Positions 1 through 64,000 of a stretch of DNA of 64,000 nucleotides are shown piece by piece. This DNA is from a virus. How positions within the stretch are numbered: the first letter of the stretch is position 1; every line of letters begins with the position of its first letter. The translations under genes and the position numbers were made by a program. The stretch lies in IMG/VR virus record IMGVR_UViG_3300045988_117831. The stretch is one strand, 5' to 3'. Under the pieces are notes generated by a model, which ran no database searches, was not told where the DNA came from, and saw nothing but the letters and a program-made list of their open reading frames with translations.

Positions 1-308
1 CGATCTGCCTGAATCGTCGAGGTGTCCAGTTCTGGGTCGAGTTCAAGGCTTTGGAGGAGTGGCCGAAACGCGCTTCCACCTGCCCAATGGCCAGATGTTT
101 CGAACCTGGGCAAATCCCTTTTCTTCGGGAGCGGATCGGCTGGGGTGGCCGGGGCTTCGTCCTGGCCAAGATCGGAACCGATTGGCTGCTGCTGAATCCT
201 ATGCTCGATTTGTTCGAGCTTAACAGCCGCGACTTGGTGGAAGTTGCGAGCTATGCAGAAGGACTGGATAACATTGTTCAGTTCCTCGCCGATTTGGAGA
301 ACAAATGA
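1..308 (+). CDS. 3' end of a gene that begins upstream of the window (hypothetical protein)
   Basis: Frame 0 is open from position 1 to the TGA at 306-308. That stop overlaps the ATG of the next gene in an ATGA arrangement. Confidence 0.4.
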   Translation, partial: ICLNRRGVQFWVEFKALEEWPKRASTCPMARCFEPGQIPFLRERIGWGGRGFVLAKIGTDWLLLNPMLDLFELNSRDLVEVASYAEGLDNIVQFLADLENK

Positions 309-1864
309 AAGCCAAAACATATCCCGTCAAGGGCATGAAGACCGAGGCCATGCAGCACCAATTCAATGCCCTGGCAGCGTCCCTGAACAAACGGAACTTC
401 GCATACCTGATGGAGCAGGGCACCGGGAAGACTTGGACGACTTTGGCCGATGCCGTTCGCCTCTTCCTACAGGGGCGCGTGGACGCGCTGCTCATCGTCG
501 CCCCCAAGGGCGTCCACACCAACTGGATTCTGCGCGAGATTCCCACCCACGTCGCGATCAAGACTTTGAGCGTGGATTGGCGCGGCCGACCGACTTCCAA
601 AAAGGCCAGGGCGCGCTTGGACCGTCTGTATTCCGAGACGTTCGCAGATGAAAAAGTTCTTCGCGTCTTCGCCATCAACGTTGACGCAATCAACCACCAG
701 GCTGGCTATGATGAGGTCGAGCGATTCCTTGATACATTCAAAGTTTGCGCAATTGTGGACGAGTCAACGAGGATCAAAAACCCACAAGCCAAGCGTGCGA
801 AAAAGATAGTAAAGCTGGGCGAGAAGGCCGTGGCCCGTCGCATCCTTTCCGGAACTCCTCTGACGCGGGCACCGACCGATTTGTTCATGCAGTTCCAATT
901 CTTGCGGAATGGAATTCTGGGGACTAAATCCTATCGGGCGTTTGTGGCCGAATTTTCCGTCTTGGTGCCCAGTGACGATCCTCGAATGATCGCTATCATG
1001 CGCAAGCTGGAAGGGAAGCAAACCATGCCGCCGCAACTCGTCGAAAAAGACGATTATGGGCGCCCGGTATTCCGGAACCTGGACAAGCTGCGATCCCTGA
1101 TCGAGCCGCACAGCTTCCGGGTCACGAAGAAGGAAGCATTGCCATTCCTGCCGGACAAGGTGTACAAGCGCATATACTTCGAAATGTCGCCGGAGCAACG
1201 AAAGGTTTACCAGCGCGTGGAAGAAGACTACCACTTTGTTCTCCAGAACGAAGATTTCATGCTTGATGTATCTTTCGATGCTGCGGCAGCGCGTTCGAAG
1301 CTCAAGCAAGTTGCGTCCGGCTATATCAACGTCTATGGTGAGCCGGTGATCCTGCCGCCCGAAGACAACCCGCGATTCGCCGTGTTTACTGATCTTCTGG
1401 AGGGTCTGCTGGAGGAAGACCAGGAGCGCTCCATCATCATCTGGGCCATGCGCATTCAGGAAATCGACCAGATCAAGGCGTATCTGGAGGCCCAAGGAAT
1501 TTCGTTTGGCACATACTACGGCGAGACCAAAGAGGCCGAGCGGGAAAAATTGATCGACGATTTCCAGGCCAAGCGCGTCCAGGTGTTCCTGGGCAACCCG
1601 GCCGCAGCAGGGATCGGGATCACGCTCACGGCCGCAGACGTGGCCATCTACTACACGACCGACGAAGACAACGAGCTGCGGATGCAGTCCGAAGACCGAA
1701 ATCATCGAATCGGCACCGTCAACTCGGTTCTGTACTTCGACCTGATCTGTCTGGATTCCATCGACGAGAAAATCCAGGTCAGCTTGGAGTGGAAACGCAA
1801 CCTGGCAAGTTATGTCGTTGATGGCGTGTTTGAGGCTGACGTTAGCACTCGCGACGAAATTTAA
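305..1864 (+). CDS. SNF2/DEAD-like superfamily-2 DNA helicase
   Basis: 519 aa. Helicase motifs: APKGVHTNW, DESTRIKNP (DExx box), SGTPLT (motif III), C-terminal QAKRVQVFLGNPAAAGIGITLTAAD (motifs V/VI). Confidence 0.8.
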   Translation: MKAKTYPVKGMKTEAMQHQFNALAASLNKRNFAYLMEQGTGKTWTTLADAVRLFLQGRVDALLIVAPKGVHTNWILREIPTHVAIKTLSVDWRGRPTSKKARARLDRLYSETFADEKVLRVFAINVDAINHQAGYDEVERFLDTFKVCAIVDESTRIKNPQAKRAKKIVKLGEKAVARRILSGTPLTRAPTDLFMQFQFLRNGILGTKSYRAFVAEFSVLVPSDDPRMIAIMRKLEGKQTMPPQLVEKDDYGRPVFRNLDKLRSLIEPHSFRVTKKEALPFLPDKVYKRIYFEMSPEQRKVYQRVEEDYHFVLQNEDFMLDVSFDAAAARSKLKQVASGYINVYGEPVILPPEDNPRFAVFTDLLEGLLEEDQERSIIIWAMRIQEIDQIKAYLEAQGISFGTYYGETKEAEREKLIDDFQAKRVQVFLGNPAAAGIGITLTAADVAIYYTTDEDNELRMQSEDRNHRIGTVNSVLYFDLICLDSIDEKIQVSLEWKRNLASYVVDGVFEADVSTRDEI

Positions 1865-1958
1865 TATGTAAATCAGTAGCCGTATCAAGGAAGATGCGGC
1901 ATAATATCTACTCAATACTTGGTTCAAGTAAGGGAACATCACTAAGTTGGAGGCGGAC

Positions 1959-2579
1959 ATGAAAGAGCAAGAGCTTGAAATCCCGGAATACTTGAAAGAG
2001 AACGCGCCGGGCGAAATCGACTATTTTGGCGTCATGGATGAAATGGCGGTTGAAGCCACCGACATCGGCCATCGACTGCTGAACCTGGTGGACAAGGCTT
2101 CGCAGCTGGACGTCGAAATCCTCGATCTTCAAAAGGCGCTGGCCGAAAAGGAAGAGGAGCTGAAAACCCTCAAGCGCAACACCATTCCGGAGCTGCTGGA
2201 GGAGCTTGGTCAAAAGACCACTACTCTGGCTGACGGTCGCACGGTCAAAGTCGAGCCGAAGGCCATCATTTCCGTCAAAGAAGAGAACAAATCGAAGTTC
2301 TGGAAGTGGCTGGAAGAAACCGACAACGACGGCATCATCAAGACCAAGGTTCTGGCCGAATTCGGTCGCGGCGAAATGGAAGATGCGAAGAAGGCGGCCG
2401 AGGCTATCATTGAGGCCGGCTATGACGCCACCATCAACCGCGATGTCCACTACCAGACCCTCCAGGCGTTCGGTCGCGAGTATTTGGAGAAGGGCGAAGA
2501 GCTGCCAGATTTCATCGGCGTGCACGAATACAAAGAGGCCAAAATCACGAAACCGAAGGTGAAAAAGAGCAAATCTTAA
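1959..2579 (+). CDS. hypothetical coiled-coil protein with a Lys-rich C-terminus
   Basis: ATG at 1959 preceded by GGAGG. The listed ORF starts earlier, at a TTG. Acidic coiled-coil body and a KPKVKKSKS tail. Confidence 0.55.
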   Translation: MKEQELEIPEYLKENAPGEIDYFGVMDEMAVEATDIGHRLLNLVDKASQLDVEILDLQKALAEKEEELKTLKRNTIPELLEELGQKTTTLADGRTVKVEPKAIISVKEENKSKFWKWLEETDNDGIIKTKVLAEFGRGEMEDAKKAAEAIIEAGYDATINRDVHYQTLQAFGREYLEKGEELPDFIGVHEYKEAKITKPKVKKSKS

Positions 2580-2587
2580 TATGTAAT

Positions 2588-2667
2588 TTGCTTTACTTAG
2601 TTGCAACTTCCGTTATTATAAACCCACAGTTAGCGATAACTGAAATTCGACAAACAAGGAGCCTAAC
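2588..2667 (+). promoter_or_regulatory. sigma70-like promoter plus leader, member H of the repeated promoter family (TTTACT-17-ATTATA)
   Basis: TGCTTTACTTAGTTGCAACTTCCGTTATTATA, then AAGGAG RBS before ATG 2668. Confidence 0.5.
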
Positions 2668-3567
2668 ATGGCTGGTAAGAAAACCGAAACTTCCGAAGCA
2701 ACCGAAGAAACCAAGGCCGTAGCAGTTGCCACCGGTGGCGGCGCCGTCGCAACTACCGAAGTTCCCGACTTCATGGATTTGGGATCGTATGACGGCGCAG
2801 GCTTCGAAGGCGCCGATGCCGAGTCCTATGCCATCCCCTTCATCCAGGTTCTGCAGAAGATGTCTCCCCAGGTCGATGAAGATGACCCGAAGTACATCGA
2901 AGGCGCGAAGGCCGGCATGTTCCTGAACACCGTCACCGGCAAGATTTACGACGGCAAGACCGGCCTGCTGATCATTCCGGCCGCGTACCGCCGCGAGTTC
3001 ATCCGCTGGGCCGGTCGCGAGGCCGAGGGCGGTTTCAAGGGCGCCATCAGCGTCGAAGACTTCAAGGAAATGATGAAAGACCCGACCAAGGTGAAGGAAG
3101 TCGAAGGACGCCTGTACGCGCCGAACGAAGACGGTTCGGTCAGCGACAAGAAGTCTGACTACTTCGCCGACACCCGTGGTCATTACGTCATCGTCATCGA
3201 TCCGGACACCGGCGATTTCGGCCAGGCTCTGATCTCCCTGTCGTCTTCGCAGATCAAGGCCTCGAAGAAGCTCATGACCGCGCTGTCCCAGAAAAAGGTT
3301 CAGACCCCGCAGGGCCTGCGCACCCCGCCGACTTTCGCCAACCTGGTCCGCATGACCACCGTAGGCATGTCGAACGACAAGGGCAGCTGGTCCGGCGTCC
3401 AGTTCGAGCTGGAAGGCCTGGTGAAGAACCCGGATCACTTCAAGGCTGCGGCCGACCTGTACAAGTCGTTCGTCGGCGGCGAGGTGAAGGTGGACTACAG
3501 CAAGCAGGAACAGCCTCGCAGTGACGCCGGTGGCGTCGGCGATGCGACCGAAGCCGAAGAGTTCTAA
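2668..3567 (+). CDS. candidate single-stranded-DNA-binding protein (gp2.5-like): acidic C-terminal tail ending in Phe
   Basis: 299 aa with a strong RBS (AAGGAG). The C-terminus DATEAEEF resembles the acidic, Phe-terminated tails of phage SSBs. It sits in the replication/early block. The functional call is inference only. Confidence 0.4.
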   Translation: MAGKKTETSEATEETKAVAVATGGGAVATTEVPDFMDLGSYDGAGFEGADAESYAIPFIQVLQKMSPQVDEDDPKYIEGAKAGMFLNTVTGKIYDGKTGLLIIPAAYRREFIRWAGREAEGGFKGAISVEDFKEMMKDPTKVKEVEGRLYAPNEDGSVSDKKSDYFADTRGHYVIVIDPDTGDFGQALISLSSSQIKASKKLMTALSQKKVQTPQGLRTPPTFANLVRMTTVGMSNDKGSWSGVQFELEGLVKNPDHFKAAADLYKSFVGGEVKVDYSKQEQPRSDAGGVGDATEAEEF

Positions 3568-3580
3568 ATCACCGGCCGGA

Positions 3581-3609
3581 GAAAGGCGCTGTAATGGCGC
3601 CTTTCTTTT
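3581..3609 (+). terminator. rho-independent terminator
   Basis: GAAAGGCGC-TGTAAT-GGCGCCTTTC followed by TTTTG. Confidence 0.7.
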
Positions 3610-3620
3610 GAGGAGTCGAA

Positions 3621-4226
3621 ATGGACTGGAAAGACATAGGTAGTAAGATCGGCGCGGCAGCCCCGGCGTTGGGATCGCTCCTGGGTGGGCCTGCAGGCGC
3701 CGCCGTTGGCTCTATCGTCGCGACGGCGCTGGGGTCGAAGGCCGACCCAGCCTCAGTCGCGAGCGCTCTAGACGCGAATCCGGAAGCTCTAGCGCGCCTC
3801 GCCGAACTCCAGAGCGCCGAGCGCGTTCGTCTCCAGGAGCTTGCGATTCAAGCCGAACAAAATCGCCTTCAGTCTGAGCAGAATCAGCTCCAGGCCGAGC
3901 TTAGCCAGTTCGCCGCAGAGGCGGCAGACAGGGATTCGGCGAGGAGGCTTGCCGCGCAGCAGAACGATTTCGTTCGCCCGGCGATTACATTCGCTCTTCT
4001 GACAGGCTCCATTCTCATCATCATCGCAATCTTCACCTTCGGCCGCGAGGCGCTGATGGACCCGACTTCCTCTGTCGCCATCGGCACAATCATCGGCTAT
4101 TGGTTCGCCGAACTGAAGTCTGTTATGGCCTTCTATTTTGGCACAACCAAGGACGGATCGCGCCAGAGCACGGCATCCATCATCAACGCAGTCAAATCCC
4201 AAATACAGAAGGAATCGAAAGAATGA
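3621..4226 (+). CDS. hypothetical membrane protein (Gly/Ala-rich N-terminus, coiled coil, C-terminal TM helices)
   Basis: 201 aa. Hydrophobic stretches ITFALLTGSILIIIAIFTF and VAIGTIIGYWFA. Confidence 0.55.
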   Translation: MDWKDIGSKIGAAAPALGSLLGGPAGAAVGSIVATALGSKADPASVASALDANPEALARLAELQSAERVRLQELAIQAEQNRLQSEQNQLQAELSQFAAEAADRDSARRLAAQQNDFVRPAITFALLTGSILIIIAIFTFGREALMDPTSSVAIGTIIGYWFAELKSVMAFYFGTTKDGSRQSTASIINAVKSQIQKESKE

Positions 4227-4777
4227 ACATCGAACAAATCATGAGCCGCGAACTTCACGACCTGGTGGTTAAATGGGCTTCCGACCGTAACCTGATCAAA
4301 GGCTCGTCTGCGAAAGATCAATTCCTGAAGTTGGTCGAAGAGTTCGCAGAAGTATGCGAAGCCTGGGTTCAGAACAACCCGGTCGATGTGAAAGATGGCA
4401 TCGGCGACGTAATGGTGGTTGCCACGATCATGGCCGCGCAACTCGGCGAAAATCTGTTCGATCATCTGTCGGCCTTCATCGAGAGCGGCGAAGTACATCC
4501 CACCTACGGCGACGATTTGCAGCGCCTCGGCGATCTGGCAGGCGCTCTGGCACGTGGAAATCATGGGTTGGCCATCAAGAGCCTGGTATCGGCCGCCATG
4601 ACTCTGTTCGACGTGACGGAAGAGCCTGACACCACCATGCTCGCCTGCTACGCTGCTGCCTACGACACCATCAAGGATCGCAAAGGCGTCATGTACGACG
4701 GCGTGTTCATCAAGGAGTCGGATGAGCTCTATGCGTCGATCATGGCCGAACTGAACCACGCCAACGAAACCATCTGA
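4223..4777 (+). CDS. MazG-like nucleoside triphosphate pyrophosphohydrolase
   Basis: ATG overlaps the previous stop (ATGA). The EEFAEVCEAW motif is typical of the MazG/all-alpha NTP-PPase family. Confidence 0.7.
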   Translation: MNIEQIMSRELHDLVVKWASDRNLIKGSSAKDQFLKLVEEFAEVCEAWVQNNPVDVKDGIGDVMVVATIMAAQLGENLFDHLSAFIESGEVHPTYGDDLQRLGDLAGALARGNHGLAIKSLVSAAMTLFDVTEEPDTTMLACYAAAYDTIKDRKGVMYDGVFIKESDELYASIMAELNHANETI

Positions 4778-4795
4778 GCCGGCTTACCGCCATTT

Positions 4796-4822
4796 AGCCC
4801 GGTTCGCCGGGCTTCTTTTCTG
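4796..4822 (+). terminator. rho-independent terminator
   Basis: AGCCCGG-TTCG-CCGGGCT followed by TCTTTTCT. Confidence 0.65.
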
Positions 4823-4831
4823 GAGAACTGT

Positions 4832-5743
4832 ATGAAACCCATGCTCGCATCGAATTTTGACCCGAAGCTGCTGGAAGGCCAACTGCCGATGTATTTCTCG
4901 CCGAAGATCGATGGATTTCGCTGCTTCGTATTCGAAGGCGAGGCGCTGACTCGTCAACTCAAGCGGCATAACAATCAATCGATCTACGAATACCTCAGCG
5001 ATAAACTGTTCAACGGCCTGGACGGCGAGCTGGTCTGCGGCGACATCAGCGACCCGAAAGTTTTCCAGAAGTCGTCCGGCGATCTTCGCCGCCACAGCGG
5101 TGAGCCGGACTGGTCTTTCCATGTGTTCGATGATTTCACCGATCATCGTGCACCGACCGAAGAGCGCCTAGCCAGGGCGGCCGAGCGCGTGAACTTCCTG
5201 CGTAACTGCCTCGGCTATGAGAGGATTCACCTGGTCGAGCAGGAACTGGTGACTTCCATCGAACAGTTCAGCGAAGTCGAGCGCCGCCACACGATGCTGG
5301 GATTCGAAGGGTCCATGGGCAAGCGCGCTGATGGACTGTACAAGTTCGGTCGCTCGACTGCCAAGGAAGGGCACTGTGTGAAAGTCAAGCGATACGACTA
5401 CGATGAAGCTGAGATCATCGACGTGGAAGAGTTGATGCACAACAACAATGAAGCTTTCATCAATGAACTTGGCCACACGGCCCGCTCCAGCCACGCAGAA
5501 AACCTGTCGCCGTCCGGAATGGTCGGTGCGTTCGTCTGCCGCAACGAACGTCTGTGGCCTGGAGTCACCTTCAACGTGTCGGCCTCCAGCCTGACCCACG
5601 ACGAGAAACAGCGCCGCTGGAATGACAGGGAGTATCTCAAGGGCCAGGTCATCCGGTTCAAGCACTTCTCCCATGGCGCCAAGGACAAGCCGAGACACGC
5701 CGTCTTCGATTGCTGGCTGGACGGGTGGGGCGGAAGTCACTGA
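4832..5743 (+). CDS. ATP-dependent DNA ligase
   Basis: 303 aa. KxDG adenylation motif SPKIDGFR near the N-terminus. Size and layout match T7-like ligases. Confidence 0.85.
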   Translation: MKPMLASNFDPKLLEGQLPMYFSPKIDGFRCFVFEGEALTRQLKRHNNQSIYEYLSDKLFNGLDGELVCGDISDPKVFQKSSGDLRRHSGEPDWSFHVFDDFTDHRAPTEERLARAAERVNFLRNCLGYERIHLVEQELVTSIEQFSEVERRHTMLGFEGSMGKRADGLYKFGRSTAKEGHCVKVKRYDYDEAEIIDVEELMHNNNEAFINELGHTARSSHAENLSPSGMVGAFVCRNERLWPGVTFNVSASSLTHDEKQRRWNDREYLKGQVIRFKHFSHGAKDKPRHAVFDCWLDGWGGSH

Positions 5744-5768
5744 TCCTAGCGTACACTAGATCGAAATA

Positions 5769-5815
5769 AACCCGGACGCCTTGTCCTACAGGCGATCCGG
5801 GTTTTCTCGTTTTAA
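5769..5815 (+). terminator. rho-independent terminator after the ligase gene
   Basis: AACCCGGACGCC...GGCGATCCGGGTT followed by TTCTCGTTTT. Confidence 0.6.
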
Positions 5816-6022
5816 TGTCGACAAATTAAGCCTTAGACCGGACCCGGCCGCCAGAGTTCCTTGGCCAGAAAGAAGGCGATTTAATATCGCGGTGCGTATC
5901 GTTAAACAGTTAAGCGCGAGCATTTTCGTCGAGTTATAATAACGCCCGACCCTTCCGACTAACACAGCGCATCCCCAAGCCATTATCGGGGTGAGGAGAA
6001 GACCGCAGACAGAGGACTAAAC

Positions 6023-6274
6023 ATGAAACGCAAAGAGCATCGCAAGCGCTTTCGGCCAAGAATCAGCCCAAGACTCCGGGAAGAGTTGATATCCGTTCTG
6101 ACCAAGATCATAGGCGAGACAGTCAAGGACAAGGTAGTAAGAGCGCTGTTAATCGGCGTTCTGAGTTCACTAGGGAACTATGTGGATTCGGTAACTCAGG
6201 AGGAGTCCGCCGCGCCGGTCGAGATCAAGATGGTTGAAGAGGCAAAGCCAGAAAGCAAAAAGGCCGCTGAATAA
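6023..6274 (+). CDS. hypothetical small basic protein
   Basis: 83 aa. Preceded by a TATAAT-like element and GAGGAGAAGA. The stop lies inside a terminator hairpin. Confidence 0.5.
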   Translation: MKRKEHRKRFRPRISPRLREELISVLTKIIGETVKDKVVRALLIGVLSSLGNYVDSVTQEESAAPVEIKMVEEAKPESKKAAE

Positions 6275-6288
6275 GCGGCCTTTTCTTT
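6259..6288. terminator. bidirectional terminator between convergent genes
   Basis: AAAAGGCCGC-TGAATAA-GCGGCCTTTTCTTT. Confidence 0.65.
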
Positions 6289-6298
6289 GGGTGGAATG

Positions 6299-6961
6299 TC
6301 AGGAGCCTTGATTGATCGCGGCGATGGTCTTCATATAGCGGTTGATCCGGAGCTGGCCGTGGTTCGCATCGTTAGGCGCGGCGCCGTTGATGGTTTTCAC
6401 GACCAGGGAGAAGTTGTTGGACTCCGCCATGGGGATACAGCGATTGCGCCAGAAGAACCAGGCAGAAGACATCGACGCGCCGGCCGGAGTTTCCAGAAGC
6501 TCCGGTTTCTCCAGAACGTCCATGCCGGAGTCTTCGGCGAACAGGGAATAGTTCGACTTCCCGGTCAGCTGGATCAAGCCGCGCCCGCGATACTTCCAAC
6601 CATCGCCATCCTGCTCGCATCCATTACCCATGCGATCCGCGTACACGTTGTTGGCGATGGCGACCGGGTTACGGGCCAGGCGGTTCGCCAGAGCGTTCGG
6701 GACATACGGGCGGACTCGCGGGTCTACTGCGTACCGGCGAGGCCAGGTGTTGGCCAATCCTTGAGCGCTGTAGTTGAGATTCTCCACCAGACTTACCAGT
6801 CCGCCGGACTCGACGCCGATGTTGGCGAGGTAGGCCGCGATGGCTCGCGGTGACTCGATGTGGAACTTGTCCATGGCCGCCTGGACGTCATCCAGCCACT
6901 TGATCGCCCGATCCGTGGTGCATCCGGTTCCTGTGATCAAAATATCCTTCGTTATTTTCAT
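6299..6961 (-). CDS. endolysin, glycoside hydrolase family 19 (chitinase-like lysozyme)
   Basis: 220 aa. GRGLIQLTGKSNY and SSAWFFWRN match the GH19 / chitinase class I signatures. Last gene of the late minus-strand operon. Confidence 0.85.
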   Translation of the reverse strand: MKITKDILITGTGCTTDRAIKWLDDVQAAMDKFHIESPRAIAAYLANIGVESGGLVSLVENLNYSAQGLANTWPRRYAVDPRVRPYVPNALANRLARNPVAIANNVYADRMGNGCEQDGDGWKYRGRGLIQLTGKSNYSLFAEDSGMDVLEKPELLETPAGASMSSAWFFWRNRCIPMAESNNFSLVVKTINGAAPNDANHGQLRINRYMKTIAAINQGS

Positions 6962-7389
6962 CAGTACTCCTGATTTTTGAACATTGTTTTCAAAGCCATG
7001 GGAAGTCGCGGCCGATCCCCGCTATTCCAATCGCGAATCTGCTGCCTCCAGTAAACAAGGGCTGCGATCAGCCCAGGTCCATCCGTGGGTTCGATACCCA
7101 GCCGCCTCTGCTCGTCGTGACGATCTATGGGCCAGCGGGTATCACGAAGGATAGCCCGCTTTTCCCTGGCCCGTATAGCGCCCTGCAAGGCCTGCTCCCG
7201 CTTCGCATCGACCGGGGCGATAGGTCCGTGCGCCCCGGATAGGATCGCAGCGTGGATGGCCCTTCCGTGGGCCTCCACGTCGTGCGGATTGGCGGTGAAA
7301 GGAACTTCTCCAATCCCCTCGAAAGTAACCATGGCGTGGATGTTTACCGCGTCCAGCCAACGTGGGTTTCTGATCCGCATCCATTTCAT
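6961..7389 (-). CDS. putative tail fibre assembly chaperone
   Basis: 142 aa. Lies immediately downstream of the tail fibre gene with overlapping stop/start, the usual position of Tfa-like chaperones. No strong motif. Confidence 0.4.
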   Translation of the reverse strand: MKWMRIRNPRWLDAVNIHAMVTFEGIGEVPFTANPHDVEAHGRAIHAAILSGAHGPIAPVDAKREQALQGAIRAREKRAILRDTRWPIDRHDEQRRLGIEPTDGPGLIAALVYWRQQIRDWNSGDRPRLPMALKTMFKNQEY

Positions 7390-7390
7390 G

Positions 7391-10279
7391 TTACGTTACC
7401 CGCTGGAATAGGGATGCCGAGTCGCCGTTGGTGGAGTCTCGGTTATACACATACCCCATGCAGCGCCAGGTGCCCGTCGGACGGGCGCTGCTGCGATAGG
7501 TCGAATCGCAGGACGAATAGAACAGCTTGGAACTGTCCATGATCGTTCCGGGGGCAATGGACGCTGCCGGCGCGGAGGTGTCCAATACGGCAAGGATCGC
7601 GTAGGAACCGACGCCGCCAAGACCTACCTGAACCAGCGCCTGGTTGATGTAGTTGTTGTAGTTGCCGGAGTGGATGATGGGATATGCTACGCCGCCCATT
7701 GTGCCGCCACCGATCTTTACCACGTTGTCCGCATCCAGGCCGAAGTTGACCTGATATTTCTGCGACGAATGGAACGTGATGGCGGCTGCGGTATTGGTGA
7801 CGCTGTTGTTTTCCACAACCAACGCACCGACCTGTCCGGTTGATGCGATTTCGGACGCCCCATAACTGAATATTGTAGGGGATGACGTCGTATTGCGAGC
7901 TGCCAAAGTCGCCTTGGTGTCTGGGTTGAAGTTTCCCGACCTCCAGATGGTCTGCCCGTTCCAGTTCGGCGCGGCAGCGTGGGATGACCACAGGCTCATG
8001 AGGTTGTTGGAGTCGGCAATCTCGAACGCGACGGCACCTAGAGAATAGCCGCCCCATTTCAGCTTGTTGTCCGTGTCCAGGCCGAACAGAACGCCTCGTG
8101 CCCCGTTACGAACAAACGAAATTACAGCAGCACGATTCCCGGTCGGCGTCGAAGCCTCATAGTTGAAGAACGACATAGCCGCGTCGCCATAACTTGTCAT
8201 GGCGGCTATCCCTACGTCCTTCGCGGCGCTGTTTACCATCCTGGTGTATTGGCTATCGTTGAATGCGCCCAACGTAAGCTTAGTGTTCGGATTGAAGTTC
8301 CACGGACCCCAGAACTCGACATTCCCCCAAATCGGGCGCGCAGCCATTGTGTTGATATGGGTTAGGATGTTGGATTCGTCGGTGATCACATAGGAGTTAT
8401 TGTCGAGCGACCAGCCGGCCCGCTTGAGCTGTCCATCCTTGTCCATGCCCAGATACCATCCGGTCTGGGAGTTGTCGAAATAGATCGCGGCAGGCTCACC
8501 GCCCCCTTTTCCGAAGATTTGAATGGCAGCATTGCCATAGGATGCCGTCGTGGAGCCGGAACCCCAGGTGTTCATGTTGCCGGTGTTGCCGTTGGTATTC
8601 CGAATCCCGGTTGGGCCGGCGATTTGGTTCGTGGCATTCACCGTCAACTTGGTGGAAGGATCGAAGTTCCCAGAATCCCAAGGGGTGTATTGACCGGCGA
8701 AGAGCGGACGGTTGTTGAATATGACGTTCGTGGACGCCCAGTCCCATCGCATGACCTGTGAACGATAGGAACCGTTCGGATTGGTGGTATTGACTGCGAT
8801 CACCGCGTTGTTGTTCGCGTCCACGCCTTGTGCAAAGGTGAATTTCCAACCGGGCTGATCGGCGGTGGTGTTCTGCCAAAGGGGGCCAGAGTTCGCGATG
8901 TACGCGAGGTTTTTCGCCACATCGAGTCGCGGCTGGAAGAAAGTCACGGAATTTCGGTTGAACAGGATGTCCTGGGTAGGCCCAGCAGACCCCTGCCTCG
9001 AATAGAAAGCCAGCGATCCGTCTGCTTCAGATATCAGCCGATAGTCAAAATCTTTGGCGCGATTGCTGTTGAAGTGGAAATCGATGAAAGGCCGAGCATC
9101 GGACAGCTCCAGATTGGCGAACCACGGCGTTGTATCTTGGATAGCGACGTTCGGCTTGTTGACGACATCCGTCCAATCCACTTCGGTGAGCTTTTGGGAC
9201 GCGACATAGTCTTTAACTTGCTTCCAACTCGGCGCCTGGTAGTCCTGATCGGCGTTGCCGACTTGGATGCGCGGCGCGCCTGCCAGAATCCTCCAGCGGT
9301 CGCCTGCTGCGTCGAAGACAAGCTCAGCGATGAGTCCTTGGCCAAGTTCGCCGCCAGTGAGAGGGAAGTTGGCCGCGCCGACGATGGCTTTGGCGCCGAG
9401 TCCGGAGACGTTGATGGTGGAGGCGCCGGTGTTCATGGTGTTGAACTTGACCCGAAGAATCATGCCATCCACCAGGCCGCCTTGGAGCTGCGGAACTAGC
9501 GTCAACGTGTAAGCGTTCGCCGATCCGGCCGCGACTCCATAGGTGACCCGACCTTGTTGGAGGGCCATGACATTTACTGCGTACATCCAGTTGGTCCAGG
9601 CCCCGGCATTAAGCCCGCGCACAGCGACGTTCCCGACGTGGTCAGTGTAGCGTTGAACGCAGAATGTATTGGACCCGGATATCCAGGATTTCGCCTCCAA
9701 CATTCCAGCTGCTGCACCAGCCGAAGCGGGATATACGGGGGCGTTCTGAGAAGCGACGACCACTGAATCAGAGAAGAACTCCCACGTCCCATTCAACAGG
9801 TCATTGAAGTTGCGGCCGGTCGTGATGACTTCTCCGCCAGAAGATAGGCCTGGGCCTCCAGCCGGCATCGGGATGCTGGAGCGCATCACCGACCAGGCGG
9901 GTTGTTCTTCCCAAGTCGTGCTGCTAAGAGGGTCGCTCGCATTGGCATTCACCATGGAACGATAGCGACGCATTATGCCGTCATTTCCGACGCGCACGAC
10001 TTCTGCATTCTGTTCGTAGCCGCCCGGCATGCCCTGAAACCACGGCGGCGCCATTTGACGCTGCCAGGCTTGCGCATTCTGGGTCGCGATGAAGAAGAGT
10101 TGGTTTTGAATCTTTCGCTCGACCGCTTTGGCCTGCGGGTTGTTCGACGCCAGGCTGATTTCGTAGTCCGGCGTGTAGCCGTCGCGAAGGTTAGCGAAGC
10201 CAGTGGAAGAAGTCTGCGGGATCGGGTCTTTGTCGCCCTGCGCAGCAAACGGACTGGGTATCAGTTCGGGTGTGATCAC
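7391..10279 (-). CDS. tail fibre protein
   Basis: 962 aa. Gly/Ser/Asn-rich with repeated ...GNFNP(D/S)TK... segments. Follows the baseplate genes. Confidence 0.8.
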   Translation of the reverse strand: MITPELIPSPFAAQGDKDPIPQTSSTGFANLRDGYTPDYEISLASNNPQAKAVERKIQNQLFFIATQNAQAWQRQMAPPWFQGMPGGYEQNAEVVRVGNDGIMRRYRSMVNANASDPLSSTTWEEQPAWSVMRSSIPMPAGGPGLSSGGEVITTGRNFNDLLNGTWEFFSDSVVVASQNAPVYPASAGAAAGMLEAKSWISGSNTFCVQRYTDHVGNVAVRGLNAGAWTNWMYAVNVMALQQGRVTYGVAAGSANAYTLTLVPQLQGGLVDGMILRVKFNTMNTGASTINVSGLGAKAIVGAANFPLTGGELGQGLIAELVFDAAGDRWRILAGAPRIQVGNADQDYQAPSWKQVKDYVASQKLTEVDWTDVVNKPNVAIQDTTPWFANLELSDARPFIDFHFNSNRAKDFDYRLISEADGSLAFYSRQGSAGPTQDILFNRNSVTFFQPRLDVAKNLAYIANSGPLWQNTTADQPGWKFTFAQGVDANNNAVIAVNTTNPNGSYRSQVMRWDWASTNVIFNNRPLFAGQYTPWDSGNFDPSTKLTVNATNQIAGPTGIRNTNGNTGNMNTWGSGSTTASYGNAAIQIFGKGGGEPAAIYFDNSQTGWYLGMDKDGQLKRAGWSLDNNSYVITDESNILTHINTMAARPIWGNVEFWGPWNFNPNTKLTLGAFNDSQYTRMVNSAAKDVGIAAMTSYGDAAMSFFNYEASTPTGNRAAVISFVRNGARGVLFGLDTDNKLKWGGYSLGAVAFEIADSNNLMSLWSSHAAAPNWNGQTIWRSGNFNPDTKATLAARNTTSSPTIFSYGASEIASTGQVGALVVENNSVTNTAAAITFHSSQKYQVNFGLDADNVVKIGGGTMGGVAYPIIHSGNYNNYINQALVQVGLGGVGSYAILAVLDTSAPAASIAPGTIMDSSKLFYSSCDSTYRSSARPTGTWRCMGYVYNRDSTNGDSASLFQRVT

Positions 10280-10283
10280 GTCA

Positions 10284-11794
10284 TTACTCCTGAATGACTT
10301 TTACATCGCAACCGGCGCAAGTCGGCATGATACCAACTGCCCGGTCATTCATGAGGTTGATCAATTGCGGCGACAAATTAAGCGCCGGACCAACTCTGTA
10401 TTCTAGCTTGAACGCCCCACTAGTGGGTAGGCCGATGTATGCAGGACTGGACAAATTGAATGTATCTTGAATCCCATCCCCTACTGCGAATCTGGCCGGC
10501 TCGGCCGCAGTCCCACCTTTCCAGTCTCCAGTCCAATACGCTTCGGCTCCAGTCGGAAGAGGCTGGGTGAACTTGACCGTTCCGGTTTGGATGTTCTGCA
10601 GAACATAATCAGTGATGGTGGCAGGGGTTCCGGTGGTCGCCAAGTATCCAGTTGGAGTATCACCCAGTTCGATCTGAGCGCCCCAGATAAGCACGTCAAT
10701 CGCCGCGCTGGAATTCGAATCAATCCAGCTGAAGTTGGTTTCTGCCGGAGCGACGTAAGCAGCGCGGAACGAAGAACTGACGGTTTTGGTCGTGAGAACG
10801 CAACGCCACCAGCCATCTTCCAAACGAATCATGCGAGCGCTTACCACGCTGCTGTCCAACATCTGATCGCTGATCACGTTCCCGGAATCCAGGTCGAAAA
10901 CGGCATCGGCTCGACTGGGGAAATCGGCAGCCGATTGGACTGCAATGAAACGGGTGGATCCGGCTTTCGCGAAGAACGAAAACGTTACAGTGCTACCGGA
11001 TCCCAGCGGCCCATCTATCGGCGCGGAGACGTAGGCGGTACTCCCGGCCGGCTTAGTAAGCTTGCACACCGTAGCGGAGCCGTCCGGGGCCGTAGCGGAC
11101 GCCGTTTCGACCGTTACCGGACGGCCGCTCGCGGCCGGATCGACTCCTGGCCAATCGGCGTCGCTGGCAGGAGTCGATATCAGCACATGGTTCGTCCTGG
11201 GCGAGCTAGACAATAAAACCATCCCTTCCCAATCTTTCCGATATACGGCCAAATCCTCCACAGGACCATTCTCGCCGGTCGAGTCCATGAGGTAGAAGTA
11301 CAACCCGGCCGCCTCGTCCCACGGCTCATCATCGTTGAAGATATACCGAAGCATGCGATTGATATATGCAATCGAGCCGTTCGAAATCAGCGCTACATAT
11401 CTTAGCTGAAGCACTTTCCTGATTTCGTCCAAGTTGAGAATTTCGGCATTGCCGCCACCGTAGAAGTTGCCGCCAGGCGATGCGTCTGCCGGTGGCGGGA
11501 CTTGTGTACCGCTATAGATGAAGTTCTGGCGTAGCCGACCGAATGCCCAAGAACTGTTTTTTGGATAAAGGCCGAACCCTTTCGAAGGCGTGCCGAGGAT
11601 GATGCACCAAACCATAAGGCCGAACGGGTTGGCGGTCTTCAAGTTGAAAACGTCGCGCTCCCAGTTGGCCCAGAATTGGCGGCTGAATCTGTCATACCAT
11701 TGCGCCTTTCTCTGGATCAGGCCGGTGATTCCAGGCGCCTGGTTATGGAGCCATTTCAGAGCTTGTTGGATGTCCGAATTGTACGCAGGCAGAG

Positions 11795-11798
<4 letters not shown>
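10284..11798 (-). CDS. baseplate/tail protein, P2 gpI-like N-terminus with a long C-terminal extension
   Basis: 504 aa. The N-terminal region (LPAYNSDIQQALKWL...LRQNFIYSGT...) resembles the phage tail protein I family. Sits between baseplate J and the fibre, as in P2. Confidence 0.5.
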
Positions 11799-13793
<1,995 letters not shown>

Positions 13794-13817
13794 CTAGTAT
13801 AGCCTTCCCAGGCCCGG

Positions 13818-14357
13818 TTAGGAATTATCCTTTTTGATTCTGTTGTGCGATGCTTCGGACGCCAAGGCCTCGTTCACGCTCTTCGCCGTCATGATGTCTA
13901 TCATCTTAAACGCATCTTGAGTCGAATAATACTCTTCCAACTCGCGCATAGAGGCTGAGCCGTTCGCGACCAAGCTCGCAACTACAGAAGGTGAATGTGC
14001 CGTCTTCACGCTTTTGATATCTTCGACAAATCTGGATGGAATCTTGACTCCGGTCCAGTCTTTGAGAAAACCAAAGTTCCAGTCGATTACCACTTCGGAC
14101 AGAAGTGCAAGAACTTGTACGGGAGCTATTACTTTCGCTCGATCAACGACATAAAGATTGATGTTCGCAGCAGTCAATGGAAGCCAGATGCCTTCCGGAT
14201 GGTCTTCCGGATGCGCCAATACATCAGTACCCTTGAGCAATTCTTCTGGCGGCACGTTCTGAATTTCCGACATCATGCTGAGCCCATCGACAGCAGAGAA
14301 TTGCCGCGAAGTATAGTGAACTCCGAACATGTTGAATGATTTGATTTCCCTGGCCAT
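13818..14357 (-). CDS. hypothetical tail/baseplate protein
   Basis: 179 aa in the tail operon. Confidence 0.5.
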   Translation of the reverse strand: MAREIKSFNMFGVHYTSRQFSAVDGLSMMSEIQNVPPEELLKGTDVLAHPEDHPEGIWLPLTAANINLYVVDRAKVIAPVQVLALLSEVVIDWNFGFLKDWTGVKIPSRFVEDIKSVKTAHSPSVVASLVANGSASMRELEEYYSTQDAFKMIDIMTAKSVNEALASEASHNRIKKDNS

Positions 14358-15220
14358 TATGCTGCTGGACTCCCCATGACTTTGATATAGAACGGCCGAT
14401 CCCGACTGGCCAAATCGTATTCCAGAGCAGTTATTACATAGTTACCATTAACACTTGGATTCATGAGAGATTCGACCGCTACGCCTCCAGCCACACGAAT
14501 CGATGGCTCAAACAGACACTGGAATTCCACGCCCCATTCAGACAAAGATGGAATTCCAACAAACGAGTTGACGTTGGTCACCTCATCCGGACGAATGACT
14601 TTATCGCGGTCCTTCACGATCAATATGTCATCATCGACGAACGCGGCCACGTCCGGCATGTACATATCCTGAATCGACGCCAGGATTGCCGACGCGACAG
14701 TGATAGACCGGCCCGGATTCTTCAGAACTTGATCGTTGTAACTGGTATCGCAGATGAAGTTCAATCCCATTTCGTTCGCGCCCCACTCGACGAACTTGAC
14801 AAACGTCGTGTTGGCGGGCGGCATATTCCGAATGGTCTTCGTCCTGTCGATTTGCCTGGTATAGCACTGGATGCGGATTCCAATGTCAGGTGGCGGAGAA
14901 ATGATATCGACAATGGCAACTTCGCCGACAAAGACTCTGGAAACTTGCTCGCGCCCCTGGTCAGAGTAGCCGGCTTCCACCGACACCTTGATCATCAATT
15001 CATCTTCCCTGCCCACTTGACGTTGCCGGTGCTTCCACGCGGTGAACTGCGACAGAAGAGACTCGCGCAGCTGAGTGGTGAGGCCGAAAATTTCCATCGT
15101 CGCCCGGTTCTGAATCCGCAACGCAGCCTTCATAATCCGGACCCGAACATCCAGATCTTCGCGGATGACTTCGGGTCCATAAGGCATGTTGAATGTTACT
15201 CGCAGAATTCTCTTTTTCAT
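14357..15220 (-). CDS. putative baseplate hub / tail protein
   Basis: 287 aa. Immediately downstream of the tape-measure gene with an ATGA overlap. Confidence 0.45.
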   Translation of the reverse strand: MKKRILRVTFNMPYGPEVIREDLDVRVRIMKAALRIQNRATMEIFGLTTQLRESLLSQFTAWKHRQRQVGREDELMIKVSVEAGYSDQGREQVSRVFVGEVAIVDIISPPPDIGIRIQCYTRQIDRTKTIRNMPPANTTFVKFVEWGANEMGLNFICDTSYNDQVLKNPGRSITVASAILASIQDMYMPDVAAFVDDDILIVKDRDKVIRPDEVTNVNSFVGIPSLSEWGVEFQCLFEPSIRVAGGVAVESLMNPSVNGNYVITALEYDLASRDRPFYIKVMGSPAA

Positions 15221-17796
15221 CAGTAGAGTATCTTAGTTGCGGAATCGTTTTGAGCGTCCTGGATTGCCGTAGTCAGCTGGTCTGCAGTCTGCTTGCTGAA
15301 TATCTCACGAGCCTCTTCCGGAGAATTCGCGCCGGTGACGTTGACCAACATGTCGATCCGACCGATGGTCAGCTCCTGGCCGCGCTCTGGAGCGCTCTTC
15401 AGAAGTTGCTCGCCGTACGTCCTGAGAATATCCATTTCTCGCGATGCGGCGTTCACCTTGGCCGTGGCTTCGGCAAGCTTGGCTGGAGACAGGAATACGT
15501 TGTTGGCTTCGGTCGCGGCGGCCTTGATCTCCTGTTGCTTGCCCAGGATGGCTTGGTTGTATCCGAACAGTAAGTCAGAACGGCTGATTTCGCGGCGCAT
15601 GATCTGGTTGGGGTTAACGCCGATCACTTGCGCGATGGCTCCTGCAGTGAGTTGAGCCTGGATGTTCTGCTTGGTCTCGCCGCGAACTTGATTCGGGAAC
15701 TTCCGGAATCCAGAATCTGCCCGGTCGGCCTCTTGACGTCTAGACATCTTGAGGATTTCGCCGTCGCTGCGGTCTGGCATGCGGTCGATGATGCGAATTT
15801 CCGGTCGCACAACCCTGTCGTCATATCGACGGGCTTCGCGGCGCTCATCTTCCTTCTTGCCCTGGTCTGGGGTTTCCAGTCGCCCGCCATCATAGGGACG
15901 AATGTCCATGTCGCCGCCTTCCGGGGCGAACGTCTCGTTGGCGACGGTCATGGCCGCAGCCTTCTGCTTGCGCTGAGCCTCTTCCATCAGCTCGATTGGA
16001 GCGCTCATTACCAAACCCGGATATGCGCGAGTCCTTGGGCCCCAGTTCTTCGGATCGAGTCCGCCATGATAGTATGTCAAGGCCAACCGCATGTCGCCAT
16101 TTGCTCGATCTAGGTTTTCACGCAGTAGGCGCGTTCCGCCGAGGATGTTCTGGCGAGGGTCATATACGTCAGTGATACCATACGCCTTGGCGATTTCCGG
16201 CATCAGTTGCATGAGGCCTTTCGCTCCGGCTTCGCTGGTGGCCCTGGCGTTGAATCGGCTTTCGGTGTATATGAGTTTCTTGATGTCCAGCTCAGGAATG
16301 TTGTACATCTTCGAAGCATCTTTGATGATATCGTTGATGTACGATGGAACGGTGACCGGCTCTGCCTTGCGCTGCGGCGAGAACATGCGATTGCGAAGAG
16401 ACTGGGCGCCGATTGGCTCGCCGAAGACTTGTCCGGCCGCGCCACTCTTCGACTGATCATAGATCGCGTGCGGATAGACGCCGGTTGCCCGCGAAGTCGG
16501 CGCGGTGCTTCCCATACCGACCGCCCGACCAATTTCCCCCGCCCAGGCTGCCCAAGCTTGGCGCTCGTCAACGGCATTCGCGAACGACGATACCGCGCCA
16601 CTGAACATGTTGATCGCCACCGCAAAATCATTGGTAGACTTCGTGGTCTGGTCAGCCAGCTTCTCTAGCTCTTTCATGGACTTAGTAGCCTTGTCCTGGT
16701 CTTCTTGTTTCTTGGCCAGGTCTTCGCTGGTTTGAGCGCCGGGAACCTTGTCCTTGTCGATGAGCCCTGATTCTTCCATGCCGCGACGAGTCCCCCACGC
16801 TGCCAGGCGACCGAGCAGGGCGCCGGGGCTGAGGAGGGATAGGATATCACTGCCAACGGTCGCCTTCCCGAGCACTCCATCTTCCCAACGGGATTTGGTG
16901 TCCTTCGCGAAGCTTTCCACTTCATTGGGAATAGCCTGGACTATCTTGTCGATGATTTCGATCAGCTTGGTGAACGCAGGCGCGAGCTTTTCGCCGACTC
17001 GGTTTTCCAGGGTGGTGAACGTCTGGTTGAGATTCGCCAGAGCATCGTTGAATTTCTGAATGTTGGACTCGCCCTGGACCCTGGACTGGAGTTCCGCAGT
17101 CGTCATCTCGGTGACTTTTCCCATGGCCGGGCCGATCTTAGCCAGGGTGCTCAGGTAGTCTCGCGAGACGCCAAGGGCATCAGCGTAGGCAGAAATTTCG
17201 TCCGGCTTCAGCTTGGCCATTTTCGTGGCCAGATCAGTAATGATGTCGTTGAGCGGCCGCATGCCCTTTTGGAAGCTCCCGACATCAACGCCGGCCATAC
17301 GCAGAATTCGCGCTTCCGGGCCGACTCGCCCGATATCGCGATAAGCACGCCGGAAAGTGTCTGCCAGATTTTTGGTCATCTCCGCGCCCTGCTCGCGGCT
17401 GATGGTTCCACCGGACTGGCGAACGAATTTTCTCTGGTACTCTTCCAAGCGTGCCGGGGCGATGCCGATGTCCATCGCCTGGATGCGCTGCTGATTGTAC
17501 TGGTCCCTGGTGTTCATGAACGCCTTGACGCCGGCCGCGACCAGGGCCACGCCAGTGGCGCCTATCGCCAGTTGCGCGTTCATCCCGCGAATCGCGCTCG
17601 TCACAGAATCGATCTGCGGAACGACTCGGCCGAGTTCAGTGGCCGCGCCGTCTGCGAAGTGGCGCAAATCCTGAAGGCCACTCGTCGATGCGCTGTTCAC
17701 GCGCCTGATCTGGTTCTGGAGGCGCTCCAGATTGCGCTCGGCTCTGGCAGTATCGGCCTCATACCGAAGTATGAATTCATCCAAATCACTAGACAT
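15220..17796 (-). CDS. tail tape-measure protein with internal soluble lytic transglycosylase (SLT) domain
   Basis: 858 aa and largely alpha-helical. SLT motif ...YTESRFNARATSEAGAKGLMQLMPEIAKAYGI... is encoded around 16086-16314. Confidence 0.85.
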   Translation of the reverse strand: MSSDLDEFILRYEADTARAERNLERLQNQIRRVNSASTSGLQDLRHFADGAATELGRVVPQIDSVTSAIRGMNAQLAIGATGVALVAAGVKAFMNTRDQYNQQRIQAMDIGIAPARLEEYQRKFVRQSGGTISREQGAEMTKNLADTFRRAYRDIGRVGPEARILRMAGVDVGSFQKGMRPLNDIITDLATKMAKLKPDEISAYADALGVSRDYLSTLAKIGPAMGKVTEMTTAELQSRVQGESNIQKFNDALANLNQTFTTLENRVGEKLAPAFTKLIEIIDKIVQAIPNEVESFAKDTKSRWEDGVLGKATVGSDILSLLSPGALLGRLAAWGTRRGMEESGLIDKDKVPGAQTSEDLAKKQEDQDKATKSMKELEKLADQTTKSTNDFAVAINMFSGAVSSFANAVDERQAWAAWAGEIGRAVGMGSTAPTSRATGVYPHAIYDQSKSGAAGQVFGEPIGAQSLRNRMFSPQRKAEPVTVPSYINDIIKDASKMYNIPELDIKKLIYTESRFNARATSEAGAKGLMQLMPEIAKAYGITDVYDPRQNILGGTRLLRENLDRANGDMRLALTYYHGGLDPKNWGPRTRAYPGLVMSAPIELMEEAQRKQKAAAMTVANETFAPEGGDMDIRPYDGGRLETPDQGKKEDERREARRYDDRVVRPEIRIIDRMPDRSDGEILKMSRRQEADRADSGFRKFPNQVRGETKQNIQAQLTAGAIAQVIGVNPNQIMRREISRSDLLFGYNQAILGKQQEIKAAATEANNVFLSPAKLAEATAKVNAASREMDILRTYGEQLLKSAPERGQELTIGRIDMLVNVTGANSPEEAREIFSKQTADQLTTAIQDAQNDSATKILY

Positions 17797-17799
17797 GAA

Positions 17800-18228
17800 T
17801 CACTCCGGCTTGTTGGCGAGTCCTTCGGCGATCTTCATTGCTGGACCAATGAGCTTGGACGCCTCGGCCAGAAATGCGATGGCCATCTGCGATCCGACTT
17901 GTTCCCAATAGTCCGGCCGGTCGGCGTGCGTGGCCGGGTCGATGCCATTGTGCTTGAGAACAGAGTTGAAAACCAGTTCCACGTTCTTCCAGTGGCCGAG
18001 GTGGTTGTTGATGACTGCCGCGGTGGTCAGCGGAATGCCGGTGTCATCGTCGCCAAGCAGCACTTTCGCATAGCCCAGGATTTCCATGGTGAAAGAGCGG
18101 CGGAAGTCGGAATCTTGGCTGACAGCGAATTCGACGAAACGGCGCTGGAGTTCCCAGCCATCCAATGCCGACCACGCCTCGATTTGTACGCGAGTTTGAC
18201 GGCCATCGGGAAGATTGATTTCAAGCAT
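17800..18228 (-). CDS. hypothetical protein (tail assembly region)
   Basis: 142 aa between the tube genes and the tape-measure gene. Confidence 0.5.
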   Translation of the reverse strand: MLEINLPDGRQTRVQIEAWSALDGWELQRRFVEFAVSQDSDFRRSFTMEILGYAKVLLGDDDTGIPLTTAAVINNHLGHWKNVELVFNSVLKHNGIDPATHADRPDYWEQVGSQMAIAFLAEASKLIGPAMKIAEGLANKPE

Positions 18229-18237
18229 GATACATCC

Positions 18238-18831
18238 TCAGAAGTAGCTGGTCACGCGATTATATAGCGATTTTGCGGCCGAAGATATCGAATCGCCGAT
18301 GGCGCCCAAATCCAGCAAATTAGCATCAGAAAGAGATTGAATCTGTACCCCATAAGTCGGACTATCTTGAGGGAACGCAGGATCGAATTTATTCAATACT
18401 GGAGGCTCAACCTGCTCGAATTCCATATTGATCTCAGCCGCGTTCAACATGTCTGGAGACTGATCTACATCGAGCGCCATGATGGCCATTTTATCGGCCA
18501 ATATCGACTTAGAAGTGATAGCGAAAGTCGAGGTGTTATCATTGAAGGCGTTCATGATACTTTCAACGGTGGACAGGTCCGGACAGATAGCATTGATGCG
18601 GAGTCGCACCGGTTGGATGATCTTTCCATTCTTCACATCAATGTCCAGAGCTTCGGTGTACACTTGAGCTTCCGTCTGGTCTTTCGTCGCCAGAGGTTTC
18701 GACACTACGGAAGCCGGCGAGTAAATTTCCACTTTCTTGACTTGAAGACTCTTCCAGACAGGAAGTTTGGTGACATCATCGCGTATGGTGAGAGTAGGCG
18801 TGTTGAGAATAGACTTGAGGAAAGAGTTCAA
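18238..18831 (-). CDS. hypothetical protein (tail assembly region)
   Basis: 197 aa. Confidence 0.5.
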   Translation of the reverse strand: MNSFLKSILNTPTLTIRDDVTKLPVWKSLQVKKVEIYSPASVVSKPLATKDQTEAQVYTEALDIDVKNGKIIQPVRLRINAICPDLSTVESIMNAFNDNTSTFAITSKSILADKMAIMALDVDQSPDMLNAAEINMEFEQVEPPVLNKFDPAFPQDSPTYGVQIQSLSDANLLDLGAIGDSISSAAKSLYNRVTSYF

Positions 18832-18839
18832 TTGGCACC

Positions 18840-19379
18840 TCAGAACAAGTCTGCGGCGTTCTGGACGCCGTTCACTGCGTAGTCGAACAGATCGCCGGCC
18901 GAGCCAACCACGTCTTCAGCTAGGGCCAGCCCTCGGTCGATCATAGAAGAGTCCCCTGCATTTCTGAATATTATAGGCTTGGGATTCTGGACGAGAACTT
19001 GGGAGAATGTCAGCCGCGCAGGAGTCGCCGATATCATATCCGGAGTCTGATTGAGCGCTTCGCTGGTACACATCATCCGTTCGAATACCATGCCGCGAGT
19101 GATGACTTTGTACAGTGTGTCGCGATCCAGGAGCAATTGATTGATCTGATCGACGACATCAATTGAAGGGCAAAATACTTCGACGATGATTTCCATAGGG
19201 TGGATCGTTCTGGAATCCATCTTGGTCGTACCATCTTCCAGCATGTGGCGTTGCCCTACAGAAGAAAACCGGGTGTTGGCCCGGCTTATCCTCAAATCCG
19301 CAGCAACTAGCTGGTTTGTGTTTTGGTCCACAATCGAAAAAGATCGCGAACTTAGGAGGCTGGTGAAAATCCCCAACAT
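18840..19379 (-). CDS. hypothetical protein
   Basis: 179 aa. ATGA overlap with the upstream gene. Confidence 0.5.
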   Translation of the reverse strand: MLGIFTSLLSSRSFSIVDQNTNQLVAADLRISRANTRFSSVGQRHMLEDGTTKMDSRTIHPMEIIVEVFCPSIDVVDQINQLLLDRDTLYKVITRGMVFERMMCTSEALNQTPDMISATPARLTFSQVLVQNPKPIIFRNAGDSSMIDRGLALAEDVVGSAGDLFDYAVNGVQNAADLF

Positions 19380-19882
19380 CAGACCACCTCCAGTACCGAT
19401 TGGATAACGTTAGAAATGGCTTGACGCGCAGTCTGGGCGCCAAGATAGCTACCGAAAACAAAAGTGTACGTGTTGCCTTTGCGTCGTCCGTTGTTCTGTA
19501 TGGTGTCGATGGCCGGACCCTTGATGATAGTCCCATTGGACAGAACGGTGCGGCCGCCATCAGGAAGAGTGGCCACGAGAGTCGTCATATCCGGGATGAT
19601 GCCCGGAAGAAATCGGAATGATCCCTTTTTGGAATTGAGAAGGATGCGAAGGTTAATATCATCCTCGCTCCCTGCGATGACGGATACAGATACTTCCAGA
19701 GGAGCAGCCTTGTCAAAGGCGAATAGGCCGCCGTCATAAAGCATCTCATATCCGAACGGCTCCAGCTCTTTGGAGGATATCGGACTCTCATCATCAGCGA
19801 ACTTCGACAAGGAAAACCCCATCGGGAACGATGAGGCGGAAACTATTACAATTCCTGTGCCGAAGCCGCTGACGTTGATCAT
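19379..19882 (-). CDS. tail tube-like protein, paralog of 20995..21447
   Basis: 167 aa. N-terminus MINVSGFGTGIV...FPMGFSLSKFADDESPI parallels MINISAFGSICQ...FPNGFTVTEFADDADPI of the gene just after the sheath. Confidence 0.55.
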   Translation of the reverse strand: MINVSGFGTGIVIVSASSFPMGFSLSKFADDESPISSKELEPFGYEMLYDGGLFAFDKAAPLEVSVSVIAGSEDDINLRILLNSKKGSFRFLPGIIPDMTTLVATLPDGGRTVLSNGTIIKGPAIDTIQNNGRRKGNTYTFVFGSYLGAQTARQAISNVIQSVLEVV

Positions 19883-19891
19883 GTCGAGTCC

Positions 19892-20323
19892 TTACTTGCT
19901 GGTGGTTTTGCGAGAGGTGGCCTTGGCGGGAGCCGGGGCTTCCTCTTCAGCGGCCGGCGAGGCCGTTTCCTCGGCCTTTTCTACTGGGGCGGTAGTCGGG
20001 GCTTCCTCAGCGCCTTTCTCGTCGCCTTGGCCCGCTGCAGGAGCTTCCTGGGCGCCTTCCGGGGCCGATTCGGCCGCAGGAGCGTCGGTCGATACCGGAG
20101 CCGGGATGGTTCCGCCGTTGTCGACATTGGAATCGACGTTTACCGGGGGAACGGGAAGACCGGCCGGCGAGGAGTCGCCCTTGTCGGTGTTCTTTTCGCG
20201 GTCCAGGCCTTCCAGATCTTCGACAGACGGGTTAAACGAGGGCAGCGGGTCCAGGGGCGGCGGATTTTTGCCGTCCAGGAACAGTTGGGTGCCGTTGGCG
20301 TATTGGATGCGGATGGTACTCAT
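19892..20323 (-). CDS. hypothetical protein with Ala/Pro/Glu-rich low-complexity C-terminus
   Basis: Start MSTIRIQ, preceded by AGGAG and the upstream TGA. The listed 159-aa ORF extends further 5' with no RBS. Confidence 0.5.
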   Translation of the reverse strand: MSTIRIQYANGTQLFLDGKNPPPLDPLPSFNPSVEDLEGLDREKNTDKGDSSPAGLPVPPVNVDSNVDNGGTIPAPVSTDAPAAESAPEGAQEAPAAGQGDEKGAEEAPTTAPVEKAEETASPAAEEEAPAPAKATSRKTTSK

Positions 20324-20324
20324 T

Positions 20325-20675
20325 TCAAACTCCTGTGGTAACAGGCCCGTGGATGGTGATGACTTTCGCATCGACGCCGAAGACTTCCCCGGTTATGTCG
20401 ATGTCAAGCTGCTCGATGCCGGTCACATCCGGCGAGGATAAAATTGCATCCGCGATGGATTTGCGAGCGTCATCATAGCTTTTCTGCGGCGAGAAGATGT
20501 ATTCGAAATATCCCACACCGGAGTTCACATCGAAAATGTTTTCGCCGGTGCGCATGAGCATCGCCGCCCGAACGTCCTGGGCGCACGCTTCGACATCCCT
20601 GAGGATAACCATGTTTCCATTGTCGTCCAAAAGGATATCGTTGTTCGTCCCGGTTCTGATCGTTGATGTGCTCAT
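20325..20675 (-). CDS. hypothetical protein
   Basis: Start MSTSTIRT with RBS GAGGAAAGA and an ATGA overlap with the upstream gene. The listed ORF's N-terminal extension overlaps its neighbour. Confidence 0.5.
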   Translation of the reverse strand: MSTSTIRTGTNNDILLDDNGNMVILRDVEACAQDVRAAMLMRTGENIFDVNSGVGYFEYIFSPQKSYDDARKSIADAILSSPDVTGIEQLDIDITGEVFGVDAKVITIHGPVTTGV

Positions 20676-20995
20676 TCTTTCCTCGTGGCAAGCGCCTGAT
20701 ACTCGGCGAATTCGGCGCCGTCCAGATAGAACAGGTTGATGCCGTCGCCGAACAATGTCCAATCGGCGTCGCGGTCGAAGACGAAATTGCCATAGTCAGG
20801 TCGGTACTGATGGCTGTATTGGAGAAGAGGAATCCCGCCGAAGCAGCGGACCCCATGGCAAACGATCACGCCGTCGCGGCTGATATCGGCATTCATCATG
20901 TCCATGTTCTGGTACAGGCGAATCTTCCAATAGCTGCTACCGGCGTTAAATGAGATCGCTTGATTGGGGACTGCTGTCAGCGGAATTTTCTTCAT
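20672..20995 (-). CDS. hypothetical protein
   Basis: 107 aa. Overlapping start/stop with the tube gene. Confidence 0.5.
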   Translation of the reverse strand: MKKIPLTAVPNQAISFNAGSSYWKIRLYQNMDMMNADISRDGVIVCHGVRCFGGIPLLQYSHQYRPDYGNFVFDRDADWTLFGDGINLFYLDGAEFAEYQALATRKE

Positions 20996-21447
20996 CAGCT
21001 AGTACCGGCTTTGATCACTTTTTCAAATCGGAACCGATACGGCTTGGTCTTCAGACGGCCGACGCTTGCCACCGCGTTGATCAGAACGCCGTCGATTGGG
21101 GTGCCGTTGGTGCAGGTGATTTTGCTGCCGTCCGGCATCGCCACGACCAAACCGACGACATCACGAGCGCCCGACTTGTCCTTTCCGGTGCGGTTGGCAT
21201 CCAGCAGGACTGCCAGGTTGCGCTCGCCCTCGGTATTCGGAATGACGTTGACGACTACTTCCAGGATGTTCGCCCGGTTCCAAACTACCATGTCACCGTT
21301 GAGACCGACGCCGGTATCGGCAGCGGTGAACGGCGGGCTGTCGATGGGATCGGCATCGTCGGCGAACTCGGTGACGGTGAATCCGTTCGGGAAAGTTCTG
21401 CTTGCCGTGAACTGGCAGATCGAGCCGAACGCAGAAATGTTGATCAT
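20995..21447 (-). CDS. tail tube protein
   Basis: 150 aa immediately downstream of the sheath gene. Paralogous to 19379..19882. Confidence 0.6.
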   Translation of the reverse strand: MINISAFGSICQFTASRTFPNGFTVTEFADDADPIDSPPFTAADTGVGLNGDMVVWNRANILEVVVNVIPNTEGERNLAVLLDANRTGKDKSGARDVVGLVVAMPDGSKITCTNGTPIDGVLINAVASVGRLKTKPYRFRFEKVIKAGTS

Positions 21448-21505
21448 TGCTTATTCCTCACTCCATTTATGGAAGGTAGCGGCGGATCGAGTCCGCCGCA
21501 AACCA

Positions 21506-23020
21506 TTAGATCATCACGTCCGATCCTTCGACGAAGCGGATGGCATCGCCCTTCGAATAGATCAGCGTGTAGTTGGCCTTCCACTCGGTCAAGCCAGTGT
21601 TGCTGTTGGTATAGCTGGAGAAGGTGATGTTGATCCAGTAACCCAGGGTTTGGACTTGACGCCAGGCGCGGCGATCACCGGTGACTTGGGTGATGTACTG
21701 CTGCTGGACGGCGCTGATTTCCTTGCCGTAGGTGAACGTGCCGTTGGCTGTCGCCTTGTCCAGAACCGGCTGCAGCACCGCCAGGGTCATCGCCTCGCCA
21801 GTGCTGCTCGCCGGGACCGCATTGACGTTCAGGAACAGGTCCAGGAGCGCTTGAGCGATAGCCGACTTCAGCCAGATTTCGTTGGCATAGACGTTCATGT
21901 CCACCGCATCGGTCGGACCGCCGCACAGAATGCCGCGCTGGTAGAACGCGAGTTGCTGGCCATTGGCCTGGGTGACGCCGATGTAGTTGCCCCGGCTCTT
22001 GTCGACGGTGTTCGCAACGGTATCGTCGGAAACAGTGATGTTGCGGCCAGGGAATTGGTAGTACATGTAGTTTTGCGAAGCGCCCGGCTCATCGTAGTTG
22101 GTGGCAGCCAGAATCTCGCTGGGGCACTGCTCCACGAAGTCGTTGGCAGCAGTCGCCGACAGCACGTTCAGGGCGGTCCCGGCGTTGCCATTCACCAAGG
22201 TGAAAAGAGTGCCGAGGTTCGCCAGGGAAGTAGCGACCGTGTAGATGAACTGGTTGTTCTGAGCCGCGTTCCAGGCCGACACGGCCTTGATCTGGTCATT
22301 GTCGAGCGGCGCACCGGCGAACAGGAACGAACCGAAGTTGTTGCTGACATTGGTGCTCTTGGCAACGGCCGCGTCGGGAAGATCGGCAGCCTGGCCGGCG
22401 ACGTTGACGACGTTGGAGGTGGACCAGCCGAGGGCGGTGGACATGTCCTGGGGGTCGGCAGATTTCGCCACGGCCAGGACGCCGGTACCAATGGTGGCGC
22501 CGACCAAGGTGAACTGGTTGGCGTTCTGATTCCAGGTAACGGTAGCCTGGGCCAGCTGCGGGTCAGCGTTCTTGCGGATTTCGGTCTGGATGATCGACGC
22601 CACGTTGTCCATAGAAGTCGCGGCGGACGTATCGATGGCGGTAATGTTCTGTTCGGCCGCGCCGACCATGATGGTCAGAACCCCTGCTGAGAAGCCGGCG
22701 AAATCGGCGATGGTCTTCGGCAGATTGTCACCAACAACCATCGGCGCGATGGCGGTGTTTACCCAGCGAGCGAAGCTGATGCTGGACGGCGAATTCACGC
22801 TTTTACTGATGAACTTGAAATAAGCCGCAGCCCGCTGATACTCTTCCGACTGCGCGCCGAAGTGTGACAGGACTGCGTTGGCGTTGTCGAACTCGATGAC
22901 GATTCCGGGCGGGATGACGTTGTTGGTAGTCATGACGCGCAGAATCAGCTTTCGGCCTGCGACCGGAGCGCCTGCGCCTACGCCCGAAATGATCCGGATA
23001 TAACGGCTCTGACTGATCAC
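21506..23020 (-). CDS. tail sheath protein
   Basis: 504 aa. Position (neck, sheath, tube, tape-measure protein) matches a contractile-tail module. Confidence 0.7.
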   Translation of the reverse strand: MISQSRYIRIISGVGAGAPVAGRKLILRVMTTNNVIPPGIVIEFDNANAVLSHFGAQSEEYQRAAAYFKFISKSVNSPSSISFARWVNTAIAPMVVGDNLPKTIADFAGFSAGVLTIMVGAAEQNITAIDTSAATSMDNVASIIQTEIRKNADPQLAQATVTWNQNANQFTLVGATIGTGVLAVAKSADPQDMSTALGWSTSNVVNVAGQAADLPDAAVAKSTNVSNNFGSFLFAGAPLDNDQIKAVSAWNAAQNNQFIYTVATSLANLGTLFTLVNGNAGTALNVLSATAANDFVEQCPSEILAATNYDEPGASQNYMYYQFPGRNITVSDDTVANTVDKSRGNYIGVTQANGQQLAFYQRGILCGGPTDAVDMNVYANEIWLKSAIAQALLDLFLNVNAVPASSTGEAMTLAVLQPVLDKATANGTFTYGKEISAVQQQYITQVTGDRRAWRQVQTLGYWINITFSSYTNSNTGLTEWKANYTLIYSKGDAIRFVEGSDVMI

Positions 23021-23035
23021 TGGATGATCTCCTGG

Positions 23036-23617
23036 TTATGTTACTCTGCTGCTAATCGATTGAAGCATGTGCGCCGTATCGACCAGCGGTCTGTTGAATC
23101 CCTTTCTCCTGACCGTAGATGCTGAGTTAGCCACCCATGGCCCGGTCCTGATGCTTCTGGCTATGTATCCTTCCAATGCCAGGCCGATCTGGGCAAGAGC
23201 TTGATCTGGAGTGATCTGTCCTCTGGCCAGCCTCATGGCTATCCGGTTCTGGATTGCGGCGCGATCTGCGGAAAACAAGTTCCAAGCATATCGCATAAAC
23301 GGTCTAGCCGGGATGGTAATTCTGTGAGGCTTAGTTACCTCGGTTTCTCCCGGAAAGTCGTTTCTGACGAACCGAACGCCAACAAACCGGCCCCGAACAA
23401 TGGCGTCCCTAATATACCTGGTCCCGCCCGGATGGTCGATAGTTCCGCCGTACTCATTGAGACGTGCGATTCTCGCGACTTGTATTCCGACCGATCCGCC
23501 TGCCTTGTCAGGATATCGAGCCGTGGAATACCATCCGGCTGAAACGGACCTGCCGCGCATGGCTCTTAACATCTGGAGGTGCGCGGCGATTAGCTCTGAA
23601 TCGCGCCTCAGGCTCAT
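23036..23617 (-). CDS. hypothetical neck / tail-completion protein
   Basis: 193 aa between the head-tail connector genes and the sheath. Confidence 0.45.
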   Translation of the reverse strand: MSLRRDSELIAAHLQMLRAMRGRSVSAGWYSTARYPDKAGGSVGIQVARIARLNEYGGTIDHPGGTRYIRDAIVRGRFVGVRFVRNDFPGETEVTKPHRITIPARPFMRYAWNLFSADRAAIQNRIAMRLARGQITPDQALAQIGLALEGYIARSIRTGPWVANSASTVRRKGFNRPLVDTAHMLQSISSRVT

Positions 23618-24165
23618 ATGCCTATCAATACCCCATCGGCCGAATATGCTGCGTTTTCGTACAGGCGAATATATTGGTTGTAAGTTACAACCATGTCAAA
23701 ACTTGGGTGGAATTCGAACTGGTGATTGTCGTTCTCGAATGCCTCGTTGGAAATTTGAGACACGCGAAGAATGAGGAAGTCCAGTTCCTTTACGCGCTCA
23801 ATTGTGGATCGAGCTTGGAAATAAGCTCTCACATAGTTGGCGATATCAGAAGCCGTAACCACGTGAGTGATTTCAGGATTCTGCCAATGAAGGGAACTGA
23901 TCTGGAAAGTCGTCTCTACATGCTGTCGAGTTATTTCCACATATTTGCGGGCCGTGTTGTCCAGGTACCAATCGGTGGCAGGCCAGCCGCGAGGAATGTC
24001 AAACAGTTTCTGGAAAAAGATGGTCGGCCTGGTTGACGTCCCCTGTTGGGTCGGCTGAGCTTTCTGGACGACTTCAAAATCCGGGAACTGCAAAGCCTCT
24101 TGAGCAGATGCCATCGCCGCATTCAGCTCGACAACCATTTTCGCTATCAGTTCGCCGTCAAACAT
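23614..24165 (-). CDS. hypothetical neck protein
   Basis: Start MFDGELIAK, preceded by AGGTGG and the stop of the upstream gene. The listed longer ORF has a Trp/Arg-rich, implausible N-terminus. Confidence 0.45.
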   Translation of the reverse strand: MFDGELIAKMVVELNAAMASAQEALQFPDFEVVQKAQPTQQGTSTRPTIFFQKLFDIPRGWPATDWYLDNTARKYVEITRQHVETTFQISSLHWQNPEITHVVTASDIANYVRAYFQARSTIERVKELDFLILRVSQISNEAFENDNHQFEFHPSFDMVVTYNQYIRLYENAAYSADGVLIGI

Positions 24166-24172
24166 ACACCAC

Positions 24173-24544
24173 CTAGAAAGTCGGTTTCCCGTCATCAGTG
24201 AGCTTGGCCGCACCGATATCCACGGCCAGGCAAACTCCCCAGCCGTCCTGATAAAACCAGGAGCCTTGAGACTCCAGCTGAAAAACTCTTCCAGTCCAGA
24301 GGAACTGGTCACCGGCCATATTGCGATCCAAGTCAACCATATCAAAGTTGGCGAAGATCATAACATAATTCCGTTGGAACTCCAGATTAAACTGGGCATA
24401 CTGATCGCGTCGGACTCGCTGGACAGACGCTGCCAGGTCGAAAGGCTCCCCGAACATGGAGACATACTGGGCTTGATCATTCTTCACTCGCTGCTCAAAC
24501 TTGCGATATCTCACAATTTGAGTGCCGATGACCCCGAAGGCCAT
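24173..24544 (-). CDS. hypothetical head-tail joining protein
   Basis: Start MAFGVIGTQIV. The listed 232-aa ORF has an Arg-rich N-terminal extension overlapping 24568..25035 and is rejected. Confidence 0.4.
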   Translation of the reverse strand: MAFGVIGTQIVRYRKFEQRVKNDQAQYVSMFGEPFDLAASVQRVRRDQYAQFNLEFQRNYVMIFANFDMVDLDRNMAGDQFLWTGRVFQLESQGSWFYQDGWGVCLAVDIGAAKLTDDGKPTF

Positions 24545-24567
24545 TCGCAGAAGATTCGCGCCAGGGA

Positions 24568-25035
24568 TCACCAGAACGTCCCTCCAACCTTCCGGAAGCC
24601 TCGGCGCTCTGGAAGGCCGCCGATATAGAATCCGCCCACAGACTTGACGCTGAGGAGCGCCCAAAGCTCTTGGCCGTAAGGCGTCCCGGACAGCCACCAC
24701 TGCCAACCATTCTTGGCCGGGGGCGCGAGCTTGGCCACGCTGACCTCGCCGACCGTAGCGCTGGTGATGAAACCGCCTTGGGTCCCACCGGCAGTGACGC
24801 CACCTCCAGCCGCGCCCTGAACTTGCATCGTGGAAAGCGACAGGAGGTGGGCGGTCAGAAGATACAGGCACGCTTCCAGGGCTTTGCCATTGAGAATCCG
24901 GTATGGCGAATCGCGATCAGAAATGAATTCGCACGCAATGTCGAAATACATCTGCAGGCGCACGTCCGGATAAGCGGCTGGATCAGCAAACTCCGGAAAC
25001 AGCGTGCGAAACTTATTTTCGTCGAAAATCACCAT
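24568..25035 (-). CDS. hypothetical head-tail connector protein
   Basis: 155 aa. Confidence 0.5.
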   Translation of the reverse strand: MVIFDENKFRTLFPEFADPAAYPDVRLQMYFDIACEFISDRDSPYRILNGKALEACLYLLTAHLLSLSTMQVQGAAGGGVTAGGTQGGFITSATVGEVSVAKLAPPAKNGWQWWLSGTPYGQELWALLSVKSVGGFYIGGLPERRGFRKVGGTFW

Positions 25036-25049
25036 GCCGAAACCCTCGG

Positions 25050-25487
25050 TTAAATCCGGAACTCTTGTTCCTGGGAAGCGCTGGCTGTGGTCACCTTGAT
25101 TTTCTGCTGCAGGCGAGTAGCATCCAGAGGCTGGAATCCATCGCGCTCCATGGTGCGAGTCTCTTTGGAAATCCGCTGGTGGTCACTGGTGATGTCGGTC
25201 TTCACGACTCGCAGATAACCCTTCTCCATGTGACGCATGAAAATCTTATTGGCCTGAAGCAGCTCGAAATCCGAATCGCTCACGGCAGTGCAATCGCCCT
25301 GTGGGGTCCAGATCGGACGTCCTGCCTCGTCGGAAATCATGTCGCCGAAGCCGGAAGTTTCGGATGCGATGCCTGCGCGGCCGCGAATCAGAATCTTTCG
25401 CTGGAGGCGAGGATTGGACGGATCAGAGGTGTCATACGCATTGTAAGACACCGATTGAGTCATGGAGGAAACGATATAAACAGTCAT
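25050..25487 (-). CDS. hypothetical head completion protein
   Basis: 145 aa downstream of the capsid gene. Confidence 0.5.
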   Translation of the reverse strand: MTVYIVSSMTQSVSYNAYDTSDPSNPRLQRKILIRGRAGIASETSGFGDMISDEAGRPIWTPQGDCTAVSDSDFELLQANKIFMRHMEKGYLRVVKTDITSDHQRISKETRTMERDGFQPLDATRLQQKIKVTTASASQEQEFRI

Positions 25488-25588
25488 TGGCGTAGTCCTA
25501 GTAATTATGCCCTAACCGGCCCCTACAACCGAGTTAGAGTCAGAGTGAACAAAGGCCGGAAGCCCGGCCTTTGGTGAATAGGCATCTG

Positions 25589-26737
25589 TTAGATGCCGAG
25601 GTAGCGCACCACAGCCCACGGACGCTTGCACAGCGCACCGGCGGTGCCGTTGGAGAAGTCTTCCACGTACGACTTCGCCCGCTTTTCGACACCCAGGGTG
25701 ATGAACTTGCTCTGTACCAGCTGGCTGAACACGCTGCCGCCATCGGTGCTGCCATCGACGGCCGCGTTCACGTCTTCGACGAAGAGCACCAGAGCATCTT
25801 CCGGCTCTTGGTTTTTCATCTGGACGCCGGACAATTCCGGAGCCGACACGATCCGCATTTTCGGATAGGTCTGTTCGATCCAGTCCGAAACCGAAATGCC
25901 GTAAGGCGTGGTTACCGACAGGTAGTCCACCTTGCTGGTGGCCAGGGCCAGAGTGATCTTTTCCGCCTTCGGATCGATCTGATCTTGGCTCTGAATACGC
26001 AGCTGGCGAACGGCCTCGCGGATGTCGCCGATGATGCCTGCCCAGTCGGCAGTGGACCAGCCCTGGCTCGGCGGGGTCTGGAATGCCGGCAGGTTGGGAT
26101 CGTTCAGGAAACCATAGGTGCGGTTGCCCAGGCCGCTCTGCCAGCCATAAAAGCCGATGGCGTTGCGGAAGATTTCCAGACCGATGGCCGCCTGTTGGCG
26201 TTTGGTTTCGGCGCTGTTCAGCCGGATGGCCGAGGCACGACCCTCTTCCAGGGTGCCCACCATCATACCCAGCTCGCCACGAACGATGGTGCGACGTTCG
26301 AAGTTGGCGTTCCAGCTGGTCAGCGGGATGTTGGTGTGGTCGCCGTATTCCACCGCAGTGCCGGCCGGCTCCACGATGCCCTGGACGATTTCTTGATCTT
26401 CCCAGGAGCCAACGGTATCGATGCCGATGATTTCGTCGATCTTCCGTGCAGCGGTCATGACCTTCACGAAGCCCGGCAACCAGGTCTGCAGGAACTGGAT
26501 GGGAGTCGGGATGGACGGCGTGGTCACCGGGGCGGTGAAGTTGCTGTCCATGGCCGAGCCGGAGCGGAACGCGCCGGCCTTCGCCAAGGCCTTGATCTGG
26601 TCCTGGACGACGGCGTGATCGAATACCAGGCCGATGCGGCGCAGAGACGCCACGGCGTCATTGGTGATGTTTTTCAGGTCGAAAGGTTTCGCATTGCGGC
26701 CTGCGAGGCGCGAATGGGTCTTGCTGATCTGGCTCAT
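25589..26737 (-). CDS. major capsid protein
   Basis: 382 aa. Downstream of the protease/scaffold and a small structural gene, the typical DUF2213 / small protein / capsid order. Confidence 0.7.
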
Positions 26738-26746
26738 GACGCCTCC

Positions 26747-27382
26747 TTACTGCGTGAGCTGGACGATGGTAACGCCAGCAACCAGATTCCCCGCCGACTG
26801 GGCCGGCAGACTGATGGCGTTAACGATGCGTGCGTTGGGAATCTGGACCAAGCCGGTCGGCATGGAGCCAGCCTTGAAGCCAACCAGGGCGCCGGCCGGC
26901 AGGCCAAGCGCGTTGTCGGCGGTAGGCAGGTTGTTTGGTACATAGGCGACCAGGTCACCATAGTCCAGGTCCAGGGCGGTTGCGGCGCCGTTGAAAATTT
27001 CGACGACCAGGCCGGTGGCCATGTCGAAGAACTCGCCTTCGGCGCCATCGGGCAGATCATAGCTGGGAGCCAGGGAGTCTCCGGCCGAACCGAACAGCGC
27101 ATAGTGCTTCGGATGACCGAGGACACCAAAGAAGTTGGCGCCGCCGATCACGACTTCAGAAGCGCGAGCCGCGATAGTCTTCGGCTGACCTTCGCCGAGG
27201 GAGCTGACGTCACCGGCGTAACCGAAAGCGCGACTGATGCGGTTGGGGCCGGTGGCGGTGGCAGCCGGATTTACGGCAGACAGAGACATGATTCGACCCG
27301 GCCGCGCCCGCTTCGGGCCGTCCTCGATCAGATCGCCCGGAAAACCAGGAGTGTACTGGCGGTAAACTTGTTTCTGGAACAT
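26747..27382 (-). CDS. hypothetical head structural / decoration protein
   Basis: 211 aa, Gly/Ala-rich, between the protease/scaffold and the capsid. Confidence 0.5.
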   Translation of the reverse strand: MFQKQVYRQYTPGFPGDLIEDGPKRARPGRIMSLSAVNPAATATGPNRISRAFGYAGDVSSLGEGQPKTIAARASEVVIGGANFFGVLGHPKHYALFGSAGDSLAPSYDLPDGAEGEFFDMATGLVVEIFNGAATALDLDYGDLVAYVPNNLPTADNALGLPAGALVGFKAGSMPTGLVQIPNARIVNAISLPAQSAGNLVAGVTIVQLTQ

Positions 27383-27385
27383 GAG

Positions 27386-28819
27386 TTACTCCCCCTTCAG
27401 GTAGCTGTCCAGCTCGGCGCACTGCGGAGCAGAACCGGCCGAATCCTGGGCTTTCGATTGACGGCTGGCCGCGCCGCGCGCGGCTTCGACACCTTTCAGG
27501 TACATGTCGAGCGCCAGTGCTTCCTGGCCCTTCGCGCAGCTGATATTCAGCTTCTTCACGCCGTAAACAGCGACTTCAGCCGAGTCCATAGCTCGGTGAT
27601 CGAACGCACCAACCACGGAGCTAAGACGCTTGTAGAGGCGATCTTTAGCAGCAATGTCGCGATAGAGACCGCGAATTGCAGCATCTTGCGCGTTCTTCTG
27701 TGCCATTTCAGGAAGTTCCTCGCTGTTATCCTTGCCCTCACCACCATCGTCGCTGGCGGTTTGCGCGCCGCTGAGGCTGCTCTGCTCTTCCAAGCCCTCG
27801 ACGACATCTTGACCTTCGCCATGCTCTTCGTCCGCCCCTTCGGCTACCGTGCCCTCCAGTCGAGCCAGAATGGCCTTGACTTGAGAGATCAGTTCGGCGA
27901 CTTCGCCTTCACCGGACATTTCGGATGCGGCACCTTCTTGATGCTCCGGCTCGACGGCGGCCACGGCCGGATCGACAACGGAAGGCTCCTCTTCCTGCTC
28001 TTCGTCATCCTTCTGAGCACCTTCCAGAGTCGGATGCTCGGTCAGGTGCTCGCTGTCGGTCGGTTCGGCCGGAGCTGCGCCTTCCTGATGCTCCGGCTCC
28101 TGCTCTTCTTCGCCCAGGAACTTCTGGACAGACGCAGATAGCTTCGGCCACAGGGCGCGCAACTCTTCGACCGCCGAGTCAGCAGCTTGCCCTACGCGCT
28201 GGACAGGGGGCTTCCGCTTGGCTTTCTTGAGACTCATTTCATTACCCTCATCGGATGGTCTGAAATCAAAACTGAGATGGTCAAAACACAGACCATCCAA
28301 TACTCTGGCCCCCGGCACACGACCCTCTTTTACCAGGGCAATGTGGTTGCCGCGCATCTTGTCCTGGACGACTTCATAAGGTGTTCCGTTCCAGATGCCG
28401 GGTTGCTCAGTGTAGCGGCAACTATAGCCTAGGGACAGGTCTTCTTTGCCCCTTTCCAGCTGATTCTGCATGTTGCGGGAATAGATGCGGATATCGCCGC
28501 GTGCCCATGGGGCTTCGTAGTAAGCGTTGGATGTGATGATGCCCTCCACCCCTTTGTCTTCGGGGGCCACGCTATCGTCATCATCGTCGAATCCCGACAG
28601 CATCTCATGCTCGTCGATCAACGGGAGATTCTTCAGAGATTCGATGTACTCCGGATCGCTGACGGCAGACTCCGGGCGATATACGTTGACAATCCGCGTC
28701 GGATCGCCCGGAAGACCGAGTTGACCAGCAGAATATTGGAAAACGCCATAAGAGCTGATCGGGCAGCCCTCTATGGTCATATATCCATTTTCGTCAATTT
28801 TTCTTTTCGACTTTGCCAT
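27386..28819 (-). CDS. prohead protease/scaffold-like protein (DUF2213-like N-terminal domain plus acidic coiled-coil C-terminal half)
   Basis: 477 aa. N-terminal ~190 aa (...GNHIALVKEGR...) resembles a head-maturation domain. The Glu-rich helical C-terminal half looks like a scaffold. Confidence 0.5.
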   Translation of the reverse strand: MAKSKRKIDENGYMTIEGCPISSYGVFQYSAGQLGLPGDPTRIVNVYRPESAVSDPEYIESLKNLPLIDEHEMLSGFDDDDDSVAPEDKGVEGIITSNAYYEAPWARGDIRIYSRNMQNQLERGKEDLSLGYSCRYTEQPGIWNGTPYEVVQDKMRGNHIALVKEGRVPGARVLDGLCFDHLSFDFRPSDEGNEMSLKKAKRKPPVQRVGQAADSAVEELRALWPKLSASVQKFLGEEEQEPEHQEGAAPAEPTDSEHLTEHPTLEGAQKDDEEQEEEPSVVDPAVAAVEPEHQEGAASEMSGEGEVAELISQVKAILARLEGTVAEGADEEHGEGQDVVEGLEEQSSLSGAQTASDDGGEGKDNSEELPEMAQKNAQDAAIRGLYRDIAAKDRLYKRLSSVVGAFDHRAMDSAEVAVYGVKKLNISCAKGQEALALDMYLKGVEAARGAASRQSKAQDSAGSAPQCAELDSYLKGE

Positions 28820-28939
28820 CGTTAATTCGAAGAGTCGTGGACTATGGCTGTATTATATACGCAGTACATCTAAGGGTAAATAAGCGGAACAATAATTAGA
28901 TGTAGCCGTGACTGTTAACTTACATTATAATTTGTATTA

Positions 28940-29300
28940 TGATCTAATTACCAGTTTCCTCAGCCGCGAAAATCCGGTAATTTGGTCTCGGAAACTTGAC
29001 GGGATTTGTCTAAGCCTACTGCCGCGAGGCTTTCAACTCCTAAACTAATTCAAATTACCAATTTACCGATTAAAAATTGAATTTCAATACGTCTAGAGCA
29101 TATAGATTGACGTTATATTATAACGTTACTTATAGATGAATTCTATTGGAACGTTACTTCTAATTTCCCAGGCTATATACTTTTGAAGCATGCGGCTAAA
29201 TCGGAAATTAGGAACTGGCTCTGTTAAAGCCTCGCGGCAGTAGGATTTCCAAATTACTGCTATTTTCCGTAAACGGTAATTTGCGGCTATCCGGACTAGA
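28940..29300. repeat. AT-rich quasi-palindromic element R1 (inverted-repeat arms around an AT-rich centre), related to R2
   Basis: Perfect 18-bp inverted repeat CCTACTGCCGCGAGGCTT (29018) / AAGCCTCGCGGCAGTAGG (29228). Core CGGAAACTTGACGGGATTTGTCTAAGCCTACTGCCGCGAGGCTTTCAA...AAATTACCAATTTACC is shared with 48494-48575. Confidence 0.7.
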
Positions 29301-29468
29301 ATTTTTAGTCAGAATCCAGATTTTTCTCAGTATCATCGGCCAAAGCCATCAAGATGGCGAAGCCGATGATTGCCAAATCGATGGCGGCAAACTTCAGGCT
29401 GAAGAATCCGCCGTGAATATTGGCCCTGATTACATCGACCACGAGTCGGCGCCGGCACGTCTTGCGGT

Positions 29469-29675
29469 TCATTTCACGAGCCTCGACAGAGAGTCCACCA
29501 GGGCGCGAAGATCGGCGACGAGCTCAGGCGAACAATCTTTCGCCGTCTTCCCTTTCTCACTGCGCTGGATGGAGTAAGCGATGGCCGCAGCCTGCTTTGG
29601 GTCCTTACCGGCTTCGATTTCCCGCTTGATGTTTTCAGAACGAGCCTCATTGGAATTGCCATGAACTAACGGCAT
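29469..29675 (-). CDS. hypothetical small protein
   Basis: 68 aa between the minor head protein and the AT-rich element R1. Confidence 0.4.
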
Positions 29676-29693
29676 ATAGCGCTCCTATCGATA

Positions 29694-30533
29694 TCAAATG
29701 ATCGGTATCTTTCTGCACCTACAGTTAATCGCCCATCCTGGCGGCCCCTGGTCTGCTTTCGGACCCTCCCAAAGTCTGGGGTCATTCAGCTTGAACCTCT
29801 TCCCATCTTTCTCCAGGTGGGTGTGGCGAGGAGTCTTGCCGGCAGAAGAGTGTAGCCACTCGAACTCCTCGACTCCATTTTCCGCCATTCTCTCATCGCT
29901 CAGAGAACTGTAAAGCTTGCTTGTTTGATCTCTTGCGATGAGTTCGATTCGATCTTCAGAAAACTTCCCGACTTTGCGAAGTGCGTTAGTTATGCCGGAA
30001 GTTCCTTGCTCTTCCGGATTCGGGGAAGTCAGAGACAGCATTACTGATGTGTAAATCTTCTCGTGGACTTCCTCTTGGATCTTGGTGATGAGAGTATGAT
30101 TGTAAGTGGTTGCGGCCTCCAGGGTGTTCCTGACGCTCTCATTATACGCAGCTCGTGGCTGATCGACGCCGGCCACCGACAAGCTGTGAAGGGTCGCGGC
30201 AGTGGCGGCTTCTTCGGTCCGGTTGACGAACTCCGGGGCGATCTTGGCCGCGAAACCTTCAAAAATGCGGCTCCATCGCTGCTGTAGGCTTCGAAGGGTC
30301 ATCTTGAACAGGACGTTAACGGATTCGTCTCTGGCGAAGAACCGTTCGGCCGCAGGCTGGGACAGCGCCTTCTCAATCTCGTTTCGATAGTCGGAGATCA
30401 TGAGCTTGGACATATCCTTCATCTGCTTTCGATACCAGGCCTCGATTCCTGCCGATGGAATTATGGGCTTCCCTCTTCCGACTGGAAGAGGTGCCCGGCG
30501 CTCGCGCTTTTTGGAGGCCTTGAATGCCATCAC
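29694..30533 (-). CDS. minor head protein, Mu gpF / SPP1 gp7 family
   Basis: 279 aa. C-terminal ...HTHLEKDGKRF...PPGWAINCRCRKIP matches the conserved end of the Phage_Mu_F domain. Overlaps the portal stop. Confidence 0.7.
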   Translation of the reverse strand: MMAFKASKKRERRAPLPVGRGKPIIPSAGIEAWYRKQMKDMSKLMISDYRNEIEKALSQPAAERFFARDESVNVLFKMTLRSLQQRWSRIFEGFAAKIAPEFVNRTEEAATAATLHSLSVAGVDQPRAAYNESVRNTLEAATTYNHTLITKIQEEVHEKIYTSVMLSLTSPNPEEQGTSGITNALRKVGKFSEDRIELIARDQTSKLYSSLSDERMAENGVEEFEWLHSSAGKTPRHTHLEKDGKRFKLNDPRLWEGPKADQGPPGWAINCRCRKIPII

Positions 30534-32827
30534 TCGCCCCCGAATGGTTTGGTGGTGTCGCCGTTCGCCAGCCAGCGACGGAAAGCGGGCAGGTCAACTT
30601 CATGGATGGAGCCGAGACCATCCCAGCCCGGACGGAAGCAGGACAGATATCCGGACTTCGCATCGTTGATGTTGTTGAAGCCGAGCATACACTTGTGCTC
30701 GTCAAACTGACCTTCCTTGTTCACTTGGTTGACGACGAAGACCCGTTTGGATCCCAGATTCGGACCGACGAAGCAATCGACTTCATCCCCATCAGCGCCT
30801 TTCGTTCCCTTGATGAACCCGTAGTGGTGTTTCATCTGAACTCGCCAACTCCCATCCTTTCCTTGCCGAATGCTTCCGCGCGGATTTTCGATCAAGGTGG
30901 TTATTCCATTCACCTTGATTCTCTGGAGTTCCGAATGATCACGAGGCCCGATGATGCGGTTGGACGAAAACACCGAAGGCTCCATGCCAGACACGCCAGG
31001 TTGGGACGTGCGCTTTAAGCCAGGCGCATCATTGTGCTCTATGTCTACGCCGTCCGGCGCCTTAATGTCGTCCAGGTCTTGGAGCTTCGACAAAAGATCG
31101 ACCAACAAGTTCCGCAGCTCGGCCTTGGGGTCCGGTCGCGACGGCGGTTCAGCGGCCTCGCTGGCCCCTTCCTCGGCCGCTTTCGCGAGAGGCTTAGTCC
31201 CGCGTGGAGCGGCGGGAACCGGGCCGCCTGCGCCCTCTACGGCGCCCGCCTGGGCTTCGGCTCGCTCGGCTTCGCCTTTCGCCTTTGTCGACTGTGCACC
31301 GGCCTTCTCGAATTCGGCCAGGTTTTCCGGAGACATGCCCGGTTCGGTTTCTGCCTGATCGTCGGTGAGTCGGTTGTAGCCGGAACGCGGATCGTCGCGC
31401 AGACGCTCGCGAACTTCATCCGGAGACACAACGCCAGAGTTGATGTAGATTTCGTCGGTAGCGGCTTTCTTGTTGTTCAATTCGGCTTGTTGCTGGCTGG
31501 ACGTGGAGTCTACAGGATTCCAGACGATTTCCAGCTGCACATCGATTTCTTCCGACTTCGCCAGAAGCAAATAGTGGCGTTCAAGAAGTGGGTCGAATAT
31601 GTGCTCTTGAATGGACTCCAGTTCTTCGTGATAAGAAATCGTTTCGTGCTCACCAGTGGCATTGAATCCTTTTGGAGAAGTGCCGAGGAGCTTCGTGGCT
31701 GGAGTCTTGGCGATGGCCGCGACCAGCTGATATTGGTTCATGATGATGCTGTCGAAGTCGGCCAGGTTCGTGTCGAACTGCTCCATGCCTTCGTCAATTC
31801 CCAGAACTTTCACGCCGTGGTTATCACGGTTGGCGATCCAGAACGCCAGGCGAGCGTTGAAGGCCTCTTCGTTCGCGATGGCCTTCTCCACGTCAACGTG
31901 GATGGTGCTGGTTCGCTTCGACATGGCAAGCAGCGGGGCTTCGTTCGCCGTCCGTTCCGCTGCATACACGCGCTCATAGATTCTCTGGGTGAGCGGGATA
32001 CCGCCGAAGATGTATGTAGGCTTCAGGATATCTGGCGGCTGCGGTCCACGAACCACCACTAGGTGGCTGCGGTGATATTTTTTGCCGCTGATAATCCAGA
32101 AATCCGGCTCATAGAAATGTTCGGAAGACGGATCTGCCGTCGAGCCAGCAGTGAGCTGCGGCATTGCCCAGTATGGATCGATCTGGGAGATTCCCTTGTA
32201 GGAGCCGGGCGTGATTCCATCCGGATTGAACGGCTTTTCGTAGTAGTCCGGATCGTCAGACTCCACGACGAACAGCGCGATACGAACGCCGAAAACGTTC
32301 TTGAATCTGTTGAGTTCGACAAGGTTGTCTTTGACGCGAAACTCCATGTCGCGCCGGGCGATCAGCGCGCTTTGTTCATCGGATAGCTTCCTGCCGTCCG
32401 ATTTGAGTTCCCATCCGTTCCGTGCTGCGTCTTCCCCAGACATGGAACAAGCTTTGTCCACCAACCAGTGCTGGGAAATGATTGCGCAAGCTTGGTATCC
32501 GATAAACCCTTGGGAATTGTACCAGTCCTGCAACATAGTCGGGACGACATAGGGATTCTGGCCGCCCGCAGCAGCCTTCGCGGCCGGAGTTGGTCCATCA
32601 CCATACGCACTATCCATCGCTACAGATAGGCCCGGCTCCAGGAAATCTTTCACACTACGAATGACCGGGGTTTTCTCCGGCTCGACGTTCCAGCCGCGAA
32701 TCCTTCCCAGCTTGATCATGGGGTCGAGCGGATCGTGTTGAGGGATTTGTGCGACTTTCTCCGGCGCCGATTCCGAACAGGCAGCATTATCCTTTTTGCG
32801 CCCGAATATCCAGGAAAGTTTAAACAT
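30530..32827 (-). CDS. portal protein with C-terminal inorganic-pyrophosphatase-like domain
   Basis: 765 aa. The N-terminal ~500 aa is portal-like. An Ala/Glu-rich linker follows. The C-terminal ~165 aa carries HHYGFIKGTKGADGDEVDCFVGPN, resembling the family I PPase active-site region (YGFxxxTxxxDGDPxDVLV). Confidence 0.7.
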   Translation of the reverse strand: MFKLSWIFGRKKDNAACSESAPEKVAQIPQHDPLDPMIKLGRIRGWNVEPEKTPVIRSVKDFLEPGLSVAMDSAYGDGPTPAAKAAAGGQNPYVVPTMLQDWYNSQGFIGYQACAIISQHWLVDKACSMSGEDAARNGWELKSDGRKLSDEQSALIARRDMEFRVKDNLVELNRFKNVFGVRIALFVVESDDPDYYEKPFNPDGITPGSYKGISQIDPYWAMPQLTAGSTADPSSEHFYEPDFWIISGKKYHRSHLVVVRGPQPPDILKPTYIFGGIPLTQRIYERVYAAERTANEAPLLAMSKRTSTIHVDVEKAIANEEAFNARLAFWIANRDNHGVKVLGIDEGMEQFDTNLADFDSIIMNQYQLVAAIAKTPATKLLGTSPKGFNATGEHETISYHEELESIQEHIFDPLLERHYLLLAKSEEIDVQLEIVWNPVDSTSSQQQAELNNKKAATDEIYINSGVVSPDEVRERLRDDPRSGYNRLTDDQAETEPGMSPENLAEFEKAGAQSTKAKGEAERAEAQAGAVEGAGGPVPAAPRGTKPLAKAAEEGASEAAEPPSRPDPKAELRNLLVDLLSKLQDLDDIKAPDGVDIEHNDAPGLKRTSQPGVSGMEPSVFSSNRIIGPRDHSELQRIKVNGITTLIENPRGSIRQGKDGSWRVQMKHHYGFIKGTKGADGDEVDCFVGPNLGSKRVFVVNQVNKEGQFDEHKCMLGFNNINDAKSGYLSCFRPGWDGLGSIHEVDLPAFRRWLANGDTTKPFGGE

Positions 32828-33007
32828 TGTAGTTCCACGTGGTTGTTGACTGTGTGCGCTTATTATAGGGGAAACATCAAACGTTCAAAAGAGATTCAAA
32901 CATATACATCAGATTAACAGTTGCAACTAATCAGTTATGAGAAAATAATTCTTTACGGGAACTTTTCGGCAGATTAGACTCTAATTATCAACCAATGGAG
33001 ATTAAAC

Positions 33008-33409
33008 ATGAATACTCTTTTGCCAATCGTACATATCGTGTTGAAAGACGGCGAAGTTCTGGGCGTATTCGATTGCGACAAATCGGCAAGATTGTTTCGC
33101 GACATGAAAGGCGGCGTGCTGGATTCCTGGATGGTGGAATCGCAGAACAGCTCGCGTTCACGCCTCGTCACGAAAGAAAGCTATGAAGTCGGTGATCACG
33201 TCATATACCTGGACGAGCACGGAGAAGGACACGGCAAGGTTCTGGCGGTTGAGCCACGAGGCGAGCGTGCTGTCGGCGGACGGGAGCTGTACAACCTATA
33301 TCAAATCAGCAGCGACGATCCGTCCGTGGAGATTTGGATGCTCGACGCAGACATCATCGGCATTTATCCCGACGAAAAGCGCTTTACTCCTGGCGAGCAG
33401 ATGGAATAG
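33008..33409 (+). CDS. hypothetical protein
   Basis: 133 aa. RBS GGAGATTAAAC ahead of the ATG. First gene of the + strand accessory block. Confidence 0.5.
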   Translation: MNTLLPIVHIVLKDGEVLGVFDCDKSARLFRDMKGGVLDSWMVESQNSSRSRLVTKESYEVGDHVIYLDEHGEGHGKVLAVEPRGERAVGGRELYNLYQISSDDPSVEIWMLDADIIGIYPDEKRFTPGEQME

Positions 33410-33440
33410 ACTCTGCTCATCAACTAAAGAGGGTGACGAA

Positions 33441-33764
33441 ATGGCGAGTATCACCGTATGGATTGCTACTGCTTTCCTTTGCACTGGAGACGGCTGCGTC
33501 CAGATGCCGGACCATACTAGCAGACGGTTCGACAGTAAGGCTCAGTGCGAAGACGTCATGCTAAGAGCGATTGATAAGATGTGGGAGCGGCACCAATTGG
33601 TCGTCCAGGCCGTTTGCACGCCTTATTTCCTGAGCAGCACTGAGACTCCCGGATTCTACAGTCCGCCGCCCCAGCCACCGACTGGTCTGAACCGTATGTG
33701 GGACAATTGGATTCGCGGCGGCGGTCTGCCATCCTATGAGCCAGGAAGAGGGTGGAGCGAATGA
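33441..33764 (+). CDS. hypothetical protein with N-terminal hydrophobic segment
   Basis: Start MASITVWIATAFLC after GAGGG. The listed longer ORF's upstream part overlaps the previous gene. Confidence 0.45.
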   Translation: MASITVWIATAFLCTGDGCVQMPDHTSRRFDSKAQCEDVMLRAIDKMWERHQLVVQAVCTPYFLSSTETPGFYSPPPQPPTGLNRMWDNWIRGGGLPSYEPGRGWSE

Positions 33765-33964
33765 AGCCGCGCCGTCCGGAAGTTCGGGTGAGCCTGGAAA
33801 CCGCCCTCTGGATGTCGACATCCGCTGCACTCCTCGCGGCGATTATCGCCGGCGCGGTTTTCCCGCCTTCGACGATTCAATGTCCGGAAGAAAGACCGCC
33901 TGCGACCGAGCGTTTTCACCATCCGGAAAACAGCAAGTTCTTTCCTCACATACAAAAGGGATAG
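33761..33964 (+). CDS. small membrane protein
   Basis: Start MKPRRPEV, overlapping the upstream stop. TM segment LWMSTSAALLAAIIAGAVF. Confidence 0.35.
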   Translation: MKPRRPEVRVSLETALWMSTSAALLAAIIAGAVFPPSTIQCPEERPPATERFHHPENSKFFPHIQKG

Positions 33965-33969
33965 TGAGT

Positions 33970-34281
33970 ATGAAGTATGTAGTCCTGAAGCTGACGGTCC
34001 GTGGCATGTCGCGTGAAGTTCCTGTGATCTTCCCCGACCTCATCAGTCATGTGAACATGGCCGCGAGTGCAATTGTGGCCCTCGATGCTGAGTGCGAAGA
34101 CTTCAAGAAGGCCGGCGACAAAGTTGATATCACCGCAGTATCGGCAGGATTCCTGTCTTCGATGGATATCGATGCGAAATGCAACGGCCAGTCGGACTCT
34201 TTGGGCGGTCTGAAGTCGAGGGAATCAGAGGATGATGGTCTCATCCGAATGATCGACTATACCCATGGTTACGTCGGTTAA
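33970..34281 (+). CDS. hypothetical protein
   Basis: Start MKYVVLKLTV after GGGATAGTGAGT. Confidence 0.45.
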   Translation: MKYVVLKLTVRGMSREVPVIFPDLISHVNMAASAIVALDAECEDFKKAGDKVDITAVSAGFLSSMDIDAKCNGQSDSLGGLKSRESEDDGLIRMIDYTHGYVG

Positions 34282-34522
34282 GGCGCGCTGCCTTTCATGC
34301 GACAGACGCGCCGTCTTGGACGAACGAAAACTGAAGTCGAAGCGCCCACCAGTCTGTAGATGGTGTGGAGGATCGACCTGGCGAATAGTCATGGAAGTTA
34401 CCTGTTATAGTTCGTGTAGACCCTATCCCCACAGGGCTGGCTCGGTCGGATGCATTCTGGATCGATCAGGCTCAACAATAATCGTCGAACTTCCTGGAGT
34501 CCCAGACGATTTTCCTTTTTGA
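34265..34522 (+). CDS. small zinc-ribbon protein
   Basis: CxxC...CxxC arrangement (CLSCDRR...VCRWCGG). Weak RBS. Confidence 0.3.
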   Translation: MVTSVKARCLSCDRRAVLDERKLKSKRPPVCRWCGGSTWRIVMEVTCYSSCRPYPHRAGSVGCILDRSGSTIIVELPGVPDDFPF

Positions 34523-34523
34523 G

Positions 34524-34820
34524 GTGAACATGGCTACTAAGGCCGATTTGGAACTGGAAGTTCAGCAGCTTCGACGAGTAGTGAAATCTCGCGAGCAAGA
34601 AATTGAAGAGTTGCACGGACGACTGGAGCGCCATCGAGACATCATTCGTCGCGTCCGGCTCTATCTTTGGAGCCGTCTGCTGATCCATCGCCGGACGGCC
34701 GAAACCCTGGAAGTCGGCGACAGCATCGCCAAGACCATCGCCGCGAAAACGGCACAAGGCCGCGAACGACGTTCTAGGCATCATTCAGCATTTGAACGAC
34801 TACTGCGACAGCTATGCTGA
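34524..34820 (+). CDS. hypothetical coiled-coil protein
   Basis: 98 aa. GAGGTG ahead of the start. Confidence 0.45.
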   Translation: MNMATKADLELEVQQLRRVVKSREQEIEELHGRLERHRDIIRRVRLYLWSRLLIHRRTAETLEVGDSIAKTIAAKTAQGRERRSRHHSAFERLLRQLC

Positions 34821-34981
34821 GTACGACTACAACGACGGCGCTGAGCATGGGTTCAAGATCAATAGCGACATTTATTGATTGTCTTCGACCCGACGAACGG
34901 TAGTGAGAAATCTCTACCGTTTTTCCATTTCTGGCGTATAGTCAACTCATCGAAACGAACTTTCCAAACAGGAGAATCGAC

Positions 34982-35914
34982 ATGAACGCAGCAGAGAATC
35001 TGTTCACCGGCTTCGAAGACCTGGGTGATGACTTCGCTACCGTAGAGATCAACAACGAAGCGCCGAAGACCCTGGAAGACGTGTCCATGGGTGCCCGCCC
35101 GAACTCCCGGAAGGAAGTGAAGCTGTATCGCGACAAGTGCACCAAATGCGCAGGCACCGGCCTGTACCGTGGCCCTTCGTCTTATGGTCGCGCCTGCTTT
35201 GCCTGCGGCGGCGTCGGATACAAAGAGTATAAAACCAGCCCGGAGCAGCGCGCCAAGAGCCGTGCTAAGGCGGTAGAAAAGCGCATCGAGAAAATCTGTA
35301 GCGCTGCGCAAGAGCGCGACCTCAAAATTAAGGCCTTCGAAGCCGCGCACCCGGACATCATCGAGTGGTGGACTGGAAATTCCTTCAGCTTCGCTCAGAG
35401 CCTTCAGGAGTCGTTGTATAAATACGGCTCCTTGACAGAAAATCAGATCGCTGCTGCGAAGCGCGCCATCGAAAACCTCGCCAAGTATCGCGAGAAAGTG
35501 GCCGCGCAGGAAGCTGCTGCGCCGACTCTGGACATTTCCGGCATCGAGAAAGCGTTTGAGAAGGCGAAAGAGTCTGGTATCAAGCGCCCGAAAATCCGCC
35601 TAGCTGGCGAAGGCGAGGAGCCGCTCATCGTTGTTGTGAAAGAGGCTAGCGCTCACAGCCGGAACGCCGGTAGCCTGTACGTCCTGGGCGACATCTACCT
35701 CGGCCGGATCACCAATGGCAAATTCATCAAGAGTCGCGACTGCACCGATACTGAGCACGACGACGTTCTGAAGATGTTCGAAAAGCCGATGGAATCGGCA
35801 GTCGCCTACGGTCGGAAGACTGGTCAGTGCTCCTGCTGCGGTCGCGAGTTGACCAACCACGCATCCATCGAAATGGGCATTGGCCCGATCTGTGCCGGAA
35901 AATTCTTCGGATGA
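34982..35914 (+). CDS. zinc-finger protein with two DnaJ-type CxxCxGxG motifs and a C-terminal CxxC...GIGPICAGKF motif
   Basis: 310 aa. CTKCAGTG and CFACGGVG near the N-terminus. CSCCGRE...GIGPICAGKFFG at the C-terminus. Good RBS (GGAGAATCGAC). Confidence 0.55.
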   Translation: MNAAENLFTGFEDLGDDFATVEINNEAPKTLEDVSMGARPNSRKEVKLYRDKCTKCAGTGLYRGPSSYGRACFACGGVGYKEYKTSPEQRAKSRAKAVEKRIEKICSAAQERDLKIKAFEAAHPDIIEWWTGNSFSFAQSLQESLYKYGSLTENQIAAAKRAIENLAKYREKVAAQEAAAPTLDISGIEKAFEKAKESGIKRPKIRLAGEGEEPLIVVVKEASAHSRNAGSLYVLGDIYLGRITNGKFIKSRDCTDTEHDDVLKMFEKPMESAVAYGRKTGQCSCCGRELTNHASIEMGIGPICAGKFFG

Positions 35915-36015
35915 TCTACACGACCATCAAAGCCATGGCCTGGTTCGCCCTTCTATGGGCGACCGGCTTATCAATCGTAACTCTCACAATACATTTCTGC
36001 TACTGAGGATTATCC

Positions 36016-36603
36016 ATGAGCACCGTCCATGACCCGATGAAGGACAAGATCACTCTGCACGGCCTGGGGTTCATTCAGGTCCAACTTCCGGCCGGTCGCC
36101 TCCATGTTTGGCACCCGGAGCTGCCGCGTCGGCTTTGCTTCAATCACTCGGCCATCCACGATCATCGATTCGATTTCGAGTCTCTGGTGCTGGTTGGATC
36201 GATGGAGAACATCAACTATTACGAGGATCGCTCGGCTTGCCTCGGCGAAATGACTCACGAAGGTTATGAGCATTCTTCGGCTCGCCAGGCTTGCGGCGGT
36301 CGCGGCTGGAATCCTGTGGGCTCTGTATGTCTGCGCCAGAGGCAAAGATTTGTTATCGACGCCGGGCAGCAATATTCGATGTCTGCGTACGTTCCGCACA
36401 GGACGAATCCGCTCGGTGACGGCCGCGTGGCGACTCTCATGCGGAAAGGCAGTGTTCATAAATGGCCTGCCACTTCCTATGTGACGCTGGGCGTCGATCC
36501 TGAAACCGACTTCGACCGTTACCAGTGGTCTGTTCCGACGCTCTGGGAAGTCGTCATTGATGTTCTCGGCGGCGCAGAGTTTCAAATCCCCTCCATCCCG
36601 TAA
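36016..36603 (+). CDS. putative cupin-like metalloprotein
   Basis: 195 aa. His clusters HVWHPE and IHDHRFDF suggest a cupin-type metal site. Inference only. Confidence 0.45.
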   Translation: MSTVHDPMKDKITLHGLGFIQVQLPAGRLHVWHPELPRRLCFNHSAIHDHRFDFESLVLVGSMENINYYEDRSACLGEMTHEGYEHSSARQACGGRGWNPVGSVCLRQRQRFVIDAGQQYSMSAYVPHRTNPLGDGRVATLMRKGSVHKWPATSYVTLGVDPETDFDRYQWSVPTLWEVVIDVLGGAEFQIPSIP

Positions 36604-36619
36604 CCGAAGGAATCTGAAA

Positions 36620-37057
36620 ATGAAAAAGTTCTGTGTCGACATCACTAATGGTCTGGCCGGCTTCATCATCTGGGGCGGCGCAATCGTCCTGGCTGCTACC
36701 GTCTTCGTCATCGGCCCGCTGGCCCTCCTGCTGACCGGCGCCTGGGTTGTGTGTACGTCCGTAGTGTTCGCCCTCTGGTTCGCCGTCGCCGGCATCTACG
36801 AAGAGTCGCAAAAGCAGACCGAGTATCTTAAATCCCTGGTGTCGCTCCAGGCGTGTGAACGCGGCATCGGCTACGGCCCAGGAGACGCCGGTTGCAGCGC
36901 TAGCGCTCCGGCCGTTCCCGTAGAGCCCAAGCTCAGCCATCCCAAACTGAAGCCGGGCGCACAGCTCGCGGCCGCTGTCTTGTTCTTTGCCGCCCTCATC
37001 CTCTTGCTGGTAGCAGGTGATTGGATCTGGAATTTCTTCCAGTCGATGCCGAAATAG
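36620..37057 (+). CDS. hypothetical integral membrane protein (about 3 TM helices)
   Basis: Start MKKFCVD after AAGGAATCTGAAA. The upstream part of the listed ORF overlaps the previous gene. Confidence 0.5.
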   Translation: MKKFCVDITNGLAGFIIWGGAIVLAATVFVIGPLALLLTGAWVVCTSVVFALWFAVAGIYEESQKQTEYLKSLVSLQACERGIGYGPGDAGCSASAPAVPVEPKLSHPKLKPGAQLAAAVLFFAALILLLVAGDWIWNFFQSMPK

Positions 37058-37065
37058 TGGAAGAA

Positions 37066-37143
37066 AGTGCTTTACTTCCATTCTGAATGAAGGCAGAATA
37101 GCTCCATTGAAATGCGAAACCCTTCAGACAAAAGGAACCGACC
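37066..37143 (+). promoter_or_regulatory. repeated promoter/leader copy A
   Basis: GTGCTTTACTTCCATTCTGAATGAAGGCAGAAT...CAAAAGGAACCGACCATG. Confidence 0.55.
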
Positions 37144-37923
37144 ATGGCCGACCAGAACGAATTCACCCCTGAAGCCATCGAGAAGGCGAAAGACCGCATC
37201 CGCAAACTGACCGCCATGGCAGCCGACTCTTCCAGTCCGCACGAAGCGGCCATCGCAGCCGAGCGTGTGAAGAAGTTGAAGGACAAATATGACCTTCACG
37301 ACTTCGAAGCTACCGGCGAGATTCGCGAAGAGTTCGATGAGCAAATTGCCACTCGTTACTATTCCGCAATCCCGAACTGGATGAAGTTTTTCTCAGTGGC
37401 CGTGGCGACGTACAATGACTGCATCATGGATTTCGCCGGTGGCATCAACAACCACAGAGCATCGGCTAAGGCATCCAGGAGCGCCCGCGACGGAAGCACT
37501 ACCAAGCGCTGGGGTCATGCCGTACGCTTCAAAGGCTACAAGTCGGACGTTGAGCTGGCGGTGAACATGTTCAACTCCCTGGTCGAGGCCATTGATCGTC
37601 TGTGTCGGGAGTATCAGAAGGCGCAAGGGTACGAACGTTTCAACGTAAAGGTTGCCGCGCAATTCAAACTGGCCGCGACCCAGGAAATCAGCTATCGCCT
37701 TCAGTCCATAACCAGGAAGCGTATGGAGCTGGTATCTTCTGCCGGAACGTCTCTGGTTGTGGTGAAGGAAGCTGCGGTTCACGAACATTTCGGCGATCCT
37801 GGCTACAAGAAGTCCAATGTTACGAAGCTCATGCGTCTGGACGATAGCGACGGTCGGCGCGCCTTCAATGCAGGGGCCAATGCCGGGCGCAATATGGAAA
37901 TCGTTCGGTCGGTGGAGGATTGA
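37144..37923 (+). CDS. DUF2786-like phage protein
   Basis: 259 aa. N-terminal KAKDRIRKLTAMAADSSSPHEAAIAAERVKKL resembles DUF2786. Driven by promoter/leader repeat copy A. Confidence 0.55.
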   Translation: MADQNEFTPEAIEKAKDRIRKLTAMAADSSSPHEAAIAAERVKKLKDKYDLHDFEATGEIREEFDEQIATRYYSAIPNWMKFFSVAVATYNDCIMDFAGGINNHRASAKASRSARDGSTTKRWGHAVRFKGYKSDVELAVNMFNSLVEAIDRLCREYQKAQGYERFNVKVAAQFKLAATQEISYRLQSITRKRMELVSSAGTSLVVVKEAAVHEHFGDPGYKKSNVTKLMRLDDSDGRRAFNAGANAGRNMEIVRSVED

Positions 37924-38324
37924 TTATGAACTTCCCTAGCGACAAAGTGATGCTGCGAATCGTCCAATCCATCCTCGCGATCCTCATCGGGATCGCTTGG
38001 GCCTGCGCCGACTATGGAGTCGTGGCTGCTGAACTTCCTCCATCTCTGCAAGCCCATCCCGCGAGGCCAGGGCACAGCGAAGTCTCTGCCCGCGACCCTA
38101 GGTCGGTCGAGGCCGAAAAAGCGCGGGAAGAGGCCTTAGAATATGTCCTGTCGCTACGCCCGGAAGTTATCGAGGCGAAAGCCCGCTTCGCAGCTGAGGC
38201 GGCGCAGCACGGAATGTCAACCGAGAAATACGCTGAGATGCAGCGCCTGTCAAAGCTGATGTCCGGCATACTTGTGCCGTTTGCGTTCCTTGCGTTCATC
38301 TTCATCATGCTGCTCAGACTGTAA
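37920..38324 (+). CDS. hypothetical membrane protein
   Basis: 134 aa. N- and C-terminal hydrophobic helices. ATGA overlap with the upstream gene. Confidence 0.5.
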   Translation: MIMNFPSDKVMLRIVQSILAILIGIAWACADYGVVAAELPPSLQAHPARPGHSEVSARDPRSVEAEKAREEALEYVLSLRPEVIEAKARFAAEAAQHGMSTEKYAEMQRLSKLMSGILVPFAFLAFIFIMLLRL

Positions 38325-38367
38325 TAGGCCTGAGCAGCGAACAACCGCCAACCAAAAGAGAATCATC

Positions 38368-38751
38368 ATGAAGAAAGAACCGATTCGACTCAGCTCCATG
38401 GCCTCGGCCCGTGCCATCGATGCGGAATTCGCATTCCGGATGGACGAGTTCATGGCGCGCGTCGCTAAAGAGCACGAAGCGCTCGCCGCCCGCGTCGCTA
38501 AAGAGCACGAAGCGCTCGCCGCCCGACTGAATGCCGAGCATCTGGTGCTTTGGGACGAAATCCGCGCTGTCGCCGGCCTGAGCGCCACCGACTTCCCGAA
38601 CATCTCCATGGCGCACGACACTGCCGATGGGAAGCTCTATGTCATGGATGCCGACGAGCTGGAGCGCGTCCGCCAGGCATGTCCCTGCCCGGACTGCGAA
38701 GCCGCACGCGCCGAAAGCATGCCGTCGCAAGCCAGTGGAGGTATTCACTGA
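38368..38751 (+). CDS. hypothetical protein containing a perfect 33-bp in-frame tandem duplication
   Basis: Start MKKEPIRL after AAAGAGAATCATC. RVAKEHEALAA occurs twice consecutively (38458..38523). Confidence 0.5.
   Translation: MKKEPIRLSSMASARAIDAEFAFRMDEFMARVAKEHEALAARVAKEHEALAARLNAEHLVLWDEIRAVAGLSATDFPNISMAHDTADGKLYVMDADELERVRQACPCPDCEAARAESMPSQASGGIH
38458..38523 (+). repeat. perfect 2 x 33-bp tandem duplication inside a CDS
   Basis: CGCGTCGCTAAAGAGCACGAAGCGCTCGCCGCC repeated twice. Confidence 0.85.
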
Positions 38752-38966
38752 TGCCGATCAAGCTATCTTCCGTGCATGTACGGATCGCCGGGCCTGATGG
38801 CAGGGTCTTGGCCGAAGGCCGCGCCGAGTTCTCCGGAACTGCATTCTGGCTGGCCGCGCAACGCGAAATGAAGCTAAAGCACCTCGTCGGAACTTCCTTC
38901 GAAGGCGCCCTGACCTACCTGGCCGACAACGGCTACAACGTTACATTCAGCAAAGGTGAAAAGTAA
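38751..38966 (+). CDS. hypothetical protein
   Basis: 71 aa, MPIKLSSVHV. ATGA overlap with the upstream gene. Confidence 0.45.
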   Translation: MPIKLSSVHVRIAGPDGRVLAEGRAEFSGTAFWLAAQREMKLKHLVGTSFEGALTYLADNGYNVTFSKGEK

Positions 38967-39349
38967 TGATCGAAAGACATGTAGTGGATGCGGAAGTCGT
39001 CGAGCGGATTCGTTCTCTTCGCATTCGGTTCAACGTCCTGGACGAAACCCTGCAACGGGCCGTTGACATGGCCATGCTCAGCCACCAGAAAGCTCTGCAA
39101 GACCTGCGGACCTATGAGGCCCAGCTCTGGGACGCGCTCAACGCTCGTTACGGTCTGTCCGTCGAAAAGACCTATGACCTGCGGTTCGAAGGCGAAGAAG
39201 CCGTGCTGGTCGAGGTTCCGCCAGGCGATGGCCAAGGTGATGATTTCATCGTCGAGTCGGAAGCCGAAGCGCTCGCGGCCGGCCAGGAAGCCCTGGGAGT
39301 CGGCGAGGCCGTTGCGTCGACACTCAGCGCCAGGAACCGCACCGAGTAA
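38966..39349 (+). CDS. hypothetical acidic protein
   Basis: 127 aa. ATGA overlap. Followed by a bidirectional terminator. Confidence 0.5.
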   Translation: MIERHVVDAEVVERIRSLRIRFNVLDETLQRAVDMAMLSHQKALQDLRTYEAQLWDALNARYGLSVEKTYDLRFEGEEAVLVEVPPGDGQGDDFIVESEAEALAAGQEALGVGEAVASTLSARNRTE

Positions 39350-39375
39350 GACCCGAAGCCCGGAGCGATCCGGGC
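39346..39375. terminator. bidirectional terminator between the + strand accessory genes and the convergent terminase gene
   Basis: GAAGCCCGGA-GCG-ATCCGGGCTTTTC. Confidence 0.65.
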
Positions 39376-39385
39376 TTTTCTATGT

Positions 39386-40831
39386 TTAGAAGTCGAAGAA
39401 GCCTTTGGGCTTCCGGATCGGCAGAATGGCCGACATAATCACCGAGTCAGCGATGTTCGGTGACTTGATTTTGCGTTTCTCGCGCATATCCTTCTTGGAC
39501 TCGACTTTGAACCGGCCGTTCATGTCCAGGTCTTTGCGCGGTGACGAAAGTTCGATACACAGTTGATTTAGTTTGTCCGGGTGAATCGTTTCAGAGTTGA
39601 TCGAAATCAATTCGTCAAATGGATAAACCTTTCCATGCTCAACCGCTTCATAAGTCTTCCGGAATCGGGTCGCGACTTCTTCCCACTTCTGCGCCTTGAT
39701 GTTGCTGAAGTGGTCTTTGTTCTTGATAATCGTGTGCGGCAGCTTCATGTAGACGTCATCAGGCTTATCGACAGCGCCGCCCGCGTTGAATGGGTCATAG
39801 ATCAGTTTGAAGTCTGGGCTGGCATCGTTCAACTCGGCGAACTTCGAACCGACATGAGCGCCGACGCCGATGGAGTCATAAGTGACCGATGCGCCTTTCA
39901 TCTTCGCCAGGTTGTAAACGCGGCTGGACGACTTGAGCAGTTCATCCTCCAGGCCGTCCCATTCGTCAACTTCCATGATGACGTTGCCGTGCATGAGCGT
40001 AGTGGCGTTCGCATCCTCGCCGTCGTCCGCAACGTCGAAGCCGATGCGCTTCGATCCGGCCGGCTCCCAGCCGAGTTTCTTGTGGGCGTCGATGGCCGCG
40101 AGAATGAACTTGAGGTTGATGACGGATTTGTCGCCTCCAGTCTTCGGAATCCCGCCATAAATGTGCTCGGCCTGCTCCCGGTCGCGTTCATAGGCTTCGT
40201 GAATCACTTTGAGCATCGTCTCACTGAGGAACGGATTTTCGTTCCAGTTGATCATCTTGACGCAGGAGTCTTTCGGGGGCTTGACCACGAAGTTCTGATA
40301 CACGAAATCGGTGACTTCGTTAGGGTTGAAGATGATCCAGATTTCTGAGTTCTCTTTCCGGATGGTCGGCTCGATGACTTCCCACTGCTCCTGGGTCAGG
40401 TAGTGAGCTTCCTCAAGCCAGAGAATGTCGATGCCTTCGGTAGACTTGATTTCCGACAGGTTACGGGCGATCCCATAGAATAGGAATTCTGATCCGGTCA
40501 TCTTGTGCTTGATCGAGTTCTTCGTGAAAATGAACTCGCCGTTGTACTCAGAATTCTCAATCTTGTCCTTGATCAACGTGTAGACCGATTCGCTGATGCG
40601 GTTCTGAAACTGGCGAGCACAGAGGAACTTGAGTCTATAGTTGGCCGCGAGGTAAACGGCGATACCGCCTGCGTCGTGTGACTTCGAAGACGCCCGGCCG
40701 CCATAAATGACTTTGTAACGGGCGCGAGTTCGCCAGACTGCTCGCAGTGCAGGGTTGAGTTTGTACATTCTAATCAATCCGGTGTCAGCAATAGGTCGAG
40801 TATATCGACGCCGCAACAGACGGTCGAGCAC
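39386..40831 (-). CDS. terminase large subunit (Terminase_6 / PBSX XtmB-like)
   Basis: 481 aa. Walker A-like GRASSKS, ...DILWLEEAHYL..., and a C-terminal nuclease region. The true start may be the internal MYKLNP. Confidence 0.8.
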   Translation of the reverse strand: MLDRLLRRRYTRPIADTGLIRMYKLNPALRAVWRTRARYKVIYGGRASSKSHDAGGIAVYLAANYRLKFLCARQFQNRISESVYTLIKDKIENSEYNGEFIFTKNSIKHKMTGSEFLFYGIARNLSEIKSTEGIDILWLEEAHYLTQEQWEVIEPTIRKENSEIWIIFNPNEVTDFVYQNFVVKPPKDSCVKMINWNENPFLSETMLKVIHEAYERDREQAEHIYGGIPKTGGDKSVINLKFILAAIDAHKKLGWEPAGSKRIGFDVADDGEDANATTLMHGNVIMEVDEWDGLEDELLKSSSRVYNLAKMKGASVTYDSIGVGAHVGSKFAELNDASPDFKLIYDPFNAGGAVDKPDDVYMKLPHTIIKNKDHFSNIKAQKWEEVATRFRKTYEAVEHGKVYPFDELISINSETIHPDKLNQLCIELSSPRKDLDMNGRFKVESKKDMREKRKIKSPNIADSVIMSAILPIRKPKGFFDF

Positions 40832-40865
40832 AACCGTTCGTCGGTGAACATAATTTTATTGTTAA

Positions 40866-40938
40866 TACACTTTACTTCCATTCTGACCAACGGCATAATC
40901 TCTTCATCGAAACGAACAAACACCTGGAGGGTAAGACG
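40866..40938 (+). promoter_or_regulatory. repeated promoter/leader copy B
   Basis: CACTTTACTTCCATTCTGACCAACGGCATAATCTCTTCATCGAAACGAACAAACACCTGGAGG. Confidence 0.6.
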
Positions 40939-41097
40939 ATGAACGCAAACCAGCAAATAGAAGCATTCTTCCTGGCTCGCAAAGCGGAAGGGTGCGGCAA
41001 TAGCAGAGCCTTGGATGCGACCGTCGAGCACTTCGCACAATACAACCCTATGTACGTGCGGACTCACATTCGCCACTGCGCGCTTTGGGATACCTAA
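40939..41097 (+). CDS. small hypothetical protein driven by promoter/leader repeat copy B
   Basis: 52 codons, MNANQQIEAFFLARK... Positioned exactly after the conserved leader and RBS. Confidence 0.35.
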   Translation: MNANQQIEAFFLARKAEGCGNSRALDATVEHFAQYNPMYVRTHIRHCALWDT

Positions 41098-41185
41098 TCA
41101 ACATTCGGATGCGGAAATGCCTTCCATGGGAGGAAATATTCCTGACGGGCATACCGTTCGTCCACTTTGAGAAATATTTCACAAT

Positions 41186-41263
41186 TCTGCTTTACTTCCA
41201 TTCTGAATAGCGTCATAATCTCTTCATCGAACGCGAAACACTCCAAAACAGAGGAACGCAGAA
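41186..41263 (+). promoter_or_regulatory. repeated promoter/leader copy C
   Basis: CTGCTTTACTTCCATTCTGAATAGCGTCATAATCTCTTCATCGAACGCGAAACACTCCAAAACAGAGGAACGCAGAAATG. Confidence 0.6.
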
Positions 41264-41410
41264 ATGACCAAATCCCAGATCAACGATCAAATCCGCTCCG
41301 CCAAGATCGCCATCAGCGAGGCAGAAATGGAAGGCCTGCGCGGCCAGGCTATGATCGCCCTGAAAGCTAAGCTGACCACCCTCAAAGCTCAGTACAAACT
41401 CGCCAAATAA
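41264..41410 (+). CDS. small hypothetical coiled-coil protein driven by promoter/leader repeat copy C
   Basis: 48 codons, MTKSQINDQIRSAKIAISEAEMEGL... Follows the conserved leader. Confidence 0.35.
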   Translation: MTKSQINDQIRSAKIAISEAEMEGLRGQAMIALKAKLTTLKAQYKLAK

Positions 41411-41422
41411 GGGGCCAGAAAA

Positions 41423-41725
41423 ATGACTAAGCAGATCAATATCGGCGTCAGCAACTTCGACGAAGCTTTCATCCAGCACATCATCAGCGGCGGTTTCCTC
41501 TTCGATGTCGACGAATATGAAGTCGCAGACCGCATCCTGCTGAATGTGGATGGCGAACCGGCTATCCAGTTCGAACTGAATGCCGAACTGTGGAACGAAG
41601 AGACTCTGGGCATTCCGATGGACATCGACAGTGACGAGTTCGCCGATGAGCTTCAAGATTGGGTCGAGTCTAAGGTAAATTTCGCCTTCGAAGAGTGGCT
41701 GAGCGCGGACGAAGGCGAAGAGTGA
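41423..41725 (+). CDS. highly acidic small protein (DNA-mimic / anti-restriction candidate)
   Basis: 100 aa with about 30% Asp+Glu (FDVDEYEVADRILLNVDGEPAIQFELNAELWNEETL...). RBS AAGGGGCCAGAAAA. Confidence 0.5.
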   Translation: MTKQINIGVSNFDEAFIQHIISGGFLFDVDEYEVADRILLNVDGEPAIQFELNAELWNEETLGIPMDIDSDEFADELQDWVESKVNFAFEEWLSADEGEE

Positions 41726-41777
41726 TTACGATGCGGCTGGGATGGTCCCGGCCGCGACTTCTTATGAGGATTGTGTT

Positions 41778-42464
41778 ATGTCTAGCATAGTGTACTTCCA
41801 GTACATCACCGGCGCCATTCAGGTTCCTCTGGAAGTCGAAGTGGAGGCCGGCCAGCTGCAAATGGTCAATGTAGAAGTCGATCCTGATGGCTTCCGCAAA
41901 TTCTGGCCTATTGCCGATAGTCTCCTCTGGGATCCAGAGGAGTGCAAGTTTCTGCCTCGCTACAAATCCAGATACATGACCGATGCCGCAGCGTATGCCG
42001 ACCAGGCAGTGCTCGCCTTCGCAGCCGGCCAGTACTACCTGCGGATGGAGTCGAAGGAAGAGCGTAAAGACCCGGATGACGATCTGCATGCGATTGAGCT
42101 TTCAGAAATGCGAGAGACGTGCAGAAAGGCGAAAGTCGAAAAGCATCAGCTGGTGCGCGAAAATACTCGCCTTGACGAATGCCTTCAGAACTCCATCGCC
42201 CGCGAAAACCAGGTTGGCGAGACAAATCGCCAGCTCCAGCTCAGAATCCAGGATTTGGAGGCAGAGCTAGCATCGCAGAAGGCGCTCCGGGAAGAGCTGG
42301 ACAAGAGCCTGGAAGGCAGCATCAAGAACGCCAATGCCCAGCACAAGACGGCGTGCGACGCCATGGAGCAGCTTACAAAAGCCAGGAAAGAAGCCGATTT
42401 CTATCGCCTCGGTATGCAGAAAGTAGCGGCTATCGCAAACGCTAAACCTTCTGAGGATAACTGA
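41778..42464 (+). CDS. hypothetical protein with C-terminal coiled coil
   Basis: Start MSSIVYFQY after GAGGA with 7-nt spacing. The listed ORF starts 36 nt earlier with no RBS. Confidence 0.5.
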   Translation: MSSIVYFQYITGAIQVPLEVEVEAGQLQMVNVEVDPDGFRKFWPIADSLLWDPEECKFLPRYKSRYMTDAAAYADQAVLAFAAGQYYLRMESKEERKDPDDDLHAIELSEMRETCRKAKVEKHQLVRENTRLDECLQNSIARENQVGETNRQLQLRIQDLEAELASQKALREELDKSLEGSIKNANAQHKTACDAMEQLTKARKEADFYRLGMQKVAAIANAKPSEDN

Positions 42465-42478
42465 ACGTGCAGAAATAC

Positions 42479-42655
42479 GCCATGTCCCATATCCCTCGCC
42501 CAGGAACGCTCCAGTTCGAGTTCGAATGTCTCGCTGCGGCCCACTTCGGCATCAATGATGGCGCCTTATCTATGTCGTCCGATGGCGAGCGTTACTGCAA
42601 CGAACACATCGACTGGCTCTGGCGGCAATTCCTGTCTTCAAAAGGTTTCAGATAA
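42479..42655 (+). CDS. small hypothetical protein
   Basis: MSHIPRPGTLQFEF... An alternative GTG start lies at 42467. Confidence 0.3.
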   Translation, partial: AMSHIPRPGTLQFEFECLAAAHFGINDGALSMSSDGERYCNEHIDWLWRQFLSSKGFR

Positions 42656-42663
42656 TCTGAAGA

Positions 42664-42740
42664 AAATGCTTTACTCGATGAGGTGGCTGAGGTATAGTTA
42701 CCTCATCGAACGCGAAACACTCCAAAAAGAGGATTGCGAC
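42664..42740 (+). promoter_or_regulatory. repeated promoter/leader copy D
   Basis: ATGCTTTACTCGATGAGGTGGCTGAGGTATAGTTACCTCATCGAACGCGAAACACTCCAAAAAGAGGATTGCGACATG. Confidence 0.6.
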
Positions 42741-42992
42741 ATGACTAGCTCCAAATGGAACATCGGCAGAAACGACACCATCGCAGTCGAGGCCGTAAAC
42801 AGCCGCGAAGATTTCCGCTGGAACGGCAAGGTTCGCGTCATCCACTACAGCGCCGGTCAAATCGTCAACATCATCGAGTTCTATCACCACGATCTGGACT
42901 GGGCGATCAAGAATTTCGGCATCAAGCTGAAGGCTATCTCCAAAGGCCTGGAAATACTCCACACCTGCTACTTCGGGAAGTATGTCAAGTGA
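42741..42992 (+). CDS. hypothetical protein driven by promoter/leader repeat copy D
   Basis: 83 aa, MTSSKWNIGRN... The listed longer ORF reads through the promoter sequence. Confidence 0.5.
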   Translation: MTSSKWNIGRNDTIAVEAVNSREDFRWNGKVRVIHYSAGQIVNIIEFYHHDLDWAIKNFGIKLKAISKGLEILHTCYFGKYVK

Positions 42993-43189
42993 TCGTCCAA
43001 TTCGATTCCCAAGAAGAGAAAATCATCAGCCTGAGAACGCTGTCCAAGTATCGTCGCGCCGGTGGCAAGTTCGCGCCGGTGGACGGAACTCAGACCGGTC
43101 CCTGGGGTCCAGTAGACAACGCGCTCTGGGCGAAGTTCGAAGCCGAAGTCAGGGCAGAATACATCCGCAAACAGGAGCGTAAAGCATGA
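42989..43189 (+). CDS. small hypothetical protein (GTG start overlapping the upstream stop)
   Basis: VIVQFDSQEEKIISL...IRKQERKA. GTGA overlap suggests translational coupling. Confidence 0.3.
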   Translation: MIVQFDSQEEKIISLRTLSKYRRAGGKFAPVDGTQTGPWGPVDNALWAKFEAEVRAEYIRKQERKA

Positions 43190-43401
43190 TCAAGCAAGAC
43201 CTGTACAAGCAGATCGCCTTCGCGGCGATTGGCTCCGGCATCAAGATGTTCGTCAAGCTGTACTGCAACGATACCACCCTGGAAGTCATCGGCGTCGAGG
43301 AAGCCCACATTGATGGGACGATTCGTCTGCGTTACACTGGCTACGCAGATGGAGTTGGCTTTAACTTCTTCGCCGACGAAATTGACGTGGTGATGGTATG
43401 A
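43186..43401 (+). CDS. hypothetical protein
   Basis: 71 aa, ATGA overlap. Confidence 0.45.
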   Translation: MIKQDLYKQIAFAAIGSGIKMFVKLYCNDTTLEVIGVEEAHIDGTIRLRYTGYADGVGFNFFADEIDVVMV

Positions 43402-43607
43402 GCAGGAAGCCGGCACCAAGCGGCTGGGCGCAACCCGGCAATGCTCGCAAAGTCCACTTCTTCACGTCGGACGGCCGCAGTCTGTGCAAGCGCTGGCTGT
43501 ATCTCGGCAAGACTTACAGCGAGCTGCCCGACCTGGAAATCACCTGCGCGATCTGCGAGAAGAAGCGCCAGAGTCCTTTCGAGAAATACTGCGACACCAT
43601 TCTCTAA
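43398..43607 (+). CDS. hypothetical Cys-containing small protein
   Basis: 69 aa, ATGA overlap. C...C...CxxC pattern. Confidence 0.45.
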   Translation: MSRKPAPSGWAQPGNARKVHFFTSDGRSLCKRWLYLGKTYSELPDLEITCAICEKKRQSPFEKYCDTIL

Positions 43608-43638
43608 CTTTCAAATCTTCCAAAACCGAGGAACAGTT

Positions 43639-44283
43639 ATGAAACTCTACCATGCAAAAGTCAGCCCTCCATCCTTCTATCGCCACAACCAGACCGACGA
43701 AGAGCGGAAAGCCTTGGAAGCGGAATATGTCAGCAAGCTCCATGTTCTACTGGGGAACCTGGAAGGCGTAACAATCGGGAATCCTGGTGAGCGGAACTGG
43801 GAGCCGTCCACCTGGAGCAACGACGTTCCCGTGGTGTGTAATGAAATCGGCCTGGGTCGTCTGACCGCTTCAGCCTGGGATCTGGACAAGGACTATCCGT
43901 ATACCATCATCAGCCTGGTCCTTCTCTGGGACGACATTGACCCGGAAGCTGCTCTGCGACCCATGCTGGAGCGTCTGGAGCTGGCCGCGAGCCGGTTGGC
44001 CGGTATGTCCGTAAGCTACATCAACCAACCGGAGATGGTGAGTGGAATCGAGGGTTGGAACTCACTCACAGGATCGGCCATACCTGGTCCGAATCTCCAG
44101 AACGTCAACCGTCTGCTGCTCAAGGAAGACTGCTGCACGGACGAACTCCAGTCTGCCCTGGACGCAGGATGGCGCCTTCTCGCCGTGTGTCCTCAGGAAG
44201 CGCGCCGGCCCGACTACATCCTGGGTCGGTTCGATCCCGTCCCGCCGACCGGACCGCGTGGCGCGGCCAGGAGCATCGATTAA
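43639..44283 (+). CDS. hypothetical protein
   Basis: Start MKLYHAKVSPP after GAGGAACAGTT. Confidence 0.5.
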   Translation: MKLYHAKVSPPSFYRHNQTDEERKALEAEYVSKLHVLLGNLEGVTIGNPGERNWEPSTWSNDVPVVCNEIGLGRLTASAWDLDKDYPYTIISLVLLWDDIDPEAALRPMLERLELAASRLAGMSVSYINQPEMVSGIEGWNSLTGSAIPGPNLQNVNRLLLKEDCCTDELQSALDAGWRLLAVCPQEARRPDYILGRFDPVPPTGPRGAARSID

Positions 44284-44610
44284 ATGACCATGGTAGGCCC
44301 GGCTGGCAAGCGCTATTGGCTCCGATATGAAACCAGATACTGGGAGTGTCTTGACGGACAAACCCTGCGGCTGGTCTTCGTCATCAACGGTCGCCGGTAT
44401 GAGGTCAATCGACGAGTGAATGTCGACATCCTGTCCAGTCGGCGCAGGTTCGAATCTTTCGGCCGAGTCCTGGCAAGGATGGAAATCAGCCTGTGGTTCG
44501 CAGTGTGCGAGCAAGAAGGGCCATGGCGCGGTAGCGTAGCCATAAGCGATACCGCACTTTGGTTCCACCTGACGGGAGAATTGGTACACAAATGCTTTAC
44601 TCGGCGGTGA
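44284..44610 (+). CDS. hypothetical protein
   Basis: 108 aa. Start overlaps the upstream stop (TAAATG). Confidence 0.45.
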   Translation: MTMVGPAGKRYWLRYETRYWECLDGQTLRLVFVINGRRYEVNRRVNVDILSSRRRFESFGRVLARMEISLWFAVCEQEGPWRGSVAISDTALWFHLTGELVHKCFTRR

Positions 44611-44676
44611 GAATCAGGGCATAATCTCTTCACCGGCTGAGAAGCCGGACCAGAAGTCCAAAAAGGAATCTCGAAA
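44591..44676 (+). promoter_or_regulatory. repeated promoter/leader copy E
   Basis: ATGCTTTACTCGGCGGTGAGAATCAGGGCATAATCTCTTCACCGG...CCAAAAAGGAATCTCGAAATG. Confidence 0.55.
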
Positions 44677-44811
44677 TGTACAGAACTCCCTCGTCCAAGT
44701 TCACTTTCATCTGCAACGGCCTCGCCCAGAATACTGAAGTGACGGTCCTGCTCCGGACGCAGAAACCGGAAGACGTATGGTGGTGGACGAAGCTCCAGCT
44801 GCGAACCTGAT
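44677..44811 (+). CDS. small hypothetical protein driven by promoter/leader repeat copy E
   Basis: 44 codons, MYRTPSSKFTFICNGLAQNTEV... Confidence 0.3.
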
Positions 44812-45214
44812 TCGCATCCATGAACGCAGCAATCCGCGCCGTCGCCGTACCATTAGCATCCTCGACGTGGACGCAGTGTCCATCCTTCACAAACGTTAAT
44901 CCATCGGCGCGGCTGGGATCGTCCTGGCCGCGCCTTCTCATAGGGTGTATGATGGCCAAAATATTGATGGCCTGTGAGTTGCTCGTCGGCGACGAAATAC
45001 TCACTCATGTTGACGTCAACGATCCCGTTCGGCGTCGGGCCATAGTCCTGCGATCTGGAGCTGCGCCGCACAGCAAAGTAAGCATCGAAGTCTCGGCACT
45101 CATCGGCGCTGACTGGGTGGACTTCAAGCTCAAGTTGGCCAGGGACTATCCTACCATCTGCTTACATGACATCGACCCGATCCGCCCTCGCGGCGCTGCC
45201 CAATAGGAGAACAC

Positions 45215-45265
45215 CATGGCAAAAGTTGTAAGAGTTGATGAGTTGAAACTGGCGACGAAATTCTG
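45215..45265 (+). CDS. very short ORF with strong RBS, followed by a 64-codon open -1 frame lacking a start (possible frameshift or sequencing error)
   Basis: AGGAGAACACC then ATG. MAKVVRVDELKLATKF then stop. The -1 frame continues ...ILIKLRADSAARNKAIVLSVECWRDEITLELTCPAGDYWEDWRSKYRAYDKVVLLKRD to 45435, just before a terminator. Confidence 0.3.
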
Positions 45266-45442
45266 ATTAAGCTCAGGGCGGATTCCGCAGCCAGGAACAA
45301 GGCAATTGTCCTTTCTGTCGAATGCTGGCGCGACGAAATCACCCTGGAGCTTACCTGCCCGGCCGGCGACTACTGGGAAGACTGGCGCAGTAAATATCGC
45401 GCATATGACAAAGTCGTTCTGTTGAAGCGCGACTAACAACAA

Positions 45443-45472
45443 CAAGCCTCTGCCGAGTCGCAGAGGCTTTCT
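45443..45472 (+). terminator. rho-independent terminator
   Basis: AAGCCTCTG-CCGAGT-CGCAGAGGCTTTCTC. Confidence 0.6.
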
Positions 45473-45811
45473 CATTGGAGGGCAGCTTATGTCCGATAAA
45501 AGAACAAAGTGGCCATTACTGGGTGACGGTCAGTCCGACCGATCTGTCTAGCGCGTCGGCCGCGCAGCGACTCTGCGAAACGATCCGTCTGAACATGACG
45601 CGAGGCGTCGCATCCTACATCAAGTTCTACGGCTCGAAAGGCGAAGACCTGGTGACGCGAGTCATTCCGCACCAGTGCGAACTATTCGTCAATGACGAGT
45701 CGGGCACGAATCGGCGTCGAACGGCGATGATGATCGAATACGTCCGCTTCAAAGTTCCGGCCGGTATGTCTCTGGTCGAACACCAAAAGCAACCTTATTG
45801 AGGAGCGAGCC

Positions 45812-46507
45812 ATGCTGTACATCTGGGAAGACCAAGATATCCACCACAACATCGAAACTCTGGCTTTCGTCGGCGAGTCCAGGTCCAACTACACAATCAT
45901 CGGATTCGAATTCGGTGATCTGTTCGCCATCGCCAAAGAGTCCACTGGTCAGATCGTGGTAAGCCCGCTGACTCGGCAAGGGATGGCGGAATGGCTCACC
46001 ATGAACGGCCATATTCCTGCCGAGATCATCAGCCACGGACCCGGCAACCACAAAAACCCGTATGTCTGGGCGGACTCCATCGTCCTGAACAATCTGCCGA
46101 CCCATCCGAACATGCGCTGCGTTACCACTCCATTCACGGGCTTCGATCCAGCAGAACCGGGTGGCGACAAGACTGCCATAGGTCAAGTCATCAAGGACAA
46201 CCGATCCGCCGAAATGTTCGGCGACAATCCGTCGCAGCGGTCGCAGCGGTCCTTTGGCGGCATAGCGCCGAGTCTTCCTGATCTGCCCGATCTTCCGGAG
46301 CCGCCCAGGGCGCCGATGGCTCCTCCAGGCCTGCCGGTTCCGCCCGCGCCTCATGCGCCAAAAGCGCCTCCAGCTCCGCAGGTAAGCAGGCAGTCGGAAT
46401 CGCTGGCGCTTCGGTCGGGTGCGATCCCTTCCAGCCCGGCGCCCGCATCGGACAACGACAGGCCCGGCGATCCGCCCATCGAGCCTATCACAGTCCCGAC
46501 TTTCTGA
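45812..46507 (+). CDS. hypothetical protein with Pro-rich C-terminal region
   Basis: 231 aa. RBS GAGGAGCGAGCC. C-terminus PDLPDLPEPPRAPMAPPGLPVPPAPHAPKAPPAP. Confidence 0.5.
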   Translation: MLYIWEDQDIHHNIETLAFVGESRSNYTIIGFEFGDLFAIAKESTGQIVVSPLTRQGMAEWLTMNGHIPAEIISHGPGNHKNPYVWADSIVLNNLPTHPNMRCVTTPFTGFDPAEPGGDKTAIGQVIKDNRSAEMFGDNPSQRSQRSFGGIAPSLPDLPDLPEPPRAPMAPPGLPVPPAPHAPKAPPAPQVSRQSESLALRSGAIPSSPAPASDNDRPGDPPIEPITVPTF

Positions 46508-46599
46508 CATCACCCCAACGCCAACAAACACCGCAGCCTGCTCTGCGGTGTTTTCACATCAGACAACCGTTCGTCGGCTTTGTGATCAATCTGATGAAA

Positions 46600-46696
46600 T
46601 AGATGTAGACACGCAGCATCGACCTAGGCATAATCTCTTTCAACGGGGCGACAAACTGAAGCCCAAACGAAATCTTCCAAAACAGAGGATCGCAAA
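46600..46696 (+). promoter_or_regulatory. repeated promoter/leader copy F (degenerate -35)
   Basis: GGCATAATCTCTTTCAACGGGGCGACAAACTGAAGCCCAAACGAAATCTTCCAAAACAGAGGATCGCAAAATG. Confidence 0.45.
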
Positions 46697-47314
46697 ATGA
46701 CCAACTCCATCAAAACCTTCGGCGACATCCAGAACGCAGAAATGAAAGAACTGGTCGCCTTCTACAACGCTCACAACGCCGATGCGACTGTCAAGCGTTT
46801 CTCTGACCGCAAGACTGCTGAGCGTCGCTGCCTCGCCATCCTGAATGCTCTGCCGGCCGAGGAAGAAGCCTTTCAGGAAGAGGAAGCCCCGGCCAAAGTC
46901 TACAAAACCCGCACTTCCAAGAAGAAGAAGGAAGAAGAGAAGGCCGAGGAAGAGAATCTGAAGCCTGAAGAAGAGATCACCGAAGAGGAAGCGCTGGAAG
47001 AAATCCGGAAGATGCGCGAAGAGGCCAAGAACGCTCCGGAGAAAGCCAAAGAGTCCAAAGACCTGTCGGCAGCCATCGCCAACTCCTGGAAAGACCCGGA
47101 AGTTTCCAAGAAACGCACTCAGCGCCATGGCGTGGCTGTGACTGTCAAAGGCAAGCGCGGCGAGTTCCGGTCCACCAACGCAGCATTCATCGAGTTCGGC
47201 CTGCCTTCTTCGAAACACATCCGCTTCCGCATGCAGCTGAAGGCGGCTGGCAAAATGACTTTCGAGCACGAAGGCGTCAAATACAACTTCGAAATCATCG
47301 AAGCTGGCGAATAA
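46697..47314 (+). CDS. hypothetical protein with Glu/Lys-rich low-complexity centre, driven by promoter/leader repeat copy F
   Basis: 205 aa. Central segment ...KKKKEEEKAEEENLKPEEEITEEEALEEIRKMREEAKNAPEKAKESK... Confidence 0.55.
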   Translation: MTNSIKTFGDIQNAEMKELVAFYNAHNADATVKRFSDRKTAERRCLAILNALPAEEEAFQEEEAPAKVYKTRTSKKKKEEEKAEEENLKPEEEITEEEALEEIRKMREEAKNAPEKAKESKDLSAAIANSWKDPEVSKKRTQRHGVAVTVKGKRGEFRSTNAAFIEFGLPSSKHIRFRMQLKAAGKMTFEHEGVKYNFEIIEAGE

Positions 47315-47325
47315 GGCGCCCAAAA

Positions 47326-47370
47326 GAAAGCCCCGGATTCTGAACTAGAGTCCGGGGCTTTGTCGTTTCT
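47326..47370. terminator. bidirectional terminator between convergent genes
   Basis: AAAGCCCCGGA-loop-TCCGGGGCTTTGTCGTTT. Confidence 0.65.
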
Positions 47371-47480
47371 GAGGGTTAGGCTACGACTTCCTAGAACCGC
47401 CCTAGAATCGTTTTCGTCCCTTCCCGCTACCGTCGCCTTAGTTCGGTCCGATTCGGGCCTAGAACGATGTTATTTTATGT

Positions 47481-48131
47481 CTAAATGGGGTTGGCGCGGT
47501 CTTCCTCGGTCGGTTCCGGAGACGGAGACGGGAAATCTCCCTCTTCACCTTCCGGCACATAGCCATTGGCTTCGGCCGCAGCAGCGACGGTCGCGGTCTG
47601 AGCCTCGGCTTCTGATGCGTAGAAATCGGCCAAACCGCGACCGATCCGGGTCTTGCCCGACTCGTCCACGAACGTGATTTCAGCCAGAACGTTCAATTCC
47701 TTGATGGCCGACAGACGGCTGGAGTCCTTGACGGTGGGGTCACGAACCATTTGGAGGAGTTCGTGGAGCGCCGTCTTTGGATTCCACAAATCGGACGTTT
47801 TGGTCGCGTTCAACTTGGCCTTGAACTGCTTGCGATAGTACGGGTTGGACTCCATCGCGAAGATGCGGGCCTGCGCGGGACCGTCCATATGCTCCTCGCC
47901 CCAGATGGCCCGGAAGACCCGCCAGGAGCTGTAACCTTGGACGCGCAGGTCGATGTACAGGTCGAATCGCTTTTGGTTGATCGCCGCGAAATGCGGGTCT
48001 GCGAATTCCTGTGGCGTGACTAGATCGTCGGGGCTGTAGAATTTGGTCATTTGGTGCTGCGTCCCTGAGTTCGATTCTGGAGTCGTCGTGGTGGCTTGGT
48101 TGGCGGATGGCCCTGGTGCTCTGCGCGACAC
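47481..48131 (-). CDS. candidate terminase small subunit
   Basis: 216 aa. TPQEFADPHFAAINQ...LRVQGYSSWRVFRAIWG...PAQARIFAM loosely parallels the conserved AGYS...A helix-turn-helix region of P27-type small terminases. Adjacent to the palindromic element R2. The start is probably the internal MTKFYSPDD. Confidence 0.35.
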   Translation of the reverse strand: MSRRAPGPSANQATTTTPESNSGTQHQMTKFYSPDDLVTPQEFADPHFAAINQKRFDLYIDLRVQGYSSWRVFRAIWGEEHMDGPAQARIFAMESNPYYRKQFKAKLNATKTSDLWNPKTALHELLQMVRDPTVKDSSRLSAIKELNVLAEITFVDESGKTRIGRGLADFYASEAEAQTATVAAAAEANGYVPEGEEGDFPSPSPEPTEEDRANPI

Positions 48132-48340
48132 TGAGTATGGCGCGATTGTACTATGGGGCCAGGGATCGCGTCTATGGGCTGCTTGTGGGTGGCCTGTAGG
48201 TCTGGGTGGGTTTGATGGTGAATGAGTGTTAGGTGGTGTTATAGGATGTTATATGGGCGGTCTGCTGGTGGGTGAGGGTCGAGTCGGCGGTTGGTGGGTG
48301 AGGATGGCGGTGAGGGTTTGGATTGAGTGTTAAATCGAAT
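48130..48340. repeat. G+T-skewed iteron-like region
   Basis: GGTGGGTGAGG twice (48268, 48294). GGTGAGGGT twice. Many GGTG/GTGGG units on the + strand. Non-coding. Confidence 0.6.
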
Positions 48341-48479
48341 GTTAGAAATATGTCCAGCTGAGCGATTCTGTCGCGCTCCCAAATTTCCGGTTCCGTTCGT
48401 CGAGTTTTGGCACTTGCCGCTTAGTCCGCCGTGGTGTTGCCGCGACCCATGGATTGGAAGTCCGGAAGTTTCCGGCGAC

Positions 48480-48790
48480 CCTGCCGCGAACTGGCTGGAA
48501 TCGGAAACTTGACGGGATGTGTACAAGCTTAGTGCCGCGAGGCTTTCAAATACTAAAGTATACCAAATTACCAAATTACTATTAATTTAATTAATTTTAA
48601 AGATAGGTAACGTCCGTGATAGATTTTTTCTATTAGGATTGTGCAATCGATTTTCGCTGTAGTATACTTTTGCGGCTGCATCCGAAACCGGAAATTATCC
48701 GTTAAAGCCCTTCAAACCCACGCGGCACTAAGGCTAGGCCCTAATTACCGGTTTCGTAAATTACCGGTAAGCTCGACGCGGCCGACCCCA
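48480..48790. repeat. AT-rich quasi-palindromic element R2, paralogous to R1
   Basis: CGGAAACTTGACGGGATGTGTACAAGCTTAGTGCCGCGAGGCTTTCAAATACTAAAGTATACCAAATTACCAAATTAC. Inverted partners CTTAGTGCCGCG (48527) / CGCGGCACTAAG (48719). AT-rich centre 48570-48660. Confidence 0.7.
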
Positions 48791-48958
48791 AAAATCCAGT
48801 CAGAATCGGCGATTTTCCACAATTCATCCAATCACCACACAAAATCCTCGATCCACCGTCCACGAACTTTCCATAACGCAACATCACCACCCCATCCTAA
48901 TTACCGGATAGCTTCCGAATCTCACTCGTCCACCACCGAAATTAATGTACGCCGCACC

Positions 48959-48990
48959 AAAGAAAAAGACCGCCCGAAGGCGGCCTAGTC
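48959..48990 (-). terminator. minus-strand terminator downstream of the primase-helicase gene
   Basis: Minus strand: GGCCGCC-TTCG-GGCGGTC followed by TTTTTCTTTGG. Confidence 0.55.
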
Positions 48991-49011
48991 CAAGTACACT
49001 CCGCCACTACA

Positions 49012-50751
49012 TCAGAAATCCTCGCCCAAAATCTTGGCTCGCTCGGCCCGGACTGCCCGAATTTTTGCCATGGCAGCCTCATCAGTGATGTCCGGGTCGC
49101 CCTTTCTCAGCAAGTACACAAGCGCATCATTGAACGGCGGCAACGTCGTGTGCATGCCATTCGTCCATCCAGGTGCAACCTTATCGACAGGTAAGCACCA
49201 ACCAGCAAGGCCGTTCTTATTCGGGATGAATCCCAGCGCCTTCAGGTGCGGAGTAAGGTGACGAGAAATCGGCTTCTTCCTGGCGAGAATATCGAACCAT
49301 TTCAGAATGGAAACGGTGTCAGCCCTCCATCCAGGATTCTTGGCATTCCTGCCAGGCTTGATCTCTTCGAACTCGCAACTGATCAGAACATTGATCAGAT
49401 ACATGTCAATCGTATCGTCACGAACCACGCCACGCGCATTCTCCATTTCCGAAATAGAGAATTTCTGGACTTCGCGGTTCGCTTCCGACACCATATCCAG
49501 GTATCCATCGACACCATGCTCTTCGATCCATGCGCGGCATTCAGCCATCGCTTGCCAGAATTTGCGGCCGAAGTCGGTGAAGTCCACCTTGAACGGTTCA
49601 TTACCATCGCCCGGCTTAACCCAGTTCGGCTTTCCATCTTCGTCGGGAAGTTGTGCCACGAACATCGGATAGAATCGACGGTTGCCGGAGTCGTCCCGCT
49701 GGAGTCCATCGTATCCGTTGCCGTCCATGATGGTGATCCATTGTCGCTTGATCGTTTCGCCAGGCTCAAACTTCTGGTCGAATGTATCCGAAGATCGCAC
49801 CAAGAACTCCTTGATGCGTTCCATATCGCCCTTTTTGAAGCCGGACATTTCCCCGACGTTCGCAATGACCGAGTTGCCGGTGATATTGCGCAGGAATGGC
49901 GTCTGGTCGTGTCGGCTCAGATCGAGCTGGACTGGAGCCAGATCGCGACCGCCAGACAGTTCTTTGCAGATCAACAAGCCGAAATATGATTTCCCCGCAT
50001 CCTGCCCACCAATCAACGCCAGCGAGATCGGCGCCGAGATTCCAGGATAGTTGATGCGGCAGTACAGGCTCAGCCAGAAATACCTGCTTACCATCCGGTT
50101 CAATTCGGTGTCGAACGGCTTGAAAAGATCGATCAGCAACGTGCTAATTCGCTCTTCGCCGTCCCAATCCGGTATCTTCTTCTCAAACGTTTCGATCAAA
50201 GAGTTGCGGCGATATCGACGCGCCCACACGCAGCAAGTCTCAATCGTCTTCTTAATCGAGGGATCGTCCAAGGCCGCAGCCGCGAGGGCGTCCATCAGGT
50301 CAATCGGATCGAGGGTCTTGTTGTTGAACGCCACGCCGCGATGGTCCACCAGCCGGCCGCGAAACTCGTCGAAGTGCGGGTGTGGGACGGTTCCGTCGCC
50401 CTTACAGAACAACGTATCATAGACCGCGAGGTAGTTGCTGTCTGAAGTCGAGCTGTACTTGGTGATAAAGTCATCGAACGGTCCTTTCACCAGCCGGCTG
50501 ACCGGAAGATCAAAGGCCTGGTCGAGCATCAACAACCGCGCTCGCTTCCTCAAGTCTGGTTCAGCATACGCCTCGGCGTATCTTGCCGCCTTTTGCGCGC
50601 GATGCGTTTCGTTCCTCGCAATCGCATCATCGGCCGCCTTGCTCGCGGCGGTCATCAAAGGGTCCATTCCAGCATCTTCTATCTGCGTGAGATCAAACTC
50701 ACTGGACCCTGATTCGCCATCATCAAAAATATTATCTTCGTCGATAATCAT
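49012..50751 (-). CDS. primase-helicase, VirE / P4-alpha C-terminal-like (P-loop NTPase)
   Basis: 579 aa. Walker A GGQDAGKSYFGLLI. Architecture resembles VirE-family phage/plasmid primase-associated helicases. Confidence 0.65.
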   Translation of the reverse strand: MIIDEDNIFDDGESGSSEFDLTQIEDAGMDPLMTAASKAADDAIARNETHRAQKAARYAEAYAEPDLRKRARLLMLDQAFDLPVSRLVKGPFDDFITKYSSTSDSNYLAVYDTLFCKGDGTVPHPHFDEFRGRLVDHRGVAFNNKTLDPIDLMDALAAAALDDPSIKKTIETCCVWARRYRRNSLIETFEKKIPDWDGEERISTLLIDLFKPFDTELNRMVSRYFWLSLYCRINYPGISAPISLALIGGQDAGKSYFGLLICKELSGGRDLAPVQLDLSRHDQTPFLRNITGNSVIANVGEMSGFKKGDMERIKEFLVRSSDTFDQKFEPGETIKRQWITIMDGNGYDGLQRDDSGNRRFYPMFVAQLPDEDGKPNWVKPGDGNEPFKVDFTDFGRKFWQAMAECRAWIEEHGVDGYLDMVSEANREVQKFSISEMENARGVVRDDTIDMYLINVLISCEFEEIKPGRNAKNPGWRADTVSILKWFDILARKKPISRHLTPHLKALGFIPNKNGLAGWCLPVDKVAPGWTNGMHTTLPPFNDALVYLLRKGDPDITDEAAMAKIRAVRAERAKILGEDF

Positions 50752-50898
50752 GTTAGGTTTGCCGCCTTCTGCTTTACATGATCGGATTCAACATTGCCTC
50801 TACACATTGAGGCGAAAGGGACGGCTATTATCTCCTACCTAAACCGGCATAGCTAATAAGTTCCGTCCCCATCCGAAAATTTCTGTACCGTTCGTCGA

Positions 50899-51084
50899 TT
50901 AAAATACGTCAAACGCAACGACGAACCAGAACGTCAAAGCAGAAAGGCCGAAGAAGAAGCACAGAAGCGACGCGAGGAAGTTTGCGACTTGTATTTTCCA
51001 TCCCTTTAGGCCTTCGAAGAAGATGATAAGGCCGAGGAACAGCAAGCCGATGGCGGTAATCAGGATTCCAGGATCGTTTTGCAT
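50899..51084 (-). CDS. small two-TM membrane protein
   Basis: 61 aa. Two hydrophobic helices ILITAIGLLFLGLIIFF and LASLLCFFFGLSALTFWFVVAF. Confidence 0.45.
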   Translation of the reverse strand: MQNDPGILITAIGLLFLGLIIFFEGLKGWKIQVANFLASLLCFFFGLSALTFWFVVAFDVF

Positions 51085-51089
51085 AGTTA

Positions 51090-52166
51090 CTACTCCTCGC
51101 CGATGTGACGGCGGTTAATGCGTTCCAATTGTTCTACGATATAGGGCAGGACGACTTCATCGGTGAAGGCCGCCCATGTCCGTCGATGCTCTTTGCGGCA
51201 AGTATCGTGCCCGCATCCGAACACATATTCGTGCTCGGCGCCAGGTATCGGTCCGCGAAAGTATGCGCCGAAAGGATCGCCGTTGGTGTGCTCGTCGCCC
51301 CAGGGACAGCGGATGCGGTATTTGCCGGACATATTCTGCTGGACCTGGCCGCCTGCCGCTTCTCCCATCTTGTATTTCGTGCAGATGTGCTCGGCATACT
51401 TCAGCCATACTTGGTCATACACCCAATCGTCGCGGTTTATCTCCACCTTCTTCATCTGTGGCATAATGATGCGGACGCCGAAGGCCTGCGCGATTTCCTC
51501 TGGCGAGTAGCGCTTGGAATAGTCGGCGCTGTACAGGCGCACGAGTTCGGGTTTGCCGTTTTCGTCGGCATATTTGAACTTGCCGTCTTTCCCGCGCTTG
51601 TTGTTGAAGCCGAATGGCATCCGGCCGTAACGGCTGACGTCCTTGACGGTGTTGTCGCCGCCTTTCTTTAGCACCTGGTCCACGAACGAATAGAGCAGCG
51701 CCTTGAACTGGAGCATGTGGGACATCGGCTCTTTGAAGAAATACCAGAACTGGTAGTTGTTCGGCGAAGTCTCTACAATCGCGGTCGGCTCTAGTCGCTC
51801 GCGGAACTCGTCGCGGTCGAAGTCGCCCTTGGACCCTTTGCCTGAGCCGATGTCATCGACCATCAACGCCAGGCCGTGGCCGAAAGAGGCTTCGCCGCGC
51901 CAGTATCGCATCTGGCCGGTCTTCGGGTTGGGCGTCTTGATGGATGACGAGATGCAAGCGTAGGCGTTGGATCGGGAGTTTATGTATTTCCCTTCCTTCC
52001 AGGGCACAGGCCACCAGCCGGCGTTGAGCTTGCGGCCGTTCTCGTCGGTTTGGACTGTGGCCTCTTCAGCGTAGCCGACCATTACCCGTTCGTCGTCCGG
52101 AATCCCTCGGCCGAGTTCGCGCAGGAACTCTTCGGCCTGGGCCAGTCTTATTTCGTGAGGCTTCAT
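51090..52166 (-). CDS. bifunctional DNA primase-polymerase (PrimPol/AEP-like) with C-terminal zinc-binding region
   Basis: 358 aa. LALMVDDIGSGKG (DxD-type acidic motif), ETSPNNYQFWYFF, and C-terminal CPWGDEHTNGD...FGCGHDTC. Confidence 0.55.
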   Translation of the reverse strand: MKPHEIRLAQAEEFLRELGRGIPDDERVMVGYAEEATVQTDENGRKLNAGWWPVPWKEGKYINSRSNAYACISSSIKTPNPKTGQMRYWRGEASFGHGLALMVDDIGSGKGSKGDFDRDEFRERLEPTAIVETSPNNYQFWYFFKEPMSHMLQFKALLYSFVDQVLKKGGDNTVKDVSRYGRMPFGFNNKRGKDGKFKYADENGKPELVRLYSADYSKRYSPEEIAQAFGVRIIMPQMKKVEINRDDWVYDQVWLKYAEHICTKYKMGEAAGGQVQQNMSGKYRIRCPWGDEHTNGDPFGAYFRGPIPGAEHEYVFGCGHDTCRKEHRRTWAAFTDEVVLPYIVEQLERINRRHIGEE

Positions 52167-52612
52167 GCAAGTCGCTCCGGGCGCCCCTTGCGTCGTGGCA
52201 CTCCCACAAACTGTCGCGCAGCGCTCGCCTTTCTGGCGGAGTTTAGGCCATCTTCATGGATTCGGCTCCATGCTTCCATGATCTTGTGCTGCCGCGCCTT
52301 TTCGAGCGCCGGGGGAATCTTCGCATCATCGATGCCGCGCACCCACATGAACATCAGGAACGTCGCCAGGTCCAAGAGGTTGTTCTCATTTCCCTTCAGC
52401 GCATGTTCGGCGAATCCGTTGATCAGAATATCTTCGTCGCAGTCGATCCAGCCGCCTCGGCCTTTATCGCGGGAGCGCTGCATTTTCTGGCGGATCGCCG
52501 TTGCGAACATGGACACGGCATACTCGTCCTGGGCTTCGGGCTGTGCTTTCCGGAGAACGTCGAGGCTGGTCATGATGACTCCATCTACTGGTGAAGGTTT
52601 CTTCTGTTCCAT
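52163..52612 (-). CDS. hypothetical protein
   Basis: 149 aa. Start overlaps the downstream gene's stop. Confidence 0.5.
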   Translation of the reverse strand: MEQKKPSPVDGVIMTSLDVLRKAQPEAQDEYAVSMFATAIRQKMQRSRDKGRGGWIDCDEDILINGFAEHALKGNENNLLDLATFLMFMWVRGIDDAKIPPALEKARQHKIMEAWSRIHEDGLNSARKASAARQFVGVPRRKGRPERLA

Positions 52613-52635
52613 TACATGAATTCCTTACTTGGCAC

Positions 52636-53940
52636 TTACCGCTCGCACCCGCAGCGGGCAGGATGGGCCTGTGGTTGCTGGCACGGCTGAGGATGCGCGG
52701 CCGGATCGATGGGTGAGGGAGCTACGGCGAGCATTTGCCGGTAAATCTCGCCGATGCTGTTTACCGCGTCATAACGCAGGGACTGACCGACATAGGTCAT
52801 CTGCGATGTCGGGTCCATCGGTACGAGCTTCCACCCCTCCGGCACGCTGTGCTGAGCCGAGCTGCCGGGCGCGGCGATAAACTTCCCATCTTCAAACGCC
52901 GTAGCCAATTCGGTCGCTACCCGCTGACACTGCTTCAAGTGGCCGACGAACAGTTCACGCGTTCCATCCCCCGCACGCACGCAGTATGGCCAGAAACCCT
53001 TCCCAGTTTTTTCTACGCGGTACCGCTCAAGCCCGAACACCTCCGGCACAACATCCGCCCTTGCGCGCAGTGCTGCGACTTCCTGCCTTAGCGCCTGGGC
53101 CTCGACCTGCCGGCGGCGCTCTGCCTGAACGTCGAGCCATGCTTTCGGCACGCTGTGCTGAGCGGGGGCGGCCATGGCGCGCAAAAAGTTCTGAATTGCT
53201 CGCATATCTTCATCGCTGGGTTCGTTACGCAGATACAGCACTACAGCTCTGGGATGTTCGGCATCGCGACCGATGCCAGATATTTCCGGCACGCTGGGTT
53301 GAGCCTTGGCGACCGCTAGCGCCTCGTTGAGCCGGAACCCTTCGTGCACCCAGTCCGTCAACTTCCCTTCCAGCTCCGCGACCCTGGCCAAGGCGGCGTC
53401 GCGTTCCACTTTATAACGACAATAAGGATGGCCGTATTCATCGCCGACTACGCCGTCACAATAGCTCGCGGCCAGCTCGCTCCCGCGCTTTTCGGATTCG
53501 GCCAGTGCCTTTTCCAGCCGGCCGATTTCTTCAATGGCGTCTGCAAGCCTATTCGCATCGGTCTTTTCGAACTTAGGGGCAATTTGAGGATTATCTTCGA
53601 TTGGCTTCTGCGACCATTCGCTGATCCACCCCTGGCCGCGGCCATTGCAAACAGTACACTTCCCCCGAAGCAACGTCTGACCGATTCCCTTGCAAGCGGC
53701 GCACTTCCCCAGAAACCCGACTTCGACGCGCTCAATCCCGGCCTTGGTGAGCGTCCATTCCATCCTAAGATGGCCGGTGCCTGCCCAGTTTTCGAATTCT
53801 TTCGCCTTTACATACCCCATCTGCCGAAGTTCATTTAGCGCCTGATTGTTGGGGCCTGTGAAGGCCGGCTGATCGGGATTGTTATACAGATATAACAATG
53901 CGGTTTGATGGTGGTGATTCAAAGTCGGTTTATTATACAT
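52636..53940 (-). CDS. hypothetical protein with CxxC pairs and internal AQHSVP(K/E)(A/G)W repeats
   Basis: Likely start MYNKPTLNHHH after GGTGAATGGC. The listed ORF extends to 54024. CAACKGIG...CTVCNGRG zinc-ribbon-like. Coiled coil. Confidence 0.5.
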   Translation of the reverse strand: MYNKPTLNHHHQTALLYLYNNPDQPAFTGPNNQALNELRQMGYVKAKEFENWAGTGHLRMEWTLTKAGIERVEVGFLGKCAACKGIGQTLLRGKCTVCNGRGQGWISEWSQKPIEDNPQIAPKFEKTDANRLADAIEEIGRLEKALAESEKRGSELAASYCDGVVGDEYGHPYCRYKVERDAALARVAELEGKLTDWVHEGFRLNEALAVAKAQPSVPEISGIGRDAEHPRAVVLYLRNEPSDEDMRAIQNFLRAMAAPAQHSVPKAWLDVQAERRRQVEAQALRQEVAALRARADVVPEVFGLERYRVEKTGKGFWPYCVRAGDGTRELFVGHLKQCQRVATELATAFEDGKFIAAPGSSAQHSVPEGWKLVPMDPTSQMTYVGQSLRYDAVNSIGEIYRQMLAVAPSPIDPAAHPQPCQQPQAHPARCGCER

Positions 53941-53950
53941 GCCATTCACC

Positions 53951-54736
53951 TCAATTACAGATGGCGATGTTGAGAACTTTATCGCGCCCGGCCGCGAACT
54001 TCTCCAGGAAGTCCACCAGGTCATTCAGGATGGTCCCCGCTCGACCTAGCTTGTGGCCGATCAGGAGCTGCGCGACTCGGTGTCCGACGAATTTCCCCGA
54101 AGGAATCTTCGGCCATGTTTCGCCGATGCTTTTGAGTACTGCATCAGTATAGGTTTTGTCCGCGCCGACTTTGTGGTGATCGAGGATCGTGCGATCACGA
54201 ACGTATCGATTGATGATCCGCCGCAGGAACTCGTCTTCAGTCCCGGCCAGGGCGCCGCACTCGCGGAGTTGGCGCAGGAGACGCCACCCCAAGTTCCGCT
54301 CCCACTTTTCGGCGAACTCTTCGGCTTCGGCGAATGACGCTCGCATGATGTGATCGACTGGAATAATGACGGCGCCGCCTTCTTTCGTTCCGGCTTCCAT
54401 GACCGCCCATTCGCCATGCTCGCGATGCTCGATGAAGCCGATCAGCATGCCGATGAAAGCTCCATCTTCCGGAACTCCGGTCACGCGAACGACGGAATGG
54501 CGCGGGAAGGCTTTCGATCCATAAAGGCTGGACTGTGAATTGACCCATCCGGCCTTGGCCAAGTCGGATGCTTCGGCGTGGATCAGCTCGCGACGGATGC
54601 GAACGGCCAGCGCCGGGTCCAGCTCGCGGCTGCGACGCAGGAAACCGGGCTTAAGGTTCGGGTCGCGGGTCTTGTCGACATTGGGATTCGGATTACCGAC
54701 CGGGAGTTGGTCGCGGGAAATCTTGCATTCTTGCAT
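53951..54736 (-). CDS. hypothetical protein, first gene of the minus-strand early/replication operon
   Basis: 261 aa. Preceded on the minus strand by the conserved leader CCAAAACAGAGGATACATTAAATG and two promoter copies. Confidence 0.5.
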   Translation of the reverse strand: MQECKISRDQLPVGNPNPNVDKTRDPNLKPGFLRRSRELDPALAVRIRRELIHAEASDLAKAGWVNSQSSLYGSKAFPRHSVVRVTGVPEDGAFIGMLIGFIEHREHGEWAVMEAGTKEGGAVIIPVDHIMRASFAEAEEFAEKWERNLGWRLLRQLRECGALAGTEDEFLRRIINRYVRDRTILDHHKVGADKTYTDAVLKSIGETWPKIPSGKFVGHRVAQLLIGHKLGRAGTILNDLVDFLEKFAAGRDKVLNIAICN

Positions 54737-54812
54737 TTAATGTATCCTCTGTTTTGGAGGGCAGTACAGGCGGCGGCTCTAGTATCGGCCACTTTCCTGC
54801 CGAAGTAAAGTT
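54737..54812 (-). promoter_or_regulatory. repeated promoter/leader copy, minus orientation (TTTACT-17-GATACT plus conserved leader), driving the 53951..54736 operon
   Basis: Minus strand reads TTTACTTCGGCAGGAAAGTGGCCGATACTAGAGCC...CCAAAACAGAGGATACATTAAATG. Confidence 0.55.
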
Positions 54813-54845
54813 GGATTAAATTCGCTCGCTTTGGCGAGTCAGCTG

Positions 54846-54877
54846 ATAGTATACTCTTCCTGCGCAGAGGTAAAGCA
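54846..54877 (-). promoter_or_regulatory. second minus-oriented promoter of the same class (TGCTTTACC-17-TACTAT)
   Basis: Minus strand reads TGCTTTACCTCTGCGCAGGAAGAGTATACTATC. Confidence 0.45.
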
Positions 54878-54904
54878 TAACTGTACGTTATAAAGGAACA
54901 TTCG

Positions 54905-55327
54905 ATGGCGGAACATATTTTAACTCACGAAGGCACTGTGGTGTTCGAGGGGCGATCCCGAACGGTCAAGCTCCGGCGCGGCAACCACCACTGGGTAGAC
55001 TTCGATAGACATCGCTATAGCCCAAAGGACGGCCGCGCCGCTTCCCAGGCTATTAAGGGGGCGGTCCTGGTCCTTTCGACCGTCCGCTGGCTCCCTGGGG
55101 CCAAAGAGGCCGCAGAGCAGGCGAAGGCTTTCCCGTATAAAGGAAGGGTCCACGCGCTTGGAGCTGCTTGGCATTATGTTCTGCTGCGGCGCACGAAGAA
55201 CTTCTATGTCGATCCGCAAGGCCGCAAGTATCGTCGTAGCACTGGCTGGTCTGTGGACGGCGTGCTTAAACTGAGCCTCGATTCCATTAAACCTAGCGTT
55301 GGAGAACGCAAATATGTCAGCATCTAA
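54905..55327 (+). CDS. hypothetical protein
   Basis: 140 aa. RBS AAAGGAACATTCG. Divergent from the minus-strand operon. Confidence 0.45.
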   Translation: MAEHILTHEGTVVFEGRSRTVKLRRGNHHWVDFDRHRYSPKDGRAASQAIKGAVLVLSTVRWLPGAKEAAEQAKAFPYKGRVHALGAAWHYVLLRRTKNFYVDPQGRKYRRSTGWSVDGVLKLSLDSIKPSVGERKYVSI

Positions 55328-56501
55328 CTTCACCGTCGATCAGATCGAAGAGCGATTCGGCTTTCGACCAAACAGTCAGCAGATCGACGCGATCAATTCC
55401 GTTGTGGACTGGTATCGCGGTTGGTGTGATCGAGCGCACCGCCGCCAGGTCTATCGACTCGCTGGTTTCGCCGGAACTGGTAAGACTTCCATCGCGAAGA
55501 TAATCGCCGAACTTTGCTGCTCGATGGACTGGACAGTCTTCGTCGCGCCAACCGGGAAAGCAGCAGCGCGGCTTCGCGAGAAGGGTTGCACCAATGCCCG
55601 GACCCTCCACAGCTTCATCTATCGGCCGATTGGTGAAGATGAAGACGGCGAAATCATGTTTGCCAACAAAGACTCGCTCGACGAGAAGCCGAAGTTGGTC
55701 GTGCTCGACGAGTCGTCCATGATCGGCGAGTGGGATGAAGAGCGCTTGCTGTCGCACCGAATTCCGGTTCTGGAGATTGGTGACTTTGGCCAAGTTCCTC
55801 CTGTGCGCGGCGTCCAGATTTTCCATGAGAACAGCTGTGACACCATCATGACCGAAATCGAGCGCAACGCCGGCAATATCGTTCGGGCGTCGATGTTCGT
55901 CCGCCAGGGCAAGCGCCTACCCTGCCGCGAGTATGACGACATTCTGGTACGGGCCGGATTCGACATGTCGGACGACGAAATGCGGACGTTCTTGGACGAT
56001 GATGGCGTGATCCTTTGCGCCTACAACAATACTCGCCGCCGTTTGAACGCCAGGGCGCGCCGCATCCTCGGCTACAAGGGTGTACAACCGGAAATCGGCG
56101 AGAAGCTGGTGTGCACCGGGAACCAGCACGAATATGGCATCATGAACGGCGAGCAAGCAATTCTGCTGGACTTCAAGCCGGTCCCCGAAGGCCAAGAAGA
56201 TGATGACGAGCCGGATGAAATGCTGTTTGCCAAAGTTCGCATTATCGGCACGAACTATGAGCGCTGGGTGAAGTTCAATCCTCTTAGCTTTTCGGTTGAG
56301 GAAGATGTGCGGCTGGAGGCACAGAAGGCCATTGGCGGATTCGACTTCGGCTGGGCGATGACATTCCACAAGTCGCAGGGATCGGAATGGAAGCGGGTCG
56401 CAATGTTGGAAGAAAACTTGCCTTCAATTCCTTACAGCCAGTTGATGTATACTGGCATAACTCGCGCAATTGAATACTTGTTGTTTTTGCGTAAGAGTTA
56501 A
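55314..56501 (+). CDS. Dda/RecD-like superfamily-1 DNA helicase
   Basis: Walker A GFAGTGKTS, motif II VVLDESSM, C-terminal MTFHKSQGSEWKRV. Start MSASNF after GGAGAACGCAAAT. Confidence 0.75.
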   Translation: MSASNFTVDQIEERFGFRPNSQQIDAINSVVDWYRGWCDRAHRRQVYRLAGFAGTGKTSIAKIIAELCCSMDWTVFVAPTGKAAARLREKGCTNARTLHSFIYRPIGEDEDGEIMFANKDSLDEKPKLVVLDESSMIGEWDEERLLSHRIPVLEIGDFGQVPPVRGVQIFHENSCDTIMTEIERNAGNIVRASMFVRQGKRLPCREYDDILVRAGFDMSDDEMRTFLDDDGVILCAYNNTRRRLNARARRILGYKGVQPEIGEKLVCTGNQHEYGIMNGEQAILLDFKPVPEGQEDDDEPDEMLFAKVRIIGTNYERWVKFNPLSFSVEEDVRLEAQKAIGGFDFGWAMTFHKSQGSEWKRVAMLEENLPSIPYSQLMYTGITRAIEYLLFLRKS

Positions 56502-56662
56502 AAACTTCGCTAACATAAATAAGTTCCCTGGAGTCTGGACTTTCCCGAAAGAAAAATATTTAGAGAAGTTCAGGCGAAAGGTATTCCCTTCTTCAATTAG
56601 TTTAGAGATAATCCTCTCACAGGCCAATAAGCCATCCATTTAAACATTCCCGGAGTAAGAAC

Positions 56663-57556
56663 ATGGAACAGAAAGACCAGAACGAGCAGACCCAAGGCGA
56701 AGAGCTGACCAAGGAACAAGCAGCCGCCCTGCGCAAGGCCGAGAAGGCCGCTGAGCGTCAACGTAAAGAGCGCGAGCGCGCCGAGAAGGCCGAGGCCAAG
56801 GCCAAGGAAGCCGAACAGAAGAAAGCCGAGCGCGAAGAGAAGCGTAAGGCCGAGCGCGAGAAGAAAGAAGCCGAGCGCGCCGAGAAGGCGAAGGAAAAGG
56901 CCGCAGCCAAGGAAGCCGAGCGCGCTGAAAAGGCCAAGGCGAAGGAAGCCGAGCAGGCCGAGAAGGCGAAGGCGAAGGAAGCCGAGCGCGAGCAGAAGAA
57001 GGCCGAGAAGGAAGCCGAGCGCGCCAAAAAGGCCGAAGAGAAGAAGGCCGCCCAGGAAGCTCAGAAAGTAGCTCGCGAAGAAGAGCGCAAGCGCCTGGCC
57101 GAGCAGAAGAAGGCTGAGCGCGAAGCCGAGAAGCAGCGCCGCAAGGAAGAGCAGGAAGAGCGCCGCAAGAAGGCCGAAGCCCGCCGCGAAGACCTGAAGT
57201 CCAACGGCTCGCGTCGCCCCCGCGCCACTCACTTCATCCCGACCGGCGACGGCCATGGCACTCCGCAGGCCTTCTCGACTCGCGGCAAGGTGTTCGCATA
57301 CATCAACGAGCACTGCACCGTTGGTGAGCCGGTCGAAATCGAATCCTTCGGCGATAAGGTGGCCCATCTTCTCTATGGCACCTCGGTCCGCAGCTACCTG
57401 AGCAAGCTGGAAATCATGGGCTGGGTCGATCTGGTTGCCATCGCTTCGAAGGAAGACGAAGCTGGCCAGGGCGATGACGAGAAGGCCGATGACGAAGGCC
57501 AGGAGCACGGAGGTGAAGATCAGGGCGCCGATGGTTCCGAAGGTGAGGAGGAGTAA
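56663..57556 (+). CDS. Lys/Ala/Glu-repeat protein (KAKEAE-type tandem repeats) with acidic C-terminal tail
   Basis: 297 aa. About 170 aa of ...AEKAKAKEAEQAEKAKAKEAEREQKKAEKEAERAKKAEE... encoded by imperfect ~33-bp DNA repeats. Globular C-terminal region, then DDEKADDEGQEHGGEDQGADGSEGEEE. Confidence 0.6.
   Translation: MEQKDQNEQTQGEELTKEQAAALRKAEKAAERQRKERERAEKAEAKAKEAEQKKAEREEKRKAEREKKEAERAEKAKEKAAAKEAERAEKAKAKEAEQAEKAKAKEAEREQKKAEKEAERAKKAEEKKAAQEAQKVAREEERKRLAEQKKAEREAEKQRRKEEQEERRKKAEARREDLKSNGSRRPRATHFIPTGDGHGTPQAFSTRGKVFAYINEHCTVGEPVEIESFGDKVAHLLYGTSVRSYLSKLEIMGWVDLVAIASKEDEAGQGDDEKADDEGQEHGGEDQGADGSEGEEE
56790..57130 (+). repeat. imperfect ~33-bp tandem DNA repeats encoding the KAKEAE protein repeats
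   Basis: Recurrent GAGAAGGCGAAGGCGAAGGAAGCCGAGCGCG-type units. Confidence 0.6.
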
Positions 57557-57593
57557 GCCGCCGCTCCTCTGAGCCTGAATCGTCTAGCTCTTC

Positions 57594-57626
57594 AAGGGAC
57601 TCATGAAAATGGGTCCCTTTTTTATC
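57594..57626 (+). terminator. rho-independent terminator after the KAE-repeat gene
   Basis: AAGGGACTC-ATGAAAATG-GGTCCCTTTTTTAT. Confidence 0.7.
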
Positions 57627-57675
57627 CTCTCAAGTTTTGTACTCTCAAGTTTTGTACACTCATAAGGGACACATC

Positions 57676-58677
57676 ATGATTCCTGATCAGAAAGTAATCA
57701 TCGTAGGTGCCGGACTCGCCGGACTGATCGCCGCGCATCGCTTTCCTCAAGCCCAAATCATCGACGCGGCGACGCCGGAGAACAAGGAGCGCCACAACGC
57801 ACTTCTGCGATTCCGCTCGCCAGTGATTGGCCAACTCACCGGCATCCCGTTCCGCAAAGTCACTGTACACAAAGCTATCTACATCGACGGCGAGTTCATT
57901 TCCCAGCCGCGCATCGACCACTGCAACATGTACTCCAGGAAAGTAACGGGCGGCCTGTCGGACCGGTCCATCTGGAATCTGGCGACTGAAAAGCGTTGGA
58001 TCGCACCGGCCGACTACTATGAGCAGCTGGTGGCTAAGCTTGCGAATCGTATCACTTGGAGCCGTCCTTTCGACGCCTCTTTCTTCCAGTATCTTCGCCG
58101 GCAAGATGACCACGTGAATATCATCAGCACCGCGCCGTTCCGCGCCAATCTGGCTGCGGCAGGGCTGGACCTGGGAATCGACCCGTCATTCGGTGAAGGA
58201 ACCTCCATCATCGTGAGTCGATACAAGCTCTCCATCCCCTGTGATGTCTTCCAGACCGTGTATTTCCCTGGTCCTAAAGTGGGAACGTTTCGAGCGTCCA
58301 TCACCGGTGATACTCTGATCGTCGAATCCATCACTAAAGGGATAGTGGAGACTTTAGATGGTAAAATCGAAACCATCGAATGGGACAGCGACTGGGATAT
58401 GGATTACGTTTGCGCGGCCTTCGGCATCAGAAGGAAACAGCTCATCGAAGATGGCGAGCCGACCATCCAGACCAAAGGCAAAATCATTCCGCTCGGTCGC
58501 GACGAGCGCGAATCCATGATCTGGAATCTCACCCATGAGGCTGGCATCTTCTCGCTCGGCCGGTTCGCTACCTGGCGCAACGTCCTTCTGGATGATCTGG
58601 TTTCGGACATGGACGTCATCGAGCGCCTGATGACTTCTTCGTCTTATCAGAAGGCCAAGAAAATGTTCGTGAAGTAA
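57676..58677 (+). CDS. FAD/NAD(P)-binding Rossmann-fold oxidoreductase-like protein (UGM / amine-oxidase-like)
   Basis: Start MIPDQK after AAGGGA. VIIVGAGLAGLIAAH dinucleotide-binding motif. C-terminal GRFATWRNVLLDDLVSDMDVIERL resembles the C-terminal FAD-contacting segment of that fold. Confidence 0.5.
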   Translation: MIPDQKVIIVGAGLAGLIAAHRFPQAQIIDAATPENKERHNALLRFRSPVIGQLTGIPFRKVTVHKAIYIDGEFISQPRIDHCNMYSRKVTGGLSDRSIWNLATEKRWIAPADYYEQLVAKLANRITWSRPFDASFFQYLRRQDDHVNIISTAPFRANLAAAGLDLGIDPSFGEGTSIIVSRYKLSIPCDVFQTVYFPGPKVGTFRASITGDTLIVESITKGIVETLDGKIETIEWDSDWDMDYVCAAFGIRRKQLIEDGEPTIQTKGKIIPLGRDERESMIWNLTHEAGIFSLGRFATWRNVLLDDLVSDMDVIERLMTSSSYQKAKKMFVK

Positions 58678-58685
58678 TTTACAAA

Positions 58686-58764
58686 AGTGCTTTACTTCTG
58701 GATCAGGTGGGCGTAATATTCCCTCATCGAAACGCGAACCCCTTCAACCAAAAGGAATCGACAA
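58686..58764 (+). promoter_or_regulatory. repeated promoter/leader copy G
   Basis: AGTGCTTTACTTCTGGATCAGGTGGGCGTAATATTCCCTCATCGAAACGCGAACCCCTTCAACCAAAAGGAATCGACAAATG. Confidence 0.6.
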
Positions 58765-58995
58765 ATGGCCCGCGAAGTAACCTTCTCCACCGACAAGAAC
58801 CACACCAAAACCTACGCCACCAAGGCCAATCTCGAACGCGCTATCGCCAAGGCCGAGTGGCTCGGTGAAGGCGCCCGCTACTTCATCCATATGACCGAGG
58901 ACGGCCGCCTGACTCCTGTGTTCCTTCTGAATAGCCTTCCTGCAGGGGCTGGTGCCGTGTGGTGCGCTCAGCACGGCTGGAACGTGGTAGGTTAA
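58765..58995 (+). CDS. hypothetical small protein driven by promoter/leader repeat copy G
   Basis: 76 aa, MAREVTFSTDKNHTKTYATKANLERAIAKAEW... Confidence 0.45.
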   Translation: MAREVTFSTDKNHTKTYATKANLERAIAKAEWLGEGARYFIHMTEDGRLTPVFLLNSLPAGAGAVWCAQHGWNVVG

Positions 58996-59213
58996 TGGCC
59001 GTCGATCCTCGCGAAGCAGCGCTCAAGCGGGCGCTGCTAGCTTTCTTCCGGGACACCGATGCCCTTGGCGGCGGGAGTCTCACCATAACGGCCCGAATCG
59101 TCGGGCCAGAGGGCGACAGGAAGTTTCGCGCCAGTTATTTCCTGAATGGCGAGAAGTTAAGCCTGTCAGATATAATCGCTAAAGTGGAGGCCGAAGATGG
59201 GCCGGATCATTAA
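58995..59213 (+). CDS. hypothetical small protein
   Basis: Start MAVDPREAAL overlapping the upstream TAA (TAATG). Confidence 0.4.
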   Translation: MAVDPREAALKRALLAFFRDTDALGGGSLTITARIVGPEGDRKFRASYFLNGEKLSLSDIIAKVEAEDGPDH

Positions 59214-59415
59214 TATCAAAGCAGTCATTTCGCGCACCACCGAGCGCGATTCTATGGGGTCTCCGTACATCCATGAGTCTTACCGCACTTTCTCTTTCTC
59301 CGCTTCCACCACACTGGTCGCGGCCATCGACTGGGTGAAAGGCCAGTGTCCGGAAATCGTTGACATGCTCATCTACGAGCCGGAAACCGTAGCTGCTCAG
59401 CAGGAGCGCTATTGA
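59197..59415 (+). CDS. hypothetical small protein
   Basis: 72 aa, overlapping start/stop. Confidence 0.45.
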   Translation: MGRIINIKAVISRTTERDSMGSPYIHESYRTFSFSASTTLVAAIDWVKGQCPEIVDMLIYEPETVAAQQERY

Positions 59416-59681
59416 TGTACTCACCAGACCATCCTGAAGAGGTTCCCATGTCTTTCCTAGAAATGCAAATCGACCCGCCGCAAACGCGACAGACAGCGCC
59501 GTCTTTCGTGCTGGTAGGCATCCTGTACCTGATTGGCGATGGGCGCCTGGACGATAAGCCTTTCACTTCGTTCAACCTGTCGTTCGGCAGTCGAGAAGAG
59601 GCCGAGCGCGCCCGCGATAAGATTCGTGAGCACTACCTCGACCGTCGAGATATCCGCGCCGAAATCATCCGCTGCTACTGA
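59412..59681 (+). CDS. hypothetical small protein
   Basis: 89 aa, ATGA overlap. Confidence 0.45.
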   Translation: MMYSPDHPEEVPMSFLEMQIDPPQTRQTAPSFVLVGILYLIGDGRLDDKPFTSFNLSFGSREEAERARDKIREHYLDRRDIRAEIIRCY

Positions 59682-59688
59682 GGCGATC

Positions 59689-59895
59689 ATGGCTATTGAA
59701 CTCGTATACAGAACCTCTGATGGAACCGTCTTCTCGTCAGTTCATGAGGCTGAAGAGTATGAGTCTCGTCTGGAGGCCTGCGAACTGCTTAAGGAAGAGA
59801 TGGAGCAGTATGGACTTCGTAAGGAGCAAGCCCAAGGCCTGGCACTTGCTCTCACAGAAAAATTCACCTTCACGCCAATTCCGGAAGATTTCTGA
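59689..59895 (+). CDS. hypothetical small protein
   Basis: Start MAIELVYRTSDG after GAGGCGATC. Confidence 0.45.
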   Translation: MAIELVYRTSDGTVFSSVHEAEEYESRLEACELLKEEMEQYGLRKEQAQGLALALTEKFTFTPIPEDF

Positions 59896-60812
59896 TGAAG
59901 ATTTCTCTGATCAGTTACACCCAGAACGCCTGGGAACTCCTCCTGGGGACGAAATCCACCCGCATGCGCGGCCAAGACCCGGCGACCATGACCGAAGCCG
60001 AAAAGCTTGACCACTGGAAGTACATGCTGGACACCATCCGCTCGCCGTTCGAGTTCGTGGACTTCATTTTCCAGATCGAGGGTGTCAGCAAGAACTTCAC
60101 CCATCAACTCGTTCGGACTCGTACCGGGGCTTACCAGCAGGAAACCAGTCGCGCTCTGGAAATCAGCGCCGTCGTTCAGCCGGAAGCCTTCCGCTGGGAA
60201 TTCGACGAACCGGCTACGGTAAATGGCGAGCCTGACCCGACCTACCATGTCCGCGAAGAGCTGAACCGTCTGTGGCATGACGCCATTGCCGACGCGCAAA
60301 CCAGCTACCAGAAGCTTCTGGAGGCCGGCGCGTCGCTCCAGGACGCTCGTGCCATCATCCCTTCCAACATGGAAACGAAGATCGCGGCCAAGTTCAATCT
60401 GCGGACTCTCAGCGACATGGCGAAGGTTCGCCTGTGCGTTCGGACCCAGGGTGAATATCAGGAAGTATTCCGCGAAATGCGCCGGCTGGTTCTGGAAGTC
60501 TATCCTATGTTCGACAGCCTGCTCCAGCCGCACTGCGTCGCCACCGGCTCCTGCGCCTTCCCGCGCTATGGGTCGAAGGTGATGAATGAAGAGGAAATCC
60601 AGCAGAAATCCTATGACCGGTTCATGGCCGCTCTGGAGACAAAGCCAGGTCAGATTCCTGTGATTGATGTTCCGTTGGAACCTATCTACCAGTGCAAGTT
60701 CTATCGCCCCTGGATGGATCGCTCGGCCGAGCAGGAAGAACTGCGCCGCGATTTCTGGGGATCGGAAAAACAAGAGGCCAACCCTGTGGCCGTCAATGGG
60801 AAGTCCATGTAA
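59895..60812 (+). CDS. thyX: flavin-dependent thymidylate synthase (ThyX) family protein with variant signature (RTR instead of RHR) and ~100-aa Cys-containing C-terminal extension
   Basis: FIFQIEGVSKNFTHQLVRTRTGAYQQETSRA aligns with the ThyX signature ...EGISRAxxHQLVRHRxxSxSQxSQRY. Downstream ARAIIPSNMETKIAAKFNLRTLSDMAKVRLC matches the ARxxLPxxxxT...NxRxL block. Confidence 0.65.
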   Translation: MKISLISYTQNAWELLLGTKSTRMRGQDPATMTEAEKLDHWKYMLDTIRSPFEFVDFIFQIEGVSKNFTHQLVRTRTGAYQQETSRALEISAVVQPEAFRWEFDEPATVNGEPDPTYHVREELNRLWHDAIADAQTSYQKLLEAGASLQDARAIIPSNMETKIAAKFNLRTLSDMAKVRLCVRTQGEYQEVFREMRRLVLEVYPMFDSLLQPHCVATGSCAFPRYGSKVMNEEEIQQKSYDRFMAALETKPGQIPVIDVPLEPIYQCKFYRPWMDRSAEQEELRRDFWGSEKQEANPVAVNGKSM

Positions 60813-60813
60813 C

Positions 60814-61005
60814 ATGAAGATCATTGTCGAGAAAGTTGGCGACATCGCACAAGTCGAAGTGACCAACGGCAGCGAATCCATTCGCATCACGATGAACGTG
60901 CAATCGTTCGATTTCATCCAGAATGGCGAAGTTTTCCGCCTCACTTCTGATGGGACGTTCATCGATAGAACCGTCACCCAGAAAGCAACCAGTAAGGAAA
61001 TCTGA
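60814..61005 (+). CDS. hypothetical small protein
   Basis: MKIIVEKVGDIAQVEVTNG... Start 1 nt after the thyX stop. Confidence 0.4.
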   Translation: MKIIVEKVGDIAQVEVTNGSESIRITMNVQSFDFIQNGEVFRLTSDGTFIDRTVTQKATSKEI

Positions 61006-61007
61006 AT

Positions 61008-62024
61008 ATGGAACGCAAACCAAAGAATGGCATCATCATCTTCGACCTGGACGGCTGCGTATTCGACGATAGCCACCGCAAGAGCTTCGCCTTGGAACGG
61101 CAATGGGACGAGTATCATTCTCGTCTCGACAAGGACACTCTCAACCCGCACGCTGTAGGTCGCATCAGGAATGCCATCGACGCCGACCTCATGATTTTCT
61201 TCGTCACCGGCCGAACCGACAACCACTTTTTCCAGACCAGGGCCAAGCTCCACCGCGAACTCGGCATCGCCGAACATCGCGAGTATGAACTCATCATGCG
61301 GCCGTATGGTAACACCGAGCCGGCGTCTCAGTTCAAGCGGGCAGTCGCGCTCGACATCCTGAAGAAAATCGAAGGCGTCACCAAGATCGTCGCGGCGTTC
61401 GATGATCGCCAGGACATCATCGATGCCTACAATAGCCTGGGGATCGACTCCTACATCCTGAACCTGGAAGGTTGCGATGCGCCGTTCTTCGCCGTCGCGG
61501 CCGATAGCGACCCCGATAGCGCGCCCAACGACATGGCAGGCGAGCCGTTCCCGGCCGCCCCGAACTCCGCCCCTACCCTCGACGAGGCGTTTGCGAAAGC
61601 CCCGTCTCCGCTCGCTGAAACGGCTCAGTCCGAAGACCCGACCGAAGACGCCGCGCCGTTCGCCATGGAATCCGTCTGGCCGGGCGAAGATGATTCCCAT
61701 CCAGATGATTTCGCGGAAGATGTTCTCAACAATCTGTACGCCGCAGCAGAAGTCTTCCGCGCCCGCCAGAGCACCTATGGTCGCAATGATCTGATGTACG
61801 GAAAGATCATGGAAATCCTCTTCCCGAACGGCCTGGTGGCGAAGACCGCCGATGATCATCGACTCGCCATGTTCGTGATGCACATGGTGGGTAAACTCAC
61901 TCGCCTGGCGAATAGCGGGTTCAAGGATGCCGATTCGGCCTTGGACTCGATCAACTATTCGGCGTTTGTTCACGCCACCATGCGCTCCGGCCGCATCACG
62001 CCGAAAGACGGACAGAAGGCGTAA
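61008..62024 (+). CDS. HAD-superfamily phosphatase-like domain fused to an uncharacterised alpha-helical C-terminal domain
   Basis: N-terminal IIIFDLDGCVF (HAD motif I variant DxDGC), VTGR (motif II-like), AAFDDRQD (motif IV-like). An acidic linker follows, then ~130 aa of unknown function. Confidence 0.5.
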   Translation: MERKPKNGIIIFDLDGCVFDDSHRKSFALERQWDEYHSRLDKDTLNPHAVGRIRNAIDADLMIFFVTGRTDNHFFQTRAKLHRELGIAEHREYELIMRPYGNTEPASQFKRAVALDILKKIEGVTKIVAAFDDRQDIIDAYNSLGIDSYILNLEGCDAPFFAVAADSDPDSAPNDMAGEPFPAAPNSAPTLDEAFAKAPSPLAETAQSEDPTEDAAPFAMESVWPGEDDSHPDDFAEDVLNNLYAAAEVFRARQSTYGRNDLMYGKIMEILFPNGLVAKTADDHRLAMFVMHMVGKLTRLANSGFKDADSALDSINYSAFVHATMRSGRITPKDGQKA

Positions 62025-62099
62025 ATCTTCAGCCGTCGCGATATACTCCTCAGGCCGGTCGCGAAAGCAGCCGGCCTTTCGACATAAGAGGGAACAAAC

Positions 62100-62654
62100 A
62101 TGATATTCGCTGTATGGGATACTGAGACCACAGGACTCCCGTTCCACCAAAGGGTGAGTCTGAGAAAGCAGCCGAGAATCATCGAATTCGCCGGCGTGAT
62201 AACTGATGGCGAAAAGATTTTGGATGAAGTAGAGTTCATCTGCAATCCTGGAATCGTTATCGAGGAAATCATCACCAAGATCACCGGGTTGAAGAACGAA
62301 GACCTGATCAAGCACCCATCTTTCCTCGATCAGCGCCAGAAAGTTCGCGACTTCTTTTCCAGAGCCGACGCGAATATTGCCCACAACCTGCCATTCGATA
62401 AGTTCATGCTGACCTGCGATCTGGCTCGCGGCAAGTTCGGCCTGGACGAAGTCAATTTCCCATCGCTCGATATCTGTACTGTGGAAGAGTCGGCGCCGTT
62501 GTTCGGCCACCGCATGCGGCTGCAACATCTTTATGAGCACTACTGCGGCCCATATGTACAGAAACACCGGGCGCTCGACGACGTGCGACTGCTCCACGAA
62601 GTCTGCAAGCGCATGGGAGTGTATCGGGCGTATCAAGCAATGGAGGCCGCATGA
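62100..62654 (+). CDS. DnaQ-like 3'-5' exonuclease (DEDDh proofreading-subunit family)
   Basis: Exo I WDTETTGLP, Exo II IAHNLPFDKFML, Exo III HRALDDVRLLHEV. Confidence 0.7.
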   Translation: MIFAVWDTETTGLPFHQRVSLRKQPRIIEFAGVITDGEKILDEVEFICNPGIVIEEIITKITGLKNEDLIKHPSFLDQRQKVRDFFSRADANIAHNLPFDKFMLTCDLARGKFGLDEVNFPSLDICTVEESAPLFGHRMRLQHLYEHYCGPYVQKHRALDDVRLLHEVCKRMGVYRAYQAMEAA

Positions 62655-64000
62655 TGTCTTTCCCTCAACTCCGCGTTCGCTCCGGTTACTCCTATGGCGC
62701 CGCATATGGCCGATTCCCGGAGATCATCGAGCGCGCCAAAGAGATCGAATCCCCATTCGTCGCCATCGTCGATGATGGTACCTGGGGCCACGTCCGTTGG
62801 GAGCAAGCCGCTACCAAGGCAGAACTGCCTCGCGGATTCGGCATGGAAATCCCGATCAAATGCGCTGACGATGGCGAGAAAGCGCTGAAGCTCAAAGCCT
62901 GGGTGCTCGCCAAGGACACCAGGAAGTTCTACCGCTTGACTTCCAAGTCTGTCCAGAATCAAGGACTGACTCCGCAAGAATTCCAGGAAGCTGACGGCGT
63001 CATCAAATTCGCTGGCGAGGCGTATGCCCATTTGGATCTGGCCGGAATCGACTACATTGACATCAATCCCGCGTCGATGGTCGCCGCGCACGGTGCTATG
63101 GAGACGTCCAGAGCATTCGGAAAGCCGGTGGTGATTACCTCTTACAACGACATGCCGTCCATCGACCATGCCGATTTCGCGTCGGCCTGGAAGGTGCGGG
63201 AGTCGGTCGGCCTTCGCCACATCGCCACTGAAGAGGAGTTGTGGAGCCGTTTACGCCATATCATGACTCGCGAAGAGTTCGATTCCGCCATCACCAATAC
63301 TCGTGCGGTAGTTGAGCAGTTGGCGGATGTGAAACTGGCGAAGGCGCCGATGATCCACTTGGATGGTGATATCGTCGCTCTGGCTCGCGAGGGGCAAGCC
63401 TACCGCCTCAGTCGCGGCCACATCAAGGAATGGACCCAGGAGTATGAGGATCGATTCCAAGAAGAGATCAAGCAGATTCAGCTGAAAGACTTCGACAGCT
63501 ACTTTCTGGTGGTCGCCGATCTGGTTGCGTTCGCCAAGAAGCATATGCTGGTCGGCCCGGCTCGCGGCTCTTCAGCCGGCTCTTTGGTCTGCTACCTCCT
63601 GGGCATTACCGAGGTTGACCCGCTCCCGCATCGCCTTCTCTTCCAGCGCTTTATCGACATTTCCCGTTCCGATCTTCCCGATATAGATATCGACTTCGCC
63701 GATACCCATCGCTATCTAGTGTTCGAATATCTCCAGCAGAAGTATGGCACTTGGAACGTTGTGAAGTTGGGTAACATCAACACACTCAAGGCCGCGTCGG
63801 TTATCGCTCACGTCGGAAAGCGCTTCGGCATCCCCTTCCACGATACCGACAACATCAAAAACTCGATCATTGAATATACGTCGGCGGACGAACGGTATGG
63901 AAAAGGATTGGAGGACACTTTCGAAAAAACTCAACCCGGCCGCGACTTCCGTGAAAAGTATGAGATCGCGTCCGCCTGCATGGGCGACCTCGAAATTCAC
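62651..64000 (+). CDS. dnaE: DNA polymerase III alpha subunit (DnaE-type), N-terminal PHP domain onward; continues beyond the window
   Basis: Open frame from ATG 62651 (ATGA overlap with dnaQ) to the window end. ...VGPARGSSAGSLVCYLLGITEVDPL is the classic DnaE motif. Not in the ORF track because no stop lies within the window. Confidence 0.75.
   Translation, partial: MMSFPQLRVRSGYSYGAAYGRFPEIIERAKEIESPFVAIVDDGTWGHVRWEQAATKAELPRGFGMEIPIKCADDGEKALKLKAWVLAKDTRKFYRLTSKSVQNQGLTPQEFQEADGVIKFAGEAYAHLDLAGIDYIDINPASMVAAHGAMETSRAFGKPVVITSYNDMPSIDHADFASAWKVRESVGLRHIATEEELWSRLRHIMTREEFDSAITNTRAVVEQLADVKLAKAPMIHLDGDIVALAREGQAYRLSRGHIKEWTQEYEDRFQEEIKQIQLKDFDSYFLVVADLVAFAKKHMLVGPARGSSAGSLVCYLLGITEVDPLPHRLLFQRFIDISRSDLPDIDIDFADTHRYLVFEYLQQKYGTWNVVKLGNINTLKAASVIAHVGKRFGIPFHDTDNIKNSIIEYTSADERYGKGLEDTFEKTQPGRDFREKYEIASACMGDLEIH

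What the first reader, a model, noticed from the sequence alone, without database searches (positions are those of the whole stretch)
28940..29300. R1, an AT-rich quasi-palindromic element interrupting the late structural operon and sharing a ~75-bp core with a second copy 19.5 kb away
A 650-bp non-coding gap (28820-29468) sits inside an otherwise tightly packed minus-strand structural array, between the minor head/small gene and the protease-scaffold gene. It holds a large imperfect palindrome.

- The arms carry a perfect 18-bp inverted repeat: CCTACTGCCGCGAGGCTT at 29018 and AAGCCTCGCGGCAGTAGG at 29228.
- Partial inverted CCGGTAATTTGG / CCAAATTAC motifs are also present.
- The centre (29060-29200) is AT-rich.

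The left arm core, GGAAACTTGACGGGAT-TGT-TAAGC-TA-TGCCGCGAGGCTTTCAA-CTAAA-AAATTACCAA, recurs almost verbatim at 48494-48575 (R2).

Two paralogous structured non-coding elements could be internal late promoters with an activator-binding core, replication origins, packaging (pac) recognition sites, or binding sites for a phage DNA-binding protein. None is established here.
Basis: seen in the sequence. Interest (0 to 1): 0.7.

Follow-up and report, generated by a model that had tools for sequence, protein, structure and literature searches.

The report
Conserved twin of the phage packaging-start site
R1 is a real, non-coding, AT-rich palindromic element that is a sister copy of the DNA region where this Pseudomonas phage starts packaging its genome. 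The same two-copy layout recurs in three other phage genera, so the second copy very probably has a function, which is not yet known.

Summary
The window is almost a whole Pbunavirus (PB1-like) Pseudomonas aeruginosa phage genome, closest to KPP12.

**Observation.** It holds. R1 carries a perfect 19-bp inverted repeat, the longest in the window, around a 32%-GC centre. It is homologous to R2 over about 280-330 bp (E=5.5e-22), not only over 75 bp.

**What R2 is.**
- It lies just upstream of the small-terminase gene terS (PDB 7UXE).
- Five GenBank Pbunavirus records begin at one identical base in its centre.
- That base is also where 36 of 161 long JG024 nanopore reads start.
- R2 therefore holds the preferred packaging-start cut. 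It also holds the mapped σ70 promoter P040.

**What R1 is.** R1 is its paralogue, sitting upstream of the head protease-scaffold-capsid operon and that operon's mapped promoter P014.

**Conservation.** Pantoea Kylevirus, E. coli Wifcevirus and Burkholderia BcepF1 have the same pair at the same two positions. Each genus has its own short iterated motif, found almost only in its two copies. So one phage-specific DNA-binding protein probably recognises both copies.

**Who binds.** I favour the small terminase. A replication initiator or a transcription regulator remains possible. R1 shows no sign of being cut, so its own role is inferred, not shown.

**Novelty.** A new variant of a known kind.

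The parts
28940..29300 (-). R1: quasi-palindromic, AT-rich non-coding element, given in gene orientation (minus strand). It is the paralogue of R2.
   Evidence: Alignment with R2. blastn E=5.5e-22 to R2 and self-inverted E=6e-7. Intact in one piece in 295 of 299 Pbunavirus records.
29015..29033 (.). R1 arm, promoter-distal in + coordinates and downstream in gene orientation: CCTACTGCCGCGAGGCTTT.
   Evidence: Perfect 19-bp inverted repeat with 29226-29244. TGCCGCGRGGBTT with at most one mismatch occurs only in the four R1/R2 arms.
29226..29244 (.). R1 arm, upstream in gene orientation: AAAGCCTCGCGGCAGTAGG.
   Evidence: Across eight Pbunaviruses the two arms differ at only 0-2 of 19 positions; one paired G:C to A:T change is seen.
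29034..29225 (.). R1 AT-rich centre (32% GC) with internal dyads (AACGTTATAATATAACGT).
   Evidence: Composition. Highly conserved among eight Pbunaviruses. Homologous to the R2 centre, but the block matching the R2 cut site is diverged.
28945..28996 (.). R1 outer motif cluster: TAATTACCAG, CCGGTAATTTGG, and the local dyad AGTTTCC...GGAAACT around GCCGCGAA. It is followed by the conserved core GGAAACTTGACGGGAT (28990-29005).
   Evidence: The same dyad and core occur in R2 at 48466-48518.
29050..29070 (.). R1 inner tandem motifs AAATTACCAA / AATTTACCGA.
   Evidence: R2 has the counterpart at 48563-48582 (D8).
29249..29283 (.). R1 motif cluster on the other side: CCAAATTAC and CGGTAATTTG.
29060..29087 (-). 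Predicted σ70 promoter TTGAAA-N16-TAAATT, at the position homologous to R2's P040.
   Evidence: Pattern scan. Annotated as a predicted promoter in LMA2. No transcription start was reported here for phage 14-1, so it is unconfirmed.
28852..28880 (-). σ70 promoter TTTACC-N17-TATAAT for the protease-scaffold-capsid operon. It lies just outside the palindrome.
   Evidence: Its sequence equals 14-1 P014, start site 13257, unit TU014 covering gp22.
27386..28819 (-). Head maturation protease / scaffold gene downstream of R1.
   Evidence: PHROG 3778, E=5e-228. Homologues follow copy B in Kyle, ManiWeber and BcepF1.
29305..29472 (-). Small conserved ORF (gp21/ORF20-like) upstream of R1.
   Evidence: PHROG 5611, E=5e-32. 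Annotated in LMA2, PB1 and 14-1.
48380..48910 (-). R2: sister element between the VapE-like helicase gene and terS.
48649..48650 (-). Preferred virion DNA end (packaging-start cut): ...GCGAAAAT | CGATTGC... on the minus strand.
   Evidence: Five GenBank records begin at this base. JG024 position 59,376, where 36 of 161 reads longer than 30 kb start (PMC10913387), maps to the same base. About 75 nt around it are nearly invariant in seven Pbunaviruses.
48528..48549 (.). R2 arm CTTAGTGCCGCGAGGCTTTCAA.
   Evidence: 86% complementary to 48711-48732. The arms mismatch at 3-6 positions in other Pbunaviruses.
48711..48732 (.). R2 arm TTCAAACCCACGCGGCACTAAG.
48557..48585 (-). σ70 promoter TTAATA-N17-TATACT (extended -10) inside R2. 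It equals 14-1 P040 and gives terS a leader of about 500 nt.
   Evidence: Start site 59399 and unit TU045 covering gp76.
47481..48050 (-). terS, the small terminase gene (189 aa).
   Evidence: PDB 7UXE 'Small terminase', E=2.5e-125 over the full length. E217 TerS is described in PMC9611059.
49012..50751 (-). VapE-like helicase / 'primase' gene upstream of R2. It is followed by a terminator at 48967-48986.
   Evidence: Pfam PF05272, E=3e-22. PHROG 4630. Terminator.

Best explanation
R1 is the second member of a two-copy family of protein-binding DNA elements. The other member, R2, is the phage's packaging-initiation (pac) region.

**Common layout**
- Short iterated motifs: CCGGTAATTT / AAATTACC and TGCCGCG.
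- A pair of inverted arms.
- A bendable or meltable centre of about 190 bp at about 32% GC.

**Shown**
- R1 and R2 are homologous.
- R2 sits directly upstream of terS.
- A preferred virion DNA end maps to one base in R2's centre.
- Mapped σ70 promoters lie inside R2 and just outside R1.
- The pair recurs at the same two positions in four genera (upstream of terS, and upstream of the head protease). Each genus has its own motif, confined to its two copies.

**Inferred**
- One phage-encoded, sequence-specific protein binds both copies. I favour the ring-shaped small terminase.
- At R2, the resulting nucleoprotein complex directs the large terminase to cut at GAAAAT|CGATTGC and to start a headful series running towards terS.
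- At R1, the platform is kept but the cut-site block differs. R1 would then act as an uncut auxiliary terminase-binding site. It could be a weak secondary pac. It could instead be a site that ties terminase occupancy to the adjacent protease-scaffold-capsid promoter.
For: **Identity and homology**
- Pbunavirus identity.
- R1-R2 homology, E=5.5e-22 (alignment).

**R2 as packaging start**
- terS matches PDB 7UXE and lies immediately downstream of R2.
- Five records start at window base 48649.
- The JG024 long-read starts map to the same base.
- About 75 nt around the cut are nearly invariant.

**Relatives**
- The Pantoea phage Kyle record begins, with a 3.6-kb terminal repeat, in the AT-rich centre of its own terS-upstream copy.
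- Paralogous pairs: Kyle E=1e-28, ManiWeber E=5e-19, BcepF1 E=3.6e-19.
- The gene after copy B is the protease homologue in each.
- terS adjacency of copy A holds in every lineage checked. Helicase adjacency does not.

**Motifs**
- Confined to the two copies: Kyle 10/10, ManiWeber 8/8, BcepF1 3/3 and 8/8, window 7/8.
- The TerS N-terminal part is the more variable half across genera.

**Exchange between copies**
- The JG024-type R2 upstream half is closer to R1 (81 of 100 identical) than to the window-type R2.
Against: - No binding data exist for any protein on R1 or R2. A review states that E217 TerS showed no appreciable DNA binding in vitro (PMC9611059). I could not see which DNA was tested.
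- There is no sign that R1 is cut. The JG024 study reports only the R2 site. 295 of 299 records carry R1 in one piece.
- Some of the five identical record starts could come from authors re-linearising to a relative. JG024 is the only direct read-level evidence.
- Xanthomonas Carpasina and Aeromonas Gekk3-15 have terS homologues but no detectable second copy.
- Iterated motifs flanking an AT-rich centre next to a helicase gene fit a replication origin equally well.
- In ManiWeber and BcepF1 the protease-side copy has more motif copies than the terS-side copy. That is odd for a merely auxiliary site.
Confidence: 0.42

Rival explanations
1. R1 and R2 are two replication origins of the iteron type. 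A phage initiator binds the iterated motifs and melts the AT-rich centre. The VapE-like helicase encoded just upstream of R2, or the RepB-type primase, would be that initiator. The packaging end in R2 either overlaps the origin by chance or arises because the terminase loads on an origin-derived DNA end.
For: - Short repeats on both sides of a ~30%-GC centre is the classical origin layout.
- R2 lies directly after the VapE-like helicase gene and its terminator. BcepF1 has the same order. Gekk3-15 has a prim-pol gene there.
- Genus-specific motifs are what initiator-iteron co-evolution produces.
- A review reports that E217 TerS does not bind DNA appreciably.
Against: - In Kyle and ManiWeber no helicase homologue lies within 5-9 kb (Kyle) or about 2.7 kb (ManiWeber) upstream of copy A, while terS is always adjacent.
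- The defined end in the centre of copy A in two genera needs an extra assumption.
- If both copies were origins giving ends, R1 should also show read starts.
- Published GC-skew minima for a Pbunavirus are given at 42,280 and 52,360 in the replication-gene region. R2 lies near 59.4 kb and R1 near 13 kb in PB1/14-1-type coordinates; I did not verify Banzai's numbering.
- The window's skew shows no clear turn at R1 or R2.
Confidence: 0.25
2. R1 and R2 are upstream control regions of two co-regulated σ70 promoters, one for protease-scaffold-capsid and one for terS. A phage regulator or a host nucleoid protein that prefers AT-rich DNA binds them. This keeps these near-consensus promoters silent early and active late.
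For: - Mapped start sites P014, beside R1, and P040/P041, in and after R2.
- In Kyle, ManiWeber and BcepF1 the protease-side copy is followed by a near-consensus -35/N17/TATAAT promoter before the gene. The terS-side copy is too in Kyle and ManiWeber; I did not inspect it in BcepF1 (read from the sequences).
- Earlier authors already predicted σ70 promoters here.
Against: - The other mapped σ70 promoters of the structural genes in 14-1 (P013, P015-P019) have no such element.
- A 300-bp palindrome with 6-10 motif copies is far more than known phage late activators need.
- This reading does not explain the DNA end in R2.
Confidence: 0.15
3. The palindrome acts as a structure. It is either a long hairpin in read-through mRNA, serving as a processing or insulation site between the portal and protease messages, or a cruciform in DNA.
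For: - Strong predicted folding on both strands, z = -6 to -7.5.
- R1 arms stay nearly perfectly complementary.
- One paired G:C to A:T change and one G:T(U)-compatible change occur among eight phages.
Against: - Any palindrome gives such z-scores, on both strands.
- The covariation rests on a single event in related phages. PSA25 and WP1 carry uncompensated changes.
- R2 arms mismatch at 3-6 of about 20 positions and are a mixed type in four of seven phages.
- There is no Rfam match.
- No terminator or processing-derived RNA was reported here in 14-1.
Confidence: 0.07
4. R1 and R2 are copies of a small non-autonomous mobile element (MITE-like) with terminal inverted repeats.
For: Two dispersed copies of about 300 bp with inverted-repeat structure and AT-rich composition.
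Against: - Only two copies exist.
- Both sit at the same syntenic positions in four genera while the sequences differ between genera.
- R1 is present in essentially all 299 Pbunavirus records.
- I looked for neither target-site duplications nor empty sites; none came to notice.
Confidence: 0.02

Closest known systems
pac regions of headful phages P1 and SPP1 (P1: pac flanked by hexamer clusters; SPP1: pacL-pacC-pacR at the start of the small-terminase gene). Recalled from established literature, not re-read here.
   Same: For R2: it lies next to terS. Clusters of short repeats sit on both sides of a central region that holds the cut. It overlaps a promoter of the terminase gene. It gives a headful, permuted genome with a preferred series start.
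   Different: - A second homologous copy about 19.5 kb away in the head-gene cluster is not a feature of P1 or SPP1 pac.
- terS is far from terL in the linear map.
- TerS binding has not been shown.
- The arms are long inverted repeats.
T4 gene 16 / gene 19 pac-like sequence pair (Black's terminase synapsis model). Recalled from my own knowledge.
   Same: Two homologous sequences at separate places in the late-gene region, one of them associated with the small-terminase gene. They are proposed to be bound by the small terminase. Reviews compare E217 TerS to T4's in behaviour.
   Different: - The T4 sites are short and lie inside genes, not 300-bp non-coding palindromes.
- T4 ends are essentially random.
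- The T4 model itself is not established.
Iteron-type replication origins: SaPI ori 3' of its rep gene; P4 ori/crr; SPP1 oriL/oriR; HSV oriL/oriS palindromes. Recalled from my own knowledge.
   Same: Short lineage-specific repeats flank an AT-rich centre. The element lies next to a helicase or primase gene (R2). There is more than one homologous copy per genome. The layout is palindromic with divergent promoter-like boxes.
   Different: - No initiation has been mapped.
- Adjacency to the helicase is not conserved across genera, whereas adjacency to terS is.
- A virion DNA end maps to the centre.
Previously annotated features of PB1-like phages: predicted σ70 promoters in the ORF20-ORF21 gap (LMA2, JG024), 14-1 start sites P014 and P040, and the putative JG024 pac at 59,376.
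   Same: These are the same sequences as parts of R1 and R2.
   Different: In what I could read (and the cited texts), none of these sources notes three things: that the two gaps are homologous, that they are palindromic motif-bearing elements, or that the pair is conserved in other genera.

Membership tests
pac (packaging-initiation) region of a headful phage | A defined or preferred virion DNA end maps inside the element. | tested here: not met
   For R1: the JG024 study reports no preferred read start there, and 295 of 299 records carry R1 unbroken. For R2 the feature is met: five records and the JG024 reads start at window 48649.
pac (packaging-initiation) region of a headful phage | Located in or next to the small-terminase gene. 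| tested here: not met
   R1 lies upstream of the head protease gene, about 19 kb from terS. R2 meets it: terS starts about 600 nt downstream of the cut.
pac (packaging-initiation) region of a headful phage | Sequence homology to, and the same motif set as, the element that holds the cut. | tested here: met
   E=5.5e-22 to R2. Arms, iterated motifs and core are shared.
pac (packaging-initiation) region of a headful phage | Bound by the small terminase and required for packaging. | not testable with these tools
   This needs EMSA or footprinting and genetics. The only published statement found is that E217 TerS bound DNA poorly in vitro.
Iteron-type replication origin | Repeated short motifs flanking an AT-rich, easily melted region. 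| tested here: met
Iteron-type replication origin | Adjacent to, or inside, the initiator gene. | tested here: not met
   R1 is flanked by head genes. R2 follows a VapE-like helicase gene, but this adjacency is absent in Kyle and ManiWeber.
Iteron-type replication origin | Replication starts there, or strand composition turns there. | tested here: inconclusive
   The window's cumulative GC skew shows no clear turn at 29 kb or 48.6 kb. Published Pbunavirus skew minima lie elsewhere.
σ70 promoter region | -35/-10 match with an experimentally mapped start site. | tested here: inconclusive
   P014 (TTTACC-N17-TATAAT, 28852-28880) is mapped in 14-1 but lies outside the palindrome. The promoter-like site inside R1 (29060-29087) has no mapped start. 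The homologous R2 site is the mapped P040.
Structured non-coding RNA | Match to a known family, or covariation that supports pairing. | tested here: not met
   No Rfam hit at gathering score or at E<=1. There is one covarying pair, set against uncompensated changes.
MITE-like mobile element | Many copies, variable presence, non-syntenic insertion sites. | tested here: not met
   Two copies only. Fixed syntenic positions in four genera.

The most novel reading that the evidence does not exclude
The two elements form an obligate pair. The packaging (or replication) machinery must engage both the terS-side copy and the head-operon copy before it commits. This could happen by bridging the two sites on a concatemer. 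It could also happen by using occupancy of the head-operon copy to tie production of protease, scaffold and capsid protein to the availability of terminase. That would be a conserved two-site checkpoint linking capsid supply and DNA packaging in a family-level group of myoviruses.
Probability: 0.12. Interest if true: 0.8.

Novelty: new variant of a known kind. Interest (0 to 1): 0.6.

Why it matters
[quoted passage not shown] Their packaging signal has been disputed, their small terminase is reported not to bind DNA, and no origin is known. Engineers need to know two things. First, the preferred packaging start lies in a defined motif-bearing palindrome next to terS. Second, a conserved twin sits in front of the capsid operon. 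This tells them which non-coding DNA must not be touched.

**Substrates for experiments.** It also gives two natural substrates, R1 and R2, for testing what the small terminase or the helicase actually recognises.

**General interest.** The pair is kept in four genera while its recognition motif changes. That is a clean case of a DNA-protein recognition system evolving in step at two sites.

Tried and rejected
- **tRNA and Rfam scans**: nothing found.
- **16-mer search of IMG/VR with the core**: 32 loci.
- **ncRNA idea:** the only 14-1 ncRNA candidate in the ONT-cappable-seq tables is elsewhere, at 62561-62469. No terminator was reported in R1 or R2.
- **Folding**: strong on both strands and in both chemistries, so it does not discriminate.
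- **Arm covariation as proof of pairing**: one paired change, several uncompensated ones, and mixed-type arms in R2. I rejected it as decisive.
- **'Compensatory' R1 versus R2 arm differences seen in the window:** not maintained in JG024, SPM-1, Kraken or DRL-P1.
- **TerS N-terminal similarity against motif similarity across genera**: too weak to use.
- **Xanthomonas Carpasina and Aeromonas Gekk3-15**: no second copy found, so the pair is not universal among terS homologue carriers.
- **The E217 terminase paper (PMC10026623)** is not held. I could not see which DNA was used in the binding tests.
- **Coding:** single-base indels among phages, and no family hits for the region, argue against the small ORFs that some records annotate inside R1.

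Full report
**What the window is.** The 10 kb around the finding matches Pseudomonas aeruginosa PB1-like myoviruses (genus Pbunavirus) at 99% (KPP12, vB_PaeM_1648). The R1 gap itself is found in 299 phage records, 295 of them in one piece. The 64-kb window is therefore almost a whole Pbunavirus genome, with the structural genes on the minus strand. R1 lies between a small conserved ORF (29305-29472, PHROG 5611) and the head maturation protease/scaffold gene (27386-28819, PHROG 3778).

**Checking the observation.**
- The inverted repeat is real and slightly longer than reported: 19 perfect base pairs at 29015-29033 and 29226-29244. It is the longest perfect inverted repeat in any 485-bp stretch of the window (next longest 12 bp). 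No shuffle of the gap exceeded 13 bp in 500 trials.
- The centre 29034-29225 is 32% GC, against 55.6% overall.
- A relaxed blastn of R1 against the whole window finds only R2 (48496-48770; 65% over 305 nt; E=5.5e-22) and R1's own inverted image (E=6e-7). The pairwise alignment runs through both arms, the centre and the outer motifs.
- So the shared unit is the whole element of about 300 bp, not a 75-bp core.
- The gap is 485 bp, not 650 bp, because 29305-29472 is a conserved gene.
- Single-base indels among eight Pbunavirus R1 copies, and the absence of tRNA or Rfam matches, fit non-coding DNA.

**What is already annotated here.**
- LMA2 and JG024 carry predicted σ70 promoters in this gap.
- ONT-cappable-seq of phage 14-1 (Putzeys et al.; supplement of bioRxiv 10.1101/2023.10.13.562163) maps a start site, P014, whose upstream sequence is the window's TTTACC-N17-TATAAT at 28852-28880. 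This lies just outside the palindrome and drives the protease gene.
- The same study maps P040, whose upstream sequence is the R2 stretch TTAATA-N17-TATACT at 48557-48585. Its transcript begins at the R2 arm and reaches gp76 after a leader of about 500 nt.
- The homologous site in R1 (TTGAAA-N16-TAAATT, 29060-29087) has a degenerate -10 relative to P040 and no reported start.
- No terminator and no ncRNA candidate were reported in either gap.

**What R2 is.**
- The gene just downstream of R2 (47481-48050) is the small terminase. It matches PDB 7UXE, 'Small terminase', over its full length at E=2.5e-125. This is the E217 TerS, a decamer whose gene lies far from terL and which reportedly bound DNA poorly in vitro (PMC9611059).
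- Five GenBank Pbunavirus records begin at exactly the same base, CGATTGC..., which is window 48649 on the minus strand. They are fHoPae01, TH15, BrSP1, E2005-C and PA11P1.
- Independently, Ipoutcha et al. (PMC10913387) found that 36 of 161 JG024 nanopore reads longer than 30 kb start at position 59,376 ±5. They also saw a coverage dip just upstream and proposed a pac site. That position maps to the same base.
- About 75 nt around this cut are almost invariant in seven Pbunaviruses, while the upstream half of R2 is highly variable.
- R2 therefore holds the preferred packaging-series start, about 100 nt upstream of P040 and about 600 nt upstream of terS. Packaging runs towards terS. Other reports of headful, permuted genomes agree with this.

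**The pair is conserved in other genera.** A tblastn search with TerS finds homologues at about 35-43% identity in other genera.

| Phage (genus, host) | Copy A | Copy B | Paralogy | Iterated motif |
|---|---|---|---|---|
| Window (Pbunavirus, Pseudomonas) | R2, upstream of terS | R1, 485-bp gap before protease | E=5.5e-22 | CCGG[TA]AA[TC]T: 7 of 8 in window |
| Kyle (Kylevirus, Pantoea) | upstream of terS | 515-bp gap (17571-18085) before protease homologue | E=1e-28 | GGTTATT: 10 of 10 in 25 kb |
| ManiWeber (Wifcevirus, E. coli) | upstream of terS | 415-bp gap before protease | E=5e-19 | GATACGGAT: 8 of 8 in 14 kb |
| BcepF1 (Bcepfunavirus, Burkholderia) | 20772-20939, between a VapE-like helicase gene and an unannotated terS homologue | 410-bp gap before protease | E=3.6e-19 | AACTAAG: 3 of 3 in 50 kb and 8 of 8 in 12 kb |

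- In Kyle, base 1 of the record, the left end of a 3.6-kb terminal repeat that contains terS, falls in the AT-rich centre of the terS-side copy.
- Each genus has its own motif, confined to its two copies. In the window, TGCCGCGRGGBTT occurs only in the four arms.
- Xanthomonas Carpasina and Aeromonas Gekk3-15 have terS homologues but no detectable second copy. The pair is therefore widespread but not universal.

**What this implies.**
- The two copies stay alike within a genome while differing between genera, and their short motifs occur almost nowhere else. The simplest reading is that one phage-specific, sequence-specific protein recognises both copies and that both are functional.
- Exchange between copies also occurs. 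The upstream half of JG024-type R2 is closer to R1 (81 of 100 identical) than to the window-type R2.
- The arm differences between R1 and R2 that look compensatory in the window are not kept in other Pbunaviruses. R2 arms mismatch at 3-6 positions there.
- R1 arms stay nearly perfect, with one paired change, one G:T-compatible change and two uncompensated changes.
- Folding is strong on both strands, as for any palindrome.
- A structural (RNA or cruciform) requirement is therefore possible for R1 but not demonstrated.

**Which protein, and what does R1 do?** These steps are inferred.
- I favour the small terminase. Copy A is next to terS in every lineage examined, whereas a helicase homologue is adjacent only in Pbunavirus and BcepF1.
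- The virion end lies in the centre of copy A in two genera.
- Repeat clusters on both sides of a central cut, overlapping a terminase-gene promoter, is how I recall the P1 and SPP1 pac regions being built. I did not re-read that literature here.
- On this reading R1 is a retained terminase platform whose cut-site block has diverged. It is not, or only rarely, cut. It may serve as an auxiliary loading site, or it may couple terminase occupancy to the adjacent P014 promoter.

The main rival is a pair of iteron-type replication origins.
- The architecture fits.
- R2 follows a VapE-like helicase gene.
- E217 TerS reportedly does not bind DNA.
- In ManiWeber and BcepF1 the protease-side copy carries more motifs than the terS-side copy.

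A regulatory-region reading is also open. In all four genera a near-consensus σ70 promoter follows the protease-side copy; one also follows the terS-side copy in the window, Kyle and ManiWeber, and I did not inspect that side in BcepF1. A mobile-element reading is excluded by copy number and synteny.

**Novelty.**
- Known before: the predicted and mapped promoters, the identity of terS, and a suggested pac position in JG024.
- Not found in the searchable literature: the homology of the two gaps, their motif-bearing palindromic build, the coincidence of record starts with the JG024 read starts, and conservation of the pair with genus-specific motifs in four genera.
- I rate it a new variant of a known kind (a pac- or origin-type recognition element). 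It is of moderate to high interest because it gives concrete substrates for an open question in a therapeutically important phage group.

Noticed in passing
window 48132-48330 and 48800-49000: R2 is flanked by strongly strand-biased tracts. In gene orientation there is a G/T-rich stretch upstream and a C/A-rich, G-poor stretch of about 300 nt (CCACC repeats) that forms most of the terS leader. The Aeromonas phage Gekk3-15 gap upstream of its terS homologue has the same layout (L046 15904-16826).
   Followed up: partly
window 48644-48655: The packaging-start cut falls inside an ATCGAT palindrome (AT|CGAT). PB1-type R1 copies carry an ATCGAT at a different place in their centre (AATCGATATGCT), while the window's R1 has AATCTATATGCT.
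   Followed up: no
L058 (BcepF1, NC_009015) 20088-20498, minus strand: A small-terminase homologue (35% identity, E=1e-23) is encoded here but not annotated. The record annotates short plus-strand ORFs (.059/.060) over it.
   Followed up: partly
L039 (JG024) 527-1108 and other records: Several GenBank records annotate 'hypothetical proteins' across R1 or R2, for example JG024 PJG24_078 over R2 and 'hypothetical protein (x3)' over R1 in BL3, Victoria and PaCCP2. Indels and the element structure suggest these are over-calls.
   Followed up: partly
window 37051-37111, 40851-40911, 41171-41231, 58666-58698 (+ strand): A repeated family GCTTTACTTCC...ATAATCTCTTCA. It corresponds to the early σ70 promoters mapped in 14-1, for example P001, P006 and P028.
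   Followed up: partly
window 56700-57500: A dense array of imperfect 33/45-nt repeats that encode a Lys/Glu/Ala-rich low-complexity protein segment. The syntenic gene is called TolA-like in the Aeromonas relative.
   Followed up: no
L045 (Serratia KKP 3709) and E. coli ECP_WGS_SA1 (H177): The records begin 377 nt (KKP 3709) and roughly 350 nt (ECP_WGS_SA1, from tblastn coordinates) upstream of their terS homologues. ECP_WGS_SA1 and Kyle carry terS twice (terminal repeat). The genome end next to terS therefore seems general in this group.
   Followed up: partly
window 29305-29472: The small ORF upstream of R1 reads as 55 aa here but is annotated as 46 aa in other Pbunaviruses, so the start codon choice differs. 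Its product looks like a small membrane protein.
   Followed up: no

Follow-up and report, generated by a model that had tools for sequence, protein, structure and literature searches.

Why should a phage portal protein end in a domain that resembles an inorganic pyrophosphatase (PPase)? The question is raised by a 64,000-nucleotide stretch of viral DNA (IMG/VR record IMGVR_UViG_3300045988_117831; the whole stretch is called the window here), a Pbunavirus sequence from a PB1-like Pseudomonas myophage with 99.9% identity to Pseudomonas phage KPP12. One minus-strand open reading frame in the window has an ATG start, no internal stops and a 765-residue product that aligns with PHROG 4660 over the entire length, is nearly identical to the portal of Pa193 (gp19, PDB 9b41) and is 99.9% identical to KPP12 ORF17. 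A first, sequence-only reading had divided this protein into a portal region, a low-complexity linker and a PPase-like end, a layout borne out by Pfam Phage_portal_3 (PF06381) at residues 111–459 (E = 4.2e-99), an Ala/Pro/Gly/Glu-rich spacer and Pfam InPase (PF18823) at residues 635–753. A search of NCBIfam returned only a sub-threshold match to an HI1409-family portal model, and NCBIfam holds no model for the C-terminal domain.

30530..32827, minus strand: complete portal::InPase gene, 765 residues plus stop codon (open reading frame and translation)
31244..32548, minus strand: portal core and C-terminal barrel, residues 94–528, the part visible by cryo-EM in near-identical portals
30929..31243, minus strand: flexible, hypervariable spacer, residues 529–633 (alignment, dN/dS, AF2 and absent cryo-EM density)
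30971..31015, minus strand: short conserved motif in the spacer, residues 605–619, KRTSQPGVSGMEPSV (alignment of eight portal fusions)
30533..30928, minus strand: InPase domain, residues 634–765, 132 residues, a trimmed family I PPase fold
30773..30793, minus strand: DGDEVDC, residues 679–685, in which D679, D681 and D684 correspond to D65, D67 and D70 of E. coli Ppa (HMMER and HH alignments to PPases)

Both the domain family and its fusion to a portal are already known from a computational description in 2017. Iyer, Burroughs, Anand, de Souza and Aravind (J Bacteriol 2017, PMC5512222) named the InPase clade and cited the portal fusion BcepF1.124 of Burkholderia phage BcepF1, and UniProt and Pfam already carry the InPase annotation on relatives; a portal-tethered PPase, of which the sequence-only reading knew no description, is therefore not new. 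Our literature search found no biochemical report for any InPase-clade member, none on a portal PPase and no use of PF18823 in phage work, and the papers on Pakpunavirus P7-1 and on Banzai contain no discussion of it.

A shortened branch of family I pyrophosphatases

Profile and fold comparisons place the C-terminal domain among the family I (OB-fold) inorganic PPases, in a shortened branch that has no hairpin. PF18823 matches with E = 3e-43 (147.4 bits; gathering threshold 26.8), spanning profile positions 12–134 of 135, and the folded domain comprises about 132 residues rather than the roughly 165 first proposed. The earlier reading had tied its assignment to a significant family I match and named PF00719 as the model; that part failed, since the full-length protein scored 15.0 bits and its C-terminal fragment 17.3, both short of the 23.5-bit threshold, and the alignment was limited to residues 663–687, whereas the homology itself stands through PF18823 and the fold. 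The AF2 model of the domain has a pLDDT of 96.4, and its best 50 Foldseek matches are all PPases (probability ~1), at TM-scores of only 0.45–0.50. The InPase profile yields weak matches in the PDB, nearly all of them PPases, and the HH probability for the domain against E. coli Ppa is 90–94%. A PPase profile built from homologs of E. coli Ppa was shallow (Neff 1.7; the 120 matches listed were all at least 82% identical). An exhaustive representative search, used instead of a word-indexed search that returned only 8 proteins, finds the domain in 11,319 cluster representatives. Together, the PF18823 match, this wide occurrence, the family I fold match and the strong sequence constraint described below indicate more than a chance resemblance.

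Like E. coli Ppa and other family I enzymes, the window domain is built on an OB-fold core in which strands and helices follow the same order, and it has a DxDxxD motif and equivalents of E20 and Y55. By contrast, it is tethered to a structural protein, whereas the E. coli enzyme is a free hexamer, and it has about 132 residues against about 175. Members of the InPase clade lack an extra β-hairpin between the first core strands that all crystallised PPases possess (Iyer et al. 2017, PMC5512222). The hairpin is likewise absent here: E647 and Y669 are separated by 22 residues, as against 35 between E20 and Y55 in E. coli Ppa, a segment 13 residues shorter that lacks the hairpin bearing R43 and Y51 and contains only two 3-residue strands in the AF2 model. 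In HMMER alignment, M. tuberculosis PPase carries a 10-residue insertion relative to the InPase profile. The probable counterpart of the connection between K104 and Y141 is also reduced, to 15 residues from 37 in E. coli Ppa.

Conservation of candidate active-site residues

The full active-site set of E. coli PPase consists of E20, K29, E31, R43, Y51, Y55, D65, D67, D70, D97, D102, K104, Y141 and K142. HMMER and HH alignments assign confident equivalents to E20 (E647), Y55 (Y669) and D65, D67 and D70 (D679, D681 and D684). Outside the E20 and Y55–D70 segments the equivalences follow secondary-structure order and residue spacing, not superposed coordinates, and on this basis K104 and Y141 probably correspond to K712 and Y727, D102 to E710 or D709, K29 to R654 and D97 to N703. 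HH alignment of the C-terminal half was unstable, pairing FDEHK with either YDHIK or FEHYK at zero confidence, and neither pairing was used. DGDEVDC lies exactly where the sequence-only reading placed it and is the sole match in the six frames of the window to the PROSITE pattern D-[SGDN]-D-[PE]-[LIVMF]-D-[LIVMGAC].

Conservation of Asp, Lys and Tyr, which the earlier reading proposed to check, holds for the acidic triad, K712, Y669 and Y727. Across 153 family sequences E647, R654, Y669, D684, E710 and K712 are invariant, and D679 (152 of 153), D681 (145 of 153), D709 and Y727 are conserved in at least 95%; all of these positions are invariant in the eight portal fusions. Alignment thus shows that the domain retains a set of candidate metal-binding and general-base residues (E647, D679, D681, D684, D709/E710, K712, Y669, Y727 and R654). 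R43 and Y51, located in the deleted hairpin, have no counterpart; K142 and E31 have no clear equivalents; and the putative D97 equivalent is Asn703 in the window phage and Asp in six of the seven other portal fusions. Together with the sub-threshold PF00719 score, these departures suggest that the substrate may not be PPi.

Constraint on the domain and distribution of the fusion

Values of dN/dS are 0.007 for the InPase domain, 0.022 for the portal core and 0.17–0.19 for the spacer, so that within the gene InPase is under the strongest constraint, above the portal core. The 2,298-nt reading frame is uninterrupted in 291 of 302 phage records, the fusion persists unbroken in LBL3, Nessie and Epa7, where nucleotide divergence is about 12%, and orthologous fusions, which the earlier reading had proposed to look for, occur in Bcepfunavirus, Wifcevirus and Carpasinavirus, bringing the number of genera to four with Pbunavirus. 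The same reading had raised the concern that a missed stop or frameshift might separate the portal from an independent gene. We sought support for such an assembly or annotation artefact and found none; it is refuted by the 291 independent records, the diverged LBL3, Nessie and Epa7, the three other genera and the 765-residue chain deposited as the portal in PDB 9b41, and its probability is practically nil.

BcepF1.124 (YP_001039808.1) is an ortholog of the window protein, with the same order of portal, variable linker and InPase and the same synteny (TerL ... portal::InPase, MuF, ... protease). Its InPase domain is 62% identical, keeps all the catalytic candidates and belongs to the same hairpin-less clade. 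It differs in genus and host, in having Asp in place of Asn703, and in its length of 862 residues, owing to a longer linker and to about 55 additional residues beyond the domain.

Further portal–InPase fusions occur in three homologs (P0010, P0016 and P0133). Another homolog, P0024, joins portal, InPase and an ADP-ribosyltransferase toxin; P0154 is a MuF protein with an inserted InPase; and in Xanthomonas phage Rb1 the domain lies within a 1,221-residue 'internal head protein' that also contains DarA-N and a metallopeptidase. InPase homologs reside in proteins of 1,000–6,650 residues, MuF proteins, internal head proteins and portals, and 86 of 152 exceed 1,000 residues and are of the polyvalent type. 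Polyvalent proteins, encoded by phages or conjugative elements, have 2–15 domains, often including a processing peptidase, and are packaged and delivered with DNA; portal fusions were treated beside them as related, simpler architectures (Iyer et al. 2017, PMC5512222). The window protein is virion-associated, with two domains and no peptidase domain of its own.

The unseen end of the portal and its neighbours

The portals of Pa193 and E217 are essentially the same 765-residue protein as that of the window, forming the same dodecamer and barrel, and were modelled at residues 94–528 in Pa193 (PDB 9b41) and 97–528 in E217 (PDB 8FVH). Residues 529–765 have no density in either cryo-EM study, and neither paper contains the word 'pyrophosphatase' or comments on the homology. 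The Pa193 study notes the absence by LC-MS of the first 93 portal residues and is silent on any absent C-terminus; the supplements of the E217 paper contain no portal peptides. According to the E217 paper, the C-terminal barrel is DNA-dependent and points into the head interior. In the AF2 model the barrel helix spans residues ~500–526, with the spacer and InPase following it.

This topology bears on the idea, put forward in the sequence-only reading, of a PPi or NTP hydrolase beside the DNA-packaging motor, which is supported solely by the fact that the domain is joined to the portal. Terminase docks on the external clip, and the ATPases that drive packaging give ADP and Pi, not PPi. As the appendage follows the barrel and faces the head interior, away from terminase, and as packaging yields no PPi, a role at the motor is hardly credible; the domain is, moreover, equally common in proteins unrelated to packaging. 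We reject this role on topology.

The spacer is 19–30% identical among the eight portal fusions, with many indels, and its AF2 pLDDT stays under 50 apart from a modest helix at residues ~567–586. Within it the conserved motif KRTSQPGVSGMEPSV, which reads RT.KP...PSV in relatives, might speculatively serve as a cleavage or docking site. Two neighbouring genes encode head proteins.

29694..30533, minus strand: MuF-like (SPP1 gp7-type) head protein, downstream of the portal (Pfam PF04233, E = 9e-11; PHROG 324 'head morphogenesis')
27386..28819, minus strand: prohead protease (N-terminal DUF2213) fused to scaffold (Pfam DUF2213, E = 1e-33; PHROG 'head maturation protease')

The MuF-like gene starts at a GTG within a 4-nt overlap with the end of the portal gene (GTGA), and portal::InPase and MuF-like genes are also syntenic in BcepF1, ECML-117 and FoX7; MuF proteins are believed to bind the portal and to be delivered into the host. 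The Pa193 ortholog of the protease-scaffold protein, gp24, has residues 286–326 bound within the capsid (Pa193 cryo-EM study). We infer that the prohead protease is a candidate enzyme for cutting off the portal appendage.

Proposed role of the portal-linked domain

We consider it probable that InPase is a virion-packaged, Mg2+-dependent phosphoanhydride hydrolase that serves as a pre-packaged effector in early infection. Beyond the intracapsid barrel, the portal C-terminus extends as a disordered tether of about 105 residues that ends in InPase and, because the portal is a dodecamer, each head is built with twelve copies beside the portal channel. The predicted substrate is PPi or a nucleotide-type pyrophosphate, with hydrolysis dependent on Mg2+, and the enzyme would be cargo for the very start of infection. 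The prohead protease most likely cuts InPase from the portal, after which it would exit with the DNA via the portal and tail channel; in the host it might relieve the first rounds of transcription and replication of inhibitory PPi, or destroy a nucleotide-derived host signal. Injection is suggested by the toxin fusion P0024, the MuF insertion in P0154, the internal head protein of Rb1 and the polyvalent homologs, and protease release by the nearby protease gene and the conserved spacer motif. We calculate a tether reach of about 380 Å (about 105 residues at 3.6 Å each), shorter than the tail of 1,300–1,500 Å, so delivery through the tail would need cleavage.

An injected effector had already been proposed, with a comparison to Alt and MuF (Iyer et al. 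2017, PMC5512222), and the ejected or internal enzyme suggested by the sequence-only reading agrees with that hypothesis. The proposed likeness is to T4 Alt ADP-ribosyltransferase and internal proteins, the P1 Dar proteins and MuF–toxin fusions, in which the head already carries an enzyme that acts at the onset of infection. These other effectors are targeted by a capsid-targeting peptide or by portal binding, whereas InPase is covalently fused to the portal, which fixes its copy number at 12.

Release is the step on which the main alternative differs. An active enzyme might never leave the portal and act tethered, either in the producing cell during late infection, on portals that are free or still being assembled, or inside the procapsid or capsid, where it could eliminate PPi or polyphosphate or regulate the chemistry of divalent metals and phosphate near the portal-proximal DNA end. 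InPase is indeed joined covalently to a protein that stays in the particle, its cleavage is so far only inferred, the Pa193 LC-MS remark on the first 93 residues alone is compatible with a full-length C-terminus in virions, and strong purifying selection would suit any enzymatic role. Against permanent tethering, the same domain accompanies host-directed effectors (the P0024 toxin and polyvalent, DarA/DarB-type and internal-head proteins), a late cytoplasmic function needs no portal fusion, and a DNA-filled head offers no obvious substrate. We regard it as a serious possibility, albeit on the unlikely side. A catalytically inert module descended from a PPase, acting as a plug, DNA-end holder or headful sensor above the barrel, would fit its position at the top of the portal channel, the DNA-dependence of the barrel, the missing counterparts of R43, Y51 and K142, and Asn703 in place of D97. 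Such a module is nevertheless quite improbable, since (near-)invariance of the acidic triad, general-base Asp, Lys and Tyr across 153 diverse sequences of unrelated architecture is hard to explain without catalysis and the domain is found in many portal-free proteins.

The injected-effector reading itself also has a more specific variant, in which InPase is a pre-packaged counter-defence enzyme and not a housekeeping-type PPi hydrolase. Twelve copies, severed by the prohead protease at the RT..P...PSV spacer site, would enter the host along with the genome and there break down a signal or nucleotide of the host that contains pyrophosphate, for instance an alarmone, an immune second messenger or its precursor, before phage gene expression; loss of the R43/Y51 hairpin would then reflect an altered substrate. 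We offer this variant tentatively and think it rather doubtful.

Cocktails for Pseudomonas phage therapy rely heavily on PB1-like phages (E217, Pa193, KPP12 and about 300 sequenced relatives), whose near-complete structural atlases leave about 30% of the portal (residues 529–765) unseen in cryo-EM maps. As a sequence observation the fusion is no discovery; what the present analysis adds is the strong constraint on the enzyme domain and a link that ties the invisible part of the portal to a published computational prediction. If InPase is indeed an injected effector, portal fusions would provide a clean, fixed-stoichiometry model for virion-delivered enzymes.

A pyrophosphatase-like domain on a phage portal

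The window derives from a Pbunavirus, a PB1-like myophage of Pseudomonas aeruginosa, and contains a 2,298-nt portal gene with 99.9% identity to ORF17 of phage KPP12. Pfam analysis of the encoded protein places Phage_portal_3 (PF06381) on amino acids 111–459 (E=4e-99) and PF18823, 'InPase - Inorganic Pyrophosphatase', on amino acids 635–753 (E=3e-43, 147 bits vs a gathering score of 26.8).

Portal gene and C-terminal domain
30530..32827, minus strand: portal::InPase ORF, 765 aa, uninterrupted
30533-30928, minus strand: InPase domain (aa 634–765), about 132 aa folded
30773-30793, minus strand: DGDEVDC (aa 679–685), sole inorganic pyrophosphatase (PPase)-type pattern match in a six-frame translation of the window

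These results confirm the central proposal of a sequence-only reading, a portal with a C-terminal PPase-like domain in which DGDEVDC matches the PPase-type pattern, and shorten the folded part from the proposed 165 or so amino acids. That reading had looked to the classical family I model PF00719, which scores 15–17 bits, below its cut-off of 23.5, and aligns to amino acids 663–687 only; the significant match is to the dedicated InPase family.

The fusion is a stable feature of these phages. An uninterrupted full-length ORF is present in 291 of the 302 phage records matched, and its Pa193 counterpart is deposited in the PDB as 'gp19 Portal' (9b41, 765 aa). The ORF is likewise unbroken in three relatives of about 88–90% nucleotide identity, LBL3, Nessie and Epa7, and orthologous fusions, each with a MuF-like gene after it, are encoded by Burkholderia phage BcepF1 (862 aa), Escherichia phage ECML-117 (791 aa) and Xanthomonas phage FoX7 (839 aa). 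Intact records, deposited structure, diverged relatives and orthologs together rule out an assembly artefact as the origin of the fusion. Three metagenomic cluster representatives (P0010, P0016 and P0133) are also portal::InPase proteins.

Public annotation of the orthologs is inconsistent, with 'minor head protein' or 'hypothetical protein' the usual names. Among about 70 records listed of about 300 for Pbunavirus, other labels are 'minor capsid protein' and 'putative structural protein', and none gives the portal name or a pyrophosphatase domain. The RefSeq note for the Epa7 ortholog lists 'NUDIX hydrolase'.

InPase is a trimmed family I pyrophosphatase homolog

An AF2 model of amino acids 634–765, built on 36 diverse homologs, reached a pLDDT of 96.4 and a pTM of 0.90. 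In a Foldseek search of the PDB with this domain, all 50 top matches were family I PPases (probability about 1, best E-value 4e-4), with TM-scores of 0.45–0.50. Searching PDB sequences with the family profile returned, beyond the self-match, nearly all PPases at borderline E-values of 0.04–1, their alignments falling on IE.P.G...YG(F/Y)I..T.G.DGD..D. HH comparison to E. coli Ppa, a family I soluble PPase (query sequence identical to PDB 4um4_A), gave 90–94% probability and was confident over Y55–D70 only. On the basis of these Foldseek, profile and HH matches, InPase is a distant homolog of family I PPases in trimmed form. Corresponding to E20–Y55 of E. coli Ppa is a stretch of 22 aa in the window protein, which compares with 35 aa in Ppa and lacks the hairpin bearing R43 and Y51; the 37-aa K104–Y141 connection compares with about 15 aa between the window's inferred equivalents.

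Candidate catalytic residues are strongly conserved within the family. Across 153 family sequences, E647, R654, Y669, G670, D684, E710, K712 and A723 are invariant, and conservation reaches at least 95% for D679, D681, D709, Y727, W661, Q701, W735 and W752; the window protein has every one of these residues. Alignment supports equivalence of E647 to Ppa E20, of Y669 to Y55, and of D679, D681 and D684 to D65, D67 and D70. Alignment of the C-terminal half to E. coli Ppa from sequence only is unstable. From strand and helix order and residue spacing, G706 and K712 would correspond to G100 and K104, and R654, N703, E710 or D709, and Y727 approximately to K29, D97, D102 and Y141.

The putative D97 equivalent, amino acid 703 (nt 30719-30721, minus strand), lies three residues before the conserved G706 and is Asn in the window phage and Pbunavirus. 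It is Asp in six of seven portal fusions of other genera; across the family, 64 of 153 sequences have Asn at the position, 51 have Asp and 11 have Lys. Asn here could alter metal stoichiometry or substrate. The substrate may therefore differ from PPi, given that this residue is Asn in Pbunavirus and that counterparts are lacking for R43, Y51 and possibly K142 and E31.

A conserved domain on a flexible tether inside the head

Cryo-EM structures of near-identical portals from Pseudomonas phages Pa193 and E217 model only residues 94–528 and 97–528, respectively. Both models end in a C-terminal helical barrel that points into the head, and residues 529–765 gave 'no discernable density'. An AF2 model of amino acids 470–765 shows the barrel helix at about 500–526, then mostly pLDDT below 50 with a single modest helix at about 567–586, and then the folded domain.

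The three regions of the protein evolve differently. Among eight portal fusions, identity to the window protein is 59–71% in the portal core (0–3 gap positions), 19–30% in the spacer (amino acids 529–633, many indels) and 48–62% in InPase (zero gaps). Between the window and LBL3 or Nessie, dN/dS by the Nei–Gojobori method is 0.022 for the core, 0.17–0.19 for the spacer and 0.007 for InPase, where 47–48 synonymous and 2 non-synonymous differences were counted. A rigidly conserved globular domain thus hangs from a flexible tether that evolves quickly. Because the portal is a dodecamer, 12 copies of this PPase-type domain sit inside the capsid, held beyond the barrel on disordered tethers. One short segment stands out in the otherwise free-drifting spacer.

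Spacer motif
30971-31015, minus strand: KRTSQPGVSGMEPSV (aa 605–619), KRTSQPG...EPSV, conserved in the alignment of eight fusions, about 15–30 aa upstream of InPase

Relatives carry RTVKPG, RTVKPS, RSVQPS or RTVMPG followed by PSV, and the motif may serve for protease cleavage or docking.

The Epa7 portal gene (NC_050146.1, 37253-39550) is a recombination mosaic relative to window positions 30530-32827. Its InPase segment is nearly identical to that of the window (3 synonymous differences, dS 0.035), whereas divergence is high in the core (dS 0.79) and the linker (dS 0.47), placing a breakpoint near the linker/InPase junction.

InPase domains are shared among head and polyvalent proteins

An exhaustive HMMER search identified InPase in 11,319 cluster representatives at E≤1e-3, including 9,420 at E≤1e-10. 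In the best 152 of these matches, 86 come from proteins exceeding 1,000 aa (up to 6,650 aa), and in 104 the domain occupies an internal position. By tblastn, 471 records of isolated phages encode InPase, about 295 of them Pbunavirus; 174 non-Pbunavirus records, at <60% identity, include Vibrio, Escherichia, Serratia, Nodularia, Xanthomonas, Burkholderia and Cellulophaga phages. Structural comparison with BFVD gave TM-scores of 0.83–0.93 to 23 viral proteins, among them 'Portal protein [Serratia phage MTx]', and several matches bear the UniProt labels 'Inorganic pyrophosphatase domain-containing protein' or 'Large polyvalent protein associated domain'. PHROG matches include 'DarB-like antirestriction' and 'virion structural protein' families.

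Several individual architectures are informative. The metagenomic representative P0024 (1,191 aa) combines portal, InPase and a C-terminal ADP-ribosyltransferase exotoxin domain (PF03496, E=3e-17), and therefore carries two tandem enzyme cargos on one portal, reminiscent of T4 Alt. In another, P0154 (473 aa), InPase is inserted at about amino acids 99–231 of a MuF-family head protein homologous to the product of the window's downstream gene; the same cargo therefore moves between two adjacent head genes. Xanthomonas phage Rb1 (PQ569993.1, 4890-8555) encodes a 1,221-aa 'internal head protein' with N-terminal InPase, flanked by a DarA-N ('defense against restriction A') gene and an M12B metallopeptidase gene, in what looks like a Dar-like capsid-internal anti-defence cluster.

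Genes downstream of the portal
30530-30533, minus strand: overlap of the portal stop and the MuF-like GTG start, 4 nt, GTGA
27386-28819, minus strand: putative prohead protease-scaffold gene, 477 aa, N-terminal DUF2213, PHROG 'head maturation protease', 1.7 kb downstream of the portal

The gene following the portal encodes a MuF/SPP1-gp7-type protein (PF04233), a class thought to be portal-bound and delivered upon infection, and the GTGA overlap suggests translational coupling of the two genes. The product of 27386-28819 looks like a protease-scaffold fusion; its Pa193 ortholog gp24 has been read as a scaffolding protein persisting at the capsid five-fold vertices (residues 286–326), and, as the authors of the Pa193 study suspect, the N-terminus of the portal may be cleaved in maturation.

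Discussion

Conservation of the metal ligands and general base, invariant or at least 95% conserved in the family, suggests that InPase would be a metal-dependent phosphoanhydride hydrolase. An inert structural module is unlikely for the same reason. Action at the packaging motor, as the sequence-only reading had offered, is also unlikely: the portal bears the appendage on its inner side, and terminases yield ADP and Pi. The alternative in that reading, an internal or ejected enzyme, agrees with the published hypothesis set out below.

We propose that InPase may be cargo for the next host. It recurs in ADP-ribosyltransferase fusions, MuF fusions, and Dar-type and internal head proteins, and the neighbouring, apparently coupled gene encodes a protein of the kind thought to be delivered. 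Delivery would need cleavage from the portal, because the approximately 105 tether residues span at most about 380 Å by our arithmetic (3.6 Å per residue), compared with a tail of about 1,300–1,500 Å; the putative prohead protease is a candidate for this step, and our guess for the site is the spacer motif at amino acids 605–619. The main rival to delivery is an enzyme that stays tethered and acts either in the cell producing the virions or within the capsid.

Iyer, Burroughs, Anand, de Souza and Aravind (J Bacteriol 2017; PMC5512222), in a section titled 'The InPase domain', assigned InPase to type I, OB-fold PPases, described polyvalent-protein InPases as monophyletic and without the beta-hairpin insert, and noted that they are mostly found in (pro)phage proteins and likely virion-packaged. 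They proposed processing of a nucleotide-like substrate produced upon infection or, alternatively, removal of inhibitory PPi so that early replication and transcription are favoured. Their example BcepF1.124 is an ortholog of the window gene. Given this example and its curation in Pfam (PF18823), portal::InPase is already known as a computational observation, and the sequence-only reading, right on homology and on an internal or ejected enzyme, was wrong to take a portal-borne PPase as undescribed; its interpretation is partly supported. Our literature search found no paper on InPase activity, substrate, cleavage or ejection, and the Pa193 and E217 cryo-EM atlases of this protein leave the PPase homology unmentioned. 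What those atlases leave invisible, 30% of a structurally well-studied portal from therapeutic phages, is a predicted enzyme under very strong constraint.

What the first reader, a model, noticed from the sequence alone, without database searches (positions are those of the whole stretch)
37066..37143. A sigma70-like promoter plus conserved 5' leader present in at least 10 copies
The consensus is (G)TGCTTTACT-N17-CATAAT/TATAGT/TAATAT, followed by CTCTTCATCGAA(A)CGCGAAACACTCCAAAACAGAGGAnnGCAnAAATG.

Copies occur at:
- 37066 (DUF2786 gene), 40866, 41186, 42664, 44591, 46600 (degenerate -35), 58686, and 2588 (variant), all on the + strand;
- 54737-54812 and 54846-54877 on the minus strand, driving the 53951-54736 replication/early operon.

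The -35/-10 spacing and sequence fit host sigma70, which implies an early/middle regulon.

Conservation continues about 40 nt past the -10 into the leader, up to the RBS. That is more than a promoter needs. It suggests a shared post-transcriptional element, such as a translational operator, an RNase or sRNA site, or a binding site for a phage or host regulator.

Two copies drive only tiny ORFs of 48 and 52 codons.
Basis: seen in the sequence. Interest (0 to 1): 0.6.

Follow-up and report, generated by a model that had tools for sequence, protein, structure and literature searches.

The report
Known phage early promoters, shared start sequence
This is one copy of the already mapped family of host-RNA-polymerase early promoters of PB1-like Pseudomonas phages. 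The extra conservation after the promoter is mainly a fixed transcript start sequence plus a ribosome-binding module, not a folded RNA switch, although that start sequence also occurs in unrelated phages.

Summary
The window is a Pbunavirus (PB1-like Pseudomonas aeruginosa phage). All ten listed copies are real, and three more were missed (32951, 33382, 34949). A CTTTAC-N16-18-(-10) scan gives 13 sites, 11 of them credible promoters, against 0.38 expected.

The copies are orthologues of promoters whose start sites were mapped in phage 14-1. Two of those were shown to be active with host RNA polymerase alone, from constructs that lacked the leader. The promoter part is therefore already known.

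The stated 40-nt leader consensus is essentially one copy and has no match within 3 mismatches. The real conservation falls into two modules:
- An initial transcribed sequence, A(+1)TCGAAAC(G)CGAAAC, locked to the start site. It occurs in about 6 copies.
- A ribosome-binding block, TCCAAAACAGAGGA or CCTTCAnnCAAAAGGAA. It is also used by an internal gene that has no promoter.

I found no conserved RNA structure and no Rfam family. At two loci, whole cassettes sit at the junctions where small ORFs are gained, lost or replaced. This resembles the PeSL cassettes of T4-like phages.

One result was unexpected. The -10/discriminator/ATCGAAAC module also sits exactly at +1 in Kylevirus, Wifcevirus and T1-like phages. 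The one T1-like genome I tested shares no detectable protein with this phage. The module also resembles the T7 A1 and A3 start sequences. This points to a function in transcription initiation, not a phage-specific RNA operator.

The parts
37066..37146 (+). The flagged copy, orthologue of 14-1 P006. It has -35 TTTACT at 37071-37076, -10 CAGAAT at 37094-37099, discriminator AGCTCC, +1 = A37106, ITS ATTGAAATGCGAAAC, RBS block CCTTCAGACAAAAGGAA at 37121-37137 and ATG at 37144 (DUF2786/DUF7168 gene).
40850..40941 (+). Promoter cassette with +1 at 40906, ITS ATCGAAACGAACAAAC and ATG at 40939 (52-codon ORF). The cassette plus its ORF (40915-41189) is absent from 14-1.
41170..41266 (+). Promoter cassette, orthologue of 14-1 P001, which was validated in vivo. 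It has +1 at 41226, ITS ATCGAACGCGAAAC, RBS block TCCAAAACAGAGGA at 41242-41255 and ATG at 41264 (48-codon gp02 homologue, followed by the gp01 homologue).
42649..42743 (+). Promoter cassette, orthologue of 14-1 P049, with +1 at 42705 and ATG at 42741. A 10-bp perfect inverted repeat (42675-42684 / 42700-42709) flanks the -10.
44575..44678 (+). Promoter with an 18-nt spacer, orthologue of 14-1 P048. Predicted +1 is 44632; the mapped start in 14-1 lies 9 nt further downstream. A 5' hairpin CCGGCTGAGAAGCCGG stands in place of the ITS block. RBS block is GTCCAAAAAGGAA and ATG is at 44676.
46586..46699 (+). Promoter with a degenerate -35 (TAGACA), orthologue of 14-1 P043. It has -10 CATAAT at 46629-46634, a longer leader with a 5' hairpin, RBS block TCCAAAACAGAGGA at 46676-46689 and ATG at 46697.
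58670..58767 (+). Promoter cassette, orthologue of 14-1 P028, which drives gp65..gp59 in 14-1. It has +1 at 58726, ITS ATCGAAACGCGAACC, RBS block CCTTCAACCAAAAGGAA at 58741-58757 and ATG at 58765.
2571..2670 (+). Variant copy with a 16-nt spacer, orthologue of 14-1 P024, with +1 at 2626. It shares only the -35 and -10, and has its own leader with a 5' hairpin. ATG is at 2668 (Pam3_Gp34-like protein).
54734..54830 (-). Promoter, orthologue of 14-1 P038, which was validated in vivo. It has +1 at about 54774, lacks the ITS block, carries RBS block TCCAAAACAGAGGA at 54745-54758 and has ATG at 54736.
54839..54895 (-). Upstream tandem promoter, orthologue of 14-1 P037, with +1 at about 54839. It overlaps a divergent plus-strand promoter (orthologue of P036, +1 at about 54863).
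34899..34984 (+). A terminator hairpin with a T-run (34899-34924) occupies the -35 position. It also has -10 TATAGT, +1 at 34949, ITS ATCGAAACGAAC and ATG at 34982.
33362..33443 (+). It has CGCTTTACT, an 18-nt spacer, -10 TAGACT, +1 at 33419, short leader ATCAACTAAAGAGGG and ATG at 33441.
32931..33010 (+). It has TTCTTTACG, -10 TAGACT, +1 at 32987, short leader ATCAACCAATGGAG and ATG at 33008.
43619..43641 (+). RBS block TCCAAAACCGAGGA in front of an internal gene (gp84 homologue) that has no promoter of its own. This shows that the RBS block is not tied to the promoter.

Best explanation
The element at 37066-37143 is one member of the early-promoter family of PB1-like phages (Pbunavirus), which is read by host sigma70 RNA polymerase. 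It includes the short 5' untranslated region of the gene it drives. In order, each cassette contains:
- an A/T-rich stretch;
- the non-canonical -35 element (G)TGCTTTACT;
- a 17-nt spacer;
- a -10 hexamer;
- a pyrimidine-rich discriminator;
- the start site, an A lying 7 nt after the -10;
- a purine-rich initial transcribed sequence, ATCGAAAC(G)CGAAAC;
- an A-rich, U-poor stretch with no stable predicted structure;
- a Shine-Dalgarno sequence and the ATG.

**Shown**
- The copies exist and are far more numerous than chance would give.
- Their start sites match those mapped in phage 14-1.
- Two orthologues work with host polymerase alone.

**Inferred**
- The conservation beyond the -10 has three causes.
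  1. The first 8-15 transcribed bases belong to the working promoter, where they set start-site choice and aid promoter escape. That is why they keep a fixed distance from the -10 and not from the ATG.
  2. The distal block is a strong ribosome-binding module that the phage reuses elsewhere.
  3. Whole cassettes are copied or exchanged by recombination when small early genes are gained, lost or replaced.
- The leader is not a folded RNA switch.
For: **Identity of the phage and its promoters**
- The window is 99.2% identical to Pseudomonas phage vB_PaeM_1648, and 303 phage records, nearly all Pbunavirus, match.
- The scan gives 13 sites against 0.38 expected.
- The 14-1 start-site table lists the orthologous promoters. 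My +1 predictions match it to the base for seven promoters and within 1 nt for an eighth.
- P001 and P038 are active in E. coli and P. aeruginosa. The P001 construct was -50..+1 only.
- The same motif is annotated as a promoter in phiKT28.

**The ITS is tied to the start site**
- The ITS 8-mer sits exactly at the predicted +1 five times in the window, three times in Kyle and twice in WFC. About 0.005 is expected in each.
- In Rogue1, promoters were located through an independent upstream motif. There, 5 of 11 ATCGAAAC occurrences sit at +1, against 0.012 expected.
- Non-family sigma70 promoters of the same phage lack the ITS.
- Rogue1 shares no detectable protein with the window.
- The T7 A1 start sequence is ATCGAGAGGGAC and the T7 A3 region reads ATGAAACGACAG.
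- Published work shows that the ITS can change promoter output more than 10-fold, that purine content correlates with productive yield, and that GA/GG near +6 favours escape.

**No RNA structure**.

**The RBS block is independent of the promoter**.

**Recombination at cassettes**
- 14-1 lacks window 40915-41189, and the flanking homology blocks overlap within the 45-bp promoter repeat.
- SPM-1 carries a different ORF after window position 40916.
- PaW12, SPM-1 and Epa15 carry an extra ORF between two cassette copies that both align to 42646-42726.
- In PAC8 and SPM-1 a different gene follows window position 42745.
Against: - No experiment on this phage itself was available. Start sites and activity are taken from a relative that is about 93% identical.
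- The role of the ITS in escape or start-site choice is inferred from its position, from its resemblance to T7 A1/A3 and from general literature. It was not measured.
- Precise 13-20 nt identity across unrelated phages is more than a loose preference for purine-rich sequence would predict. A specific binding partner therefore remains possible.
- A hand-drawn 4-bp helix pairing a CUYC element with the Shine-Dalgarno sequence is kept in 85.9% of cells, against 79% in shuffles, with changes on both sides at 3 pairs. This is compatible with weak translational tuning.
- Cassettes are not significantly enriched among indel junctions overall. Only 3-4 of 25 junctions lie in cassettes, against 1.3 expected, P about 0.04-0.14.
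- Serratia phage MyoSmar, a syntenic relative, lacks the ITS.
Confidence: 0.6

Rival explanations
1. RNA-level operator. The shared leader would be bound by a translational repressor, an RNase or a small RNA. Early mRNAs would then be controlled together after transcription, as T4 RegA does for early T4 messages.
For: - Sequence similarity runs up to the Shine-Dalgarno sequence in about 5 copies.
- The exact 14-mer TCCAAAACAGAGGA precedes four different genes.
- A weak helix between an anti-SD-like element and the SD shows changes on both sides. Its dG is -1 to -4.3 kcal/mol.
Against: - There is no consensus structure, no excess folding energy and no Rfam hit.
- The best-conserved block is anchored to +1, and its distance to the ATG varies from 29 to 42 nt.
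- The RBS block differs between orthologous leaders of the same gene and is specific to each lineage in Kyle and MyoSmar.
- The +1 block occurs in T1-like phages. The one genome tested, Rogue1, shares no detectable protein with this phage, so a phage-encoded binder is unlikely.
- The helix was drawn from the same sequences and rests mainly on two clades.
Confidence: 0.15
2. Pure hitch-hiking. The leader similarity would be only a by-product of recent duplication and gene conversion of promoter cassettes, with no function beyond the -10.
For: - Tandem cassette copies flank inserted ORFs.
- Copies 37070, 40870 and 41190 also share the spacer segment TTCCATTCTGA, which has no known function.
- In PaW12, the leaders of gp02 and gp08 share the same variant base (GCAAAAC). 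This suggests concerted evolution.
Against: - Conserved blocks alternate with variable ones. The spacer scores 0.59 and the leader 0.70.
- The same +1 block is kept in Kylevirus and Wifcevirus (49.5% and about 45% G+C, against about 56% here) and in T1-like phages.
- The block is placed exactly at +1 far more often than chance allows.
Confidence: 0.1
3. DNA-level operator. The sequence around +1 (CCTCATCGAAAC) would be a half-site for a repressor or another DNA-binding factor that shuts early promoters off. Where it pairs with an inverted copy in the spacer, it would act as a stem-loop attenuator for read-through transcripts.
For: - A 10-bp perfect inverted repeat flanks the -10 at 42669 (P<0.001).
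- An 11-bp perfect inverted repeat, GTTTCGATGAG / CTCATCGAAAC, flanks the -10 of a WFC promoter.
- The arms change together in Epa15 (CGATGAGATG / CATCTCATCG).
- PeSL cassettes of T4-like phages carry stem-loops that overlap the -10.
Against: - The inverted repeat is significant in only one of 11 window copies and marginal in two.
- The distance between the arms differs (15 against 10 nt).
- The repeat is disrupted in 14-1, where read-through across this promoter is seen.
- No candidate binding protein was identified.
Confidence: 0.1

Closest known systems
Sigma70-like promoters of Pseudomonas phage 14-1 mapped by ONT-cappable-seq (Putzeys et al. 2024, PMC10914365; Table S3 in bioRxiv 10.1101/2023.10.13.562163)
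   Same: These are the orthologous sequences: P001, P006, P009, P010, P012, P024, P028, P037, P038, P043, P048 and P049. Their start sites fall at the same positions. P001 and P038 were validated in vivo with host polymerase alone.
   Different: - The window is another Pbunavirus isolate, and it has one extra cassette (40870) that 14-1 lacks.
- The paper analysed -50..+1 only. It does not mention the shared transcribed sequence or RBS block.
PeSL (promoter-early stem-loop) mobile regulatory cassettes of T4-like phages (Arbiol et al. 2010, PMC2839356; Comeau et al. 2014, PMC4122927)
   Same: - Both are repeated cassettes made of an A/T-rich stretch, an early sigma70-type promoter, a Shine-Dalgarno sequence and an ATG.
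- In T4/PST the promoter form is TTTACW-N17-TAYWAT.
- Both lie upstream of small ORFs of unknown function in variable regions.
- Both coincide with insertion, deletion and replacement junctions between close relatives.
   Different: - Most copies here have no stem-loop. Only the 42669 and 34949 copies do.
- Enrichment at junctions is not statistically secure.
- Minicircles were not examined.
- The phage lineage is different.
Bacteriophage T7 early promoters A1 and A3
   Same: - Both are strong phage promoters read by host polymerase.
- Both transcripts start with A in a C-A-T context and continue with a purine-rich sequence. A1 reads ATCGAGAGGGAC and A3 reads ATGAAACGACAG, against ATCGAAACGCGAAAC here.
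   Different: - T7 uses a canonical TTGAC -35 element.
- The similarity is limited to about 5-10 nt.
- The A3 start position is taken from my own knowledge, not from a tool result.
Morons (transcriptionally autonomous accessory genes in phage genomes)
   Same: Small accessory ORFs, each with its own promoter, are inserted between conserved genes. Examples are 40915-41189 and the extra ORF at the gp88 locus in relatives.
   Different: Classical morons sit in prophages, carry their own terminator and often differ in base composition. Here the promoter is a copy of the phage's own early promoter, and the phage is virulent.

Membership tests
Bacterial sigma70-dependent promoter | -35-like and -10-like hexamers separated by 16-18 bp | tested here: met
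   TTTACT-N17-CAGAAT/CATAAT/TATAGT is present. The scan finds 13 sites against 0.38 expected.
Bacterial sigma70-dependent promoter | Transcription starts 6-8 nt downstream of the -10 | tested here: met
   The predicted +1 (the 7th nt after the -10) matches the mapped start sites of the 14-1 orthologues. This rests on a relative and was not measured in this phage.
Bacterial sigma70-dependent promoter | Activity with host RNA polymerase and no phage factor | not testable with these tools
   The literature shows it for the orthologues P001 and P038 in E. coli and P. aeruginosa. It has not been shown for the 37070 copy (P006).
PeSL mobile regulatory cassette | Strong early sigma70-type promoter with an A/T-rich upstream region, ending in an SD and ATG | tested here: met
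   The upstream 24 nt are 69% A+T, against 44% for the genome. The cassette anatomy is shown.
PeSL mobile regulatory cassette | Stem-loop (terminator or attenuator) within or next to the promoter | tested here: not met
   - Only the 42669 copy (10-bp inverted repeat) and the 34949 copy qualify.
- The 34949 hairpin with its T-run corresponds to 14-1 T004, which lies 24 nt upstream of the P009 start.
- The other copies have no such repeat.
PeSL mobile regulatory cassette | Located in variable regions upstream of small ORFs, with indel or replacement junctions inside the cassettes | tested here: inconclusive
   Junctions are clear at two loci. Overall, only 3-4 of 25 junctions fall in cassettes, P about 0.04-0.14.
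Curated cis-regulatory RNA (Rfam leader, riboswitch or thermometer) | Match to a covariance model, or a conserved secondary structure | tested here: not met
   There are no Rfam matches at gathering score. RNAalifold finds no pairs. Folding z-scores run from -2.0 to +0.7.
CsrA/RsmA binding site | GGA presented in the loop of a short hairpin, usually in two or more copies | tested here: not met
   The only GGA is the Shine-Dalgarno sequence itself. In the best local fold it lies in the 3' arm of a weak helix, not in a loop.
RegA-type translational operator | A phage-encoded repressor binding a shared sequence at the RBS or AUG of many early mRNAs | not testable with these tools
   A shared RBS block exists, but no repressor is known or identifiable. 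The block differs between orthologous leaders.

The most novel reading that the evidence does not exclude
The 20-25 bp around the start site, TAtAgT-N3-YTC-A(+1)TCGAAACG(A/C)GAAAC, may be a discrete 'start module'. It is kept in unrelated virulent phages of gamma-proteobacteria: Pbunavirus, Kylevirus, Wifcevirus, T1-like Drexlerviridae and a Vibrio siphovirus. In those phages it is combined with quite different upstream promoter halves. It is rare in E. coli genomes, where only 31 of 5426 have even a partial match. Under this reading it is retained because a conserved host component recognises it specifically. That component could be RNA polymerase during initial transcription, or a factor acting on the 5' end of the transcript. 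This would make it a promoter-proximal element class that has not been described, not merely a purine-rich start.
Probability: 0.25. Interest if true: 0.65.

Novelty: new member of a known kind. Interest (0 to 1): 0.35.

Why it matters
- **For annotation.** These sites can be marked as experimentally supported early promoters, with start sites given to the base. Three further copies can be added.
- **For phage biology.** Small early genes of PB1-like therapeutic phages are gained and lost together with a ready-made expression cassette of promoter, start sequence and RBS. This mirrors what was described for T4-like phages.
- **For transcription research and engineering.** The same start sequence recurs in phages that share no detectable protein. 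This suggests a portable, host-polymerase-optimised start module that could be tested directly, and it separates that idea from the RNA-operator idea.

Tried and rejected
- **Known RNA family or conserved fold.** Rfam gave nothing. Single-sequence folding is no better than shuffles. RNAalifold found no pairs.
- **Inverted repeat around the -10 as a family-wide feature.** It is significant in one copy only.
- **Cassettes as the main indel hotspots.** The enrichment is not secure.
- **Loose pattern scan of viral contigs** (CTTTACT-N28-31-ATCGAAAC). Most hits were chance, and only a few led anywhere.
- **ITS conserved in all PB1-related genera.** Serratia phage MyoSmar lacks it.
- **ITS as a host core-promoter feature.** Only 31 of 5426 E. 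coli genomes have a partial match, at varying positions.
- **A phage protein shared with T1-like phages as candidate binder.** No window ORF hits Rogue1 at E<=1e-4.
- **Hfq/Crc A-rich (ARN, AAnAAnAA) and RsmA motifs.** I inspected these by eye and found at most 2-4 ARN triplets and no consistent match. This was a judgement, not a formal test.
- **Literature.** I found nothing on the temporal class of these genes or on the motif itself.
- **T4 MotA box.** TGCTTTA resembles it, but here it lies 19 nt from the -10, not about 12 nt. I rejected it on spacing, from my own knowledge of T4 middle promoters.

Full report
**What the window is.** The stretch 36000-44000 is 99.2% identical to Pseudomonas phage vB_PaeM_1648. 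It matches 303 phage records, almost all of them Pbunavirus (PB1-like myoviruses of P. aeruginosa). G+C is about 55%.

**Checking the observation.**
- The sequence at 37066-37143 reads as the finding says, and all listed copies exist.
- A scan for CTTTAC, a 16-18 nt spacer and a -10-like hexamer gives 13 sites in the window. Simulated sequence gives a mean of 0.38 and a maximum of 3. Two of the 13 (43184-, 29915-) look like chance hits inside genes.
- The scan adds 32951 and 33382. A further copy with a disrupted -35 lies upstream of the gp12-like gene, with its start at 34949.
- The written leader consensus, however, has no match within three mismatches. It is in effect the 41190 copy.

**What is already known.**
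- Putzeys et al. mapped 50 transcription start sites in the Pbunavirus 14-1 by ONT-cappable-seq and classed 26 as sigma70-like.
- Their Table S3 lists the 50 bp upstream of each start. The window copies are orthologues as follows:

| Window copy | 14-1 promoter |
|---|---|
| 37070 | P006 |
| 41190 | P001 |
| 42669 | P049 |
| 44595 | P048 |
| 46600 | P043 |
| 58690 | P028 |
| 2591 | P024 |
| 54875 | P037 |
| 54810 | P038 |
| 33382 | P010 |
| 32951 | P012 |
| 34949 | P009 |

- I took +1 as the seventh base after the -10 and applied this to the 14-1 DNA. The result reproduces the published coordinates 707, 4479, 8684, 9116, 39481, 49234 and 65240 exactly, and 53163 within one base.
- P001 and P038 drove a reporter in E. 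coli and P. aeruginosa. P001 was among the strongest, from a fragment ending at +1 and fused to a standard RBS.
- The same motif is annotated as a MEME-derived putative promoter in phiKT28.
- The promoter half of the finding is therefore established, and its start site is the A in ...TC-A-TCGAA. It follows that CTCTTC is the discriminator, not leader RNA.
- In 14-1 these promoters drive gp02-gp01, gp08, gp12, gp16-gp13, gp65-gp59, gp88-gp84 and others. They do not drive only tiny ORFs.

**Anatomy of the conserved part after the -10.** An alignment of 12 window copies and of all distinct leaders from eight relatives shows two separable modules.
- *Start-site module.* The first module is A(+1)TCGAAAC(G)CGAAAC, two heptads of NCGAAAC.
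  - It keeps a fixed distance from the -10, while its distance to the ATG varies from 29 to 42 nt.
  - It is present at 37106, 40906, 41226, 42705, 58726 and 34949.
  - A shorter form, ATCAAC, is present at 33419 and 32987.
  - It is absent from the other sigma70 promoters of the phage.
- *Ribosome-binding module.* The second module is an A-rich ribosome-binding block.
  - TCCAAAACAGAGGA occurs as an exact 14-mer at 41242, 46676 and 54745(-).
  - It occurs with one change at 43619, in front of an internal gene without a promoter.
  - CCTTCAnnCAAAAGGAA occurs at 37121 and 58741.
- Orthologous leaders of the same gene can carry either version of the RBS block.
- For the five fullest copies, the leader is 70% identical on average, against 55% for shuffles. 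That is more than the spacer (59%) and about the same as the -10 (68%).

**Is it an RNA element?**
- Leaders plus 30 nt of coding sequence fold no better than dinucleotide shuffles (z from -2.0 to +0.7). They are 32-48% A and 5-19% U.
- Rfam gives nothing at gathering score.
- RNAalifold on 20 distinct leaders predicts no pair.
- I drew one helix by hand, in which a CUYC element pairs with the Shine-Dalgarno sequence.
  - It is formed in 85.9% of cells, against 79% in shuffles and 20-65% when slid, with double changes at three pairs.
  - It is worth only -1 to -4.3 kcal/mol.
  - It was derived from these same sequences and rests mostly on two clades.
  - I treat it as possible fine-tuning of translation, not as a switch.

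**Duplication and exchange.**
- Phage 14-1 lacks window 40915-41189, which holds the 52-codon ORF and the DNA up to the second promoter. The two flanking homology blocks overlap within the 45-bp promoter repeat. This is the signature of recombination between direct repeats.
- SPM-1 is 99% identical to the window up to 40916 (+11 of the transcript) and then carries a different ORF.
- At the next locus, the window's single cassette (42646-42726) aligns to two cassettes in PaW12 that bracket an extra 186-nt ORF. In PAC8 and SPM-1, homology stops at 42745, just past the ATG, and another gene follows.
- This matches the behaviour of PeSL cassettes in T4-like phages. Those cassettes consist of an A/T-rich region, an early promoter (TTTACW-N17-TAYWAT in T4/PST), a stem-loop, an SD and an ATG.
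- The match is incomplete.
  - Only two window copies have a stem-loop. One is the 10-bp inverted repeat around the -10 at 42669. The other is the terminator hairpin at 34899-34924, which corresponds to 14-1 T004 ending 24 nt before the P009 start.
  - Across 31000-49500, only 3-4 of 25 indel junctions fall in cassettes (P about 0.04-0.14).

**The unexpected part.** By BLAST, the whole cassette is confined to Pbunavirus (299 records, 970 places). The -10/discriminator/start block is not confined in this way.
- *Pantoea phage Kyle* (Kylevirus) is syntenic with PB1 and has 49.5% G+C. It has promoters of the form aaaGTGCTTTACT-N17-TATAAT-gtaYtt-ATCGAAACGAAA. One of them has a TTGACG -35 and still carries ATCGAAAC.
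- *E. coli phage WFC* (Wifcevirus, about 45% G+C) has TATATT-TACCTC-ATCGAAACGAAGTCCAAAAAAGGA and CATAAT-TACTTC-ATCGAAACGAAACAGAGGAAC. Three further WFC promoters start ATCGAGAGGGG or ATCGAGACGGG.
- *T1-like siphoviruses* appeared when I searched a 52-nt core query against all phages. It hit intergenic DNA of about 150 Escherichia, 24 Shigella, 11 Klebsiella and 7 Vibrio phage records.
- *Rogue1* (a T1-like phage) has 13 promoters marked by an unrelated upstream palindrome, ATAGCAC-N3-TTGCTAA.
  - Five of them carry ATCGAAAC at the predicted +1, against 0.012 expected, and eight start with ATC.
  - No window ORF has a detectable homologue in Rogue1.
- *Placement at +1.* The 8-mer sits exactly at the predicted +1 five, three and two times in the window, Kyle and WFC. 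About 0.005 is expected in each.
- *Absences.* Serratia phage MyoSmar lacks the block. Only 31 of 5426 E. coli genomes have even a partial match.
- *T7 comparison.* The T7 A1 transcript starts ATCGAGAGGGAC, and the A3 region reads ATGAAACGACAG.
- *Published ITS effects.* Initial transcribed sequences can change promoter output more than 10-fold. Purine content correlates with productive yield. GA/GG near +6 favours escape, and TG hinders it.

**Interpretation.**
- The start-site block is best read as part of the promoter's working unit for host polymerase. It would act in start selection and in leaving the promoter. It is reused by many phages, through descent, transfer or convergence.
- That explains why it is locked to +1, why it is independent of the upstream promoter half and of the downstream gene, and why phages without shared proteins have it.
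- The distal block is a reused strong RBS in an unstructured, A-rich context.
- Copying of whole cassettes accounts for the near-identity of some pairs.
- What is not explained is the precision of the shared 13-20 nt, which goes beyond a loose compositional preference. A specific host partner therefore remains possible.

**Verdict.**
- The promoters are known.
- The conserved leader is real but overstated, and it is not a folded RNA element.
- The cassette behaviour is a new instance of a known kind.
- The distribution of the start module across unrelated phage families is the only part that deserves follow-up.

Noticed in passing
window 42675-42684 and 42700-42709: A perfect 10-bp inverted repeat (TCGATGAGGT / ACCTCATCGA) brackets the -10 of the 42669 promoter (P<0.001 against shuffled spacers). 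In relatives the arms change together (Epa15: CGATGAGATG / CATCTCATCG) or become G-T pairs. The repeat is broken in 14-1. E. coli phage WFC has an 11-bp version, GTTTCGATGAG / CTCATCGAAAC.
   Followed up: partly
window 34899-34924: A terminator-like hairpin (GGTAGTGAG-AAA-TCTCTACC followed by GTTTTT) sits where the -35 of the gp12 promoter should be. In 14-1 the mapped 3' end T004 (6661) lies 24 nt upstream of the P009 start (6637). The stem differs from the 14-1 stem by paired changes.
   Followed up: partly
window 40915-41189: A promoter plus a 52-codon ORF is present here and absent from 14-1. SPM-1/DRL-P1 and PaW12/PAC8/Epa15 carry different small ORFs at the same place, next to the terminase gene.
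   Followed up: yes
window 54839-54877, both strands: Two promoters point in opposite directions and overlap (orthologues of 14-1 P036 and P037). Their start sites lie about 24 bp apart.
   Followed up: no
window 44676-44810: The gp82 homologue stops after 44 codons. Its translation diverges from 14-1 gp82 (74 aa) after residue 35. This looks like a frameshift or a sequencing error.
   Followed up: partly
L140+L139 (Enterobacteria phage Rogue1, whole genome): Thirteen promoters share the palindrome-containing motif aAATAGCAC-N3-TTG(C/T)TAAA about 22 nt upstream of the -10. That is too far for a sigma70 -35 element, which suggests an activator site. In one copy, and in phage ESCO41, a terminator hairpin (AAGCCCTTCGGGGCTTTT) lies between this motif and the -10.
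   Followed up: partly
L132 2381-2900 and L133 33070-33600 (E. coli phage WFC terminal repeats): Three CTTTACT-type promoters start with ATCGAGAGGGG, ATCGAGACGGG or ATCGGGACGGG. The first matches the first ten transcribed bases of T7 A1.
   Followed up: no
Kyle (L130/L131) and MyoSmar (L134/L135): Each phage has its own repeated ribosome-binding block: AACGAGGAYTTAAARATG in Kyle and TTAAGAGGATTTnAAAATG in MyoSmar. Reuse of one RBS block seems general in this group of phages.
   Followed up: no
window 37076-37086, 40876-40886, 41196-41206: Three promoters share the spacer segment TTCCATTCTGA directly after the -35. The 34949 copy carries a near-match with one extra T (TTCCATTTCTG), and its 14-1 orthologue P009 has TTCCATTCTG. 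The rest of each spacer differs. The function of this segment, if any, is unknown.
   Followed up: no
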